Source: an uncultured Spirochaetota bacterium
Lineage (GTDB): Bacteria > Spirochaetota > Brevinematia > Brevinematales > JAOACQ01
Direction of reading: 5' to 3'
DNA: 64,000 nt
Assembly: GCA_963768055.1 (NCBI GenBank)
Contig: CAVYGN010000001.1
Span: forward strand, 1,736,867 to 1,800,866
A program made the translations under genes and the position numbers. Below the pieces are notes generated by a model. That model was not told the origin of the DNA, did no database searches, and saw only the letters and a program-made list of their open reading frames with translations. How positions within the stretch are numbered: position 1 is the first letter of the stretch; the number at the start of each line of letters is the position of its first letter. This document shows positions 1-64,000 of this stretch, one piece after another.

Positions 1-1
1 T

Positions 2-289
2 GCAGAATCCATAGGCTGGCCCAAAGGCAATCTTTTCCAAAAAGAGCTGGGTTTTGCAGAATTAGGTTATATTATTTTAGGAATTCTATGCAATTATTTC
101 AGGGGAAACTTCTGGCTTGCGTCAATTATCGCCTTTTCTTCACTGTTTTTAGGAGCAGCTATCATTCATATTATTGAAATGATCCTGAAAAAGAATTTTA
201 AGCCCAATAATGCGATTGTTGTTATTCCGGATTTATTAATACCGGCCACCCTGATAATTCTATCGATAACAGCTAATTTATGGAAATAA
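2..289 (+). CDS. Membrane protein, DUF6790-like, 5'-truncated by the window edge
   Basis: Not in the ORF track. Frame 2 reads AESIGWPKGNLFQKELGFAELG...FWLA...GAAIIH...NFKPNNA...LWK* (TAA 287-289). It is hydrophobic and has the IGW-x-G-x-x-FQ-x-E-x-G pattern. Confidence 0.65.
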   Translation, partial: AESIGWPKGNLFQKELGFAELGYIILGILCNYFRGNFWLASIIAFSSLFLGAAIIHIIEMILKKNFKPNNAIVVIPDLLIPATLIILSITANLWK

Positions 290-307
290 TATCCATATAG
301 GCCGGCC

Positions 308-2014
308 TCAATCTCCTCCCTGGGACTCGGTCAGGCTGACATTCCGTATATAAATCGTGGGCTTCTCTGTAGCGCAGTCAAACTCGATCTTCGCATTATC
401 GTCGGTTCCCAGGGATTTGAATTCAAAGTTAATAGTCTGCCATTCGGTAGTGGAATCGCAACGCTTGGAGTTAAAATATGGTTTCCAGTCGGGTTTGCTT
501 CTCCCGATCTTGATAAAAAATTTGCGGTCTTCGTCGGACCTGACGTCGAAGGACAGGGTATAAATCCTGCCGTATTTCACCGGAACAGGGTTATAATTTA
601 CCTGTACTCCCCAGGAATTCAAATCCCTGTTATCAACCATAATAGTTAATGTATTGGAAGAAATATTAATACTGCCTTTTCCAGGTGCATCTTGAAATAA
701 CCACCATTTTCCCGGAGTCTCGGCGGCCGCATAGCTGCCGTCGGGAAAGTATCCTGCAGGTATAAGGTTGTTTGAAACGATTCTGAGCGTTTCCGGCTTC
801 GGCGGCTTATTATTTTCAGCCGACCTCGTATTTGAAAATTTATCCTCAATATCCAGGGCTATCTCATGGATTTCCTTGAAAACCCCGTCTTCTTTGCAGG
901 AAGGCGTTTCCGCCAACAGGATTTCACCGGTTTCCAGGTCCAGGAGGCGGATGTCCATTGAAATATACTTGAAAGCGCTGTTGATGACTCCTATGACGGC
1001 CAGTTTCGCGTTCAGTTGTTTCCCGAGTTTTTTCCTCGCCTCGTTACCGGCTTCGGATGTTAAATCCGCCCTATCGATCCGGGCCTCTTGCAGTATGTTG
1101 CTTAACTGTGTGCCGGGTATTACCTCGAAAAGGCCGGCCTTCGATATTTCAGTCCTCAGGGCTTTCGTCAATGCTATAAGGTCCTTTTCATCGGCCCCTG
1201 ATTGAGATTTGAATTTCAGGATAGCTATCTTCATTTTGCCTGTTTGTTTCGGACCTGTTTCTGGCGAGGGATTCGGGTTATAGGTGATATTGACTGTCAG
1301 GCCGTCGCCTATCGATACATTCGTCCTGTATATCACTTTTTCAGTAGCCGGCACGGAAAGGGTTATATCGAGGGGCTCTTCGGCGATCTCGATGTCGCTG
1401 TAGCTGTCGGACTTAGAGATCTTTTTCATAAATTTCCCGTTTATTCCGAGTTTGTAGGCGTTGGTATCCTCGATCTCAACCTCCAGCCTGCCCATCTTTA
1501 TGGTCCTTCCCGTAATAAGGGTCGAAACGTTGCGGATCATCCTGTCGACGGTGTCGAATAGTTCTGGGCCCGCCTCTCCGGTGTACTTCCTCTGCAGTTT
1601 CATCGCGGCTGATACGGTGTCGTAGACATAGACGTTTATAATCACAGTCCCCTTTTTATGGTCCACGGCATAGTCGCCGGAAACGACCTGGCTCACAGCG
1701 AGGGAAAGGCCCATGTCGACGGCGGCGTCCGGGCTGAAACTTTTGGATTCCCAGTATTTATTGTCCGCGGCAGCCTTTCCCACGGCTTCGTAGGAAGTGA
1801 TGTTTATTTCAGGGATTTTGGAAAGGAAGGTAATAAGAGACCTCGTGATCGTTTTATTGACGCTTGCATCGAATTTGCCGCCCAGGTTTATGAAGCCCAG
1901 GACCGCTATCGATCTGGATTCCTGTGCAAAGACGGCTGAGGAAAAGCAGGTTTTAAGTAAAAAGGCGGCAGCAATAAATAGGTACTTCAACGATGCTTTT
2001 TGTAGTATAGACAT
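308..2014 (-). CDS. Secreted multidomain protein: two CsgG/TolB-N-like domains plus a C-terminal CBM4/9-like carbohydrate-binding domain
   Basis: Signal peptide ending AVFA. SIAVLGF and KIAILKF...DIRLLDLETGEI match the CsgG/FlgO-like fold. The C-terminus WGVQV...YTLSFDVRS...TTEWQ...IYIRNVSL is typical of CBM4/9. AGGAGG RBS. Confidence 0.7.
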   Translation of the reverse strand: MSILQKASLKYLFIAAAFLLKTCFSSAVFAQESRSIAVLGFINLGGKFDASVNKTITRSLITFLSKIPEINITSYEAVGKAAADNKYWESKSFSPDAAVDMGLSLAVSQVVSGDYAVDHKKGTVIINVYVYDTVSAAMKLQRKYTGEAGPELFDTVDRMIRNVSTLITGRTIKMGRLEVEIEDTNAYKLGINGKFMKKISKSDSYSDIEIAEEPLDITLSVPATEKVIYRTNVSIGDGLTVNITYNPNPSPETGPKQTGKMKIAILKFKSQSGADEKDLIALTKALRTEISKAGLFEVIPGTQLSNILQEARIDRADLTSEAGNEARKKLGKQLNAKLAVIGVINSAFKYISMDIRLLDLETGEILLAETPSCKEDGVFKEIHEIALDIEDKFSNTRSAENNKPPKPETLRIVSNNLIPAGYFPDGSYAAAETPGKWWLFQDAPGKGSINISSNTLTIMVDNRDLNSWGVQVNYNPVPVKYGRIYTLSFDVRSDEDRKFFIKIGRSKPDWKPYFNSKRCDSTTEWQTINFEFKSLGTDDNAKIEFDCATEKPTIYIRNVSLTESQGGD

Positions 2015-2175
2015 ATATCATGCCTCCTTTCATTACTGTAGTATTATATTGCAGTAGCGATATTTTGACAATAGGGCTGCCGGCGTTTTTTAACACAAAT
2101 AAAACACGGTATCATGTAACTTTTATTTCCCTCCTGCGATATATTTTATGGAACAAATTTATTCGGAGGTATGAA

Positions 2176-2570
2176 ATGTCAAAATTCAGGCAATTGGCTT
2201 TATCCTCTCTCGTGGCGCTTTTCTGTGTAAGCTACGTATTTGCTGCCAGTGATAAGATGATTTCCAGGCGGGAGATTAAAACCACCGCGGTTGTGATCGC
2301 GCGATAATACTTTTCAGATCCGGCGAATTCGTGCGCTCTTTGAACCAGACTATACGCGCAAGGCGGCTTGCTTTTATGGCCATACAGGCCAACAAGGGAA
2401 GAGTTTCCAAGCAGGAGATTAGCGAAGTAAATAAGTCCAAGGTTCCTTCCGACGACGAGATTGACTCCGATTTCCAGAAAAACGCTCCGCAGGAAGATGT
2501 TAAGGACGAAGAGGTCGCAAAAAAGGAACCCGCTAAGGTACAGGCCGATATCGATGTCCAGATTAAATAA
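2176..2570 (+). pseudogene. Secreted helical hypothetical protein broken by a frameshift or deletion near 2300
   Basis: GGAGG RBS, ATG 2176, signal peptide MSKFRQLALSSLVALFCVSYVFA, stop at 2307. A second frame from 2301 (AIILFRSGEFVRSLNQTIRARRLAFMAIQANKG...) runs to TAA 2570 and is followed by a terminator. Confidence 0.55.
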
Positions 2571-2596
2571 TTTAAATAAACGAAATTAGAAAATGC

Positions 2597-2626
2597 AGCC
2601 CCGCTCCATTGAGCGGGGCTTTTTTT
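2597..2626 (+). terminator. Rho-independent terminator
   Basis: AGCCCCGCTC-CATT-GAGCGGGGCT perfect stem followed by a T-run. Confidence 0.85.
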
Positions 2627-2629
2627 ATT

Positions 2630-2798
2630 GAAAAGGATTTCCGGCAACCTGGCGAAATTTCCCTGAGCTTCAAGCCGGTTTCCCGTAAATCCATGATACA
2701 TAATAATGAAAGGATAATTTTTGTCTTCCGGACCAGGGATATGGACCATACCTCTTAATATCCGGGCCATCACTTATAATCTCAGTATACTTCCGCAT
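2630..2798 (-). pseudogene. N-terminal remnant of an alpha/beta hydrolase
   Basis: AAGGA RBS and ATG 2798. Reads MRKYTEIISDG, then a +1 shift in the CCC at 2764-2766, then RILRGMVHIP...IIMYHGFTGNRLE. Homology-like sequence is lost at the convergent terminator, and there is no GxSxG motif. Confidence 0.6.
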
Positions 2799-2896
2799 AA
2801 TTTTCCTTAAAAAATTTTTATTATAAAATAAATTTTACTGGAATTACAAGTTAACAACCTGTAACCACAGATTATTGTCTGACTCCGTACCGTTTT

Positions 2897-3649
2897 TCAA
2901 GATTTTTTTACTATACGCTTCTTTTTGAATTCTTCCCAGAGGGCATGGAATGCGGCCGATCCCCTCGATTTGAGGGAGCGGACGGCAACCGGTTTCCTGA
3001 TTATACCCATTTTTTCTATTTCGGAAAGATACGGTATGTAATTTTCACAGATCCCCGGTAAGGTTTTTGATAATTCTTCCATACTTTCATGGTGTATTTT
3101 CTTACGTTTTTCCACCATTGAAAAGAACGGTACGATGACAGATTCGTTAAGTCCGTTTTCCCTGTAAAATTCAACGATCTGGAGATAAGTACGCTTTGAA
3201 AGAGGTGTAGGGATTATTGGCACAAGCAGTATGTCGGCTGCATAGAAAACATTCTCCGAAAGCAGGGAAATACTTGGAGGGCAGTCCAAAAAGACAATAT
3301 CAAAGCCCTTCAGAGTTTTCATTATTTCGGCCAGTTTTCTCCTGGATTTTTTTACATCGTCGAGAAGAATATCCAGATTCCTCAGGGAAAAATCCGAAGG
3401 CAGTATGCATAGGTTTTCATAGTCGGTCTTTTTGACATAATCGGATATTTCCTCTTTCCCGGATATGACCTTCTTGAGGCTTACCTCCATCCCCTGTTTT
3501 TTATGCAGGTAAAAAGTGGAGGATCCCTGAGGGTCTATATCCCATAACAGGGTTTTATATCCGTCTTTAGCCGACAGGTATGCCAGATTAACTGTCGAAG
3601 AGGTTTTCCCGACCCCGCCCTTGATATTGTAAACCCCAACCGATATCAT
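2897..3649 (-). CDS. ParA/Soj-family ATPase (orphan)
   Basis: Deviant Walker A KGGVGKT, DIDPQG and FLDCPP motifs. No adjacent parB. Confidence 0.9.
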   Translation of the reverse strand: MISVGVYNIKGGVGKTSSTVNLAYLSAKDGYKTLLWDIDPQGSSTFYLHKKQGMEVSLKKVISGKEEISDYVKKTDYENLCILPSDFSLRNLDILLDDVKKSRRKLAEIMKTLKGFDIVFLDCPPSISLLSENVFYAADILLVPIIPTPLSKRTYLQIVEFYRENGLNESVIVPFFSMVEKRKKIHHESMEELSKTLPGICENYIPYLSEIEKMGIIRKPVAVRSLKSRGSAAFHALWEEFKKKRIVKKS

Positions 3650-3665
3650 AAGCTCTCCCTGGTTT

Positions 3666-3974
3666 TTATTTGGAAACGATGCCGAAATTTTTCCAGGATT
3701 TCCTGGGAAAATTCTTCTGCACGAATTTTTTAGCCTCTTTTAATAATTTTCCTATATTTTCAAGATGACCGCTTAACTCGTTCTTTTTTTTATCTATTTT
3801 AACTTTAAGGGCTTCAATATCGGAATTAATGCCGTTCGATAAATTAAGCGCTGTTTCCACTTCTGTAATGAGTTTTTTATTGAACGCCTGATTGCCGGGA
3901 TTTTCATTATATGATTTTACTCCCTCCAGGAAAATCCTGGCCGATTCCATTTTTCCAGCTGATTTTTTCTGCAT
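3666..3974 (-). CDS. Hypothetical coiled-coil protein upstream of parA
   Basis: GGAGG RBS before ATG 3974 (MQKKS). It ends 16 nt before the parA start. Confidence 0.65.
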   Translation of the reverse strand: MQKKSAGKMESARIFLEGVKSYNENPGNQAFNKKLITEVETALNLSNGINSDIEALKVKIDKKKNELSGHLENIGKLLKEAKKFVQKNFPRKSWKNFGIVSK

Positions 3975-4329
3975 GAGAGATCCTCCGCAATTTAATATAT
4001 TATGACTCATTTTATAATTATGGCAATCCATTTGTGAAGATTTAATGAATTAATAATTAATTTTATATTAATTTAATAATGTCAGGAACTGGCCGGCAAG
4101 TTAATTAAAGACAATATGCAATTATAAATGAAGTTAATTTTTTTACGCGCATTATGATGTGCCGTTTTGAACTGATACGGCTCATACCCTTCGGGCACAA
4201 GCGCTCTCGAGCCCTGCTCGATAAAAATTGATTTCATCCAGAAGAATGTTGTTTGATCGCCCCCCTTGACTTTAGTCCATAAACATACATATATTCTATT
4301 GTAAAATGACATTTTGGGGAGGATATCAT

Positions 4330-4800
4330 ATGAAAACTCAAAAGCTGATTTTACGATTGTTTATAATAGGGGCGCTGTTTTCTCTTTTACCGGTCACAAC
4401 TGTAGCATCCGGAGGAGGTGCAAACCAGGGTATTACATTTGCCGAAACTTCCAAATCGCTCTACGATAAAGGTGTCAAAGCCGACAAGGCCGGCGATGAA
4501 AAAAGCGCATTACAATATTTTCAAAAGGCATTGGAGCTGGATAAAAACAACCCTGAAATACTCAATATGCTTGCACACAGCCAGCGGAAACTTGGATTGA
4601 TAGATGAAGCTCTTGAAAATTACTGGAAAGCGCTGAAAATCAAGCCGGATTTTCCCGAGGCAAGGGAGTATTTAGGCGAGGCTTATATACAGGCAGCTCT
4701 CAAGGAAATAGAAATATTAAAGGGTTATGGAAAATCCGGAGATGAACAGAGGGACGACCTTATAAAAGCCCTGCAGGATGCGGCGGCAAACGTTAAATAA
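4330..4800 (+). CDS. Secreted tetratricopeptide-repeat protein
   Basis: Signal peptide, TPR consensus (ALQYFQKALELDKNNPE; ALENYWKALKIKPDFPEA) and a GGAGG RBS before ATG 4330. Confidence 0.85.
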   Translation: MKTQKLILRLFIIGALFSLLPVTTVASGGGANQGITFAETSKSLYDKGVKADKAGDEKSALQYFQKALELDKNNPEILNMLAHSQRKLGLIDEALENYWKALKIKPDFPEAREYLGEAYIQAALKEIEILKGYGKSGDEQRDDLIKALQDAAANVK

Positions 4801-4823
4801 GGGAATTGAAAAGGAGGGTTTAT

Positions 4824-5312
4824 ATGGACCGGCTTAAACCAAAGAGCCCGGCTGAAAGCGCCGTGGAGTCGAGATATGTCCTTATGCCGCAAAACGCAAA
4901 TCATCTGGGAACGGCTTTCGGGGGGACTATTATGTCATGGATAGATATGATCGCAGGAATGGCGGCAACGCGGCACTCGGGAACCCTGACCGTTACTGCC
5001 GGGATCGATTCCATAACCTTCCTCACCCCGATTTATATAGGCGAACAGGTGGTAATAAAATCCAGGGTTAATTATGTCGGTAACACTTCTCTCGAGGTCG
5101 GGGTGCAGGTTACCAAGGAAAACCCGGGGACCGGAGAGGTTTCCAAAACGACAAGCGCCTATCTGACCTTTGTCGCACTTGATGACAATAAAAAACCGGT
5201 AAAAGTACCTGAATTGGTCCTTCTGACCGATGAGGACAGGCGACGATATGAAAATGCGAAATTAAGGGTGCAGGCCCGCAAGGAACTGCTCATGAAAATG
5301 GAAAAAAGATAA
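4824..5312 (+). CDS. Acyl-CoA thioesterase (hotdog fold, YciA-like)
   Basis: NHLGTAFGG-x-IMSWID, VGNTSLEVGV and AYLTFVALD motifs. AGGAGG RBS before ATG 4824. Confidence 0.9.
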   Translation: MDRLKPKSPAESAVESRYVLMPQNANHLGTAFGGTIMSWIDMIAGMAATRHSGTLTVTAGIDSITFLTPIYIGEQVVIKSRVNYVGNTSLEVGVQVTKENPGTGEVSKTTSAYLTFVALDDNKKPVKVPELVLLTDEDRRRYENAKLRVQARKELLMKMEKR

Positions 5313-5328
5313 GATTTTAGAGGAATTT

Positions 5329-6159
5329 ATGATCAATGACAAATATACTATTGTCAATGGAATAAAAACATTTTATATTGAAGAAGAGTCCCGGGTCAAC
5401 GGTGTATTGCCGGATATCCTGTTTATTCATGGATTTTTATCTCGAGGGCAGAGTTTCGATAAACTCATGAACGGCCTTTCCGGAAAATACCATAGCTATG
5501 CGCCCGATCTCCCCGGATGCGGGGCTTCGGAGGACCCTAAAAAATTCAAGCCCGGTTTTGAGAGTTACGGCTCTTTCCTCAATGATTTTTGCAGGGAACT
5601 CGGAATTAAACGTACCGTCCTGGCCGGAGATTCTATGGGCGGTGCCATTTCAATCATGATGGCGGTAATGTACCCGGAACTTGTCGAGAAAGTGATTCTT
5701 ATAGATTCGGTTTCTTATAATATGAAACCGAATGTTTCGACGAAGATCGCGTTAATTCCTCTCCTGGGATCATTCATTTTTAGAAAACTCTTTAACTGGA
5801 ATATGTTTAAATCTTTATTCATGAAGGACATTTATGTTGAAAATTCGAAGATCGATCAGGCCGAACTGTATGAAAATTATAAACTCTTCGACAATCCTTC
5901 AAGAAGGGAATTTACTTATCGCATTATGAGATCGGTAACCTATTCCGCTGAAGTCGAAGCGGTCATTACTAAGGTAAAACAACCGGTACTTGTCATCTGG
6001 GGGGAATCGGATAGAATGCTCCCGCTCGATAATGCAAAAAGACTTTCAAAGGACATCAAAAACGCAAAGCTGGTTATCATCCCGGGAGCCGGCCATGCCT
6101 CTTTTGACGAGAACCCTGAAATGGCTATAGAAGCCATCCTGGAATTTTTACAGAAATGA
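5329..6159 (+). CDS. Alpha/beta-fold hydrolase
   Basis: FIHGF, PDLPGCG, nucleophile GDSMGG, WGESD and GAGH motifs. Confidence 0.9.
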   Translation: MINDKYTIVNGIKTFYIEEESRVNGVLPDILFIHGFLSRGQSFDKLMNGLSGKYHSYAPDLPGCGASEDPKKFKPGFESYGSFLNDFCRELGIKRTVLAGDSMGGAISIMMAVMYPELVEKVILIDSVSYNMKPNVSTKIALIPLLGSFIFRKLFNWNMFKSLFMKDIYVENSKIDQAELYENYKLFDNPSRREFTYRIMRSVTYSAEVEAVITKVKQPVLVIWGESDRMLPLDNAKRLSKDIKNAKLVIIPGAGHASFDENPEMAIEAILEFLQK

Positions 6160-6181
6160 AAATTTAATAAAGGAACATCAT

Positions 6182-6276
6182 CGCAAAGACGCCGGGAGCT
6201 TGTCCCTGAACCCTGTGAAGGGGCGCAAAGAATGGAAAAGCTTTGCGCCCTTCGTTCCCCTTTGCGGCCTTTGCGG
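6182..6276. repeat. REP-like palindromic element
   Basis: CGCAAAG occurs twice and CTTTGCG three times. Hairpin GAAGGGGCGCAAAG(6217-6230)...CTTTGCGCCCTTC(6241-6253). Confidence 0.5.
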
Positions 6277-6391
6277 TAAAACCCCTATGAAGAAACTATA
6301 AGAACACAAAGACAGAGGAAAACACTTTATTTTAATTAAAAACTATTGCTTATTATAAAACTTTGGGTAAAATTATATGAGGAGGCCTGCC

Positions 6392-7138
6392 ATGGAAATT
6401 CTCAAGGGTTGGGAGCCGTTTTCATACGATAACGGCTCGAATATCGGAATTCTTCTTTCCCAGGGTTTTACAGGCAGTACTTCGAGCGTTATTTACCTCG
6501 GCCGCAAGTTGTCGGATGAGGGTTTTAATGTAGAGGGCCCGAGGCTTTCAGGTCATGGCACAAGATGGGAGGACATCATAGGGGTGAGCTATAAGGACTG
6601 GTTATCCGACGTTGAAAATTCGTACGGAAAATTGAAGAAAAATTCTAAAATAATTTTCACAGCCGGCCTTTCCATGGGCGGAACGCTGGCTCTCAGGCTC
6701 GCCGAACTTCATCCTGAGATCAGGGGCGTTATAACGATCAATCACGCCCTTTTAGCAGCTGCTAACCTCGAGCCGATTGTCCCTGTCCTGAAATTATTCA
6801 TAAAATCGACAAAATCAATTGTAAGCGATATCAAGGATAAATCCATAACCGAGACCGGTTATGACCGGACGCCCGTAGCCGGCGTTCATGAACTGATCAA
6901 GCTGCAGAAAATTACAAGGGCCGGCATCGGAAAGATAAAAGCGCCGGTACTAATGTTCAAATCAAGGATTGATCATGTGCTCGATGTCAGGAACACTGTT
7001 TGGGCCTACGCGAAAATCACTTCACCTGAAAAGGAACTGATCTGGCTGGAAAATTCTTACCATGTCGCCACAATGGACTTAGACAAGGATATCATAGCTG
7101 AAAAAACAATTAAATTCATAAAAAGCCATAGTTCATAG
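6392..7138 (+). CDS. Carboxylesterase, monoacylglycerol-lipase-like
   Basis: [21 protein letters not shown] and NSYHVATMD match the Bacillus MGL/Est30 family. GAGGAGG RBS before ATG 6392. Confidence 0.8.
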
Positions 7139-7148
7139 AGGGGCTTCA

Positions 7149-8654
7149 ATGGATAAAAGATATGTCGGGGCCATCGATCAGGGTACTACCAGCACCCGCT
7201 TCATCCTTTACGACAGGGACGGGCTTGAAAAAGCCTCCTCACGCAGGGAGCACTCCCAGATCTATCCGAAGCCCGGATGGGTCGAACATGACGCGCTTGA
7301 AATATGGGACAGGACCTGCGGCGTAATCCGCGATACACTTGATAAAAGCGGCATAAGCCCGGGTGAAATAGCGGCAATTGGAATTACCAATCAGAGGGAA
7401 ACAACCGTTGTTTGGAACAAAGAAACCGGAAGACCATATTATAACGCGATAGTCTGGCAGGACACCAGGACCTCCGGCCTCCTCGCCGAGCTTGGCGGCA
7501 GCGTTGGCATCGACCGCTTCCGCGATATAACAGGACTGCCGCTCGCAACATATTTTTCAGGGCCGAAAATCAAGTGGCTTCTTGATAATATTTCAGGGTT
7601 AAAAGAAGCCTCGGAAAAGGGTTTGGCCCTGTTCGGCAACATAGACGCATGGTTATGCTGGAACCTTACCGGGCGGCATTTTACCGACTTTACTAACGCC
7701 AGCAGAACGCTTCTGTTTAATATTCATAAATTATCCTGGGATGACCGAATGCTGGATATTATGGGTATAGATAAATCCATGCTCCCGATGGTCAGGCCTT
7801 CGAGTTCTTCGGACGATTGCCCAATGACTAAACGGGACGGACCCTTCGGAGAAGAAATACCCCTGTCCGGCAATTTAGGGGATCAGCAGGCAGCTCTTTT
7901 CGGCCAGGCATGTTTTGACGCCGGTGATGCGAAAAATACATATGGAACGGGGTGCTTTCTCCTTATGAACACCGGTGATAAGCCCGTGATCTCAAAAAAC
8001 GGCCTGCTAACTACCGTCGGCTACTCGCTGGGTAATGGAAATACGGCTTACGCCCTTGAAGGTTCGATAGCTGTTGCGGGTTCACTGGTGCAGTGGGCCA
8101 GGGATAAGCTTTGCATAATAAAATCCGCGCCTGAGATCGACGAACTGGCTTCAAGCGTGCCTGACAACGGCGGTGTTTATTATGTCCCCGCTTTTTCCGG
8201 ACTTTTCGCTCCCCACTGGAGAAGCGATGCCAGGGGTGTTATAGCAGGATTGACGCATTATGCGGGAAAAGCTCAGATTGCAAGGGCTATATTGGAGGCG
8301 ACGGCATATCAGACCAGGGATGTGTTCGATGCTATGATGTCGGATTCGGGCTTGACCCTGAAAGAGCTTAAGGTTGACGGAGGGATGACGGTAAGCGATA
8401 TTCTTATGCAGTTCCAGGCCGATATTTTAAACGTTAAAGTATTGAGGCCTACGGTCACAGAATCGACGGCGCGGGGAGCCGCTTATGCCGCCGGCCTGGC
8501 TGTTGGTTTCTGGGACGGATTGGACGACCTGAGGAAAAACTGGAAATTAGACAGGGAATGGAAATCTGAAATGGATGAAGATACCCGCCAGAGGCTTTAC
8601 AGGTTCTGGAAGAAGGCCCTTGAAAAATCTTTCGGATGGACGGAACAGCAATGA
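7149..8654 (+). CDS. glpK: Glycerol kinase
   Basis: [42 protein letters not shown] and VDGG motifs. Confidence 0.97.
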
Positions 8655-10123
8655 AGAAACCGGAGCAAAATACATTTGATTTTATCATAGCAGGAGCTGG
8701 AATTATCGGGACCCTTATCGCTCGGGAACTGTCCAGGACAAAAAACAGGGTCCTGTTGATCGATAGGGAATCCGATATAGGCATGGGGGCCAGTTCGGCT
8801 AACAGCGCTATTATCCATGCCGGTTACGACCCGAGGCCAGGCACCCTTAAAGCCGATATGAATGTCAAAGGGAACAGGCTCTGGGAGGAAACGGCTTCTT
8901 TACTCGATATACCCTTTAAAAGAACGGGAAGTTATGTTGTGGCTATCGGCGGCGTGGAATTCCAGAATCTTGAGACTCTGTACCGGAGGGGGATTGCAAA
9001 CAGCGTACCAGGGCTCCGGGTTCTTTCCCGGGATGAGTTTTTGACAAGAGAGCCTCTGATAAACCCCTTAGCGAGCGGAGCGCTTTATGCCCCAACCGCC
9101 AGTGTGATCGATCCGTTTATGTCGGTTATAGCCGCGGCAGAAAACGCCGCGATGAATTCCGTTACGGTTCTTACCTGCACCGAATTGAAAGGCCTGATAA
9201 TCCAGAAAAAAAGTATAATAGGGATAATCACAAACAGGGGCGATTTTTTTACAAGGTGGCTGATAAATGCGTCCGGAATAAATTCCGATATCATAATGCA
9301 CATGGCCGGCATCAGGCCTGAGTTCAATATCAGGCCCCGGCGGGGGGAATACCTGATATTCGATTCGGCAAGGATAAGCCTTAACAATGTTTTATTCCCC
9401 ATCCCATCGGATAAAGGAAAGGGAACCCTGGTTTCAACCACTGTGCATGGGAATGTCATGATAGGCCCGAACTCAAAGGAAGTGGAAGGCGCTCATGAAA
9501 CTGAAACTACCGGAGAGGGTTTGAGCGATGTTCTGAAGAGCGCGGCTAAACTTGTGCCCTCGCTCTCAGCCTCAGATGTTATCGCAGAGTTCGCCGGCCT
9601 CAGGGCTTCGGGGAAGAACTATAATGATTTCATCATCGAGGTCCCTGAAGGGATCGATGGAATGCTGAACCTGGCGGGGATCGATTCGCCGGGGTTCGCG
9701 AGCGCTCCCGCTATAGCGGCCAGGGTAATGGATCTTTTGCGCGATTCAGGGGAGAAGTTCGAATTCAAGAAAAATTTTAACCCGAAAAGAACTGCCCCTC
9801 CATGTTTTCACAGACTGTCACACAAGGAAAAAGCGGAACTAGTCAGGAAAAATCCCGCCTACGGCAGGATCGTTTGCCGCTGTGAGGAAGTAACCGAAGG
9901 CGAAGTGATAGATGCAATCAGGTCTCCTGTCGGCGCGAGGACTTATGACGGTATCAAGAGAAGGACATGGCTTGGAACAGGACGGTGCCAGGGAAGCTTC
10001 GATTATCCGAGGGTTATCGGCATTATGAGCCGTGAACTTGGAATATCAGTTTCTAAAATAACAAAAAAAGGCGACGGTTCTGAATTTGTTTTCAGGCATA
10101 CAAAAGATAAAGAGGCCGGATGA
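8651..10123 (+). CDS. FAD-dependent glycerol-3-phosphate dehydrogenase subunit (L2HGDH-like, with C-terminal BFD-like [2Fe-2S] domain)
   Basis: [26 protein letters not shown] and GRCQG motifs. ATGA overlap with glpK. Confidence 0.85.
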
Positions 10124-11415
10124 AAGATATTTACGATGTTTTAGTCATAGGAGGAGGCCCGGCGGGCCTGGCCGCCGCGATAGAGGCAAAAAAATACGGG
10201 GCCCTTGACGTTCTTGTTCTTGAAAGGAACAGCGAAGCGGGAGGAATCCTCCACCAGTGCATACATAACGGTTTTGGGGCCGTTTACTTCAATAAAGATA
10301 TGCCCGGGCCGTCCTACGCCGAGCATTTTATCAGGGAAGCTGAAAAATACGGGATCAATATCCTTACGGATACCGCGGTTATCGATATGACCCCTTCAAG
10401 GCATATATACGCGAATAATACCATAAGCGGATTTATCGAATTGCAGGGAAGGTCCATAGTACTTGCCATGGGATGCCGTGAAAGGACCAGGGCCCAAATA
10501 AGGATCCCGGGCAAGCGCCCGGCCGGCGTCTTTACGGCAGGAACGGTGCAGAGGATGGTTAATATTGAAGGATATATGCCCGGTAAACGCTTTGTTATCC
10601 TTGGAAGCGGAGATATAGGCATGATCATGGCAAGGCGTCTTACCCTGGAAGGGGCTAGGGTAGAAACTATTCTGGAAGCCATGCCGTATATTACAGGCCT
10701 GAGGAGAAACTTCGTTCAATGCCTGCAGGATTTCGGCATTCGCCTGGAACTTGGTTCTTCTATAAGCGGGATAATAGGTGAAAAAAGAGTGGAGGCCGTC
10801 AAAACCGTTAAAGTCGATGAGTCATTCTTTCCCGTACCCGGAACTGAAAAGATTATAGAATGCGACACTCTGCTGATATCCGTGGGGCTGATCCCCGAAA
10901 ATGAGCTTTCCCGCAAGGCTGGTATCGAACTGGATCCTCTTACAGGCGGCCCCGTTGTAGACGATAAAATGGAAACGAGCATAGACGGGATTTTCGCCGC
11001 GGGAAACGCCGTCACCATCTACGATATAGCAGACTACGTAAGTCTTGCCGGTTTTACGGCAGGGAAAAACGCAGCCCTTTTCGCGGAAAGGTTTAAAAAT
11101 AACATAATTGCATCGAGACATCCCGACAGAATTAAAATAATCTGCGGTAATAATGTCAGGAGCGTTGTGCCCCAATTTATCTCCCCTGAAACTCTCGCAG
11201 GCGAGGTTTTCACTCTGGGACTCAGGCCGTCAAAGCCGATGGAGAAAAAGGTCCTTCTTGAAATCCTGTCCGGCCGCAGCATTATTAAATCCTATAAAGA
11301 AAATTACGCGAGGCCGTCGGAAATGATCATAAAAAAGATAAAACCTAATGAATGGTTCTCTCCCGGTATTTATGAGTCGGGCGAGTTAGAGGTCCGTCTT
11401 ATTAAAATGGTTTAG
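10120..11415 (+). CDS. NAD(P)/FAD-dependent oxidoreductase, partner of the G3P dehydrogenase
   Basis: GGGPAG, GGILHQCIHNGFG, AMGCRERTR, GSGDIG and GIFAAGN motifs. ATGA overlap with the upstream gene. Confidence 0.88.
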   Translation: MKDIYDVLVIGGGPAGLAAAIEAKKYGALDVLVLERNSEAGGILHQCIHNGFGAVYFNKDMPGPSYAEHFIREAEKYGINILTDTAVIDMTPSRHIYANNTISGFIELQGRSIVLAMGCRERTRAQIRIPGKRPAGVFTAGTVQRMVNIEGYMPGKRFVILGSGDIGMIMARRLTLEGARVETILEAMPYITGLRRNFVQCLQDFGIRLELGSSISGIIGEKRVEAVKTVKVDESFFPVPGTEKIIECDTLLISVGLIPENELSRKAGIELDPLTGGPVVDDKMETSIDGIFAAGNAVTIYDIADYVSLAGFTAGKNAALFAERFKNNIIASRHPDRIKIICGNNVRSVVPQFISPETLAGEVFTLGLRPSKPMEKKVLLEILSGRSIIKSYKENYARPSEMIIKKIKPNEWFSPGIYESGELEVRLIKMV

Positions 11416-11423
11416 GGGGGGCC

Positions 11424-11801
11424 ATGGAAAACGATCTGAATAAAAAGCTTATATGCATAAGGTGCCCCAGGGGCTGTGAAATTCAGACCTCCCTGGACGG
11501 ATATGGGATAATCACCTCCATAAGCGGTAATTTCTGCAAACTCGGGGATGATTACGCAAAGACCGAGCAGAGAGACCCCAGAAGGACCGTCACTACTACA
11601 ATAAGGGTTAAAAACGGGAACTACCCGCTTTTACCGGTCTGGACTACGAAACCGATCCCAAAAGAAAAGATCTTCGAGCTTATCGATATGCTAAGAAATA
11701 TGGAATTGGATGCCCCTGTAGCCATCGGCCAGGTTGTCCTTGAAAATATTTTCAACCTGGGAATAGATGTAACGGCAAGTAAAAGCATTGCTAAGGCTTA
11801 A
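11424..11801 (+). CDS. DUF1667 CxxC metal-binding protein (small subunit of the glycerol oxidoreductase cluster)
   Basis: CIRCPRGC, GNFC-x-x-G and PRRTVTTT motifs. Confidence 0.88.
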   Translation: MENDLNKKLICIRCPRGCEIQTSLDGYGIITSISGNFCKLGDDYAKTEQRDPRRTVTTTIRVKNGNYPLLPVWTTKPIPKEKIFELIDMLRNMELDAPVAIGQVVLENIFNLGIDVTASKSIAKA

Positions 11802-13653
11802 GTATAATTTGGTGCGAAATGACAGCTTGTTCCTGCACGGTTTCCATAGCTCCGTTTTCAATCTCTTCGAACCCTGCACTTACAAAAAGCCTTCCCCTCA
11901 AAATGGAAACGCAAAGAGTTTTTTCATTGTCCCTTTTAATCGTTTTTTTTAAATCGCCGATAAGCCCGCTTATCTCGTCAATGGAGAAAGGCATGGGTTC
12001 GGCCGGGATTACAAGCATCACCGCACAGGCTGAAAGAAGTGGAAAGTGCCTCCTTTTTCCCTCCCGGTTCAGCGAGGTTATATAACCTTTTTGCCTGTCC
12101 TCTTCAGAATAGAGAGAGAGAATTTCCAGGGCGTATTCATCGAGGATCTTATTCATGTTTTTAAAAACCGTCTCGAACCTGTCATCTTTTGACTTAAAGC
12201 CCGCGAAAAAATCATCCCCTCCAATATGAGCTATAAAAAATTCTCCGGAGTACCGGCCAAGGATATCCGAGAATTTCAGCAAGGCCCTGTCTCCCTGCCT
12301 GAAGCCGTATTTATCGTTAAAGGCTTTGAAATGATTAATATCAAAGTAAATCAGGAAATGTTCCATATCCGTTTCTTCCAGGATGCCGGATAAATATTGA
12401 TATATGGAATTGTTGCCCGGAAGTTTGGTAAGGGGGTTCTGGTTCATGGCTGTTTCAAGGTTTTTTTCATGGATCGCTTTCAGCAATTCCTTGGCCCCTA
12501 GAAAACCGATATACTTCCCGTTCTCTGTTATTATTATACCGCCTGAGTCCTCGTCGATCGCGAAAAGTTCGAGGATTTTTTCAATCCTGGTGTTGACCTC
12601 CGAAACTGGATTTTTCATGACAAAATGCTCCGAATTTTCGGACAGGGTCTTGTTTTTCAGGACCTCTTTACCATACGGGGAATAGATATAATCCTTCAAG
12701 CATTCCTCGCTGATTATCCCCAGGGGCTCGTATTCTTTATTTATAACAGGGAAAAAAGTATTCTTTTTATTTTTTTTGAATATCTCGAAAATTTCAAAAA
12801 GCTCCTTATCGATTAGCACAGGCTCTATGAATTCCATCTGTTTGAAAATGAGGTTTTCATCGATGGTTTTTTTCCTCTTATCGATATTATTCAGGAATTC
12901 AATATATTCTATCTTATTTTTGAATTGCGCTGTTGCAGAGTCGGGTTGTCCGAGCAGGAAGCCCTGGATCAGGTCGCAGCCTATGCTTTTGCAGAAATAA
13001 TATTCGTTCTCTGTCTCGATCCCCTCCGCTATGACCAGAATTCCCAGCATATGCGAGATGTTTACCAGATAGGAAAGCAGCAGCCTTTTTTTTGAATCTG
13101 CATGGATATTGGAAATAAAAAAACGGTCGATTTTAATATAATCGGGCTCGAAGTGGTATAAAAACTCGAAACCGGAAAATCCCGTTCCGAAATCGTCGAT
13201 TGCTATTTTAAAAAAATGGTCTCTGAGGCCGCCGAGCAGATTCTTTGTCTTTTCGAAAGAATCGAAAGTATGTCTCTCTGAAATCTCGAAACAAAGCTGG
13301 TTGGGATCGAGTGAAAATTTTTTCATGATCGATCTGGCGTATTCTTTTTCGAAGCCATCCAGTTGAACGACCCTGTTATCGATATTGTAAAATAGCTTGA
13401 TGTGATCCTGCGTGTTTATTTCCTTAAATTTAGCCGCGGCCTTTTCAAGAAGAATTCTATCCAGTTCAACAAGAAAATTTTCAGATAAAGCCTGGTCGAA
13501 CACGGATGAAATCTTGCCAAAGCCGCTCTTTTGATAATCCCTTAAAAGGGCTTCGACCCCGAATACTTTACCGGTGTATGTATTGACAATAGGCTGGAAG
13601 GCGTAATCGAAGCCGGATGAAATATTTTCCCATTTTTTACTTTTTTCGTTCAT
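11791..13653 (-). CDS. EAL-CBS-GGDEF c-di-GMP signalling protein
   Basis: FQPIV, EALLR, DDFGTGFS, YIKIDR and AEGIE (EAL); a CBS-like middle; NPLTKLPGN, DINHFK and GGDDF (GGDEF). Confidence 0.9.
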   Translation of the reverse strand: MNEKSKKWENISSGFDYAFQPIVNTYTGKVFGVEALLRDYQKSGFGKISSVFDQALSENFLVELDRILLEKAAAKFKEINTQDHIKLFYNIDNRVVQLDGFEKEYARSIMKKFSLDPNQLCFEISERHTFDSFEKTKNLLGGLRDHFFKIAIDDFGTGFSGFEFLYHFEPDYIKIDRFFISNIHADSKKRLLLSYLVNISHMLGILVIAEGIETENEYYFCKSIGCDLIQGFLLGQPDSATAQFKNKIEYIEFLNNIDKRKKTIDENLIFKQMEFIEPVLIDKELFEIFEIFKKNKKNTFFPVINKEYEPLGIISEECLKDYIYSPYGKEVLKNKTLSENSEHFVMKNPVSEVNTRIEKILELFAIDEDSGGIIITENGKYIGFLGAKELLKAIHEKNLETAMNQNPLTKLPGNNSIYQYLSGILEETDMEHFLIYFDINHFKAFNDKYGFRQGDRALLKFSDILGRYSGEFFIAHIGGDDFFAGFKSKDDRFETVFKNMNKILDEYALEILSLYSEEDRQKGYITSLNREGKRRHFPLLSACAVMLVIPAEPMPFSIDEISGLIGDLKKTIKRDNEKTLCVSILRGRLFVSAGFEEIENGAMETVQEQAVISHQIILKP

Positions 13654-13768
13654 AATCCTTCCCGTATGGAGAAAACATGCATAGTTATAAGATTTTAATA
13701 AGCGATTGTTTTTAAAATGTTAATTGAAAATTAATTTTGCGTGAAAAAGATCCCGATCAAGGGCGCTT

Positions 13769-15463
13769 CTAATAACCTTCGTAATTCGACAGCATTTCCA
13801 TTGCATGGGCGCGGCTTTTATCGGTCTCTCCGCCCAGCATCCTGGTGATCTCATCCACCCTTTTTTCGCCTGTTATCTTTTCGATCGTTGTAAATGTTTT
13901 ATCGTCTTTGACATATTTTGAAATCTGATAATGGTTTTTTGCCTTTGATGCGATCTGGGGCAGGTGGGTTATAACGATCACCTGTTTGTCCTCGGCTATT
14001 TTCCGCATTTTTTCAGCGACATTGTTAGCGGTGACTCCCCCTATTCCGGAGTCTATTTCATCGAAAACAAGGGTTTCGATCATATCGCTCTGAGCAAATA
14101 CCGATTTAAGGGAAAGCATTATCCTTGAGATCTCCCCTCCGGAGGCTACTTTTTTCAAGGGCTTTGGATCTTCTCCCGGGTTTGAGCTTATGAAAAACTC
14201 GACCCTATCCATTCCCGTTTCCTGGATTTTTATAGGGATGCCGTTAATAATAAATGGACTTGATTCCTCTTTTACATATTTTATATCCACCAGGAATTCG
14301 GCCTTTTCCATTCCGAGAAAAGAGAGCTCTGTTTTAACCTTGCCCGCCAGTTCTTTAGCCACATCCTGCCTTTTTCTGGATAAATTCACAGACATTTCAA
14401 TCAATTCATTTTTAATTTTCTCAATTTCTTTATTCAATGTAAGAAGCTCAGCCGCCCTGTTTTCAAACTTTACAAGTTTCTCCGAACATTCATTCATATA
14501 CTGAAGAAGTTCTGCAATTGAGTTTTTCCTGTATTTTCTTTTAAAGTCTTTTATCAATTCAAGCCTGTCGATAGTGTTTTCCATGACTTTCTGGTCAAAG
14601 TCAAGTTCCCCCCTGAATTCGGAAATAAGTTTGACGCTTTCATTCAGCTTGGTCTGCGAATCCTCCAGTATTTCCAAAAGTTCGCCGTAACGTTTATCGA
14701 GGCCGGTTATGTCCCGCAGCGATGATATGGCCCTTGCCAGCCTGCCCGATACGGATAACTCCTCGTCGTACAAAATGCCGCGTGCGGTTGAAAAGGCAAG
14801 TTCGAGATTTTCAGAATTTTCCATTTTCTTCAGGGCTTCCTTGAGCTCCTCTTCCTCATCGTTGTGAAGTCCGGCACCTCCGATATCCTTAACGGCCTGT
14901 TCCCAGAAGGCCTTTTCTTCCTGTAGTTTCGCTTCATCCAGCTCTAATTCCGCCTTTTCATCGAATTTTATCTGCAAAAGCTGAAAGGTTTGTTGTATTT
15001 CCCCTCGTTCAAGCCTCCCGTAATTGTCCAGAATATCAAGATGGACCTTCTGGCTGAGCAGGAGCTGGTGGTCATGCTGGCCATGGATGTCGAGAAGCCA
15101 TTCCCCAAGTTCTTCAAGCCTCGACACCGGTTCCTGCAGGCCGTTGATAAAGATCCTGCCCTTGTTGCCCGGTGCAACTTCCCTTCGAAGAATGATGCTT
15201 CCATTCATATCGAAATTCAAATCTCTTAGCTTTTTGGCTACATCGCCGCTTTTTACAATTATCTCGGCCTCGATAAGGGCTTTGTCTTCGCCAGTCCTGA
15301 TCGAAGAAGAATCGCCCTTCTCACCCATAAGCAGGCTGAGCGCCCCTATTATAATGGATTTTCCTGCCCCGGTTTCACCGGTAAATACACTGAAGCCGTC
15401 GCCGAGTTCTATTTCAAGGGAATCGATGATAGCGTAATTTTTGATAAGGAGCCTTTCGATCAT
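13769..15463 (-). CDS. recN: DNA repair protein RecN
   Basis: FTGETGAGKS, DIHGQHDHQ, ASGGEISR, FDEIDSG and ITHLPQIA motifs. ATGA-coupled to nadK. Confidence 0.96.
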   Translation of the reverse strand: MIERLLIKNYAIIDSLEIELGDGFSVFTGETGAGKSIIIGALSLLMGEKGDSSSIRTGEDKALIEAEIIVKSGDVAKKLRDLNFDMNGSIILRREVAPGNKGRIFINGLQEPVSRLEELGEWLLDIHGQHDHQLLLSQKVHLDILDNYGRLERGEIQQTFQLLQIKFDEKAELELDEAKLQEEKAFWEQAVKDIGGAGLHNDEEEELKEALKKMENSENLELAFSTARGILYDEELSVSGRLARAISSLRDITGLDKRYGELLEILEDSQTKLNESVKLISEFRGELDFDQKVMENTIDRLELIKDFKRKYRKNSIAELLQYMNECSEKLVKFENRAAELLTLNKEIEKIKNELIEMSVNLSRKRQDVAKELAGKVKTELSFLGMEKAEFLVDIKYVKEESSPFIINGIPIKIQETGMDRVEFFISSNPGEDPKPLKKVASGGEISRIMLSLKSVFAQSDMIETLVFDEIDSGIGGVTANNVAEKMRKIAEDKQVIVITHLPQIASKAKNHYQISKYVKDDKTFTTIEKITGEKRVDEITRMLGGETDKSRAHAMEMLSNYEGY

Positions 15464-16329
15464 TTGTGCCACCCCAATTTTTCCCTCAATATGCTGAAGT
15501 ACTCTTTTTCACCCAGGTCATAGACCCTGACACCGTTGGGGATTTTTTTGAACATCATTTTATCTCCTATAGAGAGATAAAAGTTTTCCTGGCCGTCGAT
15601 TGTGAGGGTTGTATCATGTTCGCCGATCAAAAGAACGATATGGAGTTCCTTGTTCACCGAGGTCACAATTGGCCGGACCCCTAGAATGTGGGGACAGATA
15701 GGAGTTATTATTATGGCTTCAACGTCCTGGGTAAGAATAGGCCCCCCCGCAGCGAGATTGTAAGCCGTAGAGCCTGTCGGGGTTGAGACGATAAGTCCGT
15801 CGGAACGGTATTGAGACAGGACCTCATTGTCGATGCATACCGACAGTTCAACCATTCTTGAAAGCACTCCTTTGGACACTACCGCGTCGTTTAAAAAAGG
15901 GCAGGTAAATACCCTTTTCCCGTTCCTTATCACTGACACTTCTATAAGGATCCTGTCGTAAACCCTGATTTCGTCCCTTAGTATTTTGTCGAGGGCCGTT
16001 TCGATATCGGCAGGCTTTACTTCCATTAGAAATCCCACCCTGCCTGCATTTATACCGAGTATCGGCAGACGGAAGGGGTGAAATGTCCTGGCGGTGAAAA
16101 GGAAAGTACCGTCTCCTCCGATAGTTATTATCAAATCATAATCGGTAAATTTGAATCCTGAATCCAGGTCGGTAATGAGATTTTTATTTTGAAGTTTGAA
16201 ATATATCGGACTTGTCACATAAGATTCTATATTTTTGGATTTCAGCAGGACCTGTATATTGCCAAGGATTTTCCCCACCCTGCTCTTTCTTATATTGGCT
16301 ACTATCAATACTTTTTTTATCCTGGCCAT
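15460..16329 (-). CDS. nadK: NAD(+) kinase
   Basis: GGDGT, GINAGRVGFL, LND, DGLIVSTPTGSTAY and TPICPH motifs. Confidence 0.96.
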   Translation of the reverse strand: MARIKKVLIVANIRKSRVGKILGNIQVLLKSKNIESYVTSPIYFKLQNKNLITDLDSGFKFTDYDLIITIGGDGTFLFTARTFHPFRLPILGINAGRVGFLMEVKPADIETALDKILRDEIRVYDRILIEVSVIRNGKRVFTCPFLNDAVVSKGVLSRMVELSVCIDNEVLSQYRSDGLIVSTPTGSTAYNLAAGGPILTQDVEAIIITPICPHILGVRPIVTSVNKELHIVLLIGEHDTTLTIDGQENFYLSIGDKMMFKKIPNGVRVYDLGEKEYFSILREKLGWHK

Positions 16330-16339
16330 TGACGCTAAC

Positions 16340-17248
16340 CTATTTTAATTTTTTATCTAAAAACCGTGTAATTTTAACCTTGAGAAGCCCCCAGAAACGC
16401 TTACCGAACCTGTCGGAATAATCCTCAAGGGCCTTTTCCAGGGAAATATCGCCGTATTTTTCCTTGAGAAAATGCCAGTGATCCATAAGCCATATATATA
16501 AGTCGCCTTCCTCGCGCCCGGGAAATTTCCTGAGTATTTTTCTCTTCTTTATGAGTTTCGTTACTGGAAGAAAGAGATCATAATACCACAATTTGATGGA
16601 ATCTTCCCAGCTTATCTCGTGCTTTTTTGCTTCACTTTTAAAATATTTATATGTGTTTATATGTTCTATCAATCTATAATAACCCCAGGGGTTTGTCAAT
16701 TTTATCCTTACATTTGGGAAATATTTATCGAACTTCGTTTTGTCCAGGAAATATTTGTGGCTCTCGGCAAGAAGAAGCTCCTTCTCGCTTAATTCTGAGA
16801 GTTCCACTTTTGTGAACAATTCTACTACGTCCGCGTCTATAAATACCTGGCCGAGTTCCTTGGCAACGGATACTCTGTGATTCCCGTCGCGAACGAAATA
16901 ATAATCGCCGATTTTGTAAACAAGGATGGGCGGCAGGTGCGTATCCTTCAGTTTTGCAAGTTCGATATTCTGCCATCGTCCACGATTGTAGTCTTTCAGG
17001 GGAAGAAAATTAATATCGAAATCCAAATACCGGCCTTCGCTCCCCATAATTTTATCGATCGGTATGGCATGCAAGCCCCTGTAGCTCATTCCTTCGGGCG
17101 AGAGCATGGATTTGACTTCGTCAAACCTGAATAATTCGTTCCTTTTCCTGAATATCTTGTTAAGGATCTCCTTAAAGAACGCTTTATTACGCGCCCTGTC
17201 GAAAGCCTCCCTTACCTGTAAAACAAGGGGATCATGATATTCACTCAT
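16340..17248 (-). CDS. ParB/Srx-N-like domain protein with DUF4032-like C-terminus
   Basis: IMGSEGRYLDFD and LPPILVYKIGDYYFVRDGNHRVSVA (ParB-N DGxHR motif). C-terminus has HKYF...WY...DLYIW-x-x-DH. Confidence 0.75.
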   Translation of the reverse strand: MSEYHDPLVLQVREAFDRARNKAFFKEILNKIFRKRNELFRFDEVKSMLSPEGMSYRGLHAIPIDKIMGSEGRYLDFDINFLPLKDYNRGRWQNIELAKLKDTHLPPILVYKIGDYYFVRDGNHRVSVAKELGQVFIDADVVELFTKVELSELSEKELLLAESHKYFLDKTKFDKYFPNVRIKLTNPWGYYRLIEHINTYKYFKSEAKKHEISWEDSIKLWYYDLFLPVTKLIKKRKILRKFPGREEGDLYIWLMDHWHFLKEKYGDISLEKALEDYSDRFGKRFWGLLKVKITRFLDKKLK

Positions 17249-17263
17249 TTACATCCCCTTTCG

Positions 17264-17941
17264 TTAAGCCTTGATATCCAGAAAGACAAAATCATAACAA
17301 TTAATAACCTTCGTGCCTTCATACTCGAATATCCTTTTTTCTGTCAAATCATAAATATGGGTATGGCCATGGAGAAGGTATTTAGGGTGATACCGCTTTA
17401 TAAAGCGTAGTAATGCCTTGAAGCCCTTATGCGCCTGGTCCTGCTTGTCATGAATACCCGACGGGGGGGCATGGGTGATAAGAACGTCTATATACCTGCC
17501 TGAAAACAGCCTGTTAAGATAAAGCCTCGGTTCGATCCTCAATATCTTCCTGCGCATCTGGTTTTCCGTATACTGGTGCTCTCCCTTATTATAGAGTAAT
17601 GAGCCTTCAAGCCCTCCCATTATGACAGGGCCTATTTTCTCTACCCTTTCGTCCATGTTATTACCGCCGAAATCCATTTGCTTTTTCCGGGAACCGGGAT
17701 TAATGTCGCTGAAAATCCCTTTTTTCAGGAAAGTCTCGACATTGTCTTCCGCTTGTTCATAATGATCATGGTTTCCGCAAACGTAGTAAAGGGGTTTTAA
17801 AAGACTTGAAGCAAGGTAATCAAGATAATAAACGGGCAAATCGCCGCAGGAGATTATGGCGTCGACGTTGCCGGCCATTTCCCTTACGCGCGAACTATAG
17901 AGTTTGGAGTTTACAATATCACTGACGGCTAATACTCTCAA
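17264..17941 (-). CDS. Calcineurin-like metallophosphoesterase
   Basis: AVSD, CGDL, GNHD, THAPP and HGHTH motifs. Confidence 0.9.
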   Translation of the reverse strand: MRVLAVSDIVNSKLYSSRVREMAGNVDAIISCGDLPVYYLDYLASSLLKPLYYVCGNHDHYEQAEDNVETFLKKGIFSDINPGSRKKQMDFGGNNMDERVEKIGPVIMGGLEGSLLYNKGEHQYTENQMRRKILRIEPRLYLNRLFSGRYIDVLITHAPPSGIHDKQDQAHKGFKALLRFIKRYHPKYLLHGHTHIYDLTEKRIFEYEGTKVINCYDFVFLDIKA

Positions 17942-17952
17942 ATCTATCCCTT

Positions 17953-18108
17953 TTAAGAAACTTCTTCAATATGAGCCTGTATAAATTTTTCAAATTCGTC
18001 CCTTTTCATTTTATCCTTATAGAATTCCCACATAGCGTCAATCGCTTCTTCTTTTGACGCAAATTTTATTCCTTTCATTGCGCTATCAAGAGTAATTTTA
18101 AAAGGCAT
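17953..18108 (-). CDS. Small 51-aa hypothetical protein (not in the ORF track)
   Basis: AGGAGG RBS 5 nt before ATG 18108. Reads MPFKITLDSAMKGIKFASKEEAIDAMWEFYKDKMKRDEFEKFIQAHIEEVS* and fills the nadA-phosphoesterase gap. Confidence 0.7.
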   Translation of the reverse strand: MPFKITLDSAMKGIKFASKEEAIDAMWEFYKDKMKRDEFEKFIQAHIEEVS

Positions 18109-18155
18109 GGCATCCTCCTGAATGATATTATAAATCCTCTTGTCTTTTATTGCAT

Positions 18156-19073
18156 TTATTGCATCAAATCCAGCATTTTTTCTATCGCCCGGAGCGACTT
18201 CCCGGCTATAGCGGGATCGACCTCAATTTTATAATCCAGAGTCCTGAGGCCGGCAAGCAGTTTTTGAGAGTTTATCCTCTTCATATTCCTGCATTCCATG
18301 CGTTTCAGAGGTTCTATAAAATTCCTTTCAAACCTTTTCCTCAAAGCGTAATTGATCCCCCATTCGGTAACAACGATATAATCCTCGATTTCAGGATGCT
18401 TTTCTACATAATCGAACATCCGGCCGGTACTGAGGATAGCATCGGCCAGGCCTCTTATCTCTGCCGGGCATTCGGGATGAACAAGCACAGCCGCTCCGGG
18501 GTTCATCTTCATAGTCTTTATAACGGAGTCAGGGTCGGCCTTTTCATGCACTACGCAGTATCCCGGCCAGAGGACTATCTCTTTTTCCTTTACTATTTCC
18601 TTTACGTAAGATCCCAGGTTCCTGTCGGGCAAAAATACTATTTTTTTTTGCGGGAGTTTCCTTACTATTTCCACAGCGTTAGCTGAGGTACAGCAGACAT
18701 CCGCTAGAGCCTTGACCTCTGCCGTCGTATTCACATATGCTACAAATGCATGGTCGGGGTACCGCTTTCTCCATTCAAGGACCATTTTTTTATCGGCGAA
18801 CCCCGCAAGGGGACAGAGAGCTTCTTTATCCGGTATGATAACGGTCCTGCCGGGATTTAAAACCGCGGCAGTTTCAGCCATAAAATAAACCCCGCACATT
18901 ACTATAATATCGCCAGGCATATGTCTTGCCTGCCTTGCCAGACCCAGTGAATCGCCGACGTAATCGGCGGCCTCCTGGATTTCCGGCAATTGATAGTTAT
19001 GTGCGAGAATAACCGCGTTCTTTTCTTTTTTTAACTTTTGTATCTCTTCTAATATTTCCCGATCTATCTGCAA
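18156..19073 (-). CDS. nadA: Quinolinate synthase A
   Basis: LAHNYQ, GDSL, CGVYFMAE, YVNT, CCTSANA, PDRNLG, VHPEC and C-x-x-M motifs. Start re-assigned to TTG 19073 after AAGGG. Confidence 0.95.
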   Translation of the reverse strand: MQIDREILEEIQKLKKEKNAVILAHNYQLPEIQEAADYVGDSLGLARQARHMPGDIIVMCGVYFMAETAAVLNPGRTVIIPDKEALCPLAGFADKKMVLEWRKRYPDHAFVAYVNTTAEVKALADVCCTSANAVEIVRKLPQKKIVFLPDRNLGSYVKEIVKEKEIVLWPGYCVVHEKADPDSVIKTMKMNPGAAVLVHPECPAEIRGLADAILSTGRMFDYVEKHPEIEDYIVVTEWGINYALRKRFERNFIEPLKRMECRNMKRINSQKLLAGLRTLDYKIEVDPAIAGKSLRAIEKMLDLMQ

Positions 19074-19136
19074 AGTAAATCCCTTGATTCCAAATATAAA
19101 TAAGCATATTATTATAGATTTTATCATAAAAGTCAA

Positions 19137-19263
19137 GAAGGGAATTGTATAGAAAGGGCCCCTTCAGACGTGCCCCTGATAGAACATTAAACTTGAGATA
19201 AACGAATTCAGCACTTCCCTGCGAAAAACGGCCCCGCACCCTACAGATTTACAGAATTCTTCC
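19137..19263. ncRNA. Candidate rod-shaped structured RNA (family unassigned)
   Basis: Nested complementary blocks GGAATT/AATTCT, GGGCC/GGCCC, CAG/CTG, GTGC/GCAC and TGA/TCA in a GC-richer intergenic patch. Confidence 0.3.
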
Positions 19264-19305
19264 GAATTAATATAATGGCTTAATCTCTGATATAGTAAAG
19301 GGATC

Positions 19306-19722
19306 ATGGTTATGAAATATATCGTTCTCCTTCTCTTCAACGCTGTAAGTTTTTATATAATGGCCGTGTTCATATTCGGCAGCGGCGGGATCAGGCAAAA
19401 TCTGCAAAAACTCGAACAGATCAACCGTCTCGAGGAACAGAGGGCAAAAACCGAACTTCAGGTAGAGGAACTAAAAACAAAGCTCAATTACCTGAAATCG
19501 CAAACTGTTCCCGACGCAAGTTCATTGGCCAAGCAGGGTAAGAAATCTGAAAATACTGTAATCTTCAAATATCTGGAAAAGCAGGAACAATCCGATACTT
19601 CGTTTAAAAAAACCGGGATTTTCACATATTACAGGATCTATTTTATCGCGGCATTTTTAGTTTTTTTTATCCTGCTCGGCGATATGCTGATATGTCTGAA
19701 TTTGGCCGGGGGGACAGCTTAG
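19306..19722 (+). CDS. Septum-formation-initiator (FtsB/DivIC)-like membrane protein
   Basis: TM helix, FGSGG, then a coiled coil, plus an extra C-terminal TM helix. Confidence 0.5.
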   Translation: MVMKYIVLLLFNAVSFYIMAVFIFGSGGIRQNLQKLEQINRLEEQRAKTELQVEELKTKLNYLKSQTVPDASSLAKQGKKSENTVIFKYLEKQEQSDTSFKKTGIFTYYRIYFIAAFLVFFILLGDMLICLNLAGGTA

Positions 19723-20241
19723 ATGAATATCTATCTGATCGGATACCGGGGCAGCGGTAAGACGACCCTTGGAAGAATAATATCGAAGTCCCTCAATTTT
19801 TCATTCGCGGAAATAGATGAAATGATAGTTCTGGAGGAAAAGAGGTCTATCCCGGAAATATTCTCGACTTCCGGGGAGGCGTATTTCAGGGAAAAAGAAT
19901 CCGGGGTTCTTGAAAGAGCGGCCTCTCTTAACAGAACTGTCGTTTCGACAGGCGGCGGCATTATTCTGAGCCGGAAAAACCGGGAACTGATGAAAAAAAC
20001 CGGCTTCTGCGTTTACCTTAAAGCAGGAACTGATGTACTTCTCGCCAGGATCGAAGGCGACCATAACCGCCCGCCCCTGACCGCCCTGCCTCTTTCAAAG
20101 GAAATCGAGTATATATTAAAAATAAGGACGCCCCTCTATGAAGAAACAGCAGATGCGACGGTGGATACAGGGTTACTAGCCGTTGAAAAATGTTCTGAAA
20201 TAATAATAAACGCTTTCCTGAAAAGGGGTGATAAAAAATGA
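19723..20241 (+). CDS. aroK: Shikimate kinase
   Basis: LIGYRGSGKTT, GEAYFREKE, STGGG, RPPL and R-x-PLYEE motifs. Confidence 0.93.
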   Translation: MNIYLIGYRGSGKTTLGRIISKSLNFSFAEIDEMIVLEEKRSIPEIFSTSGEAYFREKESGVLERAASLNRTVVSTGGGIILSRKNRELMKKTGFCVYLKAGTDVLLARIEGDHNRPPLTALPLSKEIEYILKIRTPLYEETADATVDTGLLAVEKCSEIIINAFLKRGDKK

Positions 20242-21257
20242 AGAGGTTTTATTCTTTCATAAAGTTATTGCTTTTAATCGCGGTCATTGTCCTGGCGATC
20301 TCGATCATGTTTTACGAATCGACGAAAGACGATCTGATAAATTACGACCGGTATGACGGGCTTACAAATCTTGTAAACTCATATGATTCCGCAAAAGCGT
20401 TTATATTATATGACCCCTATACCCGCGAGGCAGGGATAAAAATCGAAAATTTCCGTAACGATTTTACCGGCGTCTTCAAATCAGCCTTTACAAATATGTC
20501 CAATATGATCAGGAACAGGGGTTTTTACGACAGCATTTATTTGTATATCTTAACTAAAAAGATGACCGGCATGGACGGGCTTGTGGATCGTTACTTAACG
20601 GGAATGACATCTTTCAAGGATTTTATCATCATCGACTCGAAAAATAATATCCTCTACAAGTTTTCAAGCAACAACATCATACCCGCCTACCGCGATTACC
20701 ATAGCCTGGTGAACATCTATTATACAAATGATTATTTAGTAATAAGCGTTAAATACGATAATCCGCTCGACCTCGACATAGAGACGGCTGCGGTTTTCGA
20801 TACCGGCATTATCATAAAAAAAATTAAAGAAACCGATTATAACGCCTTCTTTTTAATTGAAGGAAAAATTTATAAAAACTCCGATTTTAACATAGATTTC
20901 ATTAAGGAGTCTTTAAAAGACATAAAAGCGGGTAAAAAATTCACATACGGGAATAAGATCATAGAGACCTTTCCGATCAGTATAAGCGGGCTCTCCATCG
21001 GGACCCTCGGGGTGATATATCCCAGCAGAGGCATTGAAGAGGTATTCCTGCTTGTTTTGAAAATACTGGCTCTTTTGATCATAATCTTCGTCCTTCTTGC
21101 CGTCGACCGTTTGATCACAAACTCGATTAAAAGGAAGAAGAGCAAGGTAAGGCAGGTAAAGAAAAAAGAAGCCGAAGCTATAGAGAACGAGGAGAATGAA
21201 AAGAACCTTGACTGGCTTGAAAACTATATAAAGTCAGAGGAAAAAGATGAGAAGTAG
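20238..21257 (+). CDS. Hypothetical membrane protein (two TM helices flanking an extracytoplasmic domain)
   Basis: 339-aa ORF ATGA-coupled to aroK, with N- and C-terminal hydrophobic helices. Confidence 0.7.
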   Translation: MKRFYSFIKLLLLIAVIVLAISIMFYESTKDDLINYDRYDGLTNLVNSYDSAKAFILYDPYTREAGIKIENFRNDFTGVFKSAFTNMSNMIRNRGFYDSIYLYILTKKMTGMDGLVDRYLTGMTSFKDFIIIDSKNNILYKFSSNNIIPAYRDYHSLVNIYYTNDYLVISVKYDNPLDLDIETAAVFDTGIIIKKIKETDYNAFFLIEGKIYKNSDFNIDFIKESLKDIKAGKKFTYGNKIIETFPISISGLSIGTLGVIYPSRGIEEVFLLVLKILALLIIIFVLLAVDRLITNSIKRKKSKVRQVKKKEAEAIENEENEKNLDWLENYIKSEEKDEK

Positions 21258-22023
21258 TTTAATCCTCTTTTTTTGCTTTTCATGGTCTCTTTTTTTCGGC
21301 GTTGACTGGTCCCAGAACAATGTCATTAAATTCACCCCGGACAATCTCAGTAATTATGAGGGGCTTGAAGATTATAATAACATCGGAACCAGCAACGGAT
21401 ACTTTACCCCTTTGTCCGATACTAACAGCTGGATCTTAACATCCGGGATCCCGCTGGAAGAAAATTACGTATTCTCAAGCGCTTTTGTGAACCTGGCAAG
21501 GGCCGATGAAAGCGGTGTAACGACAAATTCATATGTTACTCTTAAGATTTTTGATAACGCCGACGGTGAAACCATCAGCAAACAGGTATTTTATAAGAGC
21601 GGTGCTTTTGAATTGAACAATATATTCCTGAAAAATGTTGTCATTTATCTTGAAATTACAGGAAGCGATATACAATTATTTTCTTTCGGAATGACCAGAA
21701 AAGAACTTTCATTAATTAATACTAACGAATTCGAGATATCCCCCTCGATCCTCTTCAGCGGCGAAAACACCCTCGATATCAGCTTCAGTATAAATTATCC
21801 GGCCTATACCGACATACTCATCTTCAATAAATTCGGTAAAATAGTCGATTCGGTCTGCAAAAAAAGGTTTTTTAATGAAGGCACGAATTCCGTTATATGG
21901 GACCCCGAAAACAGTCCGGTCAGCGACCTTGTTTCAGGGGGTTATTTCATTTATTTTAAAGCATTATCACTGAATGGCAAATCCGCTGAGGCCGTAAAAG
22001 ACCTTATCTTCGTCAAGAATTAA
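21247..22023 (+). CDS. Secreted protein with C-terminal FlgD-Ig-like domain
   Basis: Signal peptide; ILIFNKFGKIV...GTNSVIWD...LVSGGYFI. Confidence 0.65.
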   Translation: MRSSLILFFCFSWSLFFGVDWSQNNVIKFTPDNLSNYEGLEDYNNIGTSNGYFTPLSDTNSWILTSGIPLEENYVFSSAFVNLARADESGVTTNSYVTLKIFDNADGETISKQVFYKSGAFELNNIFLKNVVIYLEITGSDIQLFSFGMTRKELSLINTNEFEISPSILFSGENTLDISFSINYPAYTDILIFNKFGKIVDSVCKKRFFNEGTNSVIWDPENSPVSDLVSGGYFIYFKALSLNGKSAEAVKDLIFVKN

Positions 22024-22040
22024 GTGTCAAAGAGCCTTTA

Positions 22041-22069
22041 TTGACATCAATAAAAAAATATGCTATAAA
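22041..22069 (+). promoter_or_regulatory. Sigma70-type promoter
   Basis: TTGACA-17 nt-TATAAA with a TG extension, upstream of the lipoprotein at 22143. Confidence 0.6.
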
Positions 22070-22142
22070 GATGTGCTTGTTTTTTAACCGGTAAAAACCC
22101 GGGGCTTTTTCATGATTTTGAAATAAATTTCAGGAGGGTATT

Positions 22143-22592
22143 ATGTTAAGAAGAATGTTATGCATGCTTGCAGTATTGGTTTTATCCCTTATTTCGTTAA
22201 ATTCCTGTTCAAACAATCCCGGTTCAAATAACTCAAGTTCTAGTTCATCCACAACTCAGTTGGAGATTATTAATAATTCAGGTCTATGGCTGGGCTGTGT
22301 AGGATGGATCGATTCTGGCAGTAATGAGTGGTATTTTGTACCCGATTATTATTCATCGGGCGGTTATACAACCGGTTTATTTAGCGGCGACTCTTATACT
22401 CAAAGTGTTAATACAGGTTCAAGCCCTGTATTTTTTAGCATAGGCACATCGTCCGTCAGGCATCATACAACCACTTACGTTAACGTTACAGCGGGCTCGT
22501 CTGTTACATTTACAATTGATAGTTTAACCACCTATGTTTTATCGACAGTAAAAGAGGGACTTACGAATATTACCACCAATTCCTTTAAGTGA
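22143..22592 (+). CDS. Hypothetical lipoprotein
   Basis: AGGAGG RBS, lipobox-like SLNSC and a Ser-rich linker. Confidence 0.75.
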   Translation: MLRRMLCMLAVLVLSLISLNSCSNNPGSNNSSSSSSTTQLEIINNSGLWLGCVGWIDSGSNEWYFVPDYYSSGGYTTGLFSGDSYTQSVNTGSSPVFFSIGTSSVRHHTTTYVNVTAGSSVTFTIDSLTTYVLSTVKEGLTNITTNSFK

Positions 22593-22728
22593 TTTTTTAA
22601 ACAAACATCTGCCCGTCGCGGATAGTGTAAATTATATCGATCTTTTGTCCTTATTTTTTTAAGCCGCCTTTCTTTCAATCCAAGATTAATATTGGCGCAT
22701 CCGGCTATGATTAACGGGATAGGTATAA

Positions 22729-23517
22729 ATGAAGTATTATGAATTTTCAAAATTTGATAGAATTAAGATAAAAAAATCCATATATGAAAATATTTTTAAT
22801 GATTTAAATCATGGGCTTTTTAATAACTTGCTTAAATATTCAACGGATCCCGATACTTACATGCGGAAAAACGCTTATCTTTGCATAGGAAAAATTTATA
22901 TTGAAAATCCGGAGTTAAGAAATAAAATCCTTGAATTTTTGACGAATAATATCGATAGCCCGGATGAAAAAGTAAGGCAGACAGTAGTGTATTCTTTGGC
23001 CGGGATCGGTTCGGCAGATTTTAATTCAATCACAGGCCTGCTGATAAAGTCAATGAGCGATCCCCACCATTCGGTCAGAAACGCGGTAATCGGGGTATTA
23101 AAACAATTATGCCTGAAAAATCCTGTTCAAACAATTGAATACTCAAAAAAATACCTTCATCATGATGATTATAAAATCAGGCGTGAAATTATTCATGGTC
23201 TGGAACTTAGAGGCAGAACCCACCCTGATGAAATTTTACCGCTTCTATACGAGGTTCAAAACGACGATCATAAGTTAATAAAAAAAATGATAATTCATGT
23301 TCTGGGCCAGATCAGCTACAAAAAAGGATGCCTTGAAAAAGTAATATCCCATTTAAAAATCTGGCCTGATAAAGAACTGGTCCGAAGAGCTTTAGAGGAA
23401 ATTATTAAAGTGCATTATAATTATCATAAATTCAGTTATTATCCGCCGGGATATGTTGAAGATTATATAAAAAAAGAGCTTGGGGACGTTAAACCTGCAA
23501 GTCTCACGCCCGCTTGA
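22729..23517 (+). CDS. HEAT-repeat protein
   Basis: Repeated D-x-x-x-x-VR/IR-x-x helices (DPDTYMRK, SPDEKVRQ, DPHHSVRN, DDYKIRR). Confidence 0.8.
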   Translation: MKYYEFSKFDRIKIKKSIYENIFNDLNHGLFNNLLKYSTDPDTYMRKNAYLCIGKIYIENPELRNKILEFLTNNIDSPDEKVRQTVVYSLAGIGSADFNSITGLLIKSMSDPHHSVRNAVIGVLKQLCLKNPVQTIEYSKKYLHHDDYKIRREIIHGLELRGRTHPDEILPLLYEVQNDDHKLIKKMIIHVLGQISYKKGCLEKVISHLKIWPDKELVRRALEEIIKVHYNYHKFSYYPPGYVEDYIKKELGDVKPASLTPA

Positions 23518-23557
23518 TTTTTATTTTTATTTATGGCATGCTAATATTAAAGTATTA

Positions 23558-23694
23558 AGGGCGGTTCCAAAAACTAGATTTTTGAAAAACAATCGTAATA
23601 ATGAATCTAATAATTCCGCCCAATGGTGCCCTGGTGCCTGGCCCCAGGACAGGCCGCTTGTCCCCGTAAGGGGGGCAGTTATTAGAAGTGCCTT
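23558..23694. mobile_element. MITE-like non-autonomous element (137 bp)
   Basis: Imperfect 18-bp terminal inverted repeats (AGGGCGGTTCCAAAAACT vs reverse complement AAGGCACTTCTAATAACT, 13/18), flanked by TA on both sides, with no transposase ORF. Confidence 0.5.
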
Positions 23695-23722
23695 TAATCT
23701 TATAACCGGAGGGTTATATCTT

Positions 23723-24703
23723 ATGAAAATGTTTTTGTTTTTCTGCGTGATCGTTTTAGGCTGTACAGTTGCTTCATTCTCATTGTGGGACAGCGGGACT
23801 AAGACCGGGGTGATCTATTTCACAGTCTCAGACGGGATTACCGAGGTCGACCCCAAAGCCTTATCTGAAATCCTCCAGTCGGAGCTTGTTAAAAAAAAGG
23901 CTTTCCTTGTAGTTGAAAGGAGCCAGATACAAAAGATAATGGATGAAAAGAAACTGGAACTTGCCGGTTTGACTGAAAGCGAAACGGCTACCCGCCTCGG
24001 AAGCCTTCTGGGGGCGGATAAAATAATCACCGGTTCGATTTCAAAGCTGGGCAAGAACTATTATATTATAATCAAGGGCATCAATACAAAGGACGGCGTG
24101 GTCGAATACAGCGAAGAGGGGACATCGGAAACCCTCGAGGCTTTGCCCGATGTCCTGCACGAGATGGCCGACAGGCTCGCCGGCGAAGCGACCGGGTCGT
24201 CTGCGGTTTCATCCTCTAAAGTGGAAAGCGGGACTATTACCGGGAACAATATCGACAAACTCCAGCAGATGGTACTAAACAGGCAGTTTTTAAAATCAGA
24301 TAAAATTCCCGAAATGCAGAATTATTCCGGACAGGTCCCTCTTTCAGTAAGGGATTTGATCTATCAAAAATACGATTCAGGGTGGGGCTGGCCGCTTGTA
24401 GGGGATGTTTTCATCCCGAGCCTTGGAAGTTATCTTCAGGGCGATTACCTGGGCGGTACCATCACGCTGGTCGGATTTTACGGATAATTGATAGCAAACA
24501 AGCAGCTTGACGGCGCTTTTATTTATATATTCTTACTATCTTATGGATTCAATATTGTAGAACCTATTTTATATTCAAGGAATTACAACACCAAATTAAG
24601 GTCGTCCCTGCTCCTCTCCTCCGATGATTTTCCGGAGAATTCATATGCCTGCAGGCAACGTGATATTCGTTTCGATGTAAGCCTGTTCGAAATGGAATTT
24701 TAA
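23723..24703 (+). pseudogene. CsgG/HfaB-like + P13-porin-like fusion interrupted by an in-frame TAA (24485-24487)
   Basis: GGAGG RBS and ATG 23723. CsgG motif VVERSQIQKIMDE...GADKIITGSI. P13-like SLGSYLQGDYLGG continues in the same frame after the stop to PILYSRNYNTKLRSSL. Confidence 0.65.
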
Positions 24704-24714
24704 GGCGGTTTTAT

Positions 24715-25284
24715 ATGCTTATAGAGCATTTAAGGCTGTTCGGACTCGATCCTGGCGCAGCCCCTGACGATGTGAAAAAAGCTTACAGAAGACTGGCTAA
24801 AAAAAACCATCCCGACAGGTTTTCAGATATCGAACAAAAAAAAAATCAGGAAAAAATAATGGCCCGGATAAACGAGGCGTATAAATCAATCCTCGCCGAT
24901 TATAAAAATATCAAAAACGCGTTAAAACCTGAGTACCCGGAACAAAATATAAATAAATCGGAAAAAGAAAATGATACTATGCTTTATAAAAGGGGCGTTG
25001 AATACTTCAATAAATATAACGGCAGCGTATCGTTAAAAAACGCCCAGTATACCGAATTCGACCGTGAAACAGTGGAAGAAAAGGTTAATAATCTTATGAA
25101 AGCGAGTTCCTGTTTCTCTCGACTGGTCCAGGTCTATCCTGACAGCGACTGGGCTTATGATTCCGGAGAAAGATTGAAAATTATTGAAAAAAATATAAAA
25201 CTCCTTAAAGAAAGGCAATCGGACGACAAAAATCAGCCTATCCCCAGGTATTTAAAAAAATTTAAAAATATATTCTGGTCCTGA
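24715..25284 (+). CDS. J-domain (DnaJ-like) protein
   Basis: VKKAYRRLAKKNHPDR...INEAY. Confidence 0.88.
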   Translation: MLIEHLRLFGLDPGAAPDDVKKAYRRLAKKNHPDRFSDIEQKKNQEKIMARINEAYKSILADYKNIKNALKPEYPEQNINKSEKENDTMLYKRGVEYFNKYNGSVSLKNAQYTEFDRETVEEKVNNLMKASSCFSRLVQVYPDSDWAYDSGERLKIIEKNIKLLKERQSDDKNQPIPRYLKKFKNIFWS

Positions 25285-25300
25285 AGCCCGGATATTCCCT

Positions 25301-27634
25301 TCACCACTTCATCCAGACTCCAAGTTCCGGGTAAATGCCTATAAAGTTTGTATTCTCAACAATCGTGCTGTAATTGTCTTTATAACTAATGGAAGTCACC
25401 GGCCTGTAATTATAGACATTGTTTACCTGCAGGTAAACGCCCGATGGCAGGCCGAAGAGCATACCGGTGTATTCAAGCTTCAGGTTCAGGGAATTTACAT
25501 CGGGAAGCCGGGCGGAATTGTAGGTTTCCCATACCGGCGTATAAAAAGTATTAGAACCGACAGTATTTGTCTGGACAGACTTAAGCGGCGTGTACTGGCT
25601 GCCTGACTGCCACTGGAATTCTGAAGTAAGGGACCAGTTCTTGCTTATCTGCCATATAACAACCAGGTCAAGCTTGTAAAGGAGGGAGCCCGGGTCAAAC
25701 CACTCGTCCACCGGAGGGTTGGCGTACTGGCCGTAGACGGTTTCGGAGGGGCCTCCCATAATCGATCCCGGATTAAGGTTATAAAGGGAATCGGGCTCGT
25801 AGCCGGAATTGCGGTATCCCCTTACAAAATAGCTGGAGAGGCTCATCCATCCGTACAGCGGAAAATCGTCGCTTTTTTTCGTAAGAAGGAGGTCGATCCC
25901 GTAAATCTGGCGCTGTTCCCCGGTGGTCTGTAAAAGGTATTCGATATTGGATTCCTGGGAAACGTAATTTTCATATTGTTTAAAATACCCCTCCAGGCTT
26001 ATATTATAAACACCGCTGAAGTCGAGCCCCGTCCCCAGAATATAATGCCAGCAGCCCGGCATGTTAAGTCCGGCGTTAGTGTCAAGGACCGCGAGGTCGA
26101 AGGCATCGGAAGGAAACTCCGAAAGATATCCCACGCTCGCATAAATTTTGTCCTGCGGGGTAAACCTGTACCCTAAAGTAAGGCGCGGATCGAGAGAGTA
26201 TTTTTTTATATAATCCACGTAATTGAACCGCAGTCCGTCCTCGATATAAATGCTTTTATCGAAGAGATCGGATTCGTTTTCTATAAAGGCCGAATAAATC
26301 CCGAACGTCCCCTGGTAGGAATTGCTGCCGGCGACAACCCATTCTGGCTGTCCGGTTACCTGGTTTGTAATCATACTGGTGATGTAATTCGTATAATAAA
26401 GCCCGGGATAATAAATTATCTCCCCGCCGATATCGAACGACACGTCATCTGACGGTGAATAGCCGACGGACCCCTTGTATCTAAGGTCATAAGCGGAATC
26501 CCTCATGAGGCTCGAGTTGTCCGGCTCCGTCATTTCCCAATCCATATAGCTGTACATGCTGCCGAACGACTGGTCTATCGACCATTCCCTTGAAAACGAA
26601 TGTTTCCAGTCAAGGTTTATCACCGCGTCGGAATAATCTATAATCCCTGAATTTGTTACGGAAATGTTTGAAAAAGTCGCATTCGTGTAGGACATCGGTT
26701 CCTCCGAGAAAAGCCAGACAAGGGAAACCGTATCAGCGCCGTCTTTATACTGGATCTTTCCCTGGGAGTCAAGGTAATAAGGGGCATGAAAATTCGAACC
26801 TCCTCCCTGGATAAAAAGAGGGAGGATAAGGTCGTACTGCGTCCTCCTGATCCCCCCGACGAAATTCCATTTCTGGTCTTCCGACGCCCCCGAGAGCGTA
26901 ATATAGGTATTGATAAGCCCCAGGTCCGCCTTGCCATGAAATCCCGGTTCCCCGTCGATCGTATTGACCTGGAGGAGACTCGACATGGCCTGCCCGTACT
27001 CTGCGGGAAGGACCCCCTTGTAGAGGTCTATGCTGTCGACGATGTCGTCGATAAAAACGGAGTCGCCTATAAAATGATGATAGGGGTATTGTATCAAAGC
27101 GTCGTCAAGGAGAGCGGCATTTTCATTGCCAGAACCGCCCCTGACGGAGAGTTTGGTATTATCCTGAAGGTTGCCCATGCCGAGATCCTCCACCCCCGGC
27201 ATAAGGGTCAATGAGTGCACGGGGTCGCCTGTGATGGACTCAGGGGCCTTGTCGCGCAGGTCTTTCGGTATGACATTCTTCGACTCGGTATCCTTCAGCT
27301 TTTCTCCTGTAACATCCACTTCGGAAAGATAAAGGGAACTTTGGGGAATCATATAGAAATAAATATTAATATCCGTTTTTACGGTTATCTCTTTCGATTC
27401 CTGATAATACCCTGCAGCCATCGCCGACATGGTGTAACTTCCTGCCGGAGCGTCGATAATATAAGAACCGTTATCTTCAGTCCGGGCTGTTATTAATGTA
27501 TTTGTTCCCGATTTGAGAATAACAGCGGCGGAGGGGATTCCTGCGCGCGTATCGGACCTGAAAACCCTTCCCCTGATCTGGAAGCCGAATGTCATGGCCG
27601 GCAGTATCATTATAGCTATTAAAAAAAATCTCAT
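25301..27634 (-). CDS. TonB-dependent receptor with N-terminal carboxypeptidase-regulatory-like domain
   Basis: Signal peptide, plug LMPGV...SVRGG...IDLYKG-x-x-PAEYG, PRL and NNVYN motifs, and a terminal aromatic residue. Start moved to ATG 27634 after GGAGG. Confidence 0.88.
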   Translation of the reverse strand: MRFFLIAIMILPAMTFGFQIRGRVFRSDTRAGIPSAAVILKSGTNTLITARTEDNGSYIIDAPAGSYTMSAMAAGYYQESKEITVKTDINIYFYMIPQSSLYLSEVDVTGEKLKDTESKNVIPKDLRDKAPESITGDPVHSLTLMPGVEDLGMGNLQDNTKLSVRGGSGNENAALLDDALIQYPYHHFIGDSVFIDDIVDSIDLYKGVLPAEYGQAMSSLLQVNTIDGEPGFHGKADLGLINTYITLSGASEDQKWNFVGGIRRTQYDLILPLFIQGGGSNFHAPYYLDSQGKIQYKDGADTVSLVWLFSEEPMSYTNATFSNISVTNSGIIDYSDAVINLDWKHSFSREWSIDQSFGSMYSYMDWEMTEPDNSSLMRDSAYDLRYKGSVGYSPSDDVSFDIGGEIIYYPGLYYTNYITSMITNQVTGQPEWVVAGSNSYQGTFGIYSAFIENESDLFDKSIYIEDGLRFNYVDYIKKYSLDPRLTLGYRFTPQDKIYASVGYLSEFPSDAFDLAVLDTNAGLNMPGCWHYILGTGLDFSGVYNISLEGYFKQYENYVSQESNIEYLLQTTGEQRQIYGIDLLLTKKSDDFPLYGWMSLSSYFVRGYRNSGYEPDSLYNLNPGSIMGGPSETVYGQYANPPVDEWFDPGSLLYKLDLVVIWQISKNWSLTSEFQWQSGSQYTPLKSVQTNTVGSNTFYTPVWETYNSARLPDVNSLNLKLEYTGMLFGLPSGVYLQVNNVYNYRPVTSISYKDNYSTIVENTNFIGIYPELGVWMKW

Positions 27635-27768
27635 CCTATCGCCCTCCCGGTTAGACGCGTCCACAAATATTTAAACACATGAAAAAGGAGAATATGTTAC
27701 TTTTGAATTGGCAAATATTGTGCCAACCGGAGGAAATTGATATTACGGGCTTTCAACCAGGGGATCAA

Positions 27769-29076
27769 TTAATTCCCTCTATCGAAAATATAAAAAAATT
27801 CCTGCTTGACCGGATCCTCAACAGACAGGATCATGAGGTCTTTTTCCGTACTGACCTCGGCGATTATGCCTGTATCGCCTAAGGCCATTGGATCGTCGAT
27901 GGCTTTATAGCGGTATACTACTTCGCCTTCATCCGAATAAAGGGAAAGGGTGTCTATCTTTTCATATTTGCTTCTGCCGATAATATTAGATTCTGCGAAG
28001 GCCTCGAAACTTACGTCAGGCTGGCTCCCCCTGAACTGCTCGAGGTCATGCCTGGACCTGAAGTTGTACATATAAGCCCTGTTATTTAAAAGGTAATAAT
28101 TCAAATTCATATCGTTATTGAACATAAGGCTTTTCAAGGGCGTCAGGCGGATTGTTTTCAGGTTAAAATCATATGCTAAAACACCTGCTCCGGTATCAAT
28201 AAACAGGGTATCGTTCCTTACGCTAGATTTCAAAAACCCGTATCTCAGCCATTCAGGCCTTATTTTGAAAATCATGTTGTCCTTTTTAAAATTGAGGATC
28301 GGAATCTGCTGCTGTGCCGAGGATAAGTCGTAAGACCAGAAATTTTTATTATCGTTTAAAATAAGAAGGTCGTTTCTCCAGTTGAAACCGGAGGCTTCCA
28401 TGGTATAGGCATATAATTCACCTGAGTCCGTCTTGTAAACGCATAATAAGTATTGTCCCCTGATTCTGAAAAGTATGCTCATTAAATCCGATTCGCCTGA
28501 AAATTTGATCCCCGATATTTCGATTGTGTCTTCCCTGAAACTGCCTATATAAATAGATTTCCCTGAAGAAATGTCGAATAACTCGAGATTATCTGCCGCC
28601 GGAATATTAGTTGTAACCCCCTTCAAAAGGAAAAGAGAGCTCCGTGTCGATGGATAAATTTCCTGAAAATCCGGGACGCTTTGAGAATTTTCCTCCGAAC
28701 GGTCTGTAATATTATATTTTATAAGCTTGCCTTTTTTATGCAGGAACAAATAATCCTTTCCGTTCTCCCTTGTTATTTTCCCTGACAGAGAAGGCTTGGA
28801 TTTAATATCCGAAAGTTTATCGGCGTAAATTGTCAGGTAATCTTTCCTGATCCAGCCTGAAAGACCGTTATAACTTATATGGATAAAGGCATCCTTCGAT
28901 TTGTCCGTCTGAACCGCTGTCCCCGGAAGAAGAATTAAAAATCCCCCGTTTTTTTTCGCATCTTCGATTTCCATCCTGGCATTCCAGGAATTAACTGTGG
29001 CCTGGAGGGAGAACAGCCGGCTGAAACAAAAAATAAAAACGAAGAGCGGGATCAATTTAAATGAACTTGCTTTCAT
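27769..29076 (-). CDS. Secreted protein with SH3b-like N-terminus and beta-propeller-like body
   Basis: Signal peptide; HISYNGLSGWIRKDYL. Confidence 0.6.
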   Translation of the reverse strand: MKASSFKLIPLFVFIFCFSRLFSLQATVNSWNARMEIEDAKKNGGFLILLPGTAVQTDKSKDAFIHISYNGLSGWIRKDYLTIYADKLSDIKSKPSLSGKITRENGKDYLFLHKKGKLIKYNITDRSEENSQSVPDFQEIYPSTRSSLFLLKGVTTNIPAADNLELFDISSGKSIYIGSFREDTIEISGIKFSGESDLMSILFRIRGQYLLCVYKTDSGELYAYTMEASGFNWRNDLLILNDNKNFWSYDLSSAQQQIPILNFKKDNMIFKIRPEWLRYGFLKSSVRNDTLFIDTGAGVLAYDFNLKTIRLTPLKSLMFNNDMNLNYYLLNNRAYMYNFRSRHDLEQFRGSQPDVSFEAFAESNIIGRSKYEKIDTLSLYSDEGEVVYRYKAIDDPMALGDTGIIAEVSTEKDLMILSVEDPVKQEFFYIFDRGN

Positions 29077-31195
29077 ATGCGCATCCTTCTTTTAAACATA
29101 CAGTTTTTTGCCTTCCCTTTTCCTTCTGGCTGAAAAGGGCGCTTCCGCAAACCGGACAGGACAACACCCTTCCCTCAGATTCAGCCGGCTTTAAAAAACT
29201 GGTAAAATCGCATGACGGATAGTTAGTGCAGCCGTAAAAGGCCCGCTTTTGCCGGCCCCTCTTCTGAACAACGTATCCGGTGCCGCACTTAGGACATTTA
29301 CCCAGGGGCAGAGGTTTGGCATTTTTACAATCGGGCCAGCCTGAGCATGCAAGAAACAATCCGAATTTCCCAAGTTTTTTGACCATTTTCCTGCCGCATT
29401 TTTCACATATAAAATCCGTTTCTTCGTCGAAAGTTCCCTTTATACTGTCTATATTTTCATAGGCTTTAGAGAGGACCGGCCTGAACGTGCTGTAAAAATC
29501 ACCAACGACATTTTTCCACATTTTTTTCCCTTCTTCGACCTCGTCGAGTTCCTCTTCCATTTCAGCCGTAAAATTTGTATTGATAAGCTCGGGAAAATTA
29601 TCGACCAGGAGCTTGTTGACGGAGGACCCCAGGACTGTCGGAATAAGCGTTCTGCCCTCCTTTTTAACATAATAACGCTTGGTAAGCGTGAATATCGTCG
29701 GGGCGTATGTTGAAGGCCTGCCGATCCCCAATTCCTCCATGGCTTTAACAATAGAGGCTTCCGAATACCTCGCGGGAGGTTCAGTAAATTTCTGCTCTTT
29801 TTTTATCTCGACAATATCAAGACGGTCATTTATAGATAGGTTTTGCGGAAGCTCTTTTTCCTTTGCGCCCCTTTCGCTAACCTTCAAAAATCCGTCGAAA
29901 ACAATTTTTGAACAGCCCGCAGTAAGTATCTTGTTGCCGTTGGCGATTTCCACCGTACTCTGTTCAGATCTGGACGGGCTCATCTGGCTCGCAGTAAACC
30001 TTTTCCAGATTAGAGAATAAAGCTTATACTGGTCATTGGTCAGGTGGTCTTTGACCTGGTCGGGATGATTATAAATATGCGAGGGCCTTATTGCTTCATG
30101 AGCGTCCTGGGAGCTCTTTTTGTTTGTAAAATAATTCGGATTTCCCGGAAGATAGCTCTCCCCGAATTGTTCTTTAATATATTTCCTTACTTCTTCGAGA
30201 GCAACCGGCGAAATTCTCGTTGAATCCGTTCTCATATATGTAATCAAACCGGTTCTGGACTTTCCAAGATCGATTCCCTCATACAGCTGCTGGGCCAGAA
30301 TCATTGTTTTCATAGAAGTAAAGCCGAAAAGGTTGTTAGCGGCCTGCTGAAGGGTGCTTGTAATTAAAGGCGGATACGGAGAACGGGTAACCGTTTTTTT
30401 CTTGAAATCTTTAATGATTGAAACATTTTCAAGGAGTTCATTTTCGATTTTTTTAGCCCTTTCTCCGTCTTTAATCTCGGCCTTTTTCCCGTCTATTTTA
30501 GTCAACGCAGCTGTAAATTTTTCCTTATCTTTTTTGAAATCTACATCGATTTCCCAGTATTCGCCGGGTATAAATTTTTCTATCTCGCTTTCCCTTTCAC
30601 AGATGAGTCTCAACGCCACTGATTGCACCCTGCCCGCAGATAGCTTGGATTTGACTTTTTTCCATAGAAGCGGGGAAAGCTCGTAACCGAATATACGGTC
30701 TATCACTCTTCTCCCCTGCTGGGAATCTACAAGTTTCAAGTCTATGTTTTCAGGGTGCCGGATCCTTTCTTCGATCTCCTCGACGGTAATCTCATTAAAT
30801 TTAACCCGCTTTATCGGGACATTCCTGTCTTTAATCTTCGGGATTACGTTCTTTTCAAAATCATTTTTAATATGCCATGCGATAGCCTCGCCCTCCCTGT
30901 CAGGGTCGGACGCCAGGATAACCTCGCTTGCTGACCTTGCAGATTCCCTTAATTCCTTGATGATTTTGTATTTATCACGCATTATTATATAATCCGGATC
31001 GAATGTATCGAGGTTGACGCCCATTCTCGACCTTGGAAGATCTATCACATGACCTACAGAGGCCTTCACCTCGTAATCCTTGCCAAGGTATTTTTTTATA
31101 GTTGAGGCTTTTGAAGGCGATTCGACTATCACCAGTTTTTTCAACTTTTCTTTTTTTACAGTTTTGTTTTTATTTGCAGGCTTGTTTGCCATCAT
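29057..31195 (-). CDS. topA: DNA topoisomerase I
   Basis: LVIVESPSKA, SDPDREGEAI, SAGRVQS, LITYMRTDS, DAHEAIRP and GIGRPSTY motifs, plus C-terminal zinc ribbons. Confidence 0.98.
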   Translation of the reverse strand: MMANKPANKNKTVKKEKLKKLVIVESPSKASTIKKYLGKDYEVKASVGHVIDLPRSRMGVNLDTFDPDYIIMRDKYKIIKELRESARSASEVILASDPDREGEAIAWHIKNDFEKNVIPKIKDRNVPIKRVKFNEITVEEIEERIRHPENIDLKLVDSQQGRRVIDRIFGYELSPLLWKKVKSKLSAGRVQSVALRLICERESEIEKFIPGEYWEIDVDFKKDKEKFTAALTKIDGKKAEIKDGERAKKIENELLENVSIIKDFKKKTVTRSPYPPLITSTLQQAANNLFGFTSMKTMILAQQLYEGIDLGKSRTGLITYMRTDSTRISPVALEEVRKYIKEQFGESYLPGNPNYFTNKKSSQDAHEAIRPSHIYNHPDQVKDHLTNDQYKLYSLIWKRFTASQMSPSRSEQSTVEIANGNKILTAGCSKIVFDGFLKVSERGAKEKELPQNLSINDRLDIVEIKKEQKFTEPPARYSEASIVKAMEELGIGRPSTYAPTIFTLTKRYYVKKEGRTLIPTVLGSSVNKLLVDNFPELINTNFTAEMEEELDEVEEGKKMWKNVVGDFYSTFRPVLSKAYENIDSIKGTFDEETDFICEKCGRKMVKKLGKFGLFLACSGWPDCKNAKPLPLGKCPKCGTGYVVQKRGRQKRAFYGCTNYPSCDFTSFLKPAESEGRVLSCPVCGSALFSQKEKGRQKTVCLKEGCAYESKFI

Positions 31196-31468
31196 TTATT
31201 CCTTAGTAATGAATTACAATCTATTATTTTAACAGAATAAGAAAGAAACTCAAATTATTGCCGCTTTATTGATTTTTAAACCTTCGCCCGGATGCGGCCC
31301 CTGGTATAAATTTTATCAATATTAAAAGAGGGTTCATTAAAAATGTCAAATAGAAATGATTGTCAAATGGCGATTTGTATATTTTTGACTATAATCTCTT
31401 AATTCGGTAAAATATTGACCGGCGGTGATAGTCCACCGAAAGAATTCCGCCGTAAAGGAGCATAAATT

Positions 31469-32269
31469 ATGGATTGGGGAATGAAGAACAGGCTTTCAAA
31501 GCTTTTTAAGCCGGATGGCCACTGTTTTTTTATGCCGATAGATCACGGCTATTTTCAGGGACCTACACACGGCCTGGAAAAACCCGGAGAGACTATCAAG
31601 CCTCTTCTCAAATACTGCGATGCTTTGTTCTGCACACGCGGCGTACTGCGGGCTTGTGTCGATCCTGAAAACAGTCTTCCTATCATCCTCCGAGTTTCCG
31701 GCTGCACCAGTATTGTAGGAAAAGATCTGGCCAACGAATCCCTGACTACCTCAATTGAAGATGTAATCCGCCTCAATGCTTCGGCTGTCGGCATTTCTGT
31801 ATTTGTGGGTAGCGTTTATGAAAAGGAAACACTCGAAAATTTAAGCGATATGGTCAATATGGGCGAGGATTACGGGATCCCTGTAATGGCGGTAACGGCA
31901 GTCGGTAAGGAGATTGAAAAGAGGGAATCGCGTTATCTCAGCCTGGCTTGCCGCATAGCAGCAGAACTGGGCGCTAAGGTCGTAAAAACTTACTGGTGTG
32001 AAGAGGGCTTCGATAAAGTTGTTGAAGGGTGCCCTGTCCCGGTCGTTATGGCCGGCGGCCCCAAATGTGAAAAAGATATCGAAGTAATGGAATTTGTATG
32101 GGATGGCATTCAGAAAGGGGCTGTGGGAATTAACCTTGGCCGGAACGTCTGGCAGGGAAAACACCCGGTGGCAATGGCAAAAGCGCTGCAGGCCATTATT
32201 CATAAGAAAGCAACCGTCAGCGAGGCAATGGATATTTTTAATGACGCTATCAAAACTTCAGGAAAATAA
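31469..32269 (+). CDS. lsrF: LsrF-like 3-hydroxy-5-phosphonooxypentane-2,4-dione thiolase (DhnA aldolase fold)
   Basis: MDWGMKNRL, DHGYFQGPT, VMAVTAVGK, AELGA-x-x-VKTY and AGGPK motifs. Confidence 0.85.
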   Translation: MDWGMKNRLSKLFKPDGHCFFMPIDHGYFQGPTHGLEKPGETIKPLLKYCDALFCTRGVLRACVDPENSLPIILRVSGCTSIVGKDLANESLTTSIEDVIRLNASAVGISVFVGSVYEKETLENLSDMVNMGEDYGIPVMAVTAVGKEIEKRESRYLSLACRIAAELGAKVVKTYWCEEGFDKVVEGCPVPVVMAGGPKCEKDIEVMEFVWDGIQKGAVGINLGRNVWQGKHPVAMAKALQAIIHKKATVSEAMDIFNDAIKTSGK

Positions 32270-32271
32270 AC

Positions 32272-33300
32272 ATGAAAGTTGCGGTTTATTATAATAACAA
32301 AGACGTGAGGATTGAAGAACGGCCTATACCAAAGATCGGGCCGGACGAGTTGCTGGTCAAAGTTATGGCAAGCGGCATCTGCGGCAGCGACGTCCTGGAA
32401 TGGTACCGCATCAAAAAAGCACCGATTGTTCTGGGGCATGAGATTTCAGGAATTATCATCGAAACCGGCAGCCGGATAACAAAATATAAAACGGGCGACC
32501 GTGTTTTTGTATCTCATCACATACCCTGTAATACATGTCATTACTGTCTTTCCGGTCATCACACGGCATGCCTTACATTGCAAACAACGAACTTCGATCC
32601 CGGAGGTTTTTCAGAATACATTCGAGTGCCGGCGCTGAATGCCGACCGCGGCGTATTTATCCTGCCGGATGAGATATCGTTCCAGGAAGGGACCTTTATT
32701 GAACCGCTTGCATGTGTTTTACGGGGACAGCGCATCGCCGGCCTTAAGCCGGGACAAACTGTTCTGGTCCTGGGAAGCGGTATTTCCGGCCTCCTGCATA
32801 TTATGCTGGCAAAAGCTTACGGCGCGGGCCGCATAATCGCGACCGACATCAGTGAATACCGCATTAATGCCGCAAAGAAAAGCGGCGCAGATATCGTACT
32901 GAACGCAAAAGAAGACATCCCTTCGTCCGTAAAGCGGTTAAACGACGGCAGGCTCGCAGACCTTGTCATTATATGCACCGGTGCTTACTCCGCCTTTGCC
33001 CAGGCATTAAAGAGCGTGGATGCCGGGGGAACGGTCCTTTTTTTTGCCGCGACTGAACCCGGAGTTGAACTTCCTGTCCCTGTTAATGATTTCTGGCGAA
33101 ACAGCATCACCCTGCTGCCCTCTTACGGCAACAGCCCCTACGATGCTACGGTTGCTATAAGCTTGCTGCGGAACAAACGGCTGCCTGTTCAGGAACTCAT
33201 CACGCACGAACTTCCCTTAGATGACGCACAGAAAGGCTTTTCAATGGTTTCTGCATCGAACGAGTCGATCAAAGTTATACTGAAGCCCGATGCCCGTTGA
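32272..33300 (+). CDS. Zinc-dependent alcohol/polyol dehydrogenase (MDR family)
   Basis: GICGSD, GHE, CNTCHYC...C, EPLAC and GSGISG motifs. Confidence 0.9.
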   Translation: MKVAVYYNNKDVRIEERPIPKIGPDELLVKVMASGICGSDVLEWYRIKKAPIVLGHEISGIIIETGSRITKYKTGDRVFVSHHIPCNTCHYCLSGHHTACLTLQTTNFDPGGFSEYIRVPALNADRGVFILPDEISFQEGTFIEPLACVLRGQRIAGLKPGQTVLVLGSGISGLLHIMLAKAYGAGRIIATDISEYRINAAKKSGADIVLNAKEDIPSSVKRLNDGRLADLVIICTGAYSAFAQALKSVDAGGTVLFFAATEPGVELPVPVNDFWRNSITLLPSYGNSPYDATVAISLLRNKRLPVQELITHELPLDDAQKGFSMVSASNESIKVILKPDAR

Positions 33301-34204
33301 TTTTGTAAACAATCTGTATTTATTTAAAAACCGGGATGGAAAAGAAAGATATTACAGGAATTATAACCAGACCCTGAAGCAATGGCCGGTTCCATTCGAT
33401 GAACATTATGTAAAAACATCATTTGGGGATACTTATATTATTGAATGCGGAAAGAAAAAAGGGGAGCCGGTAGTATTCATGCATGGGTTGATGGACAGTT
33501 CCGCGACATGGTTTTCAAATGTAGAGGGATTAGGCAAGCACTATCGTCTGATTTTAATTGACAGCATTATGGATACCGGTAAAAGCAGGCCTGTCAGGCT
33601 TCCTCTGAATATCAAAGAATTGACAGACTGGTTCTCCGAAGTTATAGGGTTTTTGAATGTCCGGAAGGCTCATCTTGTCGGGCATTCGATCGGTGGTTTC
33701 GTTTCCTTCCATATAGCCCGCAGAATTCCTGAAAGGATAAATAAATTGATCCTGCTTGCCCCGACCGGGGTTTTCAGTAATATCAGCCTTAAATATATAA
33801 TCAAAGCCGGTTTGAGGACCATTTTATTTCCAGGCCCCAAAGCGATAGATAAAATAATTAACCTTAGCCTTGCCCCCGCGAATTCCAGCCTTGCCGGCCA
33901 TCCTGTACTGAAGCTGTCCAGGTCCGCCGCCCTTAACTCGAAATTCAGATCCCGCATCATACCCCTTTTTTCAGGAGTAAAAAAATACGAAAAGCCTGTT
34001 CTGCTCCTCCTGGGAGAGTATGACTGGCTTTTCAACATGAAAAAAACAGTAAATAATGCGGAAAAGAATATGGCTTATATTAAGATTGAAATTATTAATG
34101 GTGCCGGTCATATGCTTCATTTTGAAAAAAACGCGACGGTGAATGCGGCTATTTTGAATTTTCTTGACACGTTACAAACGCCCTTTTGCGGCAATTCCCT
34201 ATAG
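33290..34204 (+). CDS. Alpha/beta-fold hydrolase
   Basis: FMHGL, GHSIGG, GEYD and GAGH motifs. Confidence 0.88.
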   Translation: MPVDFVNNLYLFKNRDGKERYYRNYNQTLKQWPVPFDEHYVKTSFGDTYIIECGKKKGEPVVFMHGLMDSSATWFSNVEGLGKHYRLILIDSIMDTGKSRPVRLPLNIKELTDWFSEVIGFLNVRKAHLVGHSIGGFVSFHIARRIPERINKLILLAPTGVFSNISLKYIIKAGLRTILFPGPKAIDKIINLSLAPANSSLAGHPVLKLSRSAALNSKFRSRIIPLFSGVKKYEKPVLLLLGEYDWLFNMKKTVNNAEKNMAYIKIEIINGAGHMLHFEKNATVNAAILNFLDTLQTPFCGNSL

Positions 34205-34246
34205 CGCACAATCAGTTGTTTCAACTTTTAGAGGTAATTATTATCA

Positions 34247-35596
34247 ATGAGTTCATCTCCGGAATTTGAGGACAGGACCCGGATCCCGTTATCGCAATTG
34301 GTACTGCCGATGTTTATTGAAAACGTTATCAGGACATCCCTGATGAGCGTAGACCGGTTGATGCTCTATTCGTATTCTGAAAAGGCGGTAGCGGCGCTGG
34401 GTGTAGTAAACCAGATGGCGTTTTTCATACAGATCATCTACATGATGGTTGCCATCGGAGCCAGCATTCATATTTCCCAGAATCTCGGGGCCAATAAAAA
34501 GTACGAGGCGGGAATGTTCAGCCTGGCAAGTTTTGTACTGATAGGTGTTTTCTCTATAACCCTCAGCCTTCTTATCGTCATTTTCTCTTCAACAATATTG
34601 AACTTGTTTCCTCTTGAAAAAGAGGTAAGAATATACGCCGGCCAGTTTCTTTCCATCTATGGCGGCGGATCTTTTTTCATGGCTTTAAATATAGTACAGG
34701 CAAGTATACTCAGGTCGTACGGCCATTCGCGGGACCCGATGGCCGTCAATATCTTCGCTCTCTTATTCACTATTTCAGGCAACGCCTTGTGCCTCTTCGG
34801 GCCTTTCGGGTTTCCGGTATTCGGAGTGCCGGGTGTCGCAACAGTCACTGTCCTGAGCCAGTTCCTTGCATTATGGATCATGGGCGCTCAGATTTTGAAG
34901 CGCAGGGATATTGAAATCCCGCTGAGGCAAATCTTCAGGATCCCGGGAATCTTTTTTTCAAAGATTTTAACAGTCGGCGTTCCTACCGCAGGGGAAAATC
35001 TCTCCTACAATATCGGACAAATTTTAATAATACGGATTATCGCAGGGCTCGGCACGGCTGCTCTCGCAGCTTACAGTCTGGTAATAACACTGTCCAGGTA
35101 CGTATTTATTTCCGGGGTTTCAATCGGAACCGGCACTCAGATCAAGGTCGGTTATTATGTCGGCTCTAACAGGCATGACGAGGCCCACCGCAAGGTTTAC
35201 CGTTACTTCGCTTTCGGCATTACCATCAGTGCCGCGGCCATTATTATATTGAATTTGTTCAAAACTCCAATTATCGGACTATTCACGAAGAACCCTGAAA
35301 TAACGGCAATCGCGTCTTCCGTATTTTTAGTCAGCCTGGCCCTTGAGCCCGGCAGGAATTTCAACACAATTATCATACCGGGCCTTAAAGGTGCCGGCGA
35401 CGTCCGGTTCCCGGTATTTGTCGGCATGCTTTTCATGTAGGGCATCGGCGTCGGGGGTGCATACCTTCTCGGCATTTATTTCGGATTGGGACTCATCGGG
35501 ATCTGGATCGCTATGACTGCGGACGAATGGACGCGCGGAATCATTATGCTGTTCCGCTGGAGATCCGGCGCCTGGAGAAAAAAGGGCATTGTATAG
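34247..35596 (+). pseudogene. MATE-family efflux transporter with an in-frame TAG at 35438-35440
   Basis: MATE motifs throughout. The frame continues GIGVGGAYLLG...GIWIAMTADEWTRG...RWRSGAW to TAG 35596. Confidence 0.8.
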
Positions 35597-35599
35597 AAT

Positions 35600-36340
35600 T
35601 TATCTATAAGAATGCAATCCGGATAATAAAAAAGTTACGCCGAAGTAGTTGAACAGCATTGTCAGGGCGGCAGCGTAAATGAAAGCGCGGCGCAGGAAGA
35701 TTTTCCCGGCGTGCCTTTCCAGGATCAGCAGGATCAATGTAAAGAGGGCCCAGGTTTCTTTCGGGTCCCAGCTCCAGAAAGTCCCCCAGGAAAGCTGCGC
35801 CCAGAACCCTCCCGTTATTATCCCGAATGCGGTAAAATAAAAAGCCTGCTTCATTTCAGGTTCAAGATAATCTTCAGCCCTTTTTAAGCCTGCCTGGCCT
35901 AAGATTGTCAGGACAAGACCGATCGTAAGCGCCGCATAGCCGATGAATATTCCCGGCACATGGAACCATATCCAGAAAGATTCAAGCGCCGGGGGCCCCT
36001 CTCCCGCAATTTTCATTTCTTCAGGCATTAAAAAGGCTCCAGCCATTATTAAAACAGCGGGCACCAGGGCGAATGCCTTTATCTTTTCAGGAAAACGGGA
36101 CAGCAAAACGATCTTCACCGCATAGAGAAAAGCAAAAAAAACCATGGATTCGTACATTCCGGCGAAAGGGGCATGCCCTGCGGTAACTGCCCTTATGATT
36201 ATCCAGCAAACGAGGGATAAAATACCCGCATAGGCATAAAAAGAACTGCCGCGGATTTTAAAAAACAGATTTAATAAAATATAAAAAGCCAGCAAAACGC
36301 TGCCTGCGGAAAGCAGGAACGATTCAAGTACCAGCGTCAT
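35600..36340 (-). CDS. ccsA: Cytochrome c biogenesis protein CcsA/ResC (System II)
   Basis: WWD motif GGFWAQLSWGTFWSWDPKETWA, plus GHAPF-x-x-MYES, W-x-x-FHV and terminal GLHSY. Confidence 0.93.
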   Translation of the reverse strand: MTLVLESFLLSAGSVLLAFYILLNLFFKIRGSSFYAYAGILSLVCWIIIRAVTAGHAPFAGMYESMVFFAFLYAVKIVLLSRFPEKIKAFALVPAVLIMAGAFLMPEEMKIAGEGPPALESFWIWFHVPGIFIGYAALTIGLVLTILGQAGLKRAEDYLEPEMKQAFYFTAFGIITGGFWAQLSWGTFWSWDPKETWALFTLILLILERHAGKIFLRRAFIYAAALTMLFNYFGVTFLLSGLHSYR

Positions 36341-37047
36341 TTTTTCATACCTTCATCGCAGTCTGTATACTGACGGGGATAAAAAATAAAAACACCCGTT
36401 AAAAGGAGGAAAATTACCGAAAATACACCCAGGGACAGTAAAAAGGGGGAACTGACAAACCTCAGGACGCTTACAGTCCTGTAATTGTTTCTAATTATTC
36501 TGAAACCGTATTGCCGCAGGAGGGGAATATCGACGGACTTTTCATCGAAAAGGCCGCTGCTAAAAACCGCACCGGTTTTATCAGCCAGAACAAAATTGAA
36601 TATCATCCTTCCATTGATCCTTTCAAAGGGTTCAAATCTGAATATAAGCCCGTTTTCAGCGACAAGCTCCTCTTTCAAATCCGTCATATCAAAAGTACGG
36701 CCCCTGAAAGAAATCATCAAACTTTTAAATCCGAAATAATATCCTTTCTGATAGATATCCAATCCCTTAAACGAGGCCGGTTTATTGACCGATATTTCCG
36801 TGTAGGCGGAAGATCCTGGCGATAATATATCGATATCTGAAAAAATACAGGCCGTATTTCTCGAATTATTCGAAACTGTAAACAAACTCAGGCCGATTGT
36901 CGCAGGAACGCCCAATCCTGCAAGGCTGACCCTTTCACCCTCGCCTATTTCAATATCGACGGATTTTTGAGTGACCAATGCCAGAATAAAAAAAATAAAA
37001 AAAAGTAAGAAAGACCCATGTATCGCCCATAATTTTAAAGACTTCAT
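36337..37047 (-). CDS. Short ResB/CcsB-like cytochrome c biogenesis protein
   Basis: N-terminal TM with His (AIHGSF), the ResB hallmark ISVNKP-x-x-x-x-G-x-x-IYQ and a C-terminal TM. ATGA-coupled to ccsA. Confidence 0.75.
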   Translation of the reverse strand: MKSLKLWAIHGSFLLFFIFFILALVTQKSVDIEIGEGERVSLAGLGVPATIGLSLFTVSNNSRNTACIFSDIDILSPGSSAYTEISVNKPASFKGLDIYQKGYYFGFKSLMISFRGRTFDMTDLKEELVAENGLIFRFEPFERINGRMIFNFVLADKTGAVFSSGLFDEKSVDIPLLRQYGFRIIRNNYRTVSVLRFVSSPFLLSLGVFSVIFLLLTGVFIFYPRQYTDCDEGMKK

Positions 37048-38472
37048 CTAACGACCGGCCTTGAAGAACTTGATCTGATAGATATCCTGGGGCGTTTTTT
37101 TACCCTTTATTTTCCGGCCGGCCAGTATGTCGGCTTCCACCAGGTCCGGCACTGTCCTGTAAAAAGACTCCGTGGTCAGTATAGTGCCGGGCTTCGCCAT
37201 ATCACAGAGACGCGAAGCGACATTAACTGTGTCACCGATCACCGCGTACTCCCGGCGGTTTTTGCTGCCTATATTTCCCGCCAGCACTTCTCCGATATTG
37301 ATCCCTACGCCCACTTCGAGGCCCAGTTTAAGCGACTTGACCCTGTTGATAATTTCAAAAGCGCAATTTATCGCTGCCCTGCTGTCCTCGAATACGGCCA
37401 TTATCGCGTCCCCTATGAATTTATCCACGTCTCCGCCGCATTGCTCTACGGTCTCGGCCTGGGTTTCAAGGATCCTGTTAAGGTTTTCGATTACTTCCTC
37501 CTCCTTGTGGCTCTCGGTGTAAGCCGTGAATCCCCTGACATCCGAAAACAGGACGACTATATTTTTTCTTCTCTTGATCAGGGATAACTCACCGCCATTC
37601 TCGATCTGCGTCCTTGTAGATCCGGAAACATATTTTGAAAGTTTAAAACGCTCTTCAAGCCCCTTTATCATTATATTGATCCTCTGTGCCAGGCTGCCGA
37701 GTTCGTCCCTTCTTTTCAAATCGCACCTCGCGGTAAAATCTCCCTCCCCGAGGAGTTCTACCGCTTTGCCGATCTTCCTGATAGGGTTTATTACAAGGTT
37801 CCTGAAAAAAACGATCAGTACAAGGATCAGTATAACAGCGACCGATCCGAAGAATGCAATTATCAGGTCTCTCGCCCGGTCTATCTGTAGGTAAGTTTGG
37901 ACAAGCGACAACTTGTAACTTAAAACGCCCCTGAAGGGAAATTCGCTCCCATGGCACTTCATGCAATCCGACAGGTTAGTTATCGGGTAATAATATTCCA
38001 GTAGCTTCAGTTTTTCGTCAACATCCACCCTCCTGGTTTTACTTTTCAGCACGTCAGCCACATCGTCTTTGCCGTCCTCGATTTCGGCTTCAGTCCTCTT
38101 GTCCTGTATCCTGGGAGTTTCTTCGAAATAATAATTCGACTGGTGCGAATTTACATATTCTAGGGTTTTGTAATCGCTGAAAGCAAGCATGCCGTTTGTC
38201 CTGTATATAGAGATTTCCTTGTAATCCCCTTCATTCCTCAATTCCTCCATGCTTTTTACAAGAAGAGGGGCCTTGCCGTCCAGCATCATATTTCTGAGGA
38301 CTGTCGTAAGCGTTTCGGTGTTCAAGTTCAAACCCCGTTCAGCCTCGGCTATCAGGTTAGTCCTCTGCGTATAATACATAAAATATACTGTAAATATTCC
38401 GGTTATGAAGAGGACAGAGATTATCAGGGTTATTATCCTGAATTCAATCGATGAAAATCGCCCTGTTTTCAT
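37048..38472 (-). CDS. Membrane class III adenylate/guanylate cyclase with extracytoplasmic CxxCH heme-c sensor and HAMP domain
   Basis: TM, then a periplasmic domain with CMKCH (37951-37965), TM, HAMP (RDELGSLA), then LFSDVRGFT, DKFIGDAIM and IGDTVNVASRL. GGAGG RBS before ATG 38472. Confidence 0.9.
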   Translation of the reverse strand: MKTGRFSSIEFRIITLIISVLFITGIFTVYFMYYTQRTNLIAEAERGLNLNTETLTTVLRNMMLDGKAPLLVKSMEELRNEGDYKEISIYRTNGMLAFSDYKTLEYVNSHQSNYYFEETPRIQDKRTEAEIEDGKDDVADVLKSKTRRVDVDEKLKLLEYYYPITNLSDCMKCHGSEFPFRGVLSYKLSLVQTYLQIDRARDLIIAFFGSVAVILILVLIVFFRNLVINPIRKIGKAVELLGEGDFTARCDLKRRDELGSLAQRINIMIKGLEERFKLSKYVSGSTRTQIENGGELSLIKRRKNIVVLFSDVRGFTAYTESHKEEEVIENLNRILETQAETVEQCGGDVDKFIGDAIMAVFEDSRAAINCAFEIINRVKSLKLGLEVGVGINIGEVLAGNIGSKNRREYAVIGDTVNVASRLCDMAKPGTILTTESFYRTVPDLVEADILAGRKIKGKKTPQDIYQIKFFKAGR

Positions 38473-38694
38473 AGCGTCCTCCAGGATGATAAGAAAGTGC
38501 TCTAAAGTGATTATCAAATATAATTAAATTGCATACGATTTGTCAATAAATAAATTGCAACTTCGAGTAGCGGGTAAACGGTTTTTAGTTACAAATTTTA
38601 TTCTGGTAACTCGTTACTTGTTACTATCGACAAAAACATGCAAAATCCTGATGGGATATATATAATAATATTATGAATTGCAAGGAGGGTCTCT

Positions 38695-39024
38695 ATAATA
38701 AAAAAGTTGCTGATATCTATCCTTTTAATAATCCCCGTATTAACTTTTGTTTATCCCGCAGGGGCTGAAGAGACCTTTTTCAATGCCGCTGCCAAAGGCG
38801 ATGTTTTGTTTATTAAAAATTATAAAGGCAATGTTAACGCGGCGGATAAAAACGGTATGACGGCTTTGATGCTGGCGGCCCAAAACGGACGATCTGAAAC
38901 TGTTGAATTATTGATCACGGATAAGGCCGACGTTAATATCGCGGATAATAATGGTTATACGGTTTTATCGCTGACAAAATATCCTTCTATTATAAATCTT
39001 TTGAAAAAAGCCGGCGCAAAATAA
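38695..39024 (+). CDS. Secreted ankyrin-repeat protein (copy 1)
   Basis: Signal peptide; DKNGMTALMLAAQNG...ADVN. The RBS-spaced in-frame codon is ATA 38695, with an alternative TTG at 38707. Confidence 0.75.
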   Translation: MIKKLLISILLIIPVLTFVYPAGAEETFFNAAAKGDVLFIKNYKGNVNAADKNGMTALMLAAQNGRSETVELLITDKADVNIADNNGYTVLSLTKYPSIINLLKKAGAK

Positions 39025-39049
39025 TCTTTCCGCACAGGAGGAGTTTTCA

Positions 39050-39697
39050 ATGAAATTGCTGCCTGTTTTAATTATATTAATTATCACCGCCTTCAGCTTT
39101 GTCAATCCTGAAGAGGTTTATTCTGAAGGGGGCCAAGAAACTTTGATAGAGGCCGTTACAAACGGCGATGCAGCTTTTATTAAAAGTTATAAAGGCGATG
39201 TAAACGCGGCGGATGAAAACGGTGAAACGGCTTTGATGTATGCGGCCGTCGAAGGAAAAACTAACGTAATAAAAGCATTGATCGTGGCGAAAGCCGATGT
39301 CAACGCAATGGATAAAAACGGCAGGACCGCTTTAATGGCCGCGGCCAATAAGGGAGGAATTACCGCTGTTAAAATGCTGATAAAGGCAAAGGCTAATATA
39401 AACACGGCGGACAAGGACGGCTGCACGGTTTTGATGGCGGCGGCACAGAACGGGTACACAGATATAATTAAACTATTGATCGAGGCCCGGGTTAATGTCA
39501 ATGCGGCGGATAATAAAGGTATGACGGCTTTAATGCATGCATCCAACTGGGGTCAGATTGATATTGTCAGGGCATTGATCGTGGCGAAAGCCGATGTCAA
39601 CGCAATGGATAAAAACGGCAGGACCGCTTTGAATTACGCTTCCCTGCATGGCCAATCGGGTATAATGGAAATTTTGATCAATGCCGGAGCGTATTAA
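39050..39697 (+). CDS. Secreted ankyrin-repeat protein (copy 2, about 5 repeats)
   Basis: AGGAGG RBS and repeated G-x-TALM-x-AA...ADVN units. Confidence 0.92.
   Translation: MKLLPVLIILIITAFSFVNPEEVYSEGGQETLIEAVTNGDAAFIKSYKGDVNAADENGETALMYAAVEGKTNVIKALIVAKADVNAMDKNGRTALMAAANKGGITAVKMLIKAKANINTADKDGCTVLMAAAQNGYTDIIKLLIEARVNVNAADNKGMTALMHASNWGQIDIVRALIVAKADVNAMDKNGRTALNYASLHGQSGIMEILINAGAY
39275..39630 (+). repeat. Exact 59-bp direct repeat inside the ankyrin gene
   Basis: 39275-39333 is identical to 39572-39630. The offset is 297 bp, or three 33-aa repeats. Confidence 0.9.
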
Positions 39698-39802
39698 CCC
39701 CTTACCAGTTTGTAATGGATATTTGAAATAGCCGGTGTTGTCAATTAAAACTTGCAAAATTTCAATCGAATATATATGATACGGCGATAGAAAGAGGATC
39801 AA

Positions 39803-39999
39803 GTGAAAAGTTATTTGATATTTATATTGCTTATGATGCCAGCATTGACTTTTGCCGAAGGGAGTCTTTTCGACGCGGTTACCAACGGCAATACAGCTTT
39901 TATCAAAAGTTATAAAGGCGATATAAACGCCAGGGATAAAGACGGTACGACGAGTATCCTTCTATCATAACTCTTTTAAAAAAAGCCGGCGCGAAATAG
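39803..39999 (+). pseudogene. Ankyrin paralogue (copy 3) with an internal frameshifting deletion
   Basis: GTG 39803 ...SLFDAVTNGNTAFIKSYKGDINARDKDGTT joins out of frame (about 39952) to YPSIITLLKKAGAK*, which matches the tail of copy 1. Confidence 0.8.
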
Positions 40000-40027
40000 G
40001 CTGGTAAAATATCGGTTGGAGGGTTAT

Positions 40028-40564
40028 ATGGTTACGGTTGCATCGAAAAAGATTTTCCTGGCTTTAGCAGAGTATAACAAAAAAGTAAATGAGGAACTTC
40101 TGGCCATCCTCGGGGACCTCCCTGAAGAACAGCTCCATAGGAAAACGAAGGCGTTTTATTCTTCCGTTTTCGGGACCCTTTATCATATTTTTTCATCGGA
40201 CCATAGCTGGATAAAGCGTTTTAACAGCTTTTTCCAGGAAAATAAATCGCTTAATTCCACCGGGTTTATATCCCTCGATTTAAAATCGCTTATCAATGAC
40301 AAGGGGTTCGGTGTTAAAGAGCTTTTCCGGTATAGAAAAGAGATGGACGAAGCAATATCCCGCTTTATAGGCGAGCTGGACGAGGAAAAATTAAATTCGG
40401 TTCTCAAATACAAAAATTACAAAGGAGAGCCGGTGGAAAAGGACCTCTGGAAAACCCTCCTGCAGATGTTCAACCACCAGACTCACCACCGGGGATCCAT
40501 CTCTGCAATGCTCGATATGATGGGGGTCGATAACGATTATTCTACCCTTTTGACGAAGATATAG
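40028..40564 (+). CDS. DinB-family protein
   Basis: YN-x-x-x-N, SVFGTLYHI and FNHQTHHRG motifs. Confidence 0.9.
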   Translation: MVTVASKKIFLALAEYNKKVNEELLAILGDLPEEQLHRKTKAFYSSVFGTLYHIFSSDHSWIKRFNSFFQENKSLNSTGFISLDLKSLINDKGFGVKELFRYRKEMDEAISRFIGELDEEKLNSVLKYKNYKGEPVEKDLWKTLLQMFNHQTHHRGSISAMLDMMGVDNDYSTLLTKI

Positions 40565-40634
40565 AGAAGGATTTAAAAAAATATACCGGTCCTTCATTAA
40601 AATGTTTGGAATGTTTTATAACGGGAGGTTTTCA

Positions 40635-41117
40635 ATGACGCAAAAAATGTACCTCAAGACCTTTCTCCTTGCGGCGCTTGTCTGTATTGCGCTTGGCGGA
40701 TTTCTTCTCCATTTCGGCATCCACCCTATCTTCGGCGAAAGGGCGCTCTTAGCCGATTTTGTACCCTTCGTCGCCGGACTGATGACCATTTTTATCGTTA
40801 CTTCCCTGTTCCTGATAAAGGGCATGATGCCCTTTGCATACCTCATGAACGGAATGTTAGTCATAATCGGGGCGATCACAATGACGACATATTCGGTAAC
40901 GCCGCAGCATTTCCCACTATGGCCTGATATCCTTGTATTATTCACGGTTTTCTGCATAGGCAAGCTCCTTTTCGAGGTCGAAATGACAGTCGAGGCCAAC
41001 CTGGTTAAACTCAGGCACAAGGGAAGGTTCTTCAGATATCCCAATATGGGATACTGGTTCGTACATTTAGTCACCCTGTCCGTCGTTTTTGCCCTCGGGC
41101 ATTTTCTATGGATGTAA
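40635..41117 (+). CDS. Hypothetical polytopic membrane protein with several membrane-associated His
   Basis: About 5 TM helices; LLHFGIHP and GYWFVHLVTLSVVFALGHF. GGGAGG RBS before ATG 40635. Confidence 0.75.
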   Translation: MTQKMYLKTFLLAALVCIALGGFLLHFGIHPIFGERALLADFVPFVAGLMTIFIVTSLFLIKGMMPFAYLMNGMLVIIGAITMTTYSVTPQHFPLWPDILVLFTVFCIGKLLFEVEMTVEANLVKLRHKGRFFRYPNMGYWFVHLVTLSVVFALGHFLWM

Positions 41118-41129
41118 TAGGAGGGATTT

Positions 41130-41225
41130 ATGAGTAAGATCTTGCTTTTCAAACCAGGATGGTGGATCCTTCATGTCATTATGATCCTTTTTGTATTCTG
41201 GCTTGGGCATTTCGTGAGGTTCTAA
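41130..41225 (+). CDS. 31-aa single-TM peptide paralogous to the last helix of the upstream protein (not in the ORF track)
   Basis: AGGAGGG RBS; MSKILLFKPGWWILHVIMILFVFWLGHFVRF*. Confidence 0.75.
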   Translation: MSKILLFKPGWWILHVIMILFVFWLGHFVRF

Positions 41226-41260
41226 CGGTGTATTCTGCCGTGGTTTCAATCCATCTATTC

Positions 41261-41947
41261 CTACGCGTTTCGGGGCTTGAACAGCTTTTTTAATAACACC
41301 GGGACTACAGAAAATAGCGCGAGCAGCAGAAGCGCCGATATGATAGGCCATGACAGTATGCCCGACGCGGATTTGAGGTTGCCAAGGTTGCTCCCCGCAT
41401 AGGCGTAAACAAGGGACCCGGGAATGATGCCGGCCGAGGTTGTCCATAAGAAAGTAAAAAATCCGATCCTTGTCATTCCGGCAAGAATGTTTATAAGGAA
41501 AAACGGGATCGCCGGTATAAATCTCAGCATGAGCAGGTAATTGACACCGTTCGATTTTATCTCCGCATTGAAATTTTTAAGGTTTTCAGAGTATTTTTTC
41601 TGTACAACCTCGCCGATAAAATAACGCGCCGCGAAAAAGGAGCCTGAAGCCCCGAGTGTAGCACCGACGTTAACATATAGCGCAGCCGGTATGGTACCGA
41701 ACAAAAAACCGCCGGCCAGTGTGAGTATTGCCGCTCCCGGGACGGATAAAGCGGTGACTGCAAAATAGACCCCCGTGTAAATCAGTACCGACCATAAATA
41801 ATTTTCCTTAACAAGGTTTTTTATTGTATCTCTCGAGTTCACGAGGTTTTTAAAAGTCAGTTCTTTAGCTACCCCTGTAATGTTTATGACTATAACGGCG
41901 GAGGCGATCAATAAAATAAAAATAACCGGTTTTATCCATTGTTTCAT
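41261..41947 (-). CDS. TVP38/TMEM64 (DedA/VTT, YdjX/YdjZ-like) membrane protein
   Basis: SVPGAAILTLAGGFLFG, GATLGA, LRFIPAIPFFLIN and GIIPG motifs. Confidence 0.92.
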   Translation of the reverse strand: MKQWIKPVIFILLIASAVIVINITGVAKELTFKNLVNSRDTIKNLVKENYLWSVLIYTGVYFAVTALSVPGAAILTLAGGFLFGTIPAALYVNVGATLGASGSFFAARYFIGEVVQKKYSENLKNFNAEIKSNGVNYLLMLRFIPAIPFFLINILAGMTRIGFFTFLWTTSAGIIPGSLVYAYAGSNLGNLKSASGILSWPIISALLLLALFSVVPVLLKKLFKPRNA

Positions 41948-43377
41948 GGCTTATTCCTCCTGCCCCGCCCTGCAATCTTCCCCGCCAATTTTACCAGCGG
42001 GTTGTTAAGTAAGCTGTCGACATAGGCATCCCTGGCTGCCTGCCTGATAATGTCCGAATATGAGGGATACGCATGCATGACGGACTGCAGGCTTGCGAAG
42101 GGCTTTCTGAAAAACCGGACGAGTTGTGCCTCATGGATCAGCTCTCCGGCGATCTTCCCGGCGATATGAGCCCCGATAAGCCTTCCATTGCGGTCAAGGA
42201 TATATTTGGCAAGGCCATCTTCATTACCTTCGGTCTTCGCCCTGTCCAGTCTTGAATAAGGCATCCTGTAAACCTTTACGCCTTTTTTATACTTTGCCCT
42301 GGCTTCTTCCTCGGTTAGGCCGAGGTGTGAAAGTTCCGGATCGGTATATGTCGTCCATAATACCTGGCTGAGGTCCTGTTTACGCATAAATGGGATCGAT
42401 GCGTTGATCCCCGCTGTAACGCCCTGATATCCTGCGACATGGCTGAAATTATAGGGACCGACTACATCGCCGCAGGCAAAAATATTCTTTACATTTGTCT
42501 GCAGGAAGGCGTTTACCCCGATGCCTTTCTTTGAATACCTGACTCCGGCCGCGGAAAGATTGAAACCCTCCACCTCAGGCACCCTGCCTGCGGCCACCAG
42601 CAGGGCCTCCGCTTTGAGATCGGAAACGTCCCCTGACTCCTTTTTTATTGTTAAGGTTACACCTCCGGCTTCATCGAATCTTTCTGCCCTTATGGCCCTG
42701 GACCCCGTCACAATGCTAACGCCTTCTGAAAAGAGGCGTTTTAATACTATATCCACGAGTTCCCTGTCCTCCCTTATCAAAATTCCGGGCGTCGCTTCCA
42801 CCACCGTAACCCGTGTGCCAAGGCGGTTGAATGCCTGGGCAAGTTCTATCCCTATAGGACCTCCTCCCAGAATTATAAGTGAATCCGGCACTTTCTTTAT
42901 ATCAAAAATACTCTCGTTAGTGTAATATTTTATTTTATCGATCCCCTCTATCCCGGGAATCAATGGAGAAGAGCCCGCCGCGACAATAAATTTTCCTGAA
43001 CTGATACTTTTCCCGTTTACAGTGATAGAATTCCTGCCGGTGAATAGCGCCTTGCCCATTATCACCTTTATCCCGGCCTTTTCAAAGCTTTCGGGATTTT
43101 CTTCCAAATAAACCCTTTCTATCGTCTCTCTCACGAACCGCATAGGAATTTCACCCGGAGAGAATGAATTTCCGAAGTAAGCAGAGGCCTCATGATAGCG
43201 CTCCGCGGCATGTATAAAAGCCTTGCTGGGGACGCATCCGCTCCATGTGCATTCGCCCCCGAGTCTGTTTTTTTCAACGATCGCCGTTTTTTTTCCGAGC
43301 CCCTTTGCCGTTTTAACCGCCGAAATCCCGGCGGCACCGGCTCCGATAACGATAACATCAAAATCAAATTTTGGCAT
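41944..43377 (-). CDS. Pyridine nucleotide-disulfide oxidoreductase (LpdA/MerA-like class I)
   Basis: GAGAAG, redox pair GGECTWSGCVPSK, GGGPIG and HAYPS motifs. It lacks the MerA C-terminal Cys pair. Confidence 0.9.
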   Translation of the reverse strand: MPKFDFDVIVIGAGAAGISAVKTAKGLGKKTAIVEKNRLGGECTWSGCVPSKAFIHAAERYHEASAYFGNSFSPGEIPMRFVRETIERVYLEENPESFEKAGIKVIMGKALFTGRNSITVNGKSISSGKFIVAAGSSPLIPGIEGIDKIKYYTNESIFDIKKVPDSLIILGGGPIGIELAQAFNRLGTRVTVVEATPGILIREDRELVDIVLKRLFSEGVSIVTGSRAIRAERFDEAGGVTLTIKKESGDVSDLKAEALLVAAGRVPEVEGFNLSAAGVRYSKKGIGVNAFLQTNVKNIFACGDVVGPYNFSHVAGYQGVTAGINASIPFMRKQDLSQVLWTTYTDPELSHLGLTEEEARAKYKKGVKVYRMPYSRLDRAKTEGNEDGLAKYILDRNGRLIGAHIAGKIAGELIHEAQLVRFFRKPFASLQSVMHAYPSYSDIIRQAARDAYVDSLLNNPLVKLAGKIAGRGRRNKP

Positions 43378-44731
43378 TTTCCCCCCTTCTTATTTCCAGG
43401 GCCGAAGGACCGGCCAGAAATGCCCTTGTCCTGGGCATGCCGCCGAGGTTTATCTTTTTCAGGTCATGTACCGTGTCTATATCTCTCATTCTGGGAAGGA
43501 GAGCCGTTTTTATTTCCTTATCCGCGAGAACTCTAAGGGTCAGGGAAAATACGGATGAAGTGCTCCAGGGAATATTATCGAAAACTTCCGGCAAAAAGTG
43601 CCTGGAGTTGAAGCCGATCAGGTAATAACCCCCGTCTTCCGCCGGCCCGATCACCGCCCCTTTTTTTCTAAGAAGCCTCAGGGACCTGTTGAGCCTGCCG
43701 GCCGATATATGCGGAATATCGCTCCCGATTAATACAAGTCTCCCGTAGCCGAGGCCGAACTGTTCCTTTAATGCGTTCTTCATCCTTTCGCCAAGGTCAT
43801 TGCCCTTCTGAGGGAAGATGGAAATCTTTAAGCCGAGCCAATTCCTGAAATCAAAGGCCCTCTCTTCCGGAGTAAAATAGACAAGCAGGTCCGGGGAAAG
43901 CCTTGCGGCCTTTTGAATGATATCGGCAACGAAACTGCGGTAAAGATCGATGGTGAAATGATCGCCGAGGACGCTCCCGATCCTGGTTTTAACCATCCCC
44001 TCCTCCGGATATTTTACAAAAACAATCAATCCATTTTTAACCCGTTCTCCCCGTAAAATGGCAAGATCCGCCGGGTCCGCGTTTAAAGAATATAAAATGG
44101 AAACCAGCCTGTTGATTAACAGGGTTTTAAGATAACCCTTTTTTTCCCATCTTCTGGCAGATGTAATAACCCTGTCTTTCAAGATAGTTACTTTCATGCC
44201 GTTTCTTTTTATTCTTTTAACAAACTCGACATCTTCCATTATTGGAATATCTGCAAAACCCCCCGCCCTGTTAAAAGTTTCTTTTTTAATGAAAAAAGCC
44301 TGGTCTCCGTAAGGGACCCCGCTTAAACTGCAGCGAATTCCGGACGCCCATTCGATAATCCTGAAAAAAAAATGGTTTGAATCGATAGATAATCTAAAAG
44401 CTCCCAAGCCGCCGTTTCTTTCGATTACATTTATAATTTTTTTTAAAGCCCCTCCCGGGAGTCTGCTGTCCGCGTGAAGGAAAAGGAGGATGTCTCCCTT
44501 AGCTTTAGCCGCCCCGGCGTTCATTTGGACTCCCCTGCCCTTTTCCGAACTTAACCTTACAATATCATAATCCTCGACGGCTTTTATCGTCTTAGCCTCT
44601 TTTTCACCGTCGATAACTATTATCTCTATCCGGTCCCGGGAATAATCGTCTTTCAATAAAATAGATTCAATCGTTCCCCGGATTACATCGCTTTCATTGA
44701 ATACAGGAATAATGATAGACAGTTCAGGCAT
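43364..44731 (-). CDS. Fused TIGR04283-like GT2 glycosyltransferase + TIGR04282/DUF2064 (CofC-like) transferase
   Basis: N-half: IIIPVFNE, FLHADS, YGDQ, IMEDVE, TSARRW. C-half: K-x-P-x-x-G-x-VKTR, GNDLGERM, IGSDIP, GPAEDGGYYLIG, IPWST, DID. Confidence 0.88.
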   Translation of the reverse strand: MPELSIIIPVFNESDVIRGTIESILLKDDYSRDRIEIIVIDGEKEAKTIKAVEDYDIVRLSSEKGRGVQMNAGAAKAKGDILLFLHADSRLPGGALKKIINVIERNGGLGAFRLSIDSNHFFFRIIEWASGIRCSLSGVPYGDQAFFIKKETFNRAGGFADIPIMEDVEFVKRIKRNGMKVTILKDRVITSARRWEKKGYLKTLLINRLVSILYSLNADPADLAILRGERVKNGLIVFVKYPEEGMVKTRIGSVLGDHFTIDLYRSFVADIIQKAARLSPDLLVYFTPEERAFDFRNWLGLKISIFPQKGNDLGERMKNALKEQFGLGYGRLVLIGSDIPHISAGRLNRSLRLLRKKGAVIGPAEDGGYYLIGFNSRHFLPEVFDNIPWSTSSVFSLTLRVLADKEIKTALLPRMRDIDTVHDLKKINLGGMPRTRAFLAGPSALEIRRGENAKI

Positions 44732-44741
44732 AGAACCTCAT

Positions 44742-45473
44742 TTATTTCGTCATTTCTTTTAGAAACTTCCTGATCCTTGCGGCGTTCGTGCCGAAATCTC
44801 CTACGCCTACCCTTGATTCCGACCTTATATCAACCCTGCTGCCGCTGCCGCTTTTTGTAACGCGGATAACTATATCATCCTTGAAACCCATCCAGAATGT
44901 TGTGGCTGTCGCTTCAATCCGTCCGCCGTCCCTGTCCGATGCGACGATCTTCCATCCCATTGAGCTTGAAACCGCCAGCGCCTTGTCGAAGGCGTCTCCT
45001 GCCGATATTGTTAAAAACAGCGGTTTAATATCGGGATAAAATTTTTCCTGCTGGGCGGAAATAGCCGCTCCTTCATATTCCGGCTTGTTTGCCGCATCCT
45101 TCCTGAGTGCCAGGATATCTACAAACTTCGGCGGATTCTGGGTGTCGGTTGTGATATCATGAATCCTGGGCATATGTTTGGAGTAAAGGTTCCATGGCCC
45201 TGCCGCTATGAGAAGGCCGAAGACTATCCCTGCGATACCGTATAAGTAGCCGCCTCTGCCGCCTGTAATAAAACCTAGTATCAATCCTATTGCCGAAACC
45301 GCGGCCGCAGCAAAACCGGCCGCCATAGATATGAATACCAGCCGCACGATTGTACCGGTTTGAAGGAAATTGAACCTGTTGCCCAGGGAGGCCAGGATAA
45401 ATGTTGCAAGCGCCAGGATTGCAATAATAAAACCTCCCGCCAGAATACCGGTAACCCACGTATTCTTTTTCAT
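44742..45473 (-). CDS. DUF1499 membrane protein
   Basis: PRIHDITTD, IEATATTFWMGFKDDIVIRV and RSESRVGVGDFGTNAARI motifs. Confidence 0.9.
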   Translation of the reverse strand: MKKNTWVTGILAGGFIIAILALATFILASLGNRFNFLQTGTIVRLVFISMAAGFAAAAVSAIGLILGFITGGRGGYLYGIAGIVFGLLIAAGPWNLYSKHMPRIHDITTDTQNPPKFVDILALRKDAANKPEYEGAAISAQQEKFYPDIKPLFLTISAGDAFDKALAVSSSMGWKIVASDRDGGRIEATATTFWMGFKDDIVIRVTKSGSGSRVDIRSESRVGVGDFGTNAARIRKFLKEMTK

Positions 45474-45619
45474 TGCATTTCTCCTTTCATTTTTATTTTT
45501 ATAATATTATATTTTACATAATATTCATTATAAAAATAATATGCCCGGAATTATAAGGCAAGTACTTGTGCAAAAACAATCGATAAAAGATAATATTTAA
45601 CTGATAGGATTTTATAGAT

Positions 45620-46591
45620 ATGAACAAAATAACCGAGGCTAAGGCCCATGTAAAACATTTTTTAACCGGGAGCGGCTGGCTCGGACATATAGATTCCGTT
45701 TCATTTCTTGCTTCCGGGGAATATAATACAAATTTTATTGTTAAAAGCGCCGGTAAGTTTTTCGTATTCCGCATTAATTGCGGCAGCCAGCTCGGTCTCG
45801 ACGATCAGATAGGCTACGAATTCCGATGCCTCAAATTGCTTGAAAACACAGGGGTAACTCCAAGGGCCTATTTTTATGAACCCCCGGGGGTAAATTTCAA
45901 AAGGGGGGCCCTGCTTGAAGAATATATCGCGGGGAAACCCCTGAATTACCGTAAAGACCTTGATGCTGCGGCATATATTTTTTCAAGGGTGCATGATATC
46001 CATGACAGAGGCGGACTGATTCCCCAGGAAGATCCCGTCAGAGCCATTGCTGAAGAAAGCATTTCGCTTCTCAACAAATATCCCCGGTCCGAATACATGG
46101 AAGCGTACTCATTATTAACAGGAATATATGAAAACCTGGCGGTAAACATGGAAGGCCCCGGGTCGGTCTTTTCAGGGGAAGATCTTTGCGTGGTTAACAC
46201 CGAAGTCAATTCGGCGAACTTTATCGTAGGCAAAATGGGGCAATATCTGGTAGACTGGGAAAAGGCCGTCTTTTCTTACCGTTACCAGGACCTGGCCCAT
46301 TTTATGGCAAAAACGACGACCCTCTGGAAAACGGATTATTATTTTTCAAAAGAAGACAGGACAGCTTTTATCAGGGCATACTCCGATTTAATAAAAGATA
46401 AATATACGCTGACTTTCAAACAGGTCATGGACAGGACTGAAATTATGGAGAAAGCCGTGTTGCTCCGGGCGTTATCATGGTGTTATATGGCATATTATGA
46501 ATATATGCATCTTCCGCGTCCGATAAAGAATATGAAAACACTCAAAAAGATAAGGGAATATCTGGGCGGTGCTGAATGGTTCTTAAAATAG
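45620..46591 (+). CDS. APH/choline-kinase-fold phosphotransferase
   Basis: GEYN-x-N, FRIN-x-GSQ, catalytic loop NTEVNSANF, LVDWEK and DLAHF motifs. Confidence 0.82.
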   Translation: MNKITEAKAHVKHFLTGSGWLGHIDSVSFLASGEYNTNFIVKSAGKFFVFRINCGSQLGLDDQIGYEFRCLKLLENTGVTPRAYFYEPPGVNFKRGALLEEYIAGKPLNYRKDLDAAAYIFSRVHDIHDRGGLIPQEDPVRAIAEESISLLNKYPRSEYMEAYSLLTGIYENLAVNMEGPGSVFSGEDLCVVNTEVNSANFIVGKMGQYLVDWEKAVFSYRYQDLAHFMAKTTTLWKTDYYFSKEDRTAFIRAYSDLIKDKYTLTFKQVMDRTEIMEKAVLLRALSWCYMAYYEYMHLPRPIKNMKTLKKIREYLGGAEWFLK

Positions 46592-47493
46592 AAGGTATTA
46601 CCAAAAGCTATAAAAATCTGAATGTTTTAAAAGGAATCGATTTTTCAATTAAAAAAGGCGAGCTTGTATCGATTATAGGCCCGTCGGGCGCAGGCAAAAC
46701 CACCCTTTTAAAGATCATTGCAGGTCTTGAAAATCCTGACTCGGGAAGCGTAACAAATCTCTCTTCCTCTCCCGCCATACTTGTTTTCCAGGATTACCTG
46801 CTCTTCCCCATGATGAACGTATTCGAAAATGTCGCTTTCGGGCTCCGGGCTCGCCGCATGGATAGAATGACGATTGCCGGAAAGGTCGAAGGAATTCTCA
46901 GGAGCTTCTCTCTTGAAAATAAACTTAAGGCCTATCCCGCCGAGCTTTCTTCGGGACAGAAGCAGAGAGTTGCGATTGCGCGGGCCATGGTCCTTGACCC
47001 GGATATCCTCCTTCTCGACGAGCCTTTTGCGAACCTGGACAAAAACCTCAAGCTTGAAATGGCCGAATTTATCAGATCAAAACAGAAAGAATATAAAACA
47101 ACTACACTCCTTGTCACCCATGACCAGCAGGAGGCTTTTATCGTATCTGACAGGATAGGTATAATGGTCGAAGGATCTATGATCCAATACGATACGGTCG
47201 AAAATGTTTACACCAAACCAGTATCGATCGAGGCGGCTTCGTTTCTGGGCCATGTGAACATTATCCCTGAAAAATTCAAGGATAAACTCTGCGTAAAGAT
47301 GGATTGGGCCCGGGCGGAATCTTTTCGTATCGAGAAAGATGCTGACGGGCCCGCCGAAGTGCGCGATGTGACTTTTGCCGGCCACTATATAATATACCGT
47401 GTTTTATGGGAAGACTGGGTCTGTACAGTGTACCGGCTTGAAGGCGGCATTGAAAAGGGAGAGCATGTGCGTCTTATGCTTGGAAAATGTTGA
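46576..47493 (+). CDS. ABC transporter ATP-binding protein (PotA/YnjD-like)
   Basis: GPSGAGKT, LSSGQKQR, LLLDEPF and VTHD motifs. Confidence 0.93.
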   Translation: MVLKIEGITKSYKNLNVLKGIDFSIKKGELVSIIGPSGAGKTTLLKIIAGLENPDSGSVTNLSSSPAILVFQDYLLFPMMNVFENVAFGLRARRMDRMTIAGKVEGILRSFSLENKLKAYPAELSSGQKQRVAIARAMVLDPDILLLDEPFANLDKNLKLEMAEFIRSKQKEYKTTTLLVTHDQQEAFIVSDRIGIMVEGSMIQYDTVENVYTKPVSIEAASFLGHVNIIPEKFKDKLCVKMDWARAESFRIEKDADGPAEVRDVTFAGHYIIYRVLWEDWVCTVYRLEGGIEKGEHVRLMLGKC

Positions 47494-47550
47494 CTTACAT
47501 ATTCCAAAATATTATTTTAATTGTATGTTTATCTGAAAAAAGAGGTTATT

Positions 47551-48756
47551 ATGAAAATTGTTATAATGTCGGTTTTAACAGCCCTTGTTTTATCATGCGC
47601 CAGGGTCCAGGAGACGGACTGGCTTTCAAAACCTTTTTCCGAGATAGAGACAGCGGCGAAGGATTCGACAGTCCGCTTCTATATGTGGGGCGGGTCGGTC
47701 AGTATAAACGGATGGGTTGACGGTTATGTGACGCAGGAATTAAAATCCCGGTACGGCATAACCCTGGTCCGCATTCCCGTCGATACCAGATTGATAGTTA
47801 ACAAGCTTCTCACGGAAAAGCAGGCCGGGAAAATAAAGGGGACCATAGACCTGGTCTGGATAAACGGCGAAAACTTCATGAACGCCTTCGAGAACGGCCT
47901 TCTTTTCGGGCCTTTTGCCGGAAAACTTCCTAATTATACGAATTATATCGATCCGGCCGCCTCCGGCTACGATTTCGGATTTCCGGTAAACGGGTTTGAG
48001 GCGCCATGGGGACGGGCCCAGTTCGTCTTTGAATACGATTCGGCGAAGATCAAAAACCCGCCCGGAAGTTTCAGGGATTTATTGAATTGGGTAAAGGCCA
48101 ATCCCGGACGATTTACCTATCCCCAGCCTCCGGATTTTACAGGATCGGCTTTCATCAGGCAGGCGTTTTACGCTTTTACCGGAGGCTATTCCCAGTATAT
48201 GAACGGATTTGATAAAAAACTTTTCAGCTCTAAATCCGCATTTTTGTGGAAATACCTTAACTCCATGAAGCCTTATTTATGGCAGAAGGGAAAAATATTT
48301 CCAAGGGACATCGCGGCTCTGGACAGCCTCTTCGAGAGGGGGGAGGTGGATTTTAACATGTCGTACCACCAGGCGGATGCAGAAAACCGTATAATTGCCG
48401 GCCGCTACCCGGTGACAGTAAGGACCTTCGTTATGAAAGAGGGTTCTGTTTACAACACTCACTTTACCGCTATACCCTATAACTCTCCGAACAAGGCGGG
48501 GGCCATGGTCGCGGCAAATTTCCTGATGTCACCGGAGGCGCAGTATTCAAAGAACAAACCCTCGAATTGGGGAGATTTTACTGTCCTGGATCTTAACCGG
48601 CTTCCCGCCGACTGGAAAAAGAAATTCCTGGAATTAGACCTCGGCAAGGCCACTCTTCCTATCGATATTCTTTCAAAATACGGGGTCCCCGAGATTCCCT
48701 CCGGATACGTCGAAGAGCTGGAAGACGGCTGGAAAAACAAGGTATTGACAGAATAA
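47551..48756 (+). CDS. ynjB: ABC substrate-binding lipoprotein, YnjB-like
   Basis: Lipobox VLSC; MWGG, DLVWINGENF, PWGRAQ, NPGRFTYPQPPDFTG, NTHF-x-AIP and SPEAQ motifs. Confidence 0.75.
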   Translation: MKIVIMSVLTALVLSCARVQETDWLSKPFSEIETAAKDSTVRFYMWGGSVSINGWVDGYVTQELKSRYGITLVRIPVDTRLIVNKLLTEKQAGKIKGTIDLVWINGENFMNAFENGLLFGPFAGKLPNYTNYIDPAASGYDFGFPVNGFEAPWGRAQFVFEYDSAKIKNPPGSFRDLLNWVKANPGRFTYPQPPDFTGSAFIRQAFYAFTGGYSQYMNGFDKKLFSSKSAFLWKYLNSMKPYLWQKGKIFPRDIAALDSLFERGEVDFNMSYHQADAENRIIAGRYPVTVRTFVMKEGSVYNTHFTAIPYNSPNKAGAMVAANFLMSPEAQYSKNKPSNWGDFTVLDLNRLPADWKKKFLELDLGKATLPIDILSKYGVPEIPSGYVEELEDGWKNKVLTE

Positions 48757-48768
48757 GGGCTATCCGAT

Positions 48769-49641
48769 ATGAAAACAGGTTTTCCAGGGTCTGTATTTCC
48801 GAACCTGCTAACGCTTTTCATCCCTTTTATGTTATTCGCTGCAGGTATAGGCTTTACAATACTGCAGTCTTTCTGCATTGCCGGTTTTTCCTACCATTAC
48901 CCTTCGCCCCTGTTCGCTTATGATACATTATTCAAGGGGGGATGGTTTATTAATTCATGGCTCTTTTCACTTTACACGGCTTTTGTTTCGGCTGCGGGGG
49001 CAACGGTTATCGGTTCATTGATATCATGGTGGATATGGAACCTTCCGTTCGAAATACGGCGATTCGCTATTTCTCAGAGGATCTTCCTGATCCTTCCCCA
49101 TGTAGCCGTTGCATACATTATTATAATTTTATTAGGTAAAACCGGCATAATATCCTCGGTCCTGTACCACATCGGTTTAACCAGCAGCCCGGGAGATTTC
49201 CCTTCCCTTGTTTTTACGGGCAACGGGATCGATATAATCTCCGGGTATATTCTTAAGGAGGTGCCTTTCGTCATGGTCCTGGTTTTCGGGATATTGTCGA
49301 AACTGGATCCCAGGCTGGTGGAAACAGCCGGGATGCTGGGCGCCGGGAAATTTACTATATTTTTCAGGATTGTCGTTCCATTCATAATGCCGGTGCTTAA
49401 CACATCGTTCATTATACTCTTTATTTATAGTTTCGGGGCTTTTGACCTTCCGTATGTCCTGGGGGACAGCTATCCCGGAATGCTGTCGCTTCGGGTTTAC
49501 GAGTATTATTTTCAGAGGGACCTTTATTACAGGCCGGTCGCGATGGCCGTTCTCTCTCTCATTTTTATATTTTCGATATTCTTCGTGTTCTTATATAGCC
49601 GCCTTGTAGGAAAGTTGAGTAACGATGTGAGGAAGATATGA
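48769..49641 (+). CDS. ABC permease (YnjC N-half-like)
   Basis: LPHVAVA, KEVPF and the EAA loop ETAGMLGA. Confidence 0.88.
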   Translation: MKTGFPGSVFPNLLTLFIPFMLFAAGIGFTILQSFCIAGFSYHYPSPLFAYDTLFKGGWFINSWLFSLYTAFVSAAGATVIGSLISWWIWNLPFEIRRFAISQRIFLILPHVAVAYIIIILLGKTGIISSVLYHIGLTSSPGDFPSLVFTGNGIDIISGYILKEVPFVMVLVFGILSKLDPRLVETAGMLGAGKFTIFFRIVVPFIMPVLNTSFIILFIYSFGAFDLPYVLGDSYPGMLSLRVYEYYFQRDLYYRPVAMAVLSLIFIFSIFFVFLYSRLVGKLSNDVRKI

Positions 49642-50426
49642 GAAGACACCGGCTTTCCCTCCTTATATACAACCTTATATTCATACTTCCCGCAGTCGTC
49701 CTTTTATTTTACGCCCTGTCTTCGATGTGGAAATACCCTGATATCATCCCCCGCAAATTCGATTTACATGGTGCTGCATTTGCCGTCAGGGAAATTAACG
49801 GCATCCTCCGGGGCCTCTCTTTCTCTTTTTTGTATTCGATATGCTCGGCGGCGGTCGCCTTTTTAATGACGTTCCTTCCAGCCTCCATGTTTGCGGGAAG
49901 GAATTTCCCCTTCCGCGGCTTTCTCGAAGGACTTTTTCTTGCCCCGGCTCTTATCCCGGCGATGGCTTTTGCGTCAGGCGCACATTTTATTTTTATTAAA
50001 ATCGGTCTTTCCGACACCTTTCCCGGGGTGGTTTTCATCCTCTCCCTGGTCAGCTATCCATATATGCTGAGGGCCCTGACGGCAGGTTTCCAGGCTTTCG
50101 GGCCGGAATACGCCCAATGCGCCCGGAATCTCGGATCAGGAAAATTAAGGACCCTGTTCCTGGTTGAAATACCCCTCCTGGTCCCGGCGGTAATTTCCGG
50201 AGGATCTGTTGTTTTTCTCGTGGCTTTTTCCGAATATTTTCTTGTCTTTCTTATAGGAGGCGGGAGCGTGCCGTCATACACAGGATATTTAATTCCATTC
50301 CTCAATTCCTCGGACAGGAGCGCCGCTTCGACATTGACATTGATTTTTTTAATAATACCGGTATTATTATTTGCGCTAACCGACGGAGTTATATTGAGGA
50401 TCTACAGGAAAAAGGGTATAGTTTGA
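49638..50426 (+). CDS. ABC permease (YnjC C-half-like)
   Basis: W-x-YP-x-x-x-P, PYMLR, ARNLG and FSEY...IGGG motifs. ATGA-coupled to the upstream gene. Confidence 0.88.
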   Translation: MRRHRLSLLIYNLIFILPAVVLLFYALSSMWKYPDIIPRKFDLHGAAFAVREINGILRGLSFSFLYSICSAAVAFLMTFLPASMFAGRNFPFRGFLEGLFLAPALIPAMAFASGAHFIFIKIGLSDTFPGVVFILSLVSYPYMLRALTAGFQAFGPEYAQCARNLGSGKLRTLFLVEIPLLVPAVISGGSVVFLVAFSEYFLVFLIGGGSVPSYTGYLIPFLNSSDRSAASTLTLIFLIIPVLLFALTDGVILRIYRKKGIV

Positions 50427-50596
50427 CGGATTATAAGCAGTCAAAATTATCCTGCTTATTAAAAAAGCGAACTTTTTTGTAATATTCTGTCTTGCTTATT
50501 ATAATTCATATCAAATTATTCGGCGATTTGAATGGCCCTTAACAGCATTATAAGGTTCAAAACATCACATTAAACTTTTTACAGAGGAGATTGTTT

Positions 50597-51442
50597 ATGA
50601 AAAAAATCATGTTTGTTTTCTTATTTTGCTCCCTTTTATTTTCCATCTATTCCTGCATGGGCAACCGGTCTGTCAATTCGCCGATGAAAGCCGGTAAATT
50701 TCAGATCCGGGATAAAGAAATGAGCACTTATGCTGTATATAGGAATGGAGAAGAGACCAGCCTGGTCACCTTCGTGATCAAAACCAACGAAGACCCTGTA
50801 TGGGGAAAGACCGCTACAATGTATGAGTTTATCCAGATGATAACAAATATGAGAAAAATGCCAGACAATTACACGAATTTTGACGGTTACCATACCGTTT
50901 CCCTTGACAGGGCGTCCCTTGTGGAGGAGACAAGGAACTGGGAATTCGCGAAGGATGTGATAAAAGGCTACCCCTATTACCAGCATTATCAAATGAATAT
51001 CAAGGATGAAACATACGAATACACGGCAAGAACATGGTCGGGCGCCGAAACCCGGGAGAGCCATTCACGGATCAGGCTTAATAACAAGATGCAGTACCCC
51101 ATTTGGACCACGCAAAGCCTCGTGATGATAGGCATGCGCTTCCTCGATATAAAAAGCCCCGGCATAGTTTATCTGGTCGAACCCTGGATGCTCAAGGAAC
51201 CTATGCCCATAAGGGTTAAATACCTCGGCACGGAAGTGATCGAAACAAAGGCCGGCAGGTTTAAAACAATAAAAGAGACCATGGATATCGCCGACGTCTT
51301 CATCGGCAGGCTGCTGGAATCTTACACGAAAAATATGATCGCCTGGGTGGACGAGTCGTCGGGCAGGATGATCAAGCTTAAAGGTCCCGACGAGGACGAT
51401 TACCTGGAAAGCATTTCCGTTTTCACAAATCAGGCAAAATAA
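50597..51442 (+). CDS. Hypothetical lipoprotein (DUF3108-like C-terminus)
   Basis: Lipobox IYSC; GTEVIETKAGRFKT...IAWVD. Confidence 0.7.
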   Translation: MKKIMFVFLFCSLLFSIYSCMGNRSVNSPMKAGKFQIRDKEMSTYAVYRNGEETSLVTFVIKTNEDPVWGKTATMYEFIQMITNMRKMPDNYTNFDGYHTVSLDRASLVEETRNWEFAKDVIKGYPYYQHYQMNIKDETYEYTARTWSGAETRESHSRIRLNNKMQYPIWTTQSLVMIGMRFLDIKSPGIVYLVEPWMLKEPMPIRVKYLGTEVIETKAGRFKTIKETMDIADVFIGRLLESYTKNMIAWVDESSGRMIKLKGPDEDDYLESISVFTNQAK

Positions 51443-51600
51443 AAAAATAGGTTGTTTCCGCTCGATAGTCCGGGCGTAAATATTCAATTCTTTTTTTTAA
51501 GATTTAATATCGGGTCAAAAACTGTTTTGACATTATGTTTTGGTCAAAATATAATAGTTATGGGAATAAAAGAGCTTTCGAAAGCGTCAAAAATGATGAG

Positions 51601-52023
51601 TCATAACTTATCTTTATAACCTAATATCTTCTCAAATTTGAGCTGGATATTTCTGAATTCATCTATTTTTTTACTAAATTCAGCCTTTTTGTCATCGGCA
51701 AGGTCTTTCAAGTATTCGTAATAAAACATTTCAACATCGGAATATTTTCTGGCATAACATTCTGAAAGTATTTCCGAATAGATATTCATTTCTTCACTAT
51801 TAAAAATATTTTTCCCGTCTTTATCGATACTGTTGGTAAAAATATGGCCGTGAAATAATATATTCAATTCAGGTTTAGTTAAATTGGTAAGCGTAAGATG
51901 CTGTTCGTGTATTTTTGTGATGATCTTATACAGATTAGCCGAAGTTTCTGGGTTCAGATATTTCATGTTGTCAAAGTTTATTTGCCTCCTGTCTGTTTCC
52001 CTGAAAACCGTATCATCATGCAT
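51601..52023 (-). CDS. Hypothetical protein
   Basis: GGAGG RBS before ATG 52023; 140-aa ORF. Confidence 0.6.
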   Translation of the reverse strand: MHDDTVFRETDRRQINFDNMKYLNPETSANLYKIITKIHEQHLTLTNLTKPELNILFHGHIFTNSIDKDGKNIFNSEEMNIYSEILSECYARKYSDVEMFYYEYLKDLADDKKAEFSKKIDEFRNIQLKFEKILGYKDKL

Positions 52024-52180
52024 AAACAATCCTCCACGGATTCAATTTAAAATGCCTTCCCAAATAAGCTCATTATAGAATATAAATCTTCTGCTTATTT
52101 TAATCAAGAAGTCTGTTAATTAAATTAAATGGGGTCTGTAATGTTGAAAAATGTGAAGGCAAGCATGGAGAGATGAAGTT

Positions 52181-52588
52181 TTACGATATATACATAACTC
52201 TTTTTAAGATTTCCTCTTCATTCTTAAATCCAAATTTTTTATAAAATTCCCGGGCTGTTTGAGTTAATAAAAATAATCTTGTTCCTTTTAACTCATCATC
52301 ATTTAAAATATATTCCATCAGTTTATGACCATATTTTTTATTTTGATATTCAGTTAAAATAAAAACATCACATAAATATGAAAATGTGCAATAATCAGAT
52401 ATCACTCTTGTGAACCCGATAAACTCGCCATTTAAAAGAAGGCTATAACACAAAGAATTTTCTATTGATTTTAATATTATTTCCTGGCTTCTGTTTTTCG
52501 CCCAGTATGATTCTTTTTGTAAATAATTTATCACTTTGCCGATATCAATTTTATTTTTATCTTTGCTGATTACCAAATTATCATTCAT
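52181..52588 (-). CDS. GNAT-family N-acetyltransferase
   Basis: SYWA-x-x-R, IGFTRVISD, YLCDVFI and FYKKFGF motifs. Confidence 0.92.
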   Translation of the reverse strand: MNDNLVISKDKNKIDIGKVINYLQKESYWAKNRSQEIILKSIENSLCYSLLLNGEFIGFTRVISDYCTFSYLCDVFILTEYQNKKYGHKLMEYILNDDELKGTRLFLLTQTAREFYKKFGFKNEEEILKRVMYIS

Positions 52589-52665
52589 AAGCGACCTCTT
52601 TATACTGATTTATTTATGGACCATTTATCTTCCCTCACAGCAGGCAAAGCAGAGGGGCGGAAGAG

Positions 52666-53394
52666 CTATTTGCTATTTTCCAATTCTCTTGCTACTTCTA
52701 CTATAGAATTAATTATTTTATCAGGCACTATTTTTGAGCCTTTAGGCAAGCCTGATCTTCTAAAATCATTCCATATTGAAAATATTCCCACTTTTTGAGG
52801 TGCTTCGACATCCCATTTCAAATTATCTCCTATCATCCAAACTTCACTGGCATTCAACTTTAATTTGTTCAATGCGATAAAAAAAATTTTTGTATCTGGC
52901 TTTCCAATGCCTATCTCTTCCTCAATTAAACAAAATTCAAAATATTTCGATAGCTTAAATCTATCAATTTTTGCTCTTTGCTTTATTGATGATCCGTTTG
53001 TTATCAAAGCCATTCTAATTCCCTTTTCCAAAAATTTTTCTAATGATTCTATTGTATCAGGAAATAAAGAAATTGAATCCTCTTGCAAATTACTATAATT
53101 ATCTGCCATATCATTTGATATCTTTTCTTCATAATAATTCAATTCATTTAATGCCTTTTTCACAATATCCCGTCTTGCTTTTGTCATATTCATTCTTCCT
53201 TCTTTATGCCTTTCCGGATCATCCCAATACCATTTTCTTGTTTTATTTATTGTTTCTAATAATAGATCTGAACTAAAATTAGGTTTTTCAGTATTCACAA
53301 AAACATTACACATTTCTTTCCAGGCATAATCTGATGCTAAATCAAAGGAAATAATAGTGTCGTCTAAATCAAATAATATAGCTTCCGGTTTCAT
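52666..53394 (-). CDS. HAD-family hydrolase
   Basis: FDLDDT, ITNG, GKPD and IGDNLKWDV motifs. Confidence 0.92.
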   Translation of the reverse strand: MKPEAILFDLDDTIISFDLASDYAWKEMCNVFVNTEKPNFSSDLLLETINKTRKWYWDDPERHKEGRMNMTKARRDIVKKALNELNYYEEKISNDMADNYSNLQEDSISLFPDTIESLEKFLEKGIRMALITNGSSIKQRAKIDRFKLSKYFEFCLIEEEIGIGKPDTKIFFIALNKLKLNASEVWMIGDNLKWDVEAPQKVGIFSIWNDFRRSGLPKGSKIVPDKIINSIVEVARELENSK

Positions 53395-53430
53395 TGATTA
53401 AATTATCCTTATCTTTTTATTTTTTCCAGG

Positions 53431-53490
53431 GTATAACGCAAATGTGCAGAATGCCGAGGAGCGCCAGGAGCACGCATACTACAGTTGTAC
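53431..53490 (-). repeat. Solo attC-like palindromic element (60 bp)
   Basis: Minus strand GTACAAC...GTTATAC with complementary ends and an inner 8/10 inverted repeat, lying between the MarR stop and the HAD start. Confidence 0.45.
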
Positions 53491-53534
53491 GAAGGCAGAT
53501 GCGATGAATTATTTAACTCCTCTGATTTATAGTA

Positions 53535-54005
53535 TTATTTCTCGTTCTTCTCCTTGAGTTCCAATGTCACCTGATGAGAGGTTTTTACAGTCATTGTTAT
53601 ATATTTGAGTATTATGGCAAGTTCCTCATCGGTAAAGGTTGCAAACACCTTTTTCATCTTTTTAGACAAGCGGGAGATTATCACTCTGAATTTCTTCTCA
53701 GCTTCATTATCTTGTATTAATTCAACAATAGTTACACGTCTATCTTCAGGATCGGGTATTCTCTTTGCAAATCCAGCTCTCTCGAGCCTATCAATCACTC
53801 CGGTAATGGCACCGGTTGTTAGACCTGAAAGTTCGGCAAGTTTGCCCGCAGTCATCGGACCGAAACGGGAAATTAAATTCACACATTTTTGATCGGTGAT
53901 GTTGAGACCTAGACTATCGGCAATAGCTTGATGAAGAAAGATTGCCTCAGTACTTGTGTTCGACATAGCCCTCTCAAGGTCTTGAATGAGTTGCTTTCTT
54001 TCCAT
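53535..54005 (-). CDS. MarR-family transcriptional regulator
   Basis: LGLNITD, MTAGKLAELSGLTTGAITGVIDRLERAG and DPEDRR motifs. Confidence 0.95.
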   Translation of the reverse strand: MERKQLIQDLERAMSNTSTEAIFLHQAIADSLGLNITDQKCVNLISRFGPMTAGKLAELSGLTTGAITGVIDRLERAGFAKRIPDPEDRRVTIVELIQDNEAEKKFRVIISRLSKKMKKVFATFTDEELAIILKYITMTVKTSHQVTLELKEKNEK

Positions 54006-54121
54006 TATACGGAACCCCTGAAAATTTTAGCCGCCATTAAAGACAATAGTATAATATTAAAAGGCGGCAAACTCAAGATCTCACCAGCCGGTAAATAATA
54101 AAAAAATATCCGGAACAAGTC

Positions 54122-54201
54122 TTGACTTTCATAAAATAAAATTTTATATTCATCTTAGCATATATATATCTTAGTAACTAAATATATTAGTATATAAGAT
54201 A
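54122..54201 (+). promoter_or_regulatory. Sigma70 promoter plus palindromic operator, divergent from marR
   Basis: TTGACT-17-TATATT (54122-54150), then TATCTTA-gta-ACTAA-atata-TTAGT-ata-TAAGATA (54167-54201). Confidence 0.55.
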
Positions 54202-54295
54202 ATATATGTAAAATATTTCAGGGGTTCGATACTCCCCATTTTCACTTTTTATAAATGCACTGTTCAAAGTGACCTGCTTGTGGATCGATCCTTTT

Positions 54296-55630
54296 TTAAA
54301 AATCGTTTGTTTCAACCCCTTGTCCGGCTTTAGTATCGGTTGAACTGTAACTATAAGCGGTCCTTTGAGAAAGGTCTGCCGAGATTGAAAGGCAGGTAAG
54401 TGATAACGGGGGAAATACATATGTTATATTGGTATTATTGAGCAGTTCTTCTTTGAAAATGAAATTAACAGAACAAGGGACTTTTTTATTCCAGTTCACA
54501 CAGAATATACTGCTGTTGCCTATAATATCCTTGTAGGCGTATATACGGATATCGTCTGCGGGTTTTATACACGCTATCATATTTGTGAGGGTATGATTGG
54601 AAAATAAATAGTAAATGTAATAAATTGGCTTAGGTAAATTACCCGCTTTGATGTCCAAAAAACTTAGCCCCCAGGTTTCAGCAATGCAGTATGGCATTAT
54701 TGAGAGAACATTCGGCTGAGAACTTGAAATTCCGAGAAAATCGGCTAACCACAAACCGGCTTCAAAAGTACCCATGGATGCCTCAGAATAAGGTTCACTT
54801 GGGAGATTGCCGGCGGAAATCTGGCATTCACTAATAATGACTGGCTGCCCTTGCCCATAAGTGTAAATAGTATTAGAAAGGGTGTTATATAAATTTGTAA
54901 TAATATCGAATTGATTTGCCGCCATATCATATGTTGCAGCTGAATTGGGCCAGGCGGGATAGTAATGTAGCGATACTGCGTTTACATACTTCCCGCAAAC
55001 TCTCAAAAAGTGCTTTAAGAAATAATGTCCGGGATTATTAAAATCAAATGCGAGATCAGGTCCGGCAATCTTGAGCAAATGATATCTACTTTTCACCGAT
55101 GCGGCGACATTCGTATAGCTGTCAATATATTTATTCCAGTTAGTCAAGTCGGTATCATGAGCAGGAAGATTATAATAATTGAGATTATAGATATCAGGTT
55201 CATTACCAATATCGACCCAGGCGATAGAATAATTTTTGGTATCGATATAATAAGAAAGCAGTTCCATTGCTCTTGAAACCCTCTCCCGAGTGCTATGTTT
55301 ATTTACGAGCGGAACCTGGAACATAGGTTCGGCTCCTATATTCGAGCAATACCGGGCAAAGTTATCGGCAAAATTCGGTATCAGAGGATCAGGATATTCT
55401 TGATCATTACCCGTACCCCCGGCACGAAGAAATTTGATGTTAAGAGGTTTAATGTAAGATTGCGTACCTGCGATGTATCGTTCATAATTATTACCGAAGA
55501 AAAGAGGATTAAGCGAACTGATAATGTGTTGATTGATGGTTACAGACACAGAATTTGTCTCTCCGAATGTAAATTGAACACTTAAAAATAAAGCAAAAGA
55601 AATTAACTGAATTGAATTTTTGATTGGCAT
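54296..55630 (-). CDS. Secreted clan GH-A glycoside hydrolase (GH44/51/79-like)
   Basis: Signal peptide; LRAGG, acid/base IGNEPD, IAGPD, VSLHYYP and nucleophile IISE motifs. Confidence 0.8.
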   Translation of the reverse strand: MPIKNSIQLISFALFLSVQFTFGETNSVSVTINQHIISSLNPLFFGNNYERYIAGTQSYIKPLNIKFLRAGGTGNDQEYPDPLIPNFADNFARYCSNIGAEPMFQVPLVNKHSTRERVSRAMELLSYYIDTKNYSIAWVDIGNEPDIYNLNYYNLPAHDTDLTNWNKYIDSYTNVAASVKSRYHLLKIAGPDLAFDFNNPGHYFLKHFLRVCGKYVNAVSLHYYPAWPNSAATYDMAANQFDIITNLYNTLSNTIYTYGQGQPVIISECQISAGNLPSEPYSEASMGTFEAGLWLADFLGISSSQPNVLSIMPYCIAETWGLSFLDIKAGNLPKPIYYIYYLFSNHTLTNMIACIKPADDIRIYAYKDIIGNSSIFCVNWNKKVPCSVNFIFKEELLNNTNITYVFPPLSLTCLSISADLSQRTAYSYSSTDTKAGQGVETNDF

Positions 55631-55682
55631 AAAGCCTCCTTTTAAAATAACTTCTTTGAAAACAGCAGCCTACCAAATCAAC

Positions 55683-56333
55683 TTATTTCTTATTAGTTTC
55701 AGATATTACTGTTCTTCTAAGATTGAAGTTTACTGTACTCATGACTCTTTCTATATCCAGATTATTTGTATTTTTATAATATTGAGTTTCAACAAACCTG
55801 AAATCATCTATTGCAGCATCTCTTTCTTTAAATAAATCCGGAAGTTTAATATAAAAAGATGCCCTCATGTAACGGATCTTCCACTCATAATTTTTACCTG
55901 CCGCAAGATTAACAGCTTCATCGCAGATTTTTACAGCTTCATTGACTTCGGTCAATTTAACTAGCAAATTCGATTCAGAGGTATCCCTGGCGATAAATCC
56001 ATGTCCCAGTCCGTTATAAATTAAAGCCAGGGAATTATCCGGTTCCTTGTCCAGGAATTTGTCAGTATAATCGAGCAGCTTTTGAACTGAGCCGCCTTCG
56101 TGCGTGCTCGCCGGAGATGCAAGGTTAAAGTAGAGGATTCCTAGAGCCAGATAGGCGAAGTAATCGCTATTATCGGATTTAAGTTTCGCCTCATATTCAG
56201 CGATCAATTGATGAATAGACTCATTACTCCATATGGGCGACATACCAAGAGAATAACATTCTTCGAATGTCGTAGGAAATACATTAATTGCATATAAAAA
56301 TATAAATGCCAGGGTTAAAATAATTTTTTTCAT
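55683..56333 (-). CDS. Secreted TPR-like hypothetical protein
   Basis: Signal peptide, helical repeats, R-x-x-x-YIKLP-x-x-F and an AAGGAG RBS. Confidence 0.65.
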   Translation of the reverse strand: MKKIILTLAFIFLYAINVFPTTFEECYSLGMSPIWSNESIHQLIAEYEAKLKSDNSDYFAYLALGILYFNLASPASTHEGGSVQKLLDYTDKFLDKEPDNSLALIYNGLGHGFIARDTSESNLLVKLTEVNEAVKICDEAVNLAAGKNYEWKIRYMRASFYIKLPDLFKERDAAIDDFRFVETQYYKNTNNLDIERVMSTVNFNLRRTVISETNKK

Positions 56334-57110
56334 AGAAGCTCCTTATAATTTTTTCATATTATACTTTATTATATAAAGTACTTTTGATAATGTCAATAGC
56401 TAAATTCACAGTAAAGGACAATAAGCAGAATTAAAAGGTTTAGAACCGGAAAAATTTGGTTACCTTGTCTGAAATTTCATTATCTAATGCAAGTAAATTG
56501 AATGGCACTATACCAGGAAACTGTATCAATCGGCGGATTCGAAAATTTGATTTGAAATGCTTTGCAGCATATGAAATTAAGTCAATGAGTACAGGGCAGA
56601 ATGTGGAGATGAGGGGATTCAATAGAACTTTCCCTTTTTTCTAATTCCTTCACATACAACCAATTACAAAACTCAGATTTCATTTTGAATGAAAATCACT
56701 GTACACAAATCGTACATAATTTGTACACACTCATTTATTATAATACAGAGAATAGAATTATGCAAGGTGAAATTTTGAATCGACTCCCTATTTAAAAAAT
56801 ACTCTAAAAAGGATAAGAGATCAATCAAGAAAGTTGATAGGTAACTCGAAATGCAGTAATATATGATCTTACAATACCAAAAAGAATTAACTATCGGAGG
56901 AGGGGATTCAGAAAAATCTCGCCCTTCCACTAATTCTTTATTCCACAAACAGTTATAAATTATGAAATTTACGATTTGACTAAAAAACCATAATCAATTC
57001 GTAATCAAATCGTAATCGCATAAATATCTTAATACAATATATAGGATTATGCAATAAATATTTTAACTTTTACCTTACTTTTCATGAAGACAAAGAATTT
57101 CGTCACCCTA

Positions 57111-57392
57111 CTATTTTTCCCTCTTTATTTTCCATATGAAATATTCGGCAAAAGGAACGGATCCTGCCAGACCAAACATCAGAGAATTTATCAATCTAAT
57201 ATAGGTATCATCCACCATTAAATTTAATAAGACTGGTATCAGTAAACTAAAAATCGATCCTGAAACCAGGCAGGAAATAAATCCGATCGCTCCGAGCTTT
57301 AAGTTGTTATTATTTTTCCCTGCGACAGCCGGAATTACTCCTATAAGAAGGCTTGCTAAAATTCCGGGCAGATGAATCATCTGAAACTCCAT
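57111..57392 (-). CDS. Small membrane protein
   Basis: 93-aa hydrophobic ORF (LG-x-x-GFISCLVSG). Confidence 0.6.
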   Translation of the reverse strand: MEFQMIHLPGILASLLIGVIPAVAGKNNNNLKLGAIGFISCLVSGSIFSLLIPVLLNLMVDDTYIRLINSLMFGLAGSVPFAEYFIWKIKREK

Positions 57393-57492
57393 TTTTTAAT
57401 GCTTGATTTAACAGCTTTCCCCTGCCCTGTATTAGCTTTTGCCGGCACGGCAAATAGCAGGACAAGGAAATTCAGCCGTTTTGTTATTAATT

Positions 57493-58458
57493 TTATCTGT
57501 ATCTCGCCCTCTCGTCAAGAGGGACAAGAAGAATTACAATTCTCCTGTTCTGAGCCTTATTTTCAGCCGAATCATTGGGAACTATCGGATTATACTCCCC
57601 ATATCCAGTTGCTTTCAACTGAGAAGGATCGACACCCCGCAACTGAAGGTAACGTACTATAGTAGTCGCCCTGGCTGTGGAAAGTTCCCAATTTGAAGGG
57701 AATTTCCATAGATATCCCGGGGCTATAGGGTCATTATCCGTATAACCCTCGATCCTGACCTGTTTATTTGTATAATTTTTTAAAACCTTGGCAATCTTAT
57801 CAAGCGTCACCTTTCCGCTGTTCCTGATATCGGCACTTCCCGAATCGAAGAAAATCTTATCCTGAAAATCCACACTCAGTACATCTCCGATCTGCTTGAT
57901 CTTCAGTTCGCCCGAAGCTAATTCGGCCTGCATTGCCGATTCCAGTTTATTATGTGTAGCTGTAATATTCGATATCTCAAGGTTTTTTTCCTGCAAAAGC
58001 TTTGCTTGACTTTCTGAAAGTGAATTGATTGTTTTCTGCAGATCACCTATCTGGCTGTCCCTGTTGGTTATTTCATCCTGGAGATTGGCGATCTTCAAAT
58101 CCCTATCCTTTATCGAAGCTTCCAGATCCTCCACCTGCTTGCCAAGTGAATTTTTTGTCGAGTCGCCAAGGTTCTTCAAATTGACATTATCGTTCGAGTA
58201 TTTAGACAGCAAATTTTGCAGCCTGTCCCTGGTATCCTGCAGGGCGGCGATATCTTTCTTCTTCTGATTCTGATCGTTCAGCAAAGATTGGTTTTCAGCG
58301 GCCAGATTCGCCTTGTCAGTTTTCAGGGTCTGGTTTTCAGCCGTTAAATCAGCGTTATCTGACTTAAGCTTGTTGAACTCTTCCGGCTTTATAGTCGAAC
58401 AGCTTCCAAATATTACAAGTAAATAAGCAAACAATGCGATAATAATCATCCGCTTCAT
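57493..58458 (-). CDS. OmpA/MotB-family lipoprotein with long coiled coil
   Basis: Lipobox FGSC; FFDSGSA, IEGYTDNDPI, SNWELSTARA and NRRI motifs. Confidence 0.9.
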   Translation of the reverse strand: MKRMIIIALFAYLLVIFGSCSTIKPEEFNKLKSDNADLTAENQTLKTDKANLAAENQSLLNDQNQKKKDIAALQDTRDRLQNLLSKYSNDNVNLKNLGDSTKNSLGKQVEDLEASIKDRDLKIANLQDEITNRDSQIGDLQKTINSLSESQAKLLQEKNLEISNITATHNKLESAMQAELASGELKIKQIGDVLSVDFQDKIFFDSGSADIRNSGKVTLDKIAKVLKNYTNKQVRIEGYTDNDPIAPGYLWKFPSNWELSTARATTIVRYLQLRGVDPSQLKATGYGEYNPIVPNDSAENKAQNRRIVILLVPLDERARYR

Positions 58459-58487
58459 AAATGCCTCCTTTTTTTACAATAAATACA

Positions 58488-58514
58488 GGTCCCGCTTTTA
58501 TTCAAAGCGGGGCC
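58488..58514 (-). terminator. Probable intrinsic terminator
   Basis: GGCCCCGCTTT-GAATA-AAAGCGGGACC stem followed by TGTATTT on the minus strand. Confidence 0.6.
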
Positions 58515-58549
58515 TTTTATAGGGGGAGTGTATGAGAAAGTTTCCAGTT

Positions 58550-59116
58550 TCATTCAATATCTATACTTACCCTGCAATTTTTACGATCAGCTGGATCTAT
58601 TCCTGGCAGTGGGATTGATGATCCATAGAATTTGATCTTGAATTTCGAAGCATCCCAATCTGTATTTTTAAGCATATAATCAAGCACTGTCTGTGCCCGG
58701 TTTTTTGATAGGGCAATGTTCCCAATAAAGTCCTTGCTTGGCTCTTCCGTGCTGGTTTTCGAAGCATAACCATTTACAATTACAATCTTGCCGGAAGGCA
58801 TCATTTTTATAACCTTATCCAGAGCCGGGATCAAGGATTTTTTCATAAAACTTTCAATACTCTGATTTTTAATATAGTAACCGGAATCATCAAGTTTCAA
58901 GTCTGATGATCTGAGACTGAAAGGAATATCCATCCTTATATTTGTAAATTCAGTATAAGCTGTATCGAAATTATCTCCTGAATCTATATTGGTTACAACA
59001 GGGGATGAATTTGTTACCACTGGGGATGCAACCGGAGTTGTTTGTTTGACATTTCCTGAACATGATACCAAAGCAGCAATTAAGATGATTGGCAATACTC
59101 CAATACTAAACTTCAT
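58550..59116 (-). CDS. OmpA-like peptidoglycan-binding lipoprotein
   Basis: Lipobox LVSC; VNGYAS, NIALSKNRA and NCRV motifs. Confidence 0.8.
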   Translation of the reverse strand: MKFSIGVLPIILIAALVSCSGNVKQTTPVASPVVTNSSPVVTNIDSGDNFDTAYTEFTNIRMDIPFSLRSSDLKLDDSGYYIKNQSIESFMKKSLIPALDKVIKMMPSGKIVIVNGYASKTSTEEPSKDFIGNIALSKNRAQTVLDYMLKNTDWDASKFKIKFYGSSIPLPGIDPADRKNCRVSIDIE

Positions 59117-59456
59117 ATATTCCTCCTAAAATTTTACTCAAATTGTTTTTTTATCAAATAAAGTATACCTGCTATCCCGATAGCAAAAAATATCAAATCC
59201 GGTTAAAATTAAATCCCTGAAAAAAAATGCAAAAGACAAGCAGCCGAAAGAGAAAATAAAGAGCAGTATTTTTATCAACATATGAGCCTACTTTTTATTT
59301 AAATTTATTTAATAAAGCAATAATATTTTACCAGTAATCCCGGACTTTAAAATCAGGAAATCTCACTGAATCTATTAAAACATACTCAGGAATTTTCACT
59401 GATTTAATGAAAAAGCATAAGTGTATCACTGATCGTTCTTGCAAATGTGAGAGATA

Positions 59457-59505
59457 TTGACATTAAATACTGATTTGCTTATTATTAATACAGATTGTAT
59501 TAATA
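59457..59505 (+). promoter_or_regulatory. Sigma70 promoter overlapped by a perfect palindrome (putative TetR operator)
   Basis: TTGACA-17-TATTAT (59457-59485); TATTAATACA-gat-TGTATTAATA (59483-59505). Confidence 0.7.
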
Positions 59506-59533
59506 TATTCATATTACCCAAAAGGGGGGTTTA

Positions 59534-60754
59534 ATGAAATATCTTTTGAGACTCTCTCTAATCAATATTCTTCGCCAGAAACGGAGGACAGTATTGACAG
59601 TTTCTGTAATAGCCTTGGGAATGGCAATGTTCATTTCATTTTCCGGACTTATACGAGGGGTGCAGGACAAGCAGAAGGAAAACCTTATAGGCTTTGAAAC
59701 ATCGCACCTCAAGATCCGGAGCGGAAGCTTTGATGAGACGAAGCCTTACTCGACAAGCAATTTTATTACAAATTACAGGGAGATTGAAAATATCCTGAAG
59801 ACTAAAAAATATATAATGTCTTGCACCGAAAGGATTTCTTTTACCGCTGATCTGGATAATGGCGTCGATGCCGTCCCGGTGGTAGCCGTCGGGGTAAACT
59901 TGCAGAAAGACCCTTCCGTATTTTCATTAACCAATTTCTTCATTGCAGGCGGCTTAAAAACCGGAGGGATCGTACTCGGAAAGTCTCTCGCCGACGATAT
60001 GAAGATCGGGATTGGAGACCAGGCTTATATCACATTTCATAACGGACAGGGCGTTATAGATTCAATAGGGTTCCAGGTAACCGGAATAGTGCAGGCGGTG
60101 GATCCGCAGGTCAATAATTCAACGGTTTATATCGATATCAATGACGCGAAAAAAGCTCTTAACATAGATAGCGTAATGGAAATTGCCGTTATTACACCGG
60201 ATATTCATAAAACTGATCAGTACGGTAAAGAGCTGCAAAAAACCTTCCCTGAAGAAAAAGTATATACCTGGTATAAACTCGGAGAATATTATCTGAAATT
60301 CGCTCAGGCCGACGCAACCAGCGCATATTTCTTCATCTTCTTTATGGCCATTATAGCGGTTGTAGGCATTATCAATACCATGCTCCTGTCCGTTTATGAA
60401 AAAAAGAAGGAGATCGGCATGCTTAAAGCGCTGGGGATGACCGACCCGGCGATAGAATTTCTCTTCGTCCTTGAAGGCTTCTGGATCGGATTCTGGGGCT
60501 GCTTGATCGGACTGATTATAGGATGCGCCGTTAATCTGTATTTTGCCAATGTCGGTTTCAATTTAACCATAGCTACAGCGAACACTAAAGGAAACCTCGG
60601 TTACGACCTTATGGGTATTGTTAAAGCCGAATGGGATCTCCCTGTAATGATGTCCGGATTCATCGCCGGGATATTAATCAGCAGTATTGCAAGTTTGTAT
60701 CCCGCAAGGAAAACCGTTAAACTGCAGCCTGCCGAAAGCCTCAGGAACATTTGA
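59534..60754 (+). CDS. FtsX/LolE-MacB-type ABC permease
   Basis: NILRQKRRT, GIINTMLLSVYEKKKEIGMLKALG and SLYPARK motifs. Confidence 0.92.
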   Translation: MKYLLRLSLINILRQKRRTVLTVSVIALGMAMFISFSGLIRGVQDKQKENLIGFETSHLKIRSGSFDETKPYSTSNFITNYREIENILKTKKYIMSCTERISFTADLDNGVDAVPVVAVGVNLQKDPSVFSLTNFFIAGGLKTGGIVLGKSLADDMKIGIGDQAYITFHNGQGVIDSIGFQVTGIVQAVDPQVNNSTVYIDINDAKKALNIDSVMEIAVITPDIHKTDQYGKELQKTFPEEKVYTWYKLGEYYLKFAQADATSAYFFIFFMAIIAVVGIINTMLLSVYEKKKEIGMLKALGMTDPAIEFLFVLEGFWIGFWGCLIGLIIGCAVNLYFANVGFNLTIATANTKGNLGYDLMGIVKAEWDLPVMMSGFIAGILISSIASLYPARKTVKLQPAESLRNI

Positions 60755-60763
60755 GGAGGTGCT

Positions 60764-61972
60764 ATGAATTTATTAGTCTTTGCATTCAGGAATGTTTTTC
60801 GCAATAAAAAAAGATCTTTTCTCACGGGCCTATCGATTTTTATAGCTGCCATAATAGCCGCTTCTTCAGACGGCTGGGTGCATGGGGTGATGGATAATAT
60901 CTGGAACAGTTATGTAAAATACCAGACCGGGGATGTCAGGATAGTCACCGGCGGATTCTATAAGAGGGAACGTTTTCTTCCGGTAGACGAGCTGATCGAA
61001 AAGCCGGAAATGCTCGAGAAAAAAATATCAAAAATCCCGGAAGTCGCTTCAATAGAGCAAAGGATGCGATTTGGAATCCTTCTGGCGAAAGGGGACCAGA
61101 CTATCGCCGCTGTCGGAGAGGGAATTGAACTTAAAAACAGCAGGCTGGACCTGAAGCGTTTTATCATCAAGGGGGATATTGTAGCCCATGGGATTTATAT
61201 CGGGGATATACTTGCCGGCAACTTGAATGTGAAAATGGGAGAGAAGCTTCTTCTAGCCACTAAAACAAGCGAAGGAGGACTTAACGGAATAAAGCTTCCC
61301 ATTGCAGGAATTTTTCATTTCGGAGTAACGGAAATGGACAGGGACTTTTTCTTTGTCGATATAAGCGACACAAGAAAGCTCCTAAAGACCGGCGACGAAG
61401 TTTCAGAAATTTATGTCTTCACAAAAAAGAATGAATATTCGGATAAAGCGGCGGACCAGATCCGGAAAATCATTCCCGCCGGTTACCTGGCGCTTTCTTA
61501 CCCGCAACAGCTTGGTAGCTTTTATGAAGTCCTTAAGCTGACTGAAAACATAATGATCTTCTTCGAAGCATTGATACTGTTCCTTGCTTCTTTCGTTATC
61601 ATCAACACTATGATGATGGCAGTCTTCGAAAGGATGGTTGAAATAGGTACTTTAAAAGCGCTTGGGATGACTGATAGGGAGCTGTTTATCAACTTTGTTT
61701 TCGAAGGGGGAATCATCGGCACAATCGGGGGTATAGCCGGGGGAAGCACGGGATATGTACTGGTCCTGATATTCAGCATAACAGGCCTGGATATCTCGGC
61801 CCTGATGGATAAAGTCGATATTCCACTGGATAATATGATATTTCCTTCCGCAAATATATTCGTGCTGGTTTTTACTATTATCCTTTCCGTAATAATTTCC
61901 TCCCTTGCTTCTATGATTCCAGCTTACAGGGCAAGGAAGCTGACCCCGTCCGATGCATTGAAGAAAATTTGA
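60764..61972 (+). CDS. FtsX/LolE-MacB-type ABC permease
   Basis: RNVFRNKKRS, INTMMMAVFERMVEIGTLKALG and IPAYRA motifs. Confidence 0.92.
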   Translation: MNLLVFAFRNVFRNKKRSFLTGLSIFIAAIIAASSDGWVHGVMDNIWNSYVKYQTGDVRIVTGGFYKRERFLPVDELIEKPEMLEKKISKIPEVASIEQRMRFGILLAKGDQTIAAVGEGIELKNSRLDLKRFIIKGDIVAHGIYIGDILAGNLNVKMGEKLLLATKTSEGGLNGIKLPIAGIFHFGVTEMDRDFFFVDISDTRKLLKTGDEVSEIYVFTKKNEYSDKAADQIRKIIPAGYLALSYPQQLGSFYEVLKLTENIMIFFEALILFLASFVIINTMMMAVFERMVEIGTLKALGMTDRELFINFVFEGGIIGTIGGIAGGSTGYVLVLIFSITGLDISALMDKVDIPLDNMIFPSANIFVLVFTIILSVIISSLASMIPAYRARKLTPSDALKKI

Positions 61973-61986
61973 CATAGAGAGAAAAT

Positions 61987-62616
61987 ATGGAAAATCAAAA
62001 AAAAGACAGGGAAATTACTAAAACCGAAATCCGCAACGCGGCGATGGAAATAATCGGGAAAGAAGGTTTTGAAGGAATAACAGCCAGAAAAGTCGGGAAA
62101 TTCCTTGGGCTGAAAAACATCAGCCTGGTAAACTACTATTTCAGTACAAAGGAGAATTTGATCCTGGAAACCATTAAAAACAATTATTTTAATGTTATGA
62201 GCGAAGTTTACGAATCGATGGACGATGTTAAAAATCCTGTCGATAAACTTATTGCCCTGTTTGACAAGATGCTGGAAATTTTCTGGCATTATCCTGCGTT
62301 GATTGGTTTATTTTATTTCGATGAAATAAAAGTTAAAGGGATGATCAGGGATGATTCTATCAGGGAGCTTGTGAAATTGCAAAGCAAAATCGTGTCAAGA
62401 AACCTGAAAGTTCTAAGGCAGATTTTAGCCGATGCAAATGAAGAAGAAGTTTATCTGAGGCTTTTTCAATTAAGGGGGACTATCATGTATCCTCCACTGG
62501 CTAAGGATACGATACCCTATTTTAAAGAATTCTTTAATGACCCTGTCAAAAGGAAAACATATGTCCAAACTGTTGTAATAGCAATTTGCTCAAACATTAA
62601 AAAGGAGAAAAACTGA
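61987..62616 (+). CDS. TetR/AcrR-family regulator
   Basis: GFEGITARKV...SLVNYYFSTKENL HTH. Confidence 0.92.
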   Translation: MENQKKDREITKTEIRNAAMEIIGKEGFEGITARKVGKFLGLKNISLVNYYFSTKENLILETIKNNYFNVMSEVYESMDDVKNPVDKLIALFDKMLEIFWHYPALIGLFYFDEIKVKGMIRDDSIRELVKLQSKIVSRNLKVLRQILADANEEEVYLRLFQLRGTIMYPPLAKDTIPYFKEFFNDPVKRKTYVQTVVIAICSNIKKEKN

Positions 62617-62619
62617 TCC

Positions 62620-63988
62620 ATGAAAATAAGGATTTCAGAACAGACGGTTTTGTTTGTCAGTATAATAAAATGGCTGTTTCTTTCCACTGTGATAGGCGTA
62701 ATTGTCGGATTATCAACAACCGGATTTTTAAAACTTCTTAACTTGAGCATTGAAACAATATATAAATTTCCCTACACTTTTCTCTTTCTGCCTTTAGCAT
62801 TTTTCCTGAGCGCCCTTGTTGTAAAATACCTGGCTCCCGATGCCGAAGGACATGGTACTGAAAAGGTTATTGAAGCTGTTCATAAAAATTCAGGCAGGAT
62901 CAAGGCGGCTGTTATACCTGTAAAATTGGTGGCAACAATCATTACTCTGGCCGCGGGAGGTTCCGCCGGCAAGGAAGGGCCAAGTGCCCAGATCGGCGCA
63001 GGCCTCGCATCGATATTTGCCGATATTTTCAAGTTTGACGATGCCGAGAGGAAAAAACTGGTCATATGCGGAATCAGCGCCGGTTTCGCAGCTGTTTTCG
63101 GGACTCCTATAGCCGGGGCCATATTCGGTATCGAGGTCTTATTCGTAGGAAGCATCCTTTACGATGTACTTCTCCCGTCCTTCATGGCCGGGATTATAAG
63201 CTATGAGATTTCATCCGCACTTGGAGTTACTTATTTTCATAATCCTTTGAATTTTATTCCCGATTTCAGCAGTCTTTTCTTTATAAAAGTTCTTGCCGCC
63301 GGTATTTTCTTCGGATTATGCTCCTTTTTGCTTATTGAAATGATGATCCTCGGCAGGAATATTTCCGGAAGGCTCAATAAAATATGGCCGCCATTAAAAG
63401 GCCTGATCGGGGGCTCTGTCCTCGTATTTTTTACTTTCCTGCTTTCCGGGAAATACCTCGGGCTCGGCCTGGATACCATCCAGTCTTGCCTTCAGGGGGA
63501 TCCTGTCAATTGGTACGACTTTTTGATGAAATCGGTATTTACTAGTATAACCCTTAACTTCGGTGGGAGCGGTGGAATAATAACTCCGGTCTTTTTATGT
63601 AGGCTCGACAGCTGGGGCTTTTTACGCAGGTTTATTCAAATTAAGCATCCCGACATTCGCCGCTTTAGGATTCGTTAGTCTCCTGGCAGGAGCCGCCAAT
63701 ACGCCCATAGCGGCCAGCATCATGGCTGTTGAACTTTTCGGTCCGAAAATAGCCCCGTATGCCGCTATGTCCTGTGTTATCAGTTTTCTGCTGACAGGGC
63801 ATCGAAGCGTTTACCCGTCCCAGGTGCTTTCGATAAAAAAGTCTTCTCTTCTGGAGGTTGAGCTCGGAAAAGAAATTGAGAATACCGAGGCTATTTACGA
63901 CCGTAAGAAAAATAAATTCAGGAAAGCGATGGCGATGTTCTGGGAAATAGAAAGAGCCATTGAAAAAGAGGAAAGGGACCAGAGATAA
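62620..63988 (+). pseudogene. CLC-family (EriC) chloride/anion transporter with a frameshift at the T5 run 63592-63596
   Basis: GHGTE, GSAGKEGP, FGTPIAG and GGIITP motifs. Removing one T gives PVFYVGSTAG...AGAANTPIAASIMAVELFG, joining ORF 63722-63988. Confidence 0.85.
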
Positions 63989-64000
63989 CTATTTACCGAT

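Follow-up and report, generated by a model that had tools for sequence, protein, structure and literature searches.

The TIGR04283 and TIGR04282 families carry the NCBI name 'arsenosugar biosynthesis glycosyltransferases', and a literature search on the function of either family found no paper. A protein that joins the two is encoded in a 64-kb stretch of DNA from an uncultured spirochaete (the window), within a cluster of nine genes at 41261-50426 that also specifies a kinase and an ABC importer. What would such a transferase do beside an importer and a kinase, and do the nine genes work together? A preliminary description of this DNA had proposed, by analogy with LicABCD, that a small metabolite is imported, phosphorylated, nucleotide-activated and transferred, and the product flipped. 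We put forward here, as a hypothesis with about an even chance of being right, that the nine genes form one salvage pathway supplying the TIGR04283/TIGR04282 transferases with sugar. If true, this would give a testable function to both 'arsenosugar' transferases and to E. coli YnjBCD, an orphan importer.

Organisation of the locus

Nine close-packed open reading frames form two divergent operons that flank a 146-bp spacer (45474-45619). The left operon, on the minus strand, encodes from first to last gene a 243-residue DUF1499 protein (44742-45473), the 455-residue fused transferase (43364-44731), a 477-residue class I pyridine-nucleotide disulfide oxidoreductase (41944-43377) and a 228-residue VTT/DedA-family membrane protein (41261-41947), the last two genes overlapping by 4 nt. 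The right operon, on the plus strand, encodes a 323-residue APH-fold small-molecule kinase (45620-46591), a 305-residue ABC transporter ATPase (46576-47493), a 411-residue YnjB-family substrate-binding lipoprotein (47521-48756) and two ABC permeases (48769-49641 and 49638-50426); here the kinase and ATPase genes overlap by 16 nt. The spacer has a GC content of 21%, against 46% for the whole cluster, and holds promoter-like hexamers on both strands (plus, 45513-45540; minus, 45534-45506), which are matches to consensus alone, together with a palindrome, TATTAT-AAAA-ATAATA, that is kept in the window and in the related loci L001 and L002 and in part in L058. An Rfam search of the spacer gave no match.

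The positions, strands and AT-rich divergent spacer are exactly as first described, and the family calls made then, including the YnjB-like protein and the TIGR04283/TIGR04282 fusion, agree with Pfam and NCBIfam. Its two permease genes are also present, but the gene order needs correcting, as the ATPase gene is second, directly after the kinase gene. As that description had also held, no radical SAM or ArsM gene is present: tblastn and Pfam analysis of the other open reading frames revealed no relative of ArsS, ArsM, MtnP or MtnK within the 64-kb window, nor is DUF547 found there.

Conservation of the two arms

We compared 80 transferase loci, labelled L001 onward. All nine proteins recur in identical arrangement in two Brevinematales bins (L001 and L002; 58-81% identity), and in L058 with the order changed by an inserted transposase, so that the full block is found in 3 of the 80 loci, all of them Spirochaetota genome bins. 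A gene that flanks the block in the window (50591-51442) lies on its opposite side in L002; the block has thus been kept together while its flanks vary. In Ilyobacter (L003/L004) six same-strand genes with gaps of at most 15 nt encode a 436-residue kinase, a fused transferase, YnjB, two permeases and an ATPase. This kinase is MtnK (TIGR01767, 455.6 bits; cut-off 275) and has no detectable sequence similarity to that of the window, which means that an unrelated kinase fills the same slot. In L008 a window-type kinase gene stands directly upstream of GT2, DUF2064, reductase and VTT genes, and its 14-kb contig holds no importer genes.

Protein fusions join the arms as well. A profile of the kinase family retrieved 1083 representatives at E <= 1e-3, and among the best 150 of these 22 are 471-662 residues long; 21 of the 22 have an N-terminal DUF2064/CofC domain, which in 18 of the 21 scores above the TIGR04282 cut-off, and the remaining one (P0437) is a fusion of an ABC ATPase to the kinase. 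Sequence comparison, through the block in three bins, the Ilyobacter operon and both kinds of fusion, argues that the arms function as a single unit, as had been proposed, and together with L008 the operon and fusions fit the suggested succession of import, phosphorylation, nucleotide activation and transfer.

It could instead be that the arms have nothing to do with each other, with an ordinary nutrient importer and its kinase on the right and a leftover of an ArsS-type cluster on the left, their common spacer being a coincidence inherited in one lineage. The restriction of the full block to related Spirochaetota is compatible with this, as is the frequency of the kinase-YnjB module on contigs absent from the transferase match list. 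We nevertheless regard it as highly improbable, given the 21 kinase::TIGR04282 fusion proteins among the best 150 of 1083, the Ilyobacter operon in which MtnK, transferase and importer share one strand, and the pairing of kinase with transferases without an importer in L008. Kinase and YnjB are found together elsewhere too: beyond the window's own 1,800,866-base contig, eight contigs are common to the kinase and YnjB match lists, paired by source and exact number of longest-contig bases (2744431, 122767, 76025, 35023, 16165, 7819, 6398 and 3497), and none of the Thermodesulfobacteriota among the 80 loci has kinase and YnjB within 10 kb of the transferases. The link between the kinase-YnjB module and the transferases may be restricted to some lineages, or act at a distance.

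The kinase and the importer

The window kinase matches APH (PF01636) at 30.9 bits, above the Pfam cut-off of 23.2. Its AF2 model (pLDDT 91.7) has Foldseek neighbours at a TM of about 0.6 that include APH(9), choline kinases, pneumococcal LicA and homoserine kinase, and such matches to a predicted fold do not discriminate between substrates. The loop N193-T-E195-V-N-S-x-N200, invariant across 34 sequences, aligns with H-x-D-x-x-x-x-N of 7s3l, Glu replacing the usual Asp and Asn the usual His; normal kinase chemistry is for this reason an assumption. The protein belongs to a conserved family of its own, in which the catalytic loop is atypical. Its identification as MtnK is ruled out, the best NCBIfam matches being weak and far under cut-off (GntI, 39.6 bits against 357; ThiK, also weak).

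The YnjB-like protein is assigned by NF008633/PRK11622 (523.4 bits; cut-off 203), shares 38% identity with E. coli YnjB over 373 residues and carries a signal peptide whose last residues, LVLSC, resemble a lipobox. The neighbours of its AF2 model (pLDDT 92.7) are cluster-D proteins of 12-20% identity that bind aminoethylphosphonate, polyamines, sugar phosphates, thiamine or iron, and with ligands so diverse the structure does not fix the ligand class. The ATPase (ABC_tran, E 7.9e-32) is PotA-/PhnT-like but under the NCBIfam cut-offs for both, and each permease has BPD_transp_1 (Pfam) and several hydrophobic segments, with orthologues in L001-L004 and L058.

These folds bear on the analogy with LicABCD, under which a small alcohol (choline, ethanolamine or an arseno- or thio-analogue) would be imported and converted by the kinase to a phosphate ester, the DUF2064 half would activate this with NMP in the manner of LicC or CofC, and the residue would pass to a surface glycan or lipid. 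Choline kinases and LicA among the kinase's structural neighbours, the placing of YnjB in a structural cluster with polyamine- and aminoethylphosphonate-binding proteins, and the action of CofC, a DUF2064 relative, on non-sugar phosphate esters would all suit this scheme, but the match to Choline_kinase (E 2.9e-4) reaches 20.7 bits where the Pfam cut-off is 29, no LicB-, LicC- or LicD-family protein is encoded, and the enzyme for the transfer step is of the GT2 glycosyltransferase type. Since the kinase slot in Ilyobacter is moreover taken by MtnK, a sugar C1 kinase, and the ArsS and MtnP neighbours described below indicate ribose derivatives, we consider it distinctly unlikely that a small alcohol is the substrate; the general logic of the analogy holds, and the analogy itself is loose. 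Flipping of the product by the DedA protein, part of the same proposal, is a hypothetical step.

The nature of the substrate

Of the 80 transferase loci, 20 contain ArsS and 12 an ArsM-like methyltransferase, and in other phyla the transferases, the flavin disulfide reductase and a DedA protein are found with both. MtnK is present in two loci, and a weak MtnP-like match in one. Two proteobacterial plasmids add to this. The annotated gene order on one from Acinetobacter portensis is arsS, a TVP38/FAD oxidoreductase fusion, DUF547, TIGR04283, TIGR04282, a methyltransferase, a phosphate transporter and mtnP; on the other, from Burkholderia thailandensis, the gene immediately upstream of TIGR04283 encodes a methylthioadenosine phosphorylase. 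In methionine salvage the products of both MtnK and MtnP are 5-substituted ribose 1-phosphates. The product of ArsS is 5'-deoxy-5'-dimethylarsinoyl-adenosine (PMC13598754). Ilyobacter MtnK, the plasmid phosphorylases and the ArsS product point jointly to a 5-deoxy-5-substituted ribose 1-phosphate, a reading suggested by Ilyobacter and two plasmids that comes near the organo-arsenic or thio sugar first guessed at.

The accompanying idea that kinase/YnjBCD and ArsS/ArsM exclude one another is consistent with the data, ArsS being found in 0 of 6 kinase/YnjB loci and in 20 of the 74 others, but this difference is not significant (hypergeometric p about 0.17) and spans two or three independent lineages only.

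The fused transferase, its partners and the product

Residues 4-224 of the fused protein are a TIGR04283 GT2 domain (233.7 bits; cut-off 182) and residues 235-424 a TIGR04282 DUF2064/CofC-like domain (188.2 bits; cut-off 134), both by NCBIfam. With a profile, the second half matches PDB 3cgx, an entry labelled putative nucleotide-diphospho-sugar transferase, at E 6.8e-73, and it weakly matches the CofC guanylyltransferase; as DUF2064 relatives such as CofC also act on phospho-acids, the compound that is phosphorylated may be something other than a sugar. The same fusion is found in many of 3479 relatives, and the halves are encoded separately in most of the 80 loci. In a GT2 tree the kinase/YnjB-linked transferases cluster weakly (support 83), with L008 placed elsewhere.

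The reductase (Pyr_redox_2, E 7e-60, with a dimerisation domain) falls under all NCBIfam equivalog cut-offs; by sequence, the PDB entries that match it best are a mercuric reductase and dihydrolipoyl dehydrogenases. It has a redox-active pair, C43-x4-C48, and, with its cysteines solely at 43, 48 and 302, no MerA-type C-terminal pair. The VTT protein (PF09335, E 5.7e-26) has hydrophobic segments and shares 29-32% identity with E. coli YdjX and YdjZ; the UptA equivalog model gives it 29.8 bits, where the cut-off is 250. Either or both of these partners accompany 33 of the 80 transferase loci and 12 of the 20 with ArsS, and on the Acinetobacter and Burkholderia plasmids they form a single fused gene; belonging also to ArsS-type clusters, they are not particular to the kinase/importer variant. 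The DUF1499 protein (PF07386, E 3.5e-26, residues 106-240) has N-terminal hydrophobic segments at 4-34, 40-72 and 74-94. L001, L002 and L058 each have an orthologue at the equivalent place, with further DUF1499 genes near the transferases in L032, L058, L062 and L071.

Whether the product is bound to the membrane or soluble is a separate matter. Instead of a glycoconjugate of the membrane or surface, the same enzyme steps could yield a soluble intracellular metabolite or cofactor-like molecule, for example a glycerol glycoside or a redox-active small molecule, with the flavin reductase keeping it reduced and DedA moving product or precursor across the membrane. No hydrophobic segment was found in the fused transferase, its nearest named relatives (MftF of mycofactocin, CofC of F420, and glucosyl-3-phosphoglycerate synthase) work in cofactor or solute pathways, and the disulfide reductase is a constant partner. 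Classical arsenosugars, too, are soluble ribosides of glycerol derivatives (PMC6656958). Against this stand the recurring membrane partners, DedA and DUF1499 with its three hydrophobic segments, and the fatty-acid hydroxylase/sterol-desaturase genes of 9 of the 80 loci, L008 and L058 included, and we judge a soluble product unlikely, if a serious candidate. For the scheme as a whole a precedent exists in M. tuberculosis, where MtxS (Rv0539) puts a 5-methylthio-pentose on polyprenyl phosphate and MtxT then moves it onto lipoarabinomannan (PMC8780516; PMC12088412).

Proposed mechanism

Returning to the salvage pathway, we propose that 1) the YnjB-like lipoprotein, two permeases and ATPase would take up a small sugar in free form, for which a 5-deoxy-5-substituted ribose is the likeliest identity, with 5-deoxy-5-dimethylarsinoyl-ribose, 5-methylthioribose and 5-deoxyribose as candidates; 2) the APH-fold kinase would phosphorylate it, presumably at C1, like MtnK; 3) the DUF2064/CofC-like half would couple the phosphate ester to a nucleotide; 4) the GT2 half would pass the sugar to an acceptor, possibly a membrane lipid; and, 5) the CxxxxC flavoprotein, the DedA/VTT protein and the membrane-anchored DUF1499 protein would be conserved accessory parts, which may see to the redox and membrane handling of that product. 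The core enzymes of other phyla would be supplied with sugar phosphate by synthesis de novo, in which ArsM and ArsS make 5'-deoxy-5'-dimethylarsinoyl-adenosine, from which methylthioadenosine phosphorylase could free the ribose 1-phosphate.

Comparison with known systems

With the ArsS/ArsM clusters (TIGR04167, TIGR04283 and TIGR04282) the window has in common the transferases, the flavin disulfide oxidoreductase and VTT/DedA; it differs in lacking ArsS, ArsM, DUF547 and MtnP and in having an ABC importer and a kinase, genes that would imply that a precursor is taken up ready-made instead of being synthesised from arsenite and SAM. The Acinetobacter and Burkholderia plasmids have reductase and VTT fused, whereas in the window these are separate and the transferases are joined. 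The entry steps of MtnK and MtnP would share the proposed chemistry, production of a 5-substituted ribose 1-phosphate, but the window kinase is another family of the same fold as MtnK and the product would feed transferases, not methionine; the open reading frames scanned included neither an isomerase nor any other gene for the later steps of methionine salvage.

Salvage by a sugar C1 kinase, of the APH fold or another, paired with a nucleotidyltransferase is known from AmgK/MurU, acting on MurNAc, and from the bifunctional fucokinase/GDP-fucose pyrophosphorylase. Such pairs, at times one polypeptide, resemble the kinase::TIGR04282 fusions, although the families differ, DUF2064 not being of the MurU/GlmU type, and AmgK is matched by the Ilyobacter kinase only, and weakly (E 0.0017).

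The E. coli ydjX-ydjY-ydjZ-ynjA-ynjB-ynjC-ynjD locus, arranged as the preliminary description stated, is alike in its YnjB orthologue, YnjC-type permease and ATPase adjoining DedA/VTT genes, of which E. coli has two, and in a nearby protein of thiol-redox type (AhpD-like YnjA). It has YdjY and YnjA but no kinase, TIGR04282/TIGR04283 or flavin disulfide reductase, and a single fused ynjC where the window has two permease genes. LicABCD offers the same series of import, kinase, nucleotide activation and transfer, with LicA a structural neighbour of the kinase; in the window the Lic families are absent, the importer is an ABC system, transfer would fall to a GT2 enzyme and context favours a pentose over choline. 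The MtxS and MtxT locus of M. tuberculosis may also hold a DUF2064 gene. Methylthioxylose capping of lipoarabinomannan by MtxS (Rv0539) and MtxT (Rv0541c) resembles our proposal in bringing a 5-deoxy-5-thio-substituted pentose into a glycoconjugate by way of a lipid-linked donor (PMC8780516; PMC12088412).

Organisation of the nine-gene block

The nine open reading frames at 41261-50426 form two divergent operons, with gaps of no more than 27 nt and four overlapping junctions, on either side of a 146-bp spacer (45474-45619) that has a GC content of 21% (cluster, 46%; window, 43%). The left arm, on the minus strand, encodes a DUF1499 protein, a fused TIGR04283/TIGR04282 transferase, a class I pyridine-nucleotide disulfide oxidoreductase and a VTT/DedA protein, and the right arm, on the plus strand, encodes an APH-fold kinase, an ABC ATPase, a YnjB-family binding protein (NF008633) and two permeases. 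All of the families named in the preliminary description of this locus were confirmed with Pfam and NCBIfam models. Three hydrophobic segments lie near the N-terminus of the DUF1499 protein, for which a sequence search of the PDB returned nothing meaningful.

Known RNA families gave no match anywhere in the window at the Rfam gathering threshold, and thus the spacer is without a known riboswitch. The spacer does contain a palindrome, TATTAT-AAAA-ATAATA (45520-45545), which is kept in the window and in the Brevinematales bins L001 and L002, and incompletely in L058 (another Spirochaetota bin). Promoter-like hexamers on each strand overlap this palindrome, which could be an operator, or just the two -10 regions. 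At the other end of the left arm, a DinB-family gene (40016-40564, plus strand) is convergent to the VTT gene, which it also adjoins in L001 and L002 (62% identity), and an open reading frame between the two (40602-41117, 171 amino acids) has no family match. Further off, the region 7149-11801 (plus strand) encodes an FGGY sugar kinase, a DAO-family FAD oxidoreductase with a BFD-like 2Fe-2S domain, a Pyr_redox_2 protein and DUF1667, and resembles a cluster for the oxidation of glycerol or glycerol-3-phosphate, and in the region 35600-39697 there are genes for cytochrome c assembly (CcsA-like, with a short ResB-like gene), for a HAMP-adenylate/guanylate cyclase and for two ankyrin-repeat proteins.

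The transferase, reductase and DedA protein

Each half of the fused transferase matches one NCBIfam model, TIGR04283 with 233.7 bits (cut-off 182) for the GT2 half and TIGR04282 with 188.2 bits (cut-off 134) for the DUF2064 half, and the protein has no hydrophobic segment. The fold of the DUF2064 half resembles that of nucleotide-diphospho-sugar transferases, with PDB 3cgx matched at E 6.8e-73 and only weak matches to CofC, and the GT2 half is most closely related to MftF, dolichol-phosphate mannose synthase and glucosyl-3-phosphoglycerate synthase. The name 'arsenosugar' attached to both families is based solely on their co-occurrence with the radical SAM enzyme ArsS; a literature search found no experimental paper on the function of TIGR04282, TIGR04283 or DUF2064, none of the papers listed in another search joined an arsenosugar term with MtnP, MtnK or TVP38, and a further search returned only work on ArsS itself.

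The reductase carries the redox motif C43-x4-C48 and just one more cysteine, at 302. It lacks the C-terminal cysteine pair and is thus not a MerA, for which it scores 313.7 bits with TIGR02053 (cut-off 454.45). The DedA protein has hydrophobic segments and matches VTT (PF09335) with 91.8 bits against a cut-off of 33.9; it is not the UptA equivalog, for which it scores 29.8 bits against 250.

The importer

The YnjB-like protein scores 523.4 bits with NF008633/PRK11622 (cut-off 203), is 38% identical to E. coli YnjB over 373 residues, carries a lipoprotein-type signal (LVLSC) and is encoded next to the permease and ATPase genes. In E. coli K-12 the order is ydjX-ydjY-ydjZ-ynjA-ynjB-ynjC-ynjD, with two DedA proteins, as previously described. 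A sequence search of the PDB gave a best match of only E 6e-4, to polyamine-binding proteins. The AF2 model (pLDDT 92.7) has fold neighbours of 12-20% identity among the cluster-D binders of aminoethylphosphonate, polyamines, sugar phosphates, thiamine and iron, which do not discriminate between substrates, and a literature search found no experiment on the function of YnjBCD or of DUF1499.

Among the candidates scored, YnjB has 5354 relatives at E <= 1e-3. Kinase and YnjB matches share eight contigs besides that of the window (paired by identical size and source; among them contigs of 3497, 6398, 7819 and 16165 bases), where chance would be expected to yield about one coincidence, among the shortest contigs; identities are 46-49% for the kinases and 60-64% for the YnjB proteins, which indicates that the kinase and YnjB form a widespread module. 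Transferase matches share just two such contigs, of 2744431 and 10823 bases (paired by size), and the 2.74-Mb contig has kinase, YnjB and transferase together. The module was not found within 10 kb of the transferases in the Thermodesulfobacteriota loci among the best 80.

A kinase family with an altered catalytic loop

The kinase matches APH (PF01636) with 30.9 bits against 23.2, and its AF2 model, which is confident (pLDDT 91.7), has the bilobal APH/choline-kinase fold. Foldseek gave a probability of 1.00 to APH, choline kinase and homoserine kinase, with TM values of 0.55-0.66, and the neighbours, APH(9) and LicA among them, do not discriminate between substrates; by sequence, the best PDB match was at E 0.93 alone and 8e-4 with a profile, and the ESM Atlas returned generic 'phosphotransferase' clusters only. 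A word-indexed search found 776 relatives, and a profile search found 1083 family representatives at E <= 1e-3, 476 at 1e-10 and 185 at 1e-30, whose annotations say phosphotransferase and no more.

The loop N193-T-E195-V-N-S-x-N200 aligns with H-C-D-V-N-H-N-N of 7s3l. Compared with the superfamily loop H-x-D-x-x-x-x-N, in which Asp is the base, Glu occupies the position of this Asp and Asn that of the His. This altered loop is invariant in 34 aligned family members, and the metal-binding motif that follows it, D212-W-E214, is retained.

Natural fusions of this kinase tie it to one half of the transferase. Specifically, among the best 150 family representatives 22 have a length of 471-662 residues and a C-terminal kinase domain, and these were scanned for domains together with three of 403-440 residues. 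An N-terminal DUF2064/CofC domain is present in 21 of the 25 proteins, and in 18 of these 21 it is TIGR04282 above cut-off, the other three scoring 116-119 bits against 134. One further protein, P0437, has an ABC ATPase domain fused to the kinase domain, and the three shorter proteins gave APH only (one) or no family at all (two). The fusions place the kinase and the TIGR04282 enzyme in one pathway, where most simply they would catalyse consecutive steps.

Conservation and alternative architectures

The fused transferase was aligned with 24 relatives, and a profile scan of one genome per species gave 418 relatives, of which the best 80 loci were kept and searched by tblastn with the nine window proteins. 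All nine are present in L001 and L002 (58-81% identity) and in L058, and thus the two arms, as the preliminary description would have them, do occur together in other genomes. From these matches, a relative of the Brevinematales is the probable source of the window. In L002 the gene that flanks the right arm of the window (50591-51442) is found on the far side of the left arm, so the block holds together in changing surroundings. In L058 the ATPase and YnjB genes are separated by a DDE transposase gene (5946-7118, minus strand) and the permease gene pair is inverted, and the importer operon may be disrupted there.

Two other architectures are independent of the nine-gene block. In Ilyobacter (L003 and L004), six genes on the same strand, with gaps of no more than 15 nt, encode a 436-aa kinase, a fused transferase, YnjB, two permeases and an ATPase; this kinase belongs to the 5-methylthioribose kinase (MtnK) family, with 455.6 bits to TIGR01767 (cut-off 275), and no similarity between it and the window kinase could be detected. 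A nucleoside hydrolase gene is found near the Ilyobacter loci on the opposite strand. In L008, from a high-GC Spirochaetes bin, a kinase of the window type lies directly upstream of GT2, DUF2064, reductase and VTT genes, and the importer is absent from the 14-kb contig. In a GT2-domain tree (all 81 rows retained, quick search), the kinase/YnjB-linked sequences comprise the window and six loci; six of these seven are grouped, weakly (support 83), and L008 falls outside this group, beside an ArsS-type sequence, a topology compatible with one origin or with several.

ArsS-type and MtnP-linked contexts

To describe the usual context of TRANSFERASES, crude open reading frames of the 80 loci were clustered, the cluster representatives were named and the result was checked by tblastn. 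ArsS is found in 20 of the 80 loci, an ArsM-like methyltransferase in 12, a reductase and/or VTT protein in 33, DUF547 in 10, a fatty-acid hydroxylase/sterol desaturase in nine (including L008 and L058), MtnK in two and a weak MtnP-like match in one. A typical planctomycete order is GT2, ArsM, ArsS, DUF547, DUF2064, reductase, VTT, and a reductase and/or VTT protein accompanies 12 of the 20 ArsS loci, so the reductase and DedA protein belong to the general pathway and not to this variant alone.

The 64-kb window has no relatives of ArsS, ArsM, MtnP or MtnK (by tblastn, and by Pfam for the remaining open reading frames), and tblastn found no ArsS or ArsM in the flanks of L001-L004, L008 and L058. 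The association with ArsS expected of TIGR04283 and TIGR04282 is thus not seen in the window or these flanks, and ArsS may be elsewhere in the genomes of these organisms. As to the suggestion that kinase/YnjB and ArsS are mutually exclusive partners, ArsS is found in none of the six kinase/YnjB loci and in 20 of the other 74, a difference that is not significant (p = 0.17), and the six represent two or three lineages.

In a plasmid collection the kinase had no match and the fused transferase matched 62 records, every one at less than 60% identity, of which two were examined. On the Acinetobacter portensis plasmid the PGAP annotation reads arsS, bifunctional TVP38/FAD-dependent oxidoreductase, DUF547, TIGR04283, TIGR04282, methyltransferase, phosphate transporter, mtnP and sterol desaturase; on that of Burkholderia thailandensis, a methylthioadenosine phosphorylase (MtnP) gene is directly upstream of TIGR04283 and TIGR04282, with a TVP38/oxidoreductase fusion close by (PGAP). 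The Acinetobacter cluster, a complete one (L082, locus 3090-12147), is on pJNE5-X3_NDM-1, a mobilizable 333-kb plasmid, and thioredoxin, CcdA and peroxiredoxin genes adjoin it.

A further set of transferase loci (L021, L052, L072, L063, L011, L013, L024 and L043) comes from Thermodesulfobacteriota and other delta-proteobacteria. Selenoprotein-family models for an FtrB double-selenoprotein, a TsoB-like rhodanese and DVU0772 matched near these transferases, and the loci also hold DUF255 thioredoxin-like, DUF3047 and MauE/DoxX-like genes and a second radical SAM gene, which points to a broader context of sulfur, selenium or arsenic redox chemistry.

A proposed salvage pathway

ArsS adenosylates dimethylarsenite to 5'-deoxy-5'-dimethylarsinoyl-adenosine (PMC13598754). 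Judging from gene content, the transferases would be fed by three routes: 1) ArsM and ArsS, followed by methylthioadenosine phosphorylase; 2) the importer and MtnK; and, 3) the importer and the new kinase. We infer that all three lead to a 5-deoxy-5-substituted ribose 1-phosphate, and from this convergence we propose that the window encodes uptake of such a ribose, which the kinase would phosphorylate at C1; the DUF2064 half would then carry out nucleotidyl transfer, and the GT2 half would pass the sugar to an acceptor. The recurrence of DedA, DUF1499 and fatty-acid hydroxylase partners suggests that the acceptor may be a lipid or that one step may involve the membrane; it is equally possible that the product is instead a soluble riboside. 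The reductase, DedA and DUF1499 proteins may have accessory roles.

The window variant has an importer and a kinase in place of the arsenic-specific early enzymes, and together with the natural kinase::TIGR04282 fusions it gives a concrete reaction order that can be assayed with purified proteins, so the locus is well suited to biochemical tests. It offers a first functional lead for the E. coli YnjBCD importer, for the widespread pair of DedA protein and flavin disulfide reductase, and for a large conserved kinase family in which Glu replaces the catalytic Asp. Should 5-methylthioribose or a fragment of an arsenosugar prove to be the substrate, sediment and gut anaerobes would have a new recycling route for by-products of SAM metabolism or for organoarsenicals.

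A bolder and rather improbable extension is that Brevinematales, other Spirochaetota, Ilyobacter and possibly many Thermodesulfobacteriota, all anaerobic heterotrophs, use a YnjBCD-type importer to scavenge free 5-deoxy-5-dimethylarsinoyl-ribose or 5-methylthioribose given off by other organisms and incorporate it into membrane glycolipids of their own. Were this true, the kinase, TIGR04282 and TIGR04283 would supply the late steps that have long been missing from the biosynthesis of arsenosugars and arsenosugar lipids, in the order ribose 1-phosphate, nucleotide sugar, riboside, and the orphan E. coli YnjBCD would be an importer of 5-substituted ribose or nucleoside.

Comparison with known systems

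A precedent for such sugars in glycoconjugates is the 5-methylthio-pentose reported in mycobacterial lipoarabinomannan, which involves MtxS and MtxT (PMC8780516, PMC12088412). The window kinase may be said to work like MtnK by its operon position, and not as a member of that family: TIGR01767 is absent from its matches, and BLASTP against the Ilyobacter MtnK gave E 1.6. We rate the locus as a new, previously undescribed salvage variant of a parent pathway that is annotated but uncharacterised.

The idea of import, phosphorylation and transfer put forward in the preliminary description largely stands, with LicABCD as a loose analogy. LicABCD consists of the LicA choline kinase, LicB permease, LicC cytidylyltransferase and LicD transferase, a set that the nine genes do not provide; the kinase scores 20.7 bits with Choline_kinase, below the cut-off of 29, and no other Lic family was found among the nine proteins. 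An MtnK/MtnP-type reaction feeding a nucleotidyltransferase and a glycosyltransferase is the better fit.
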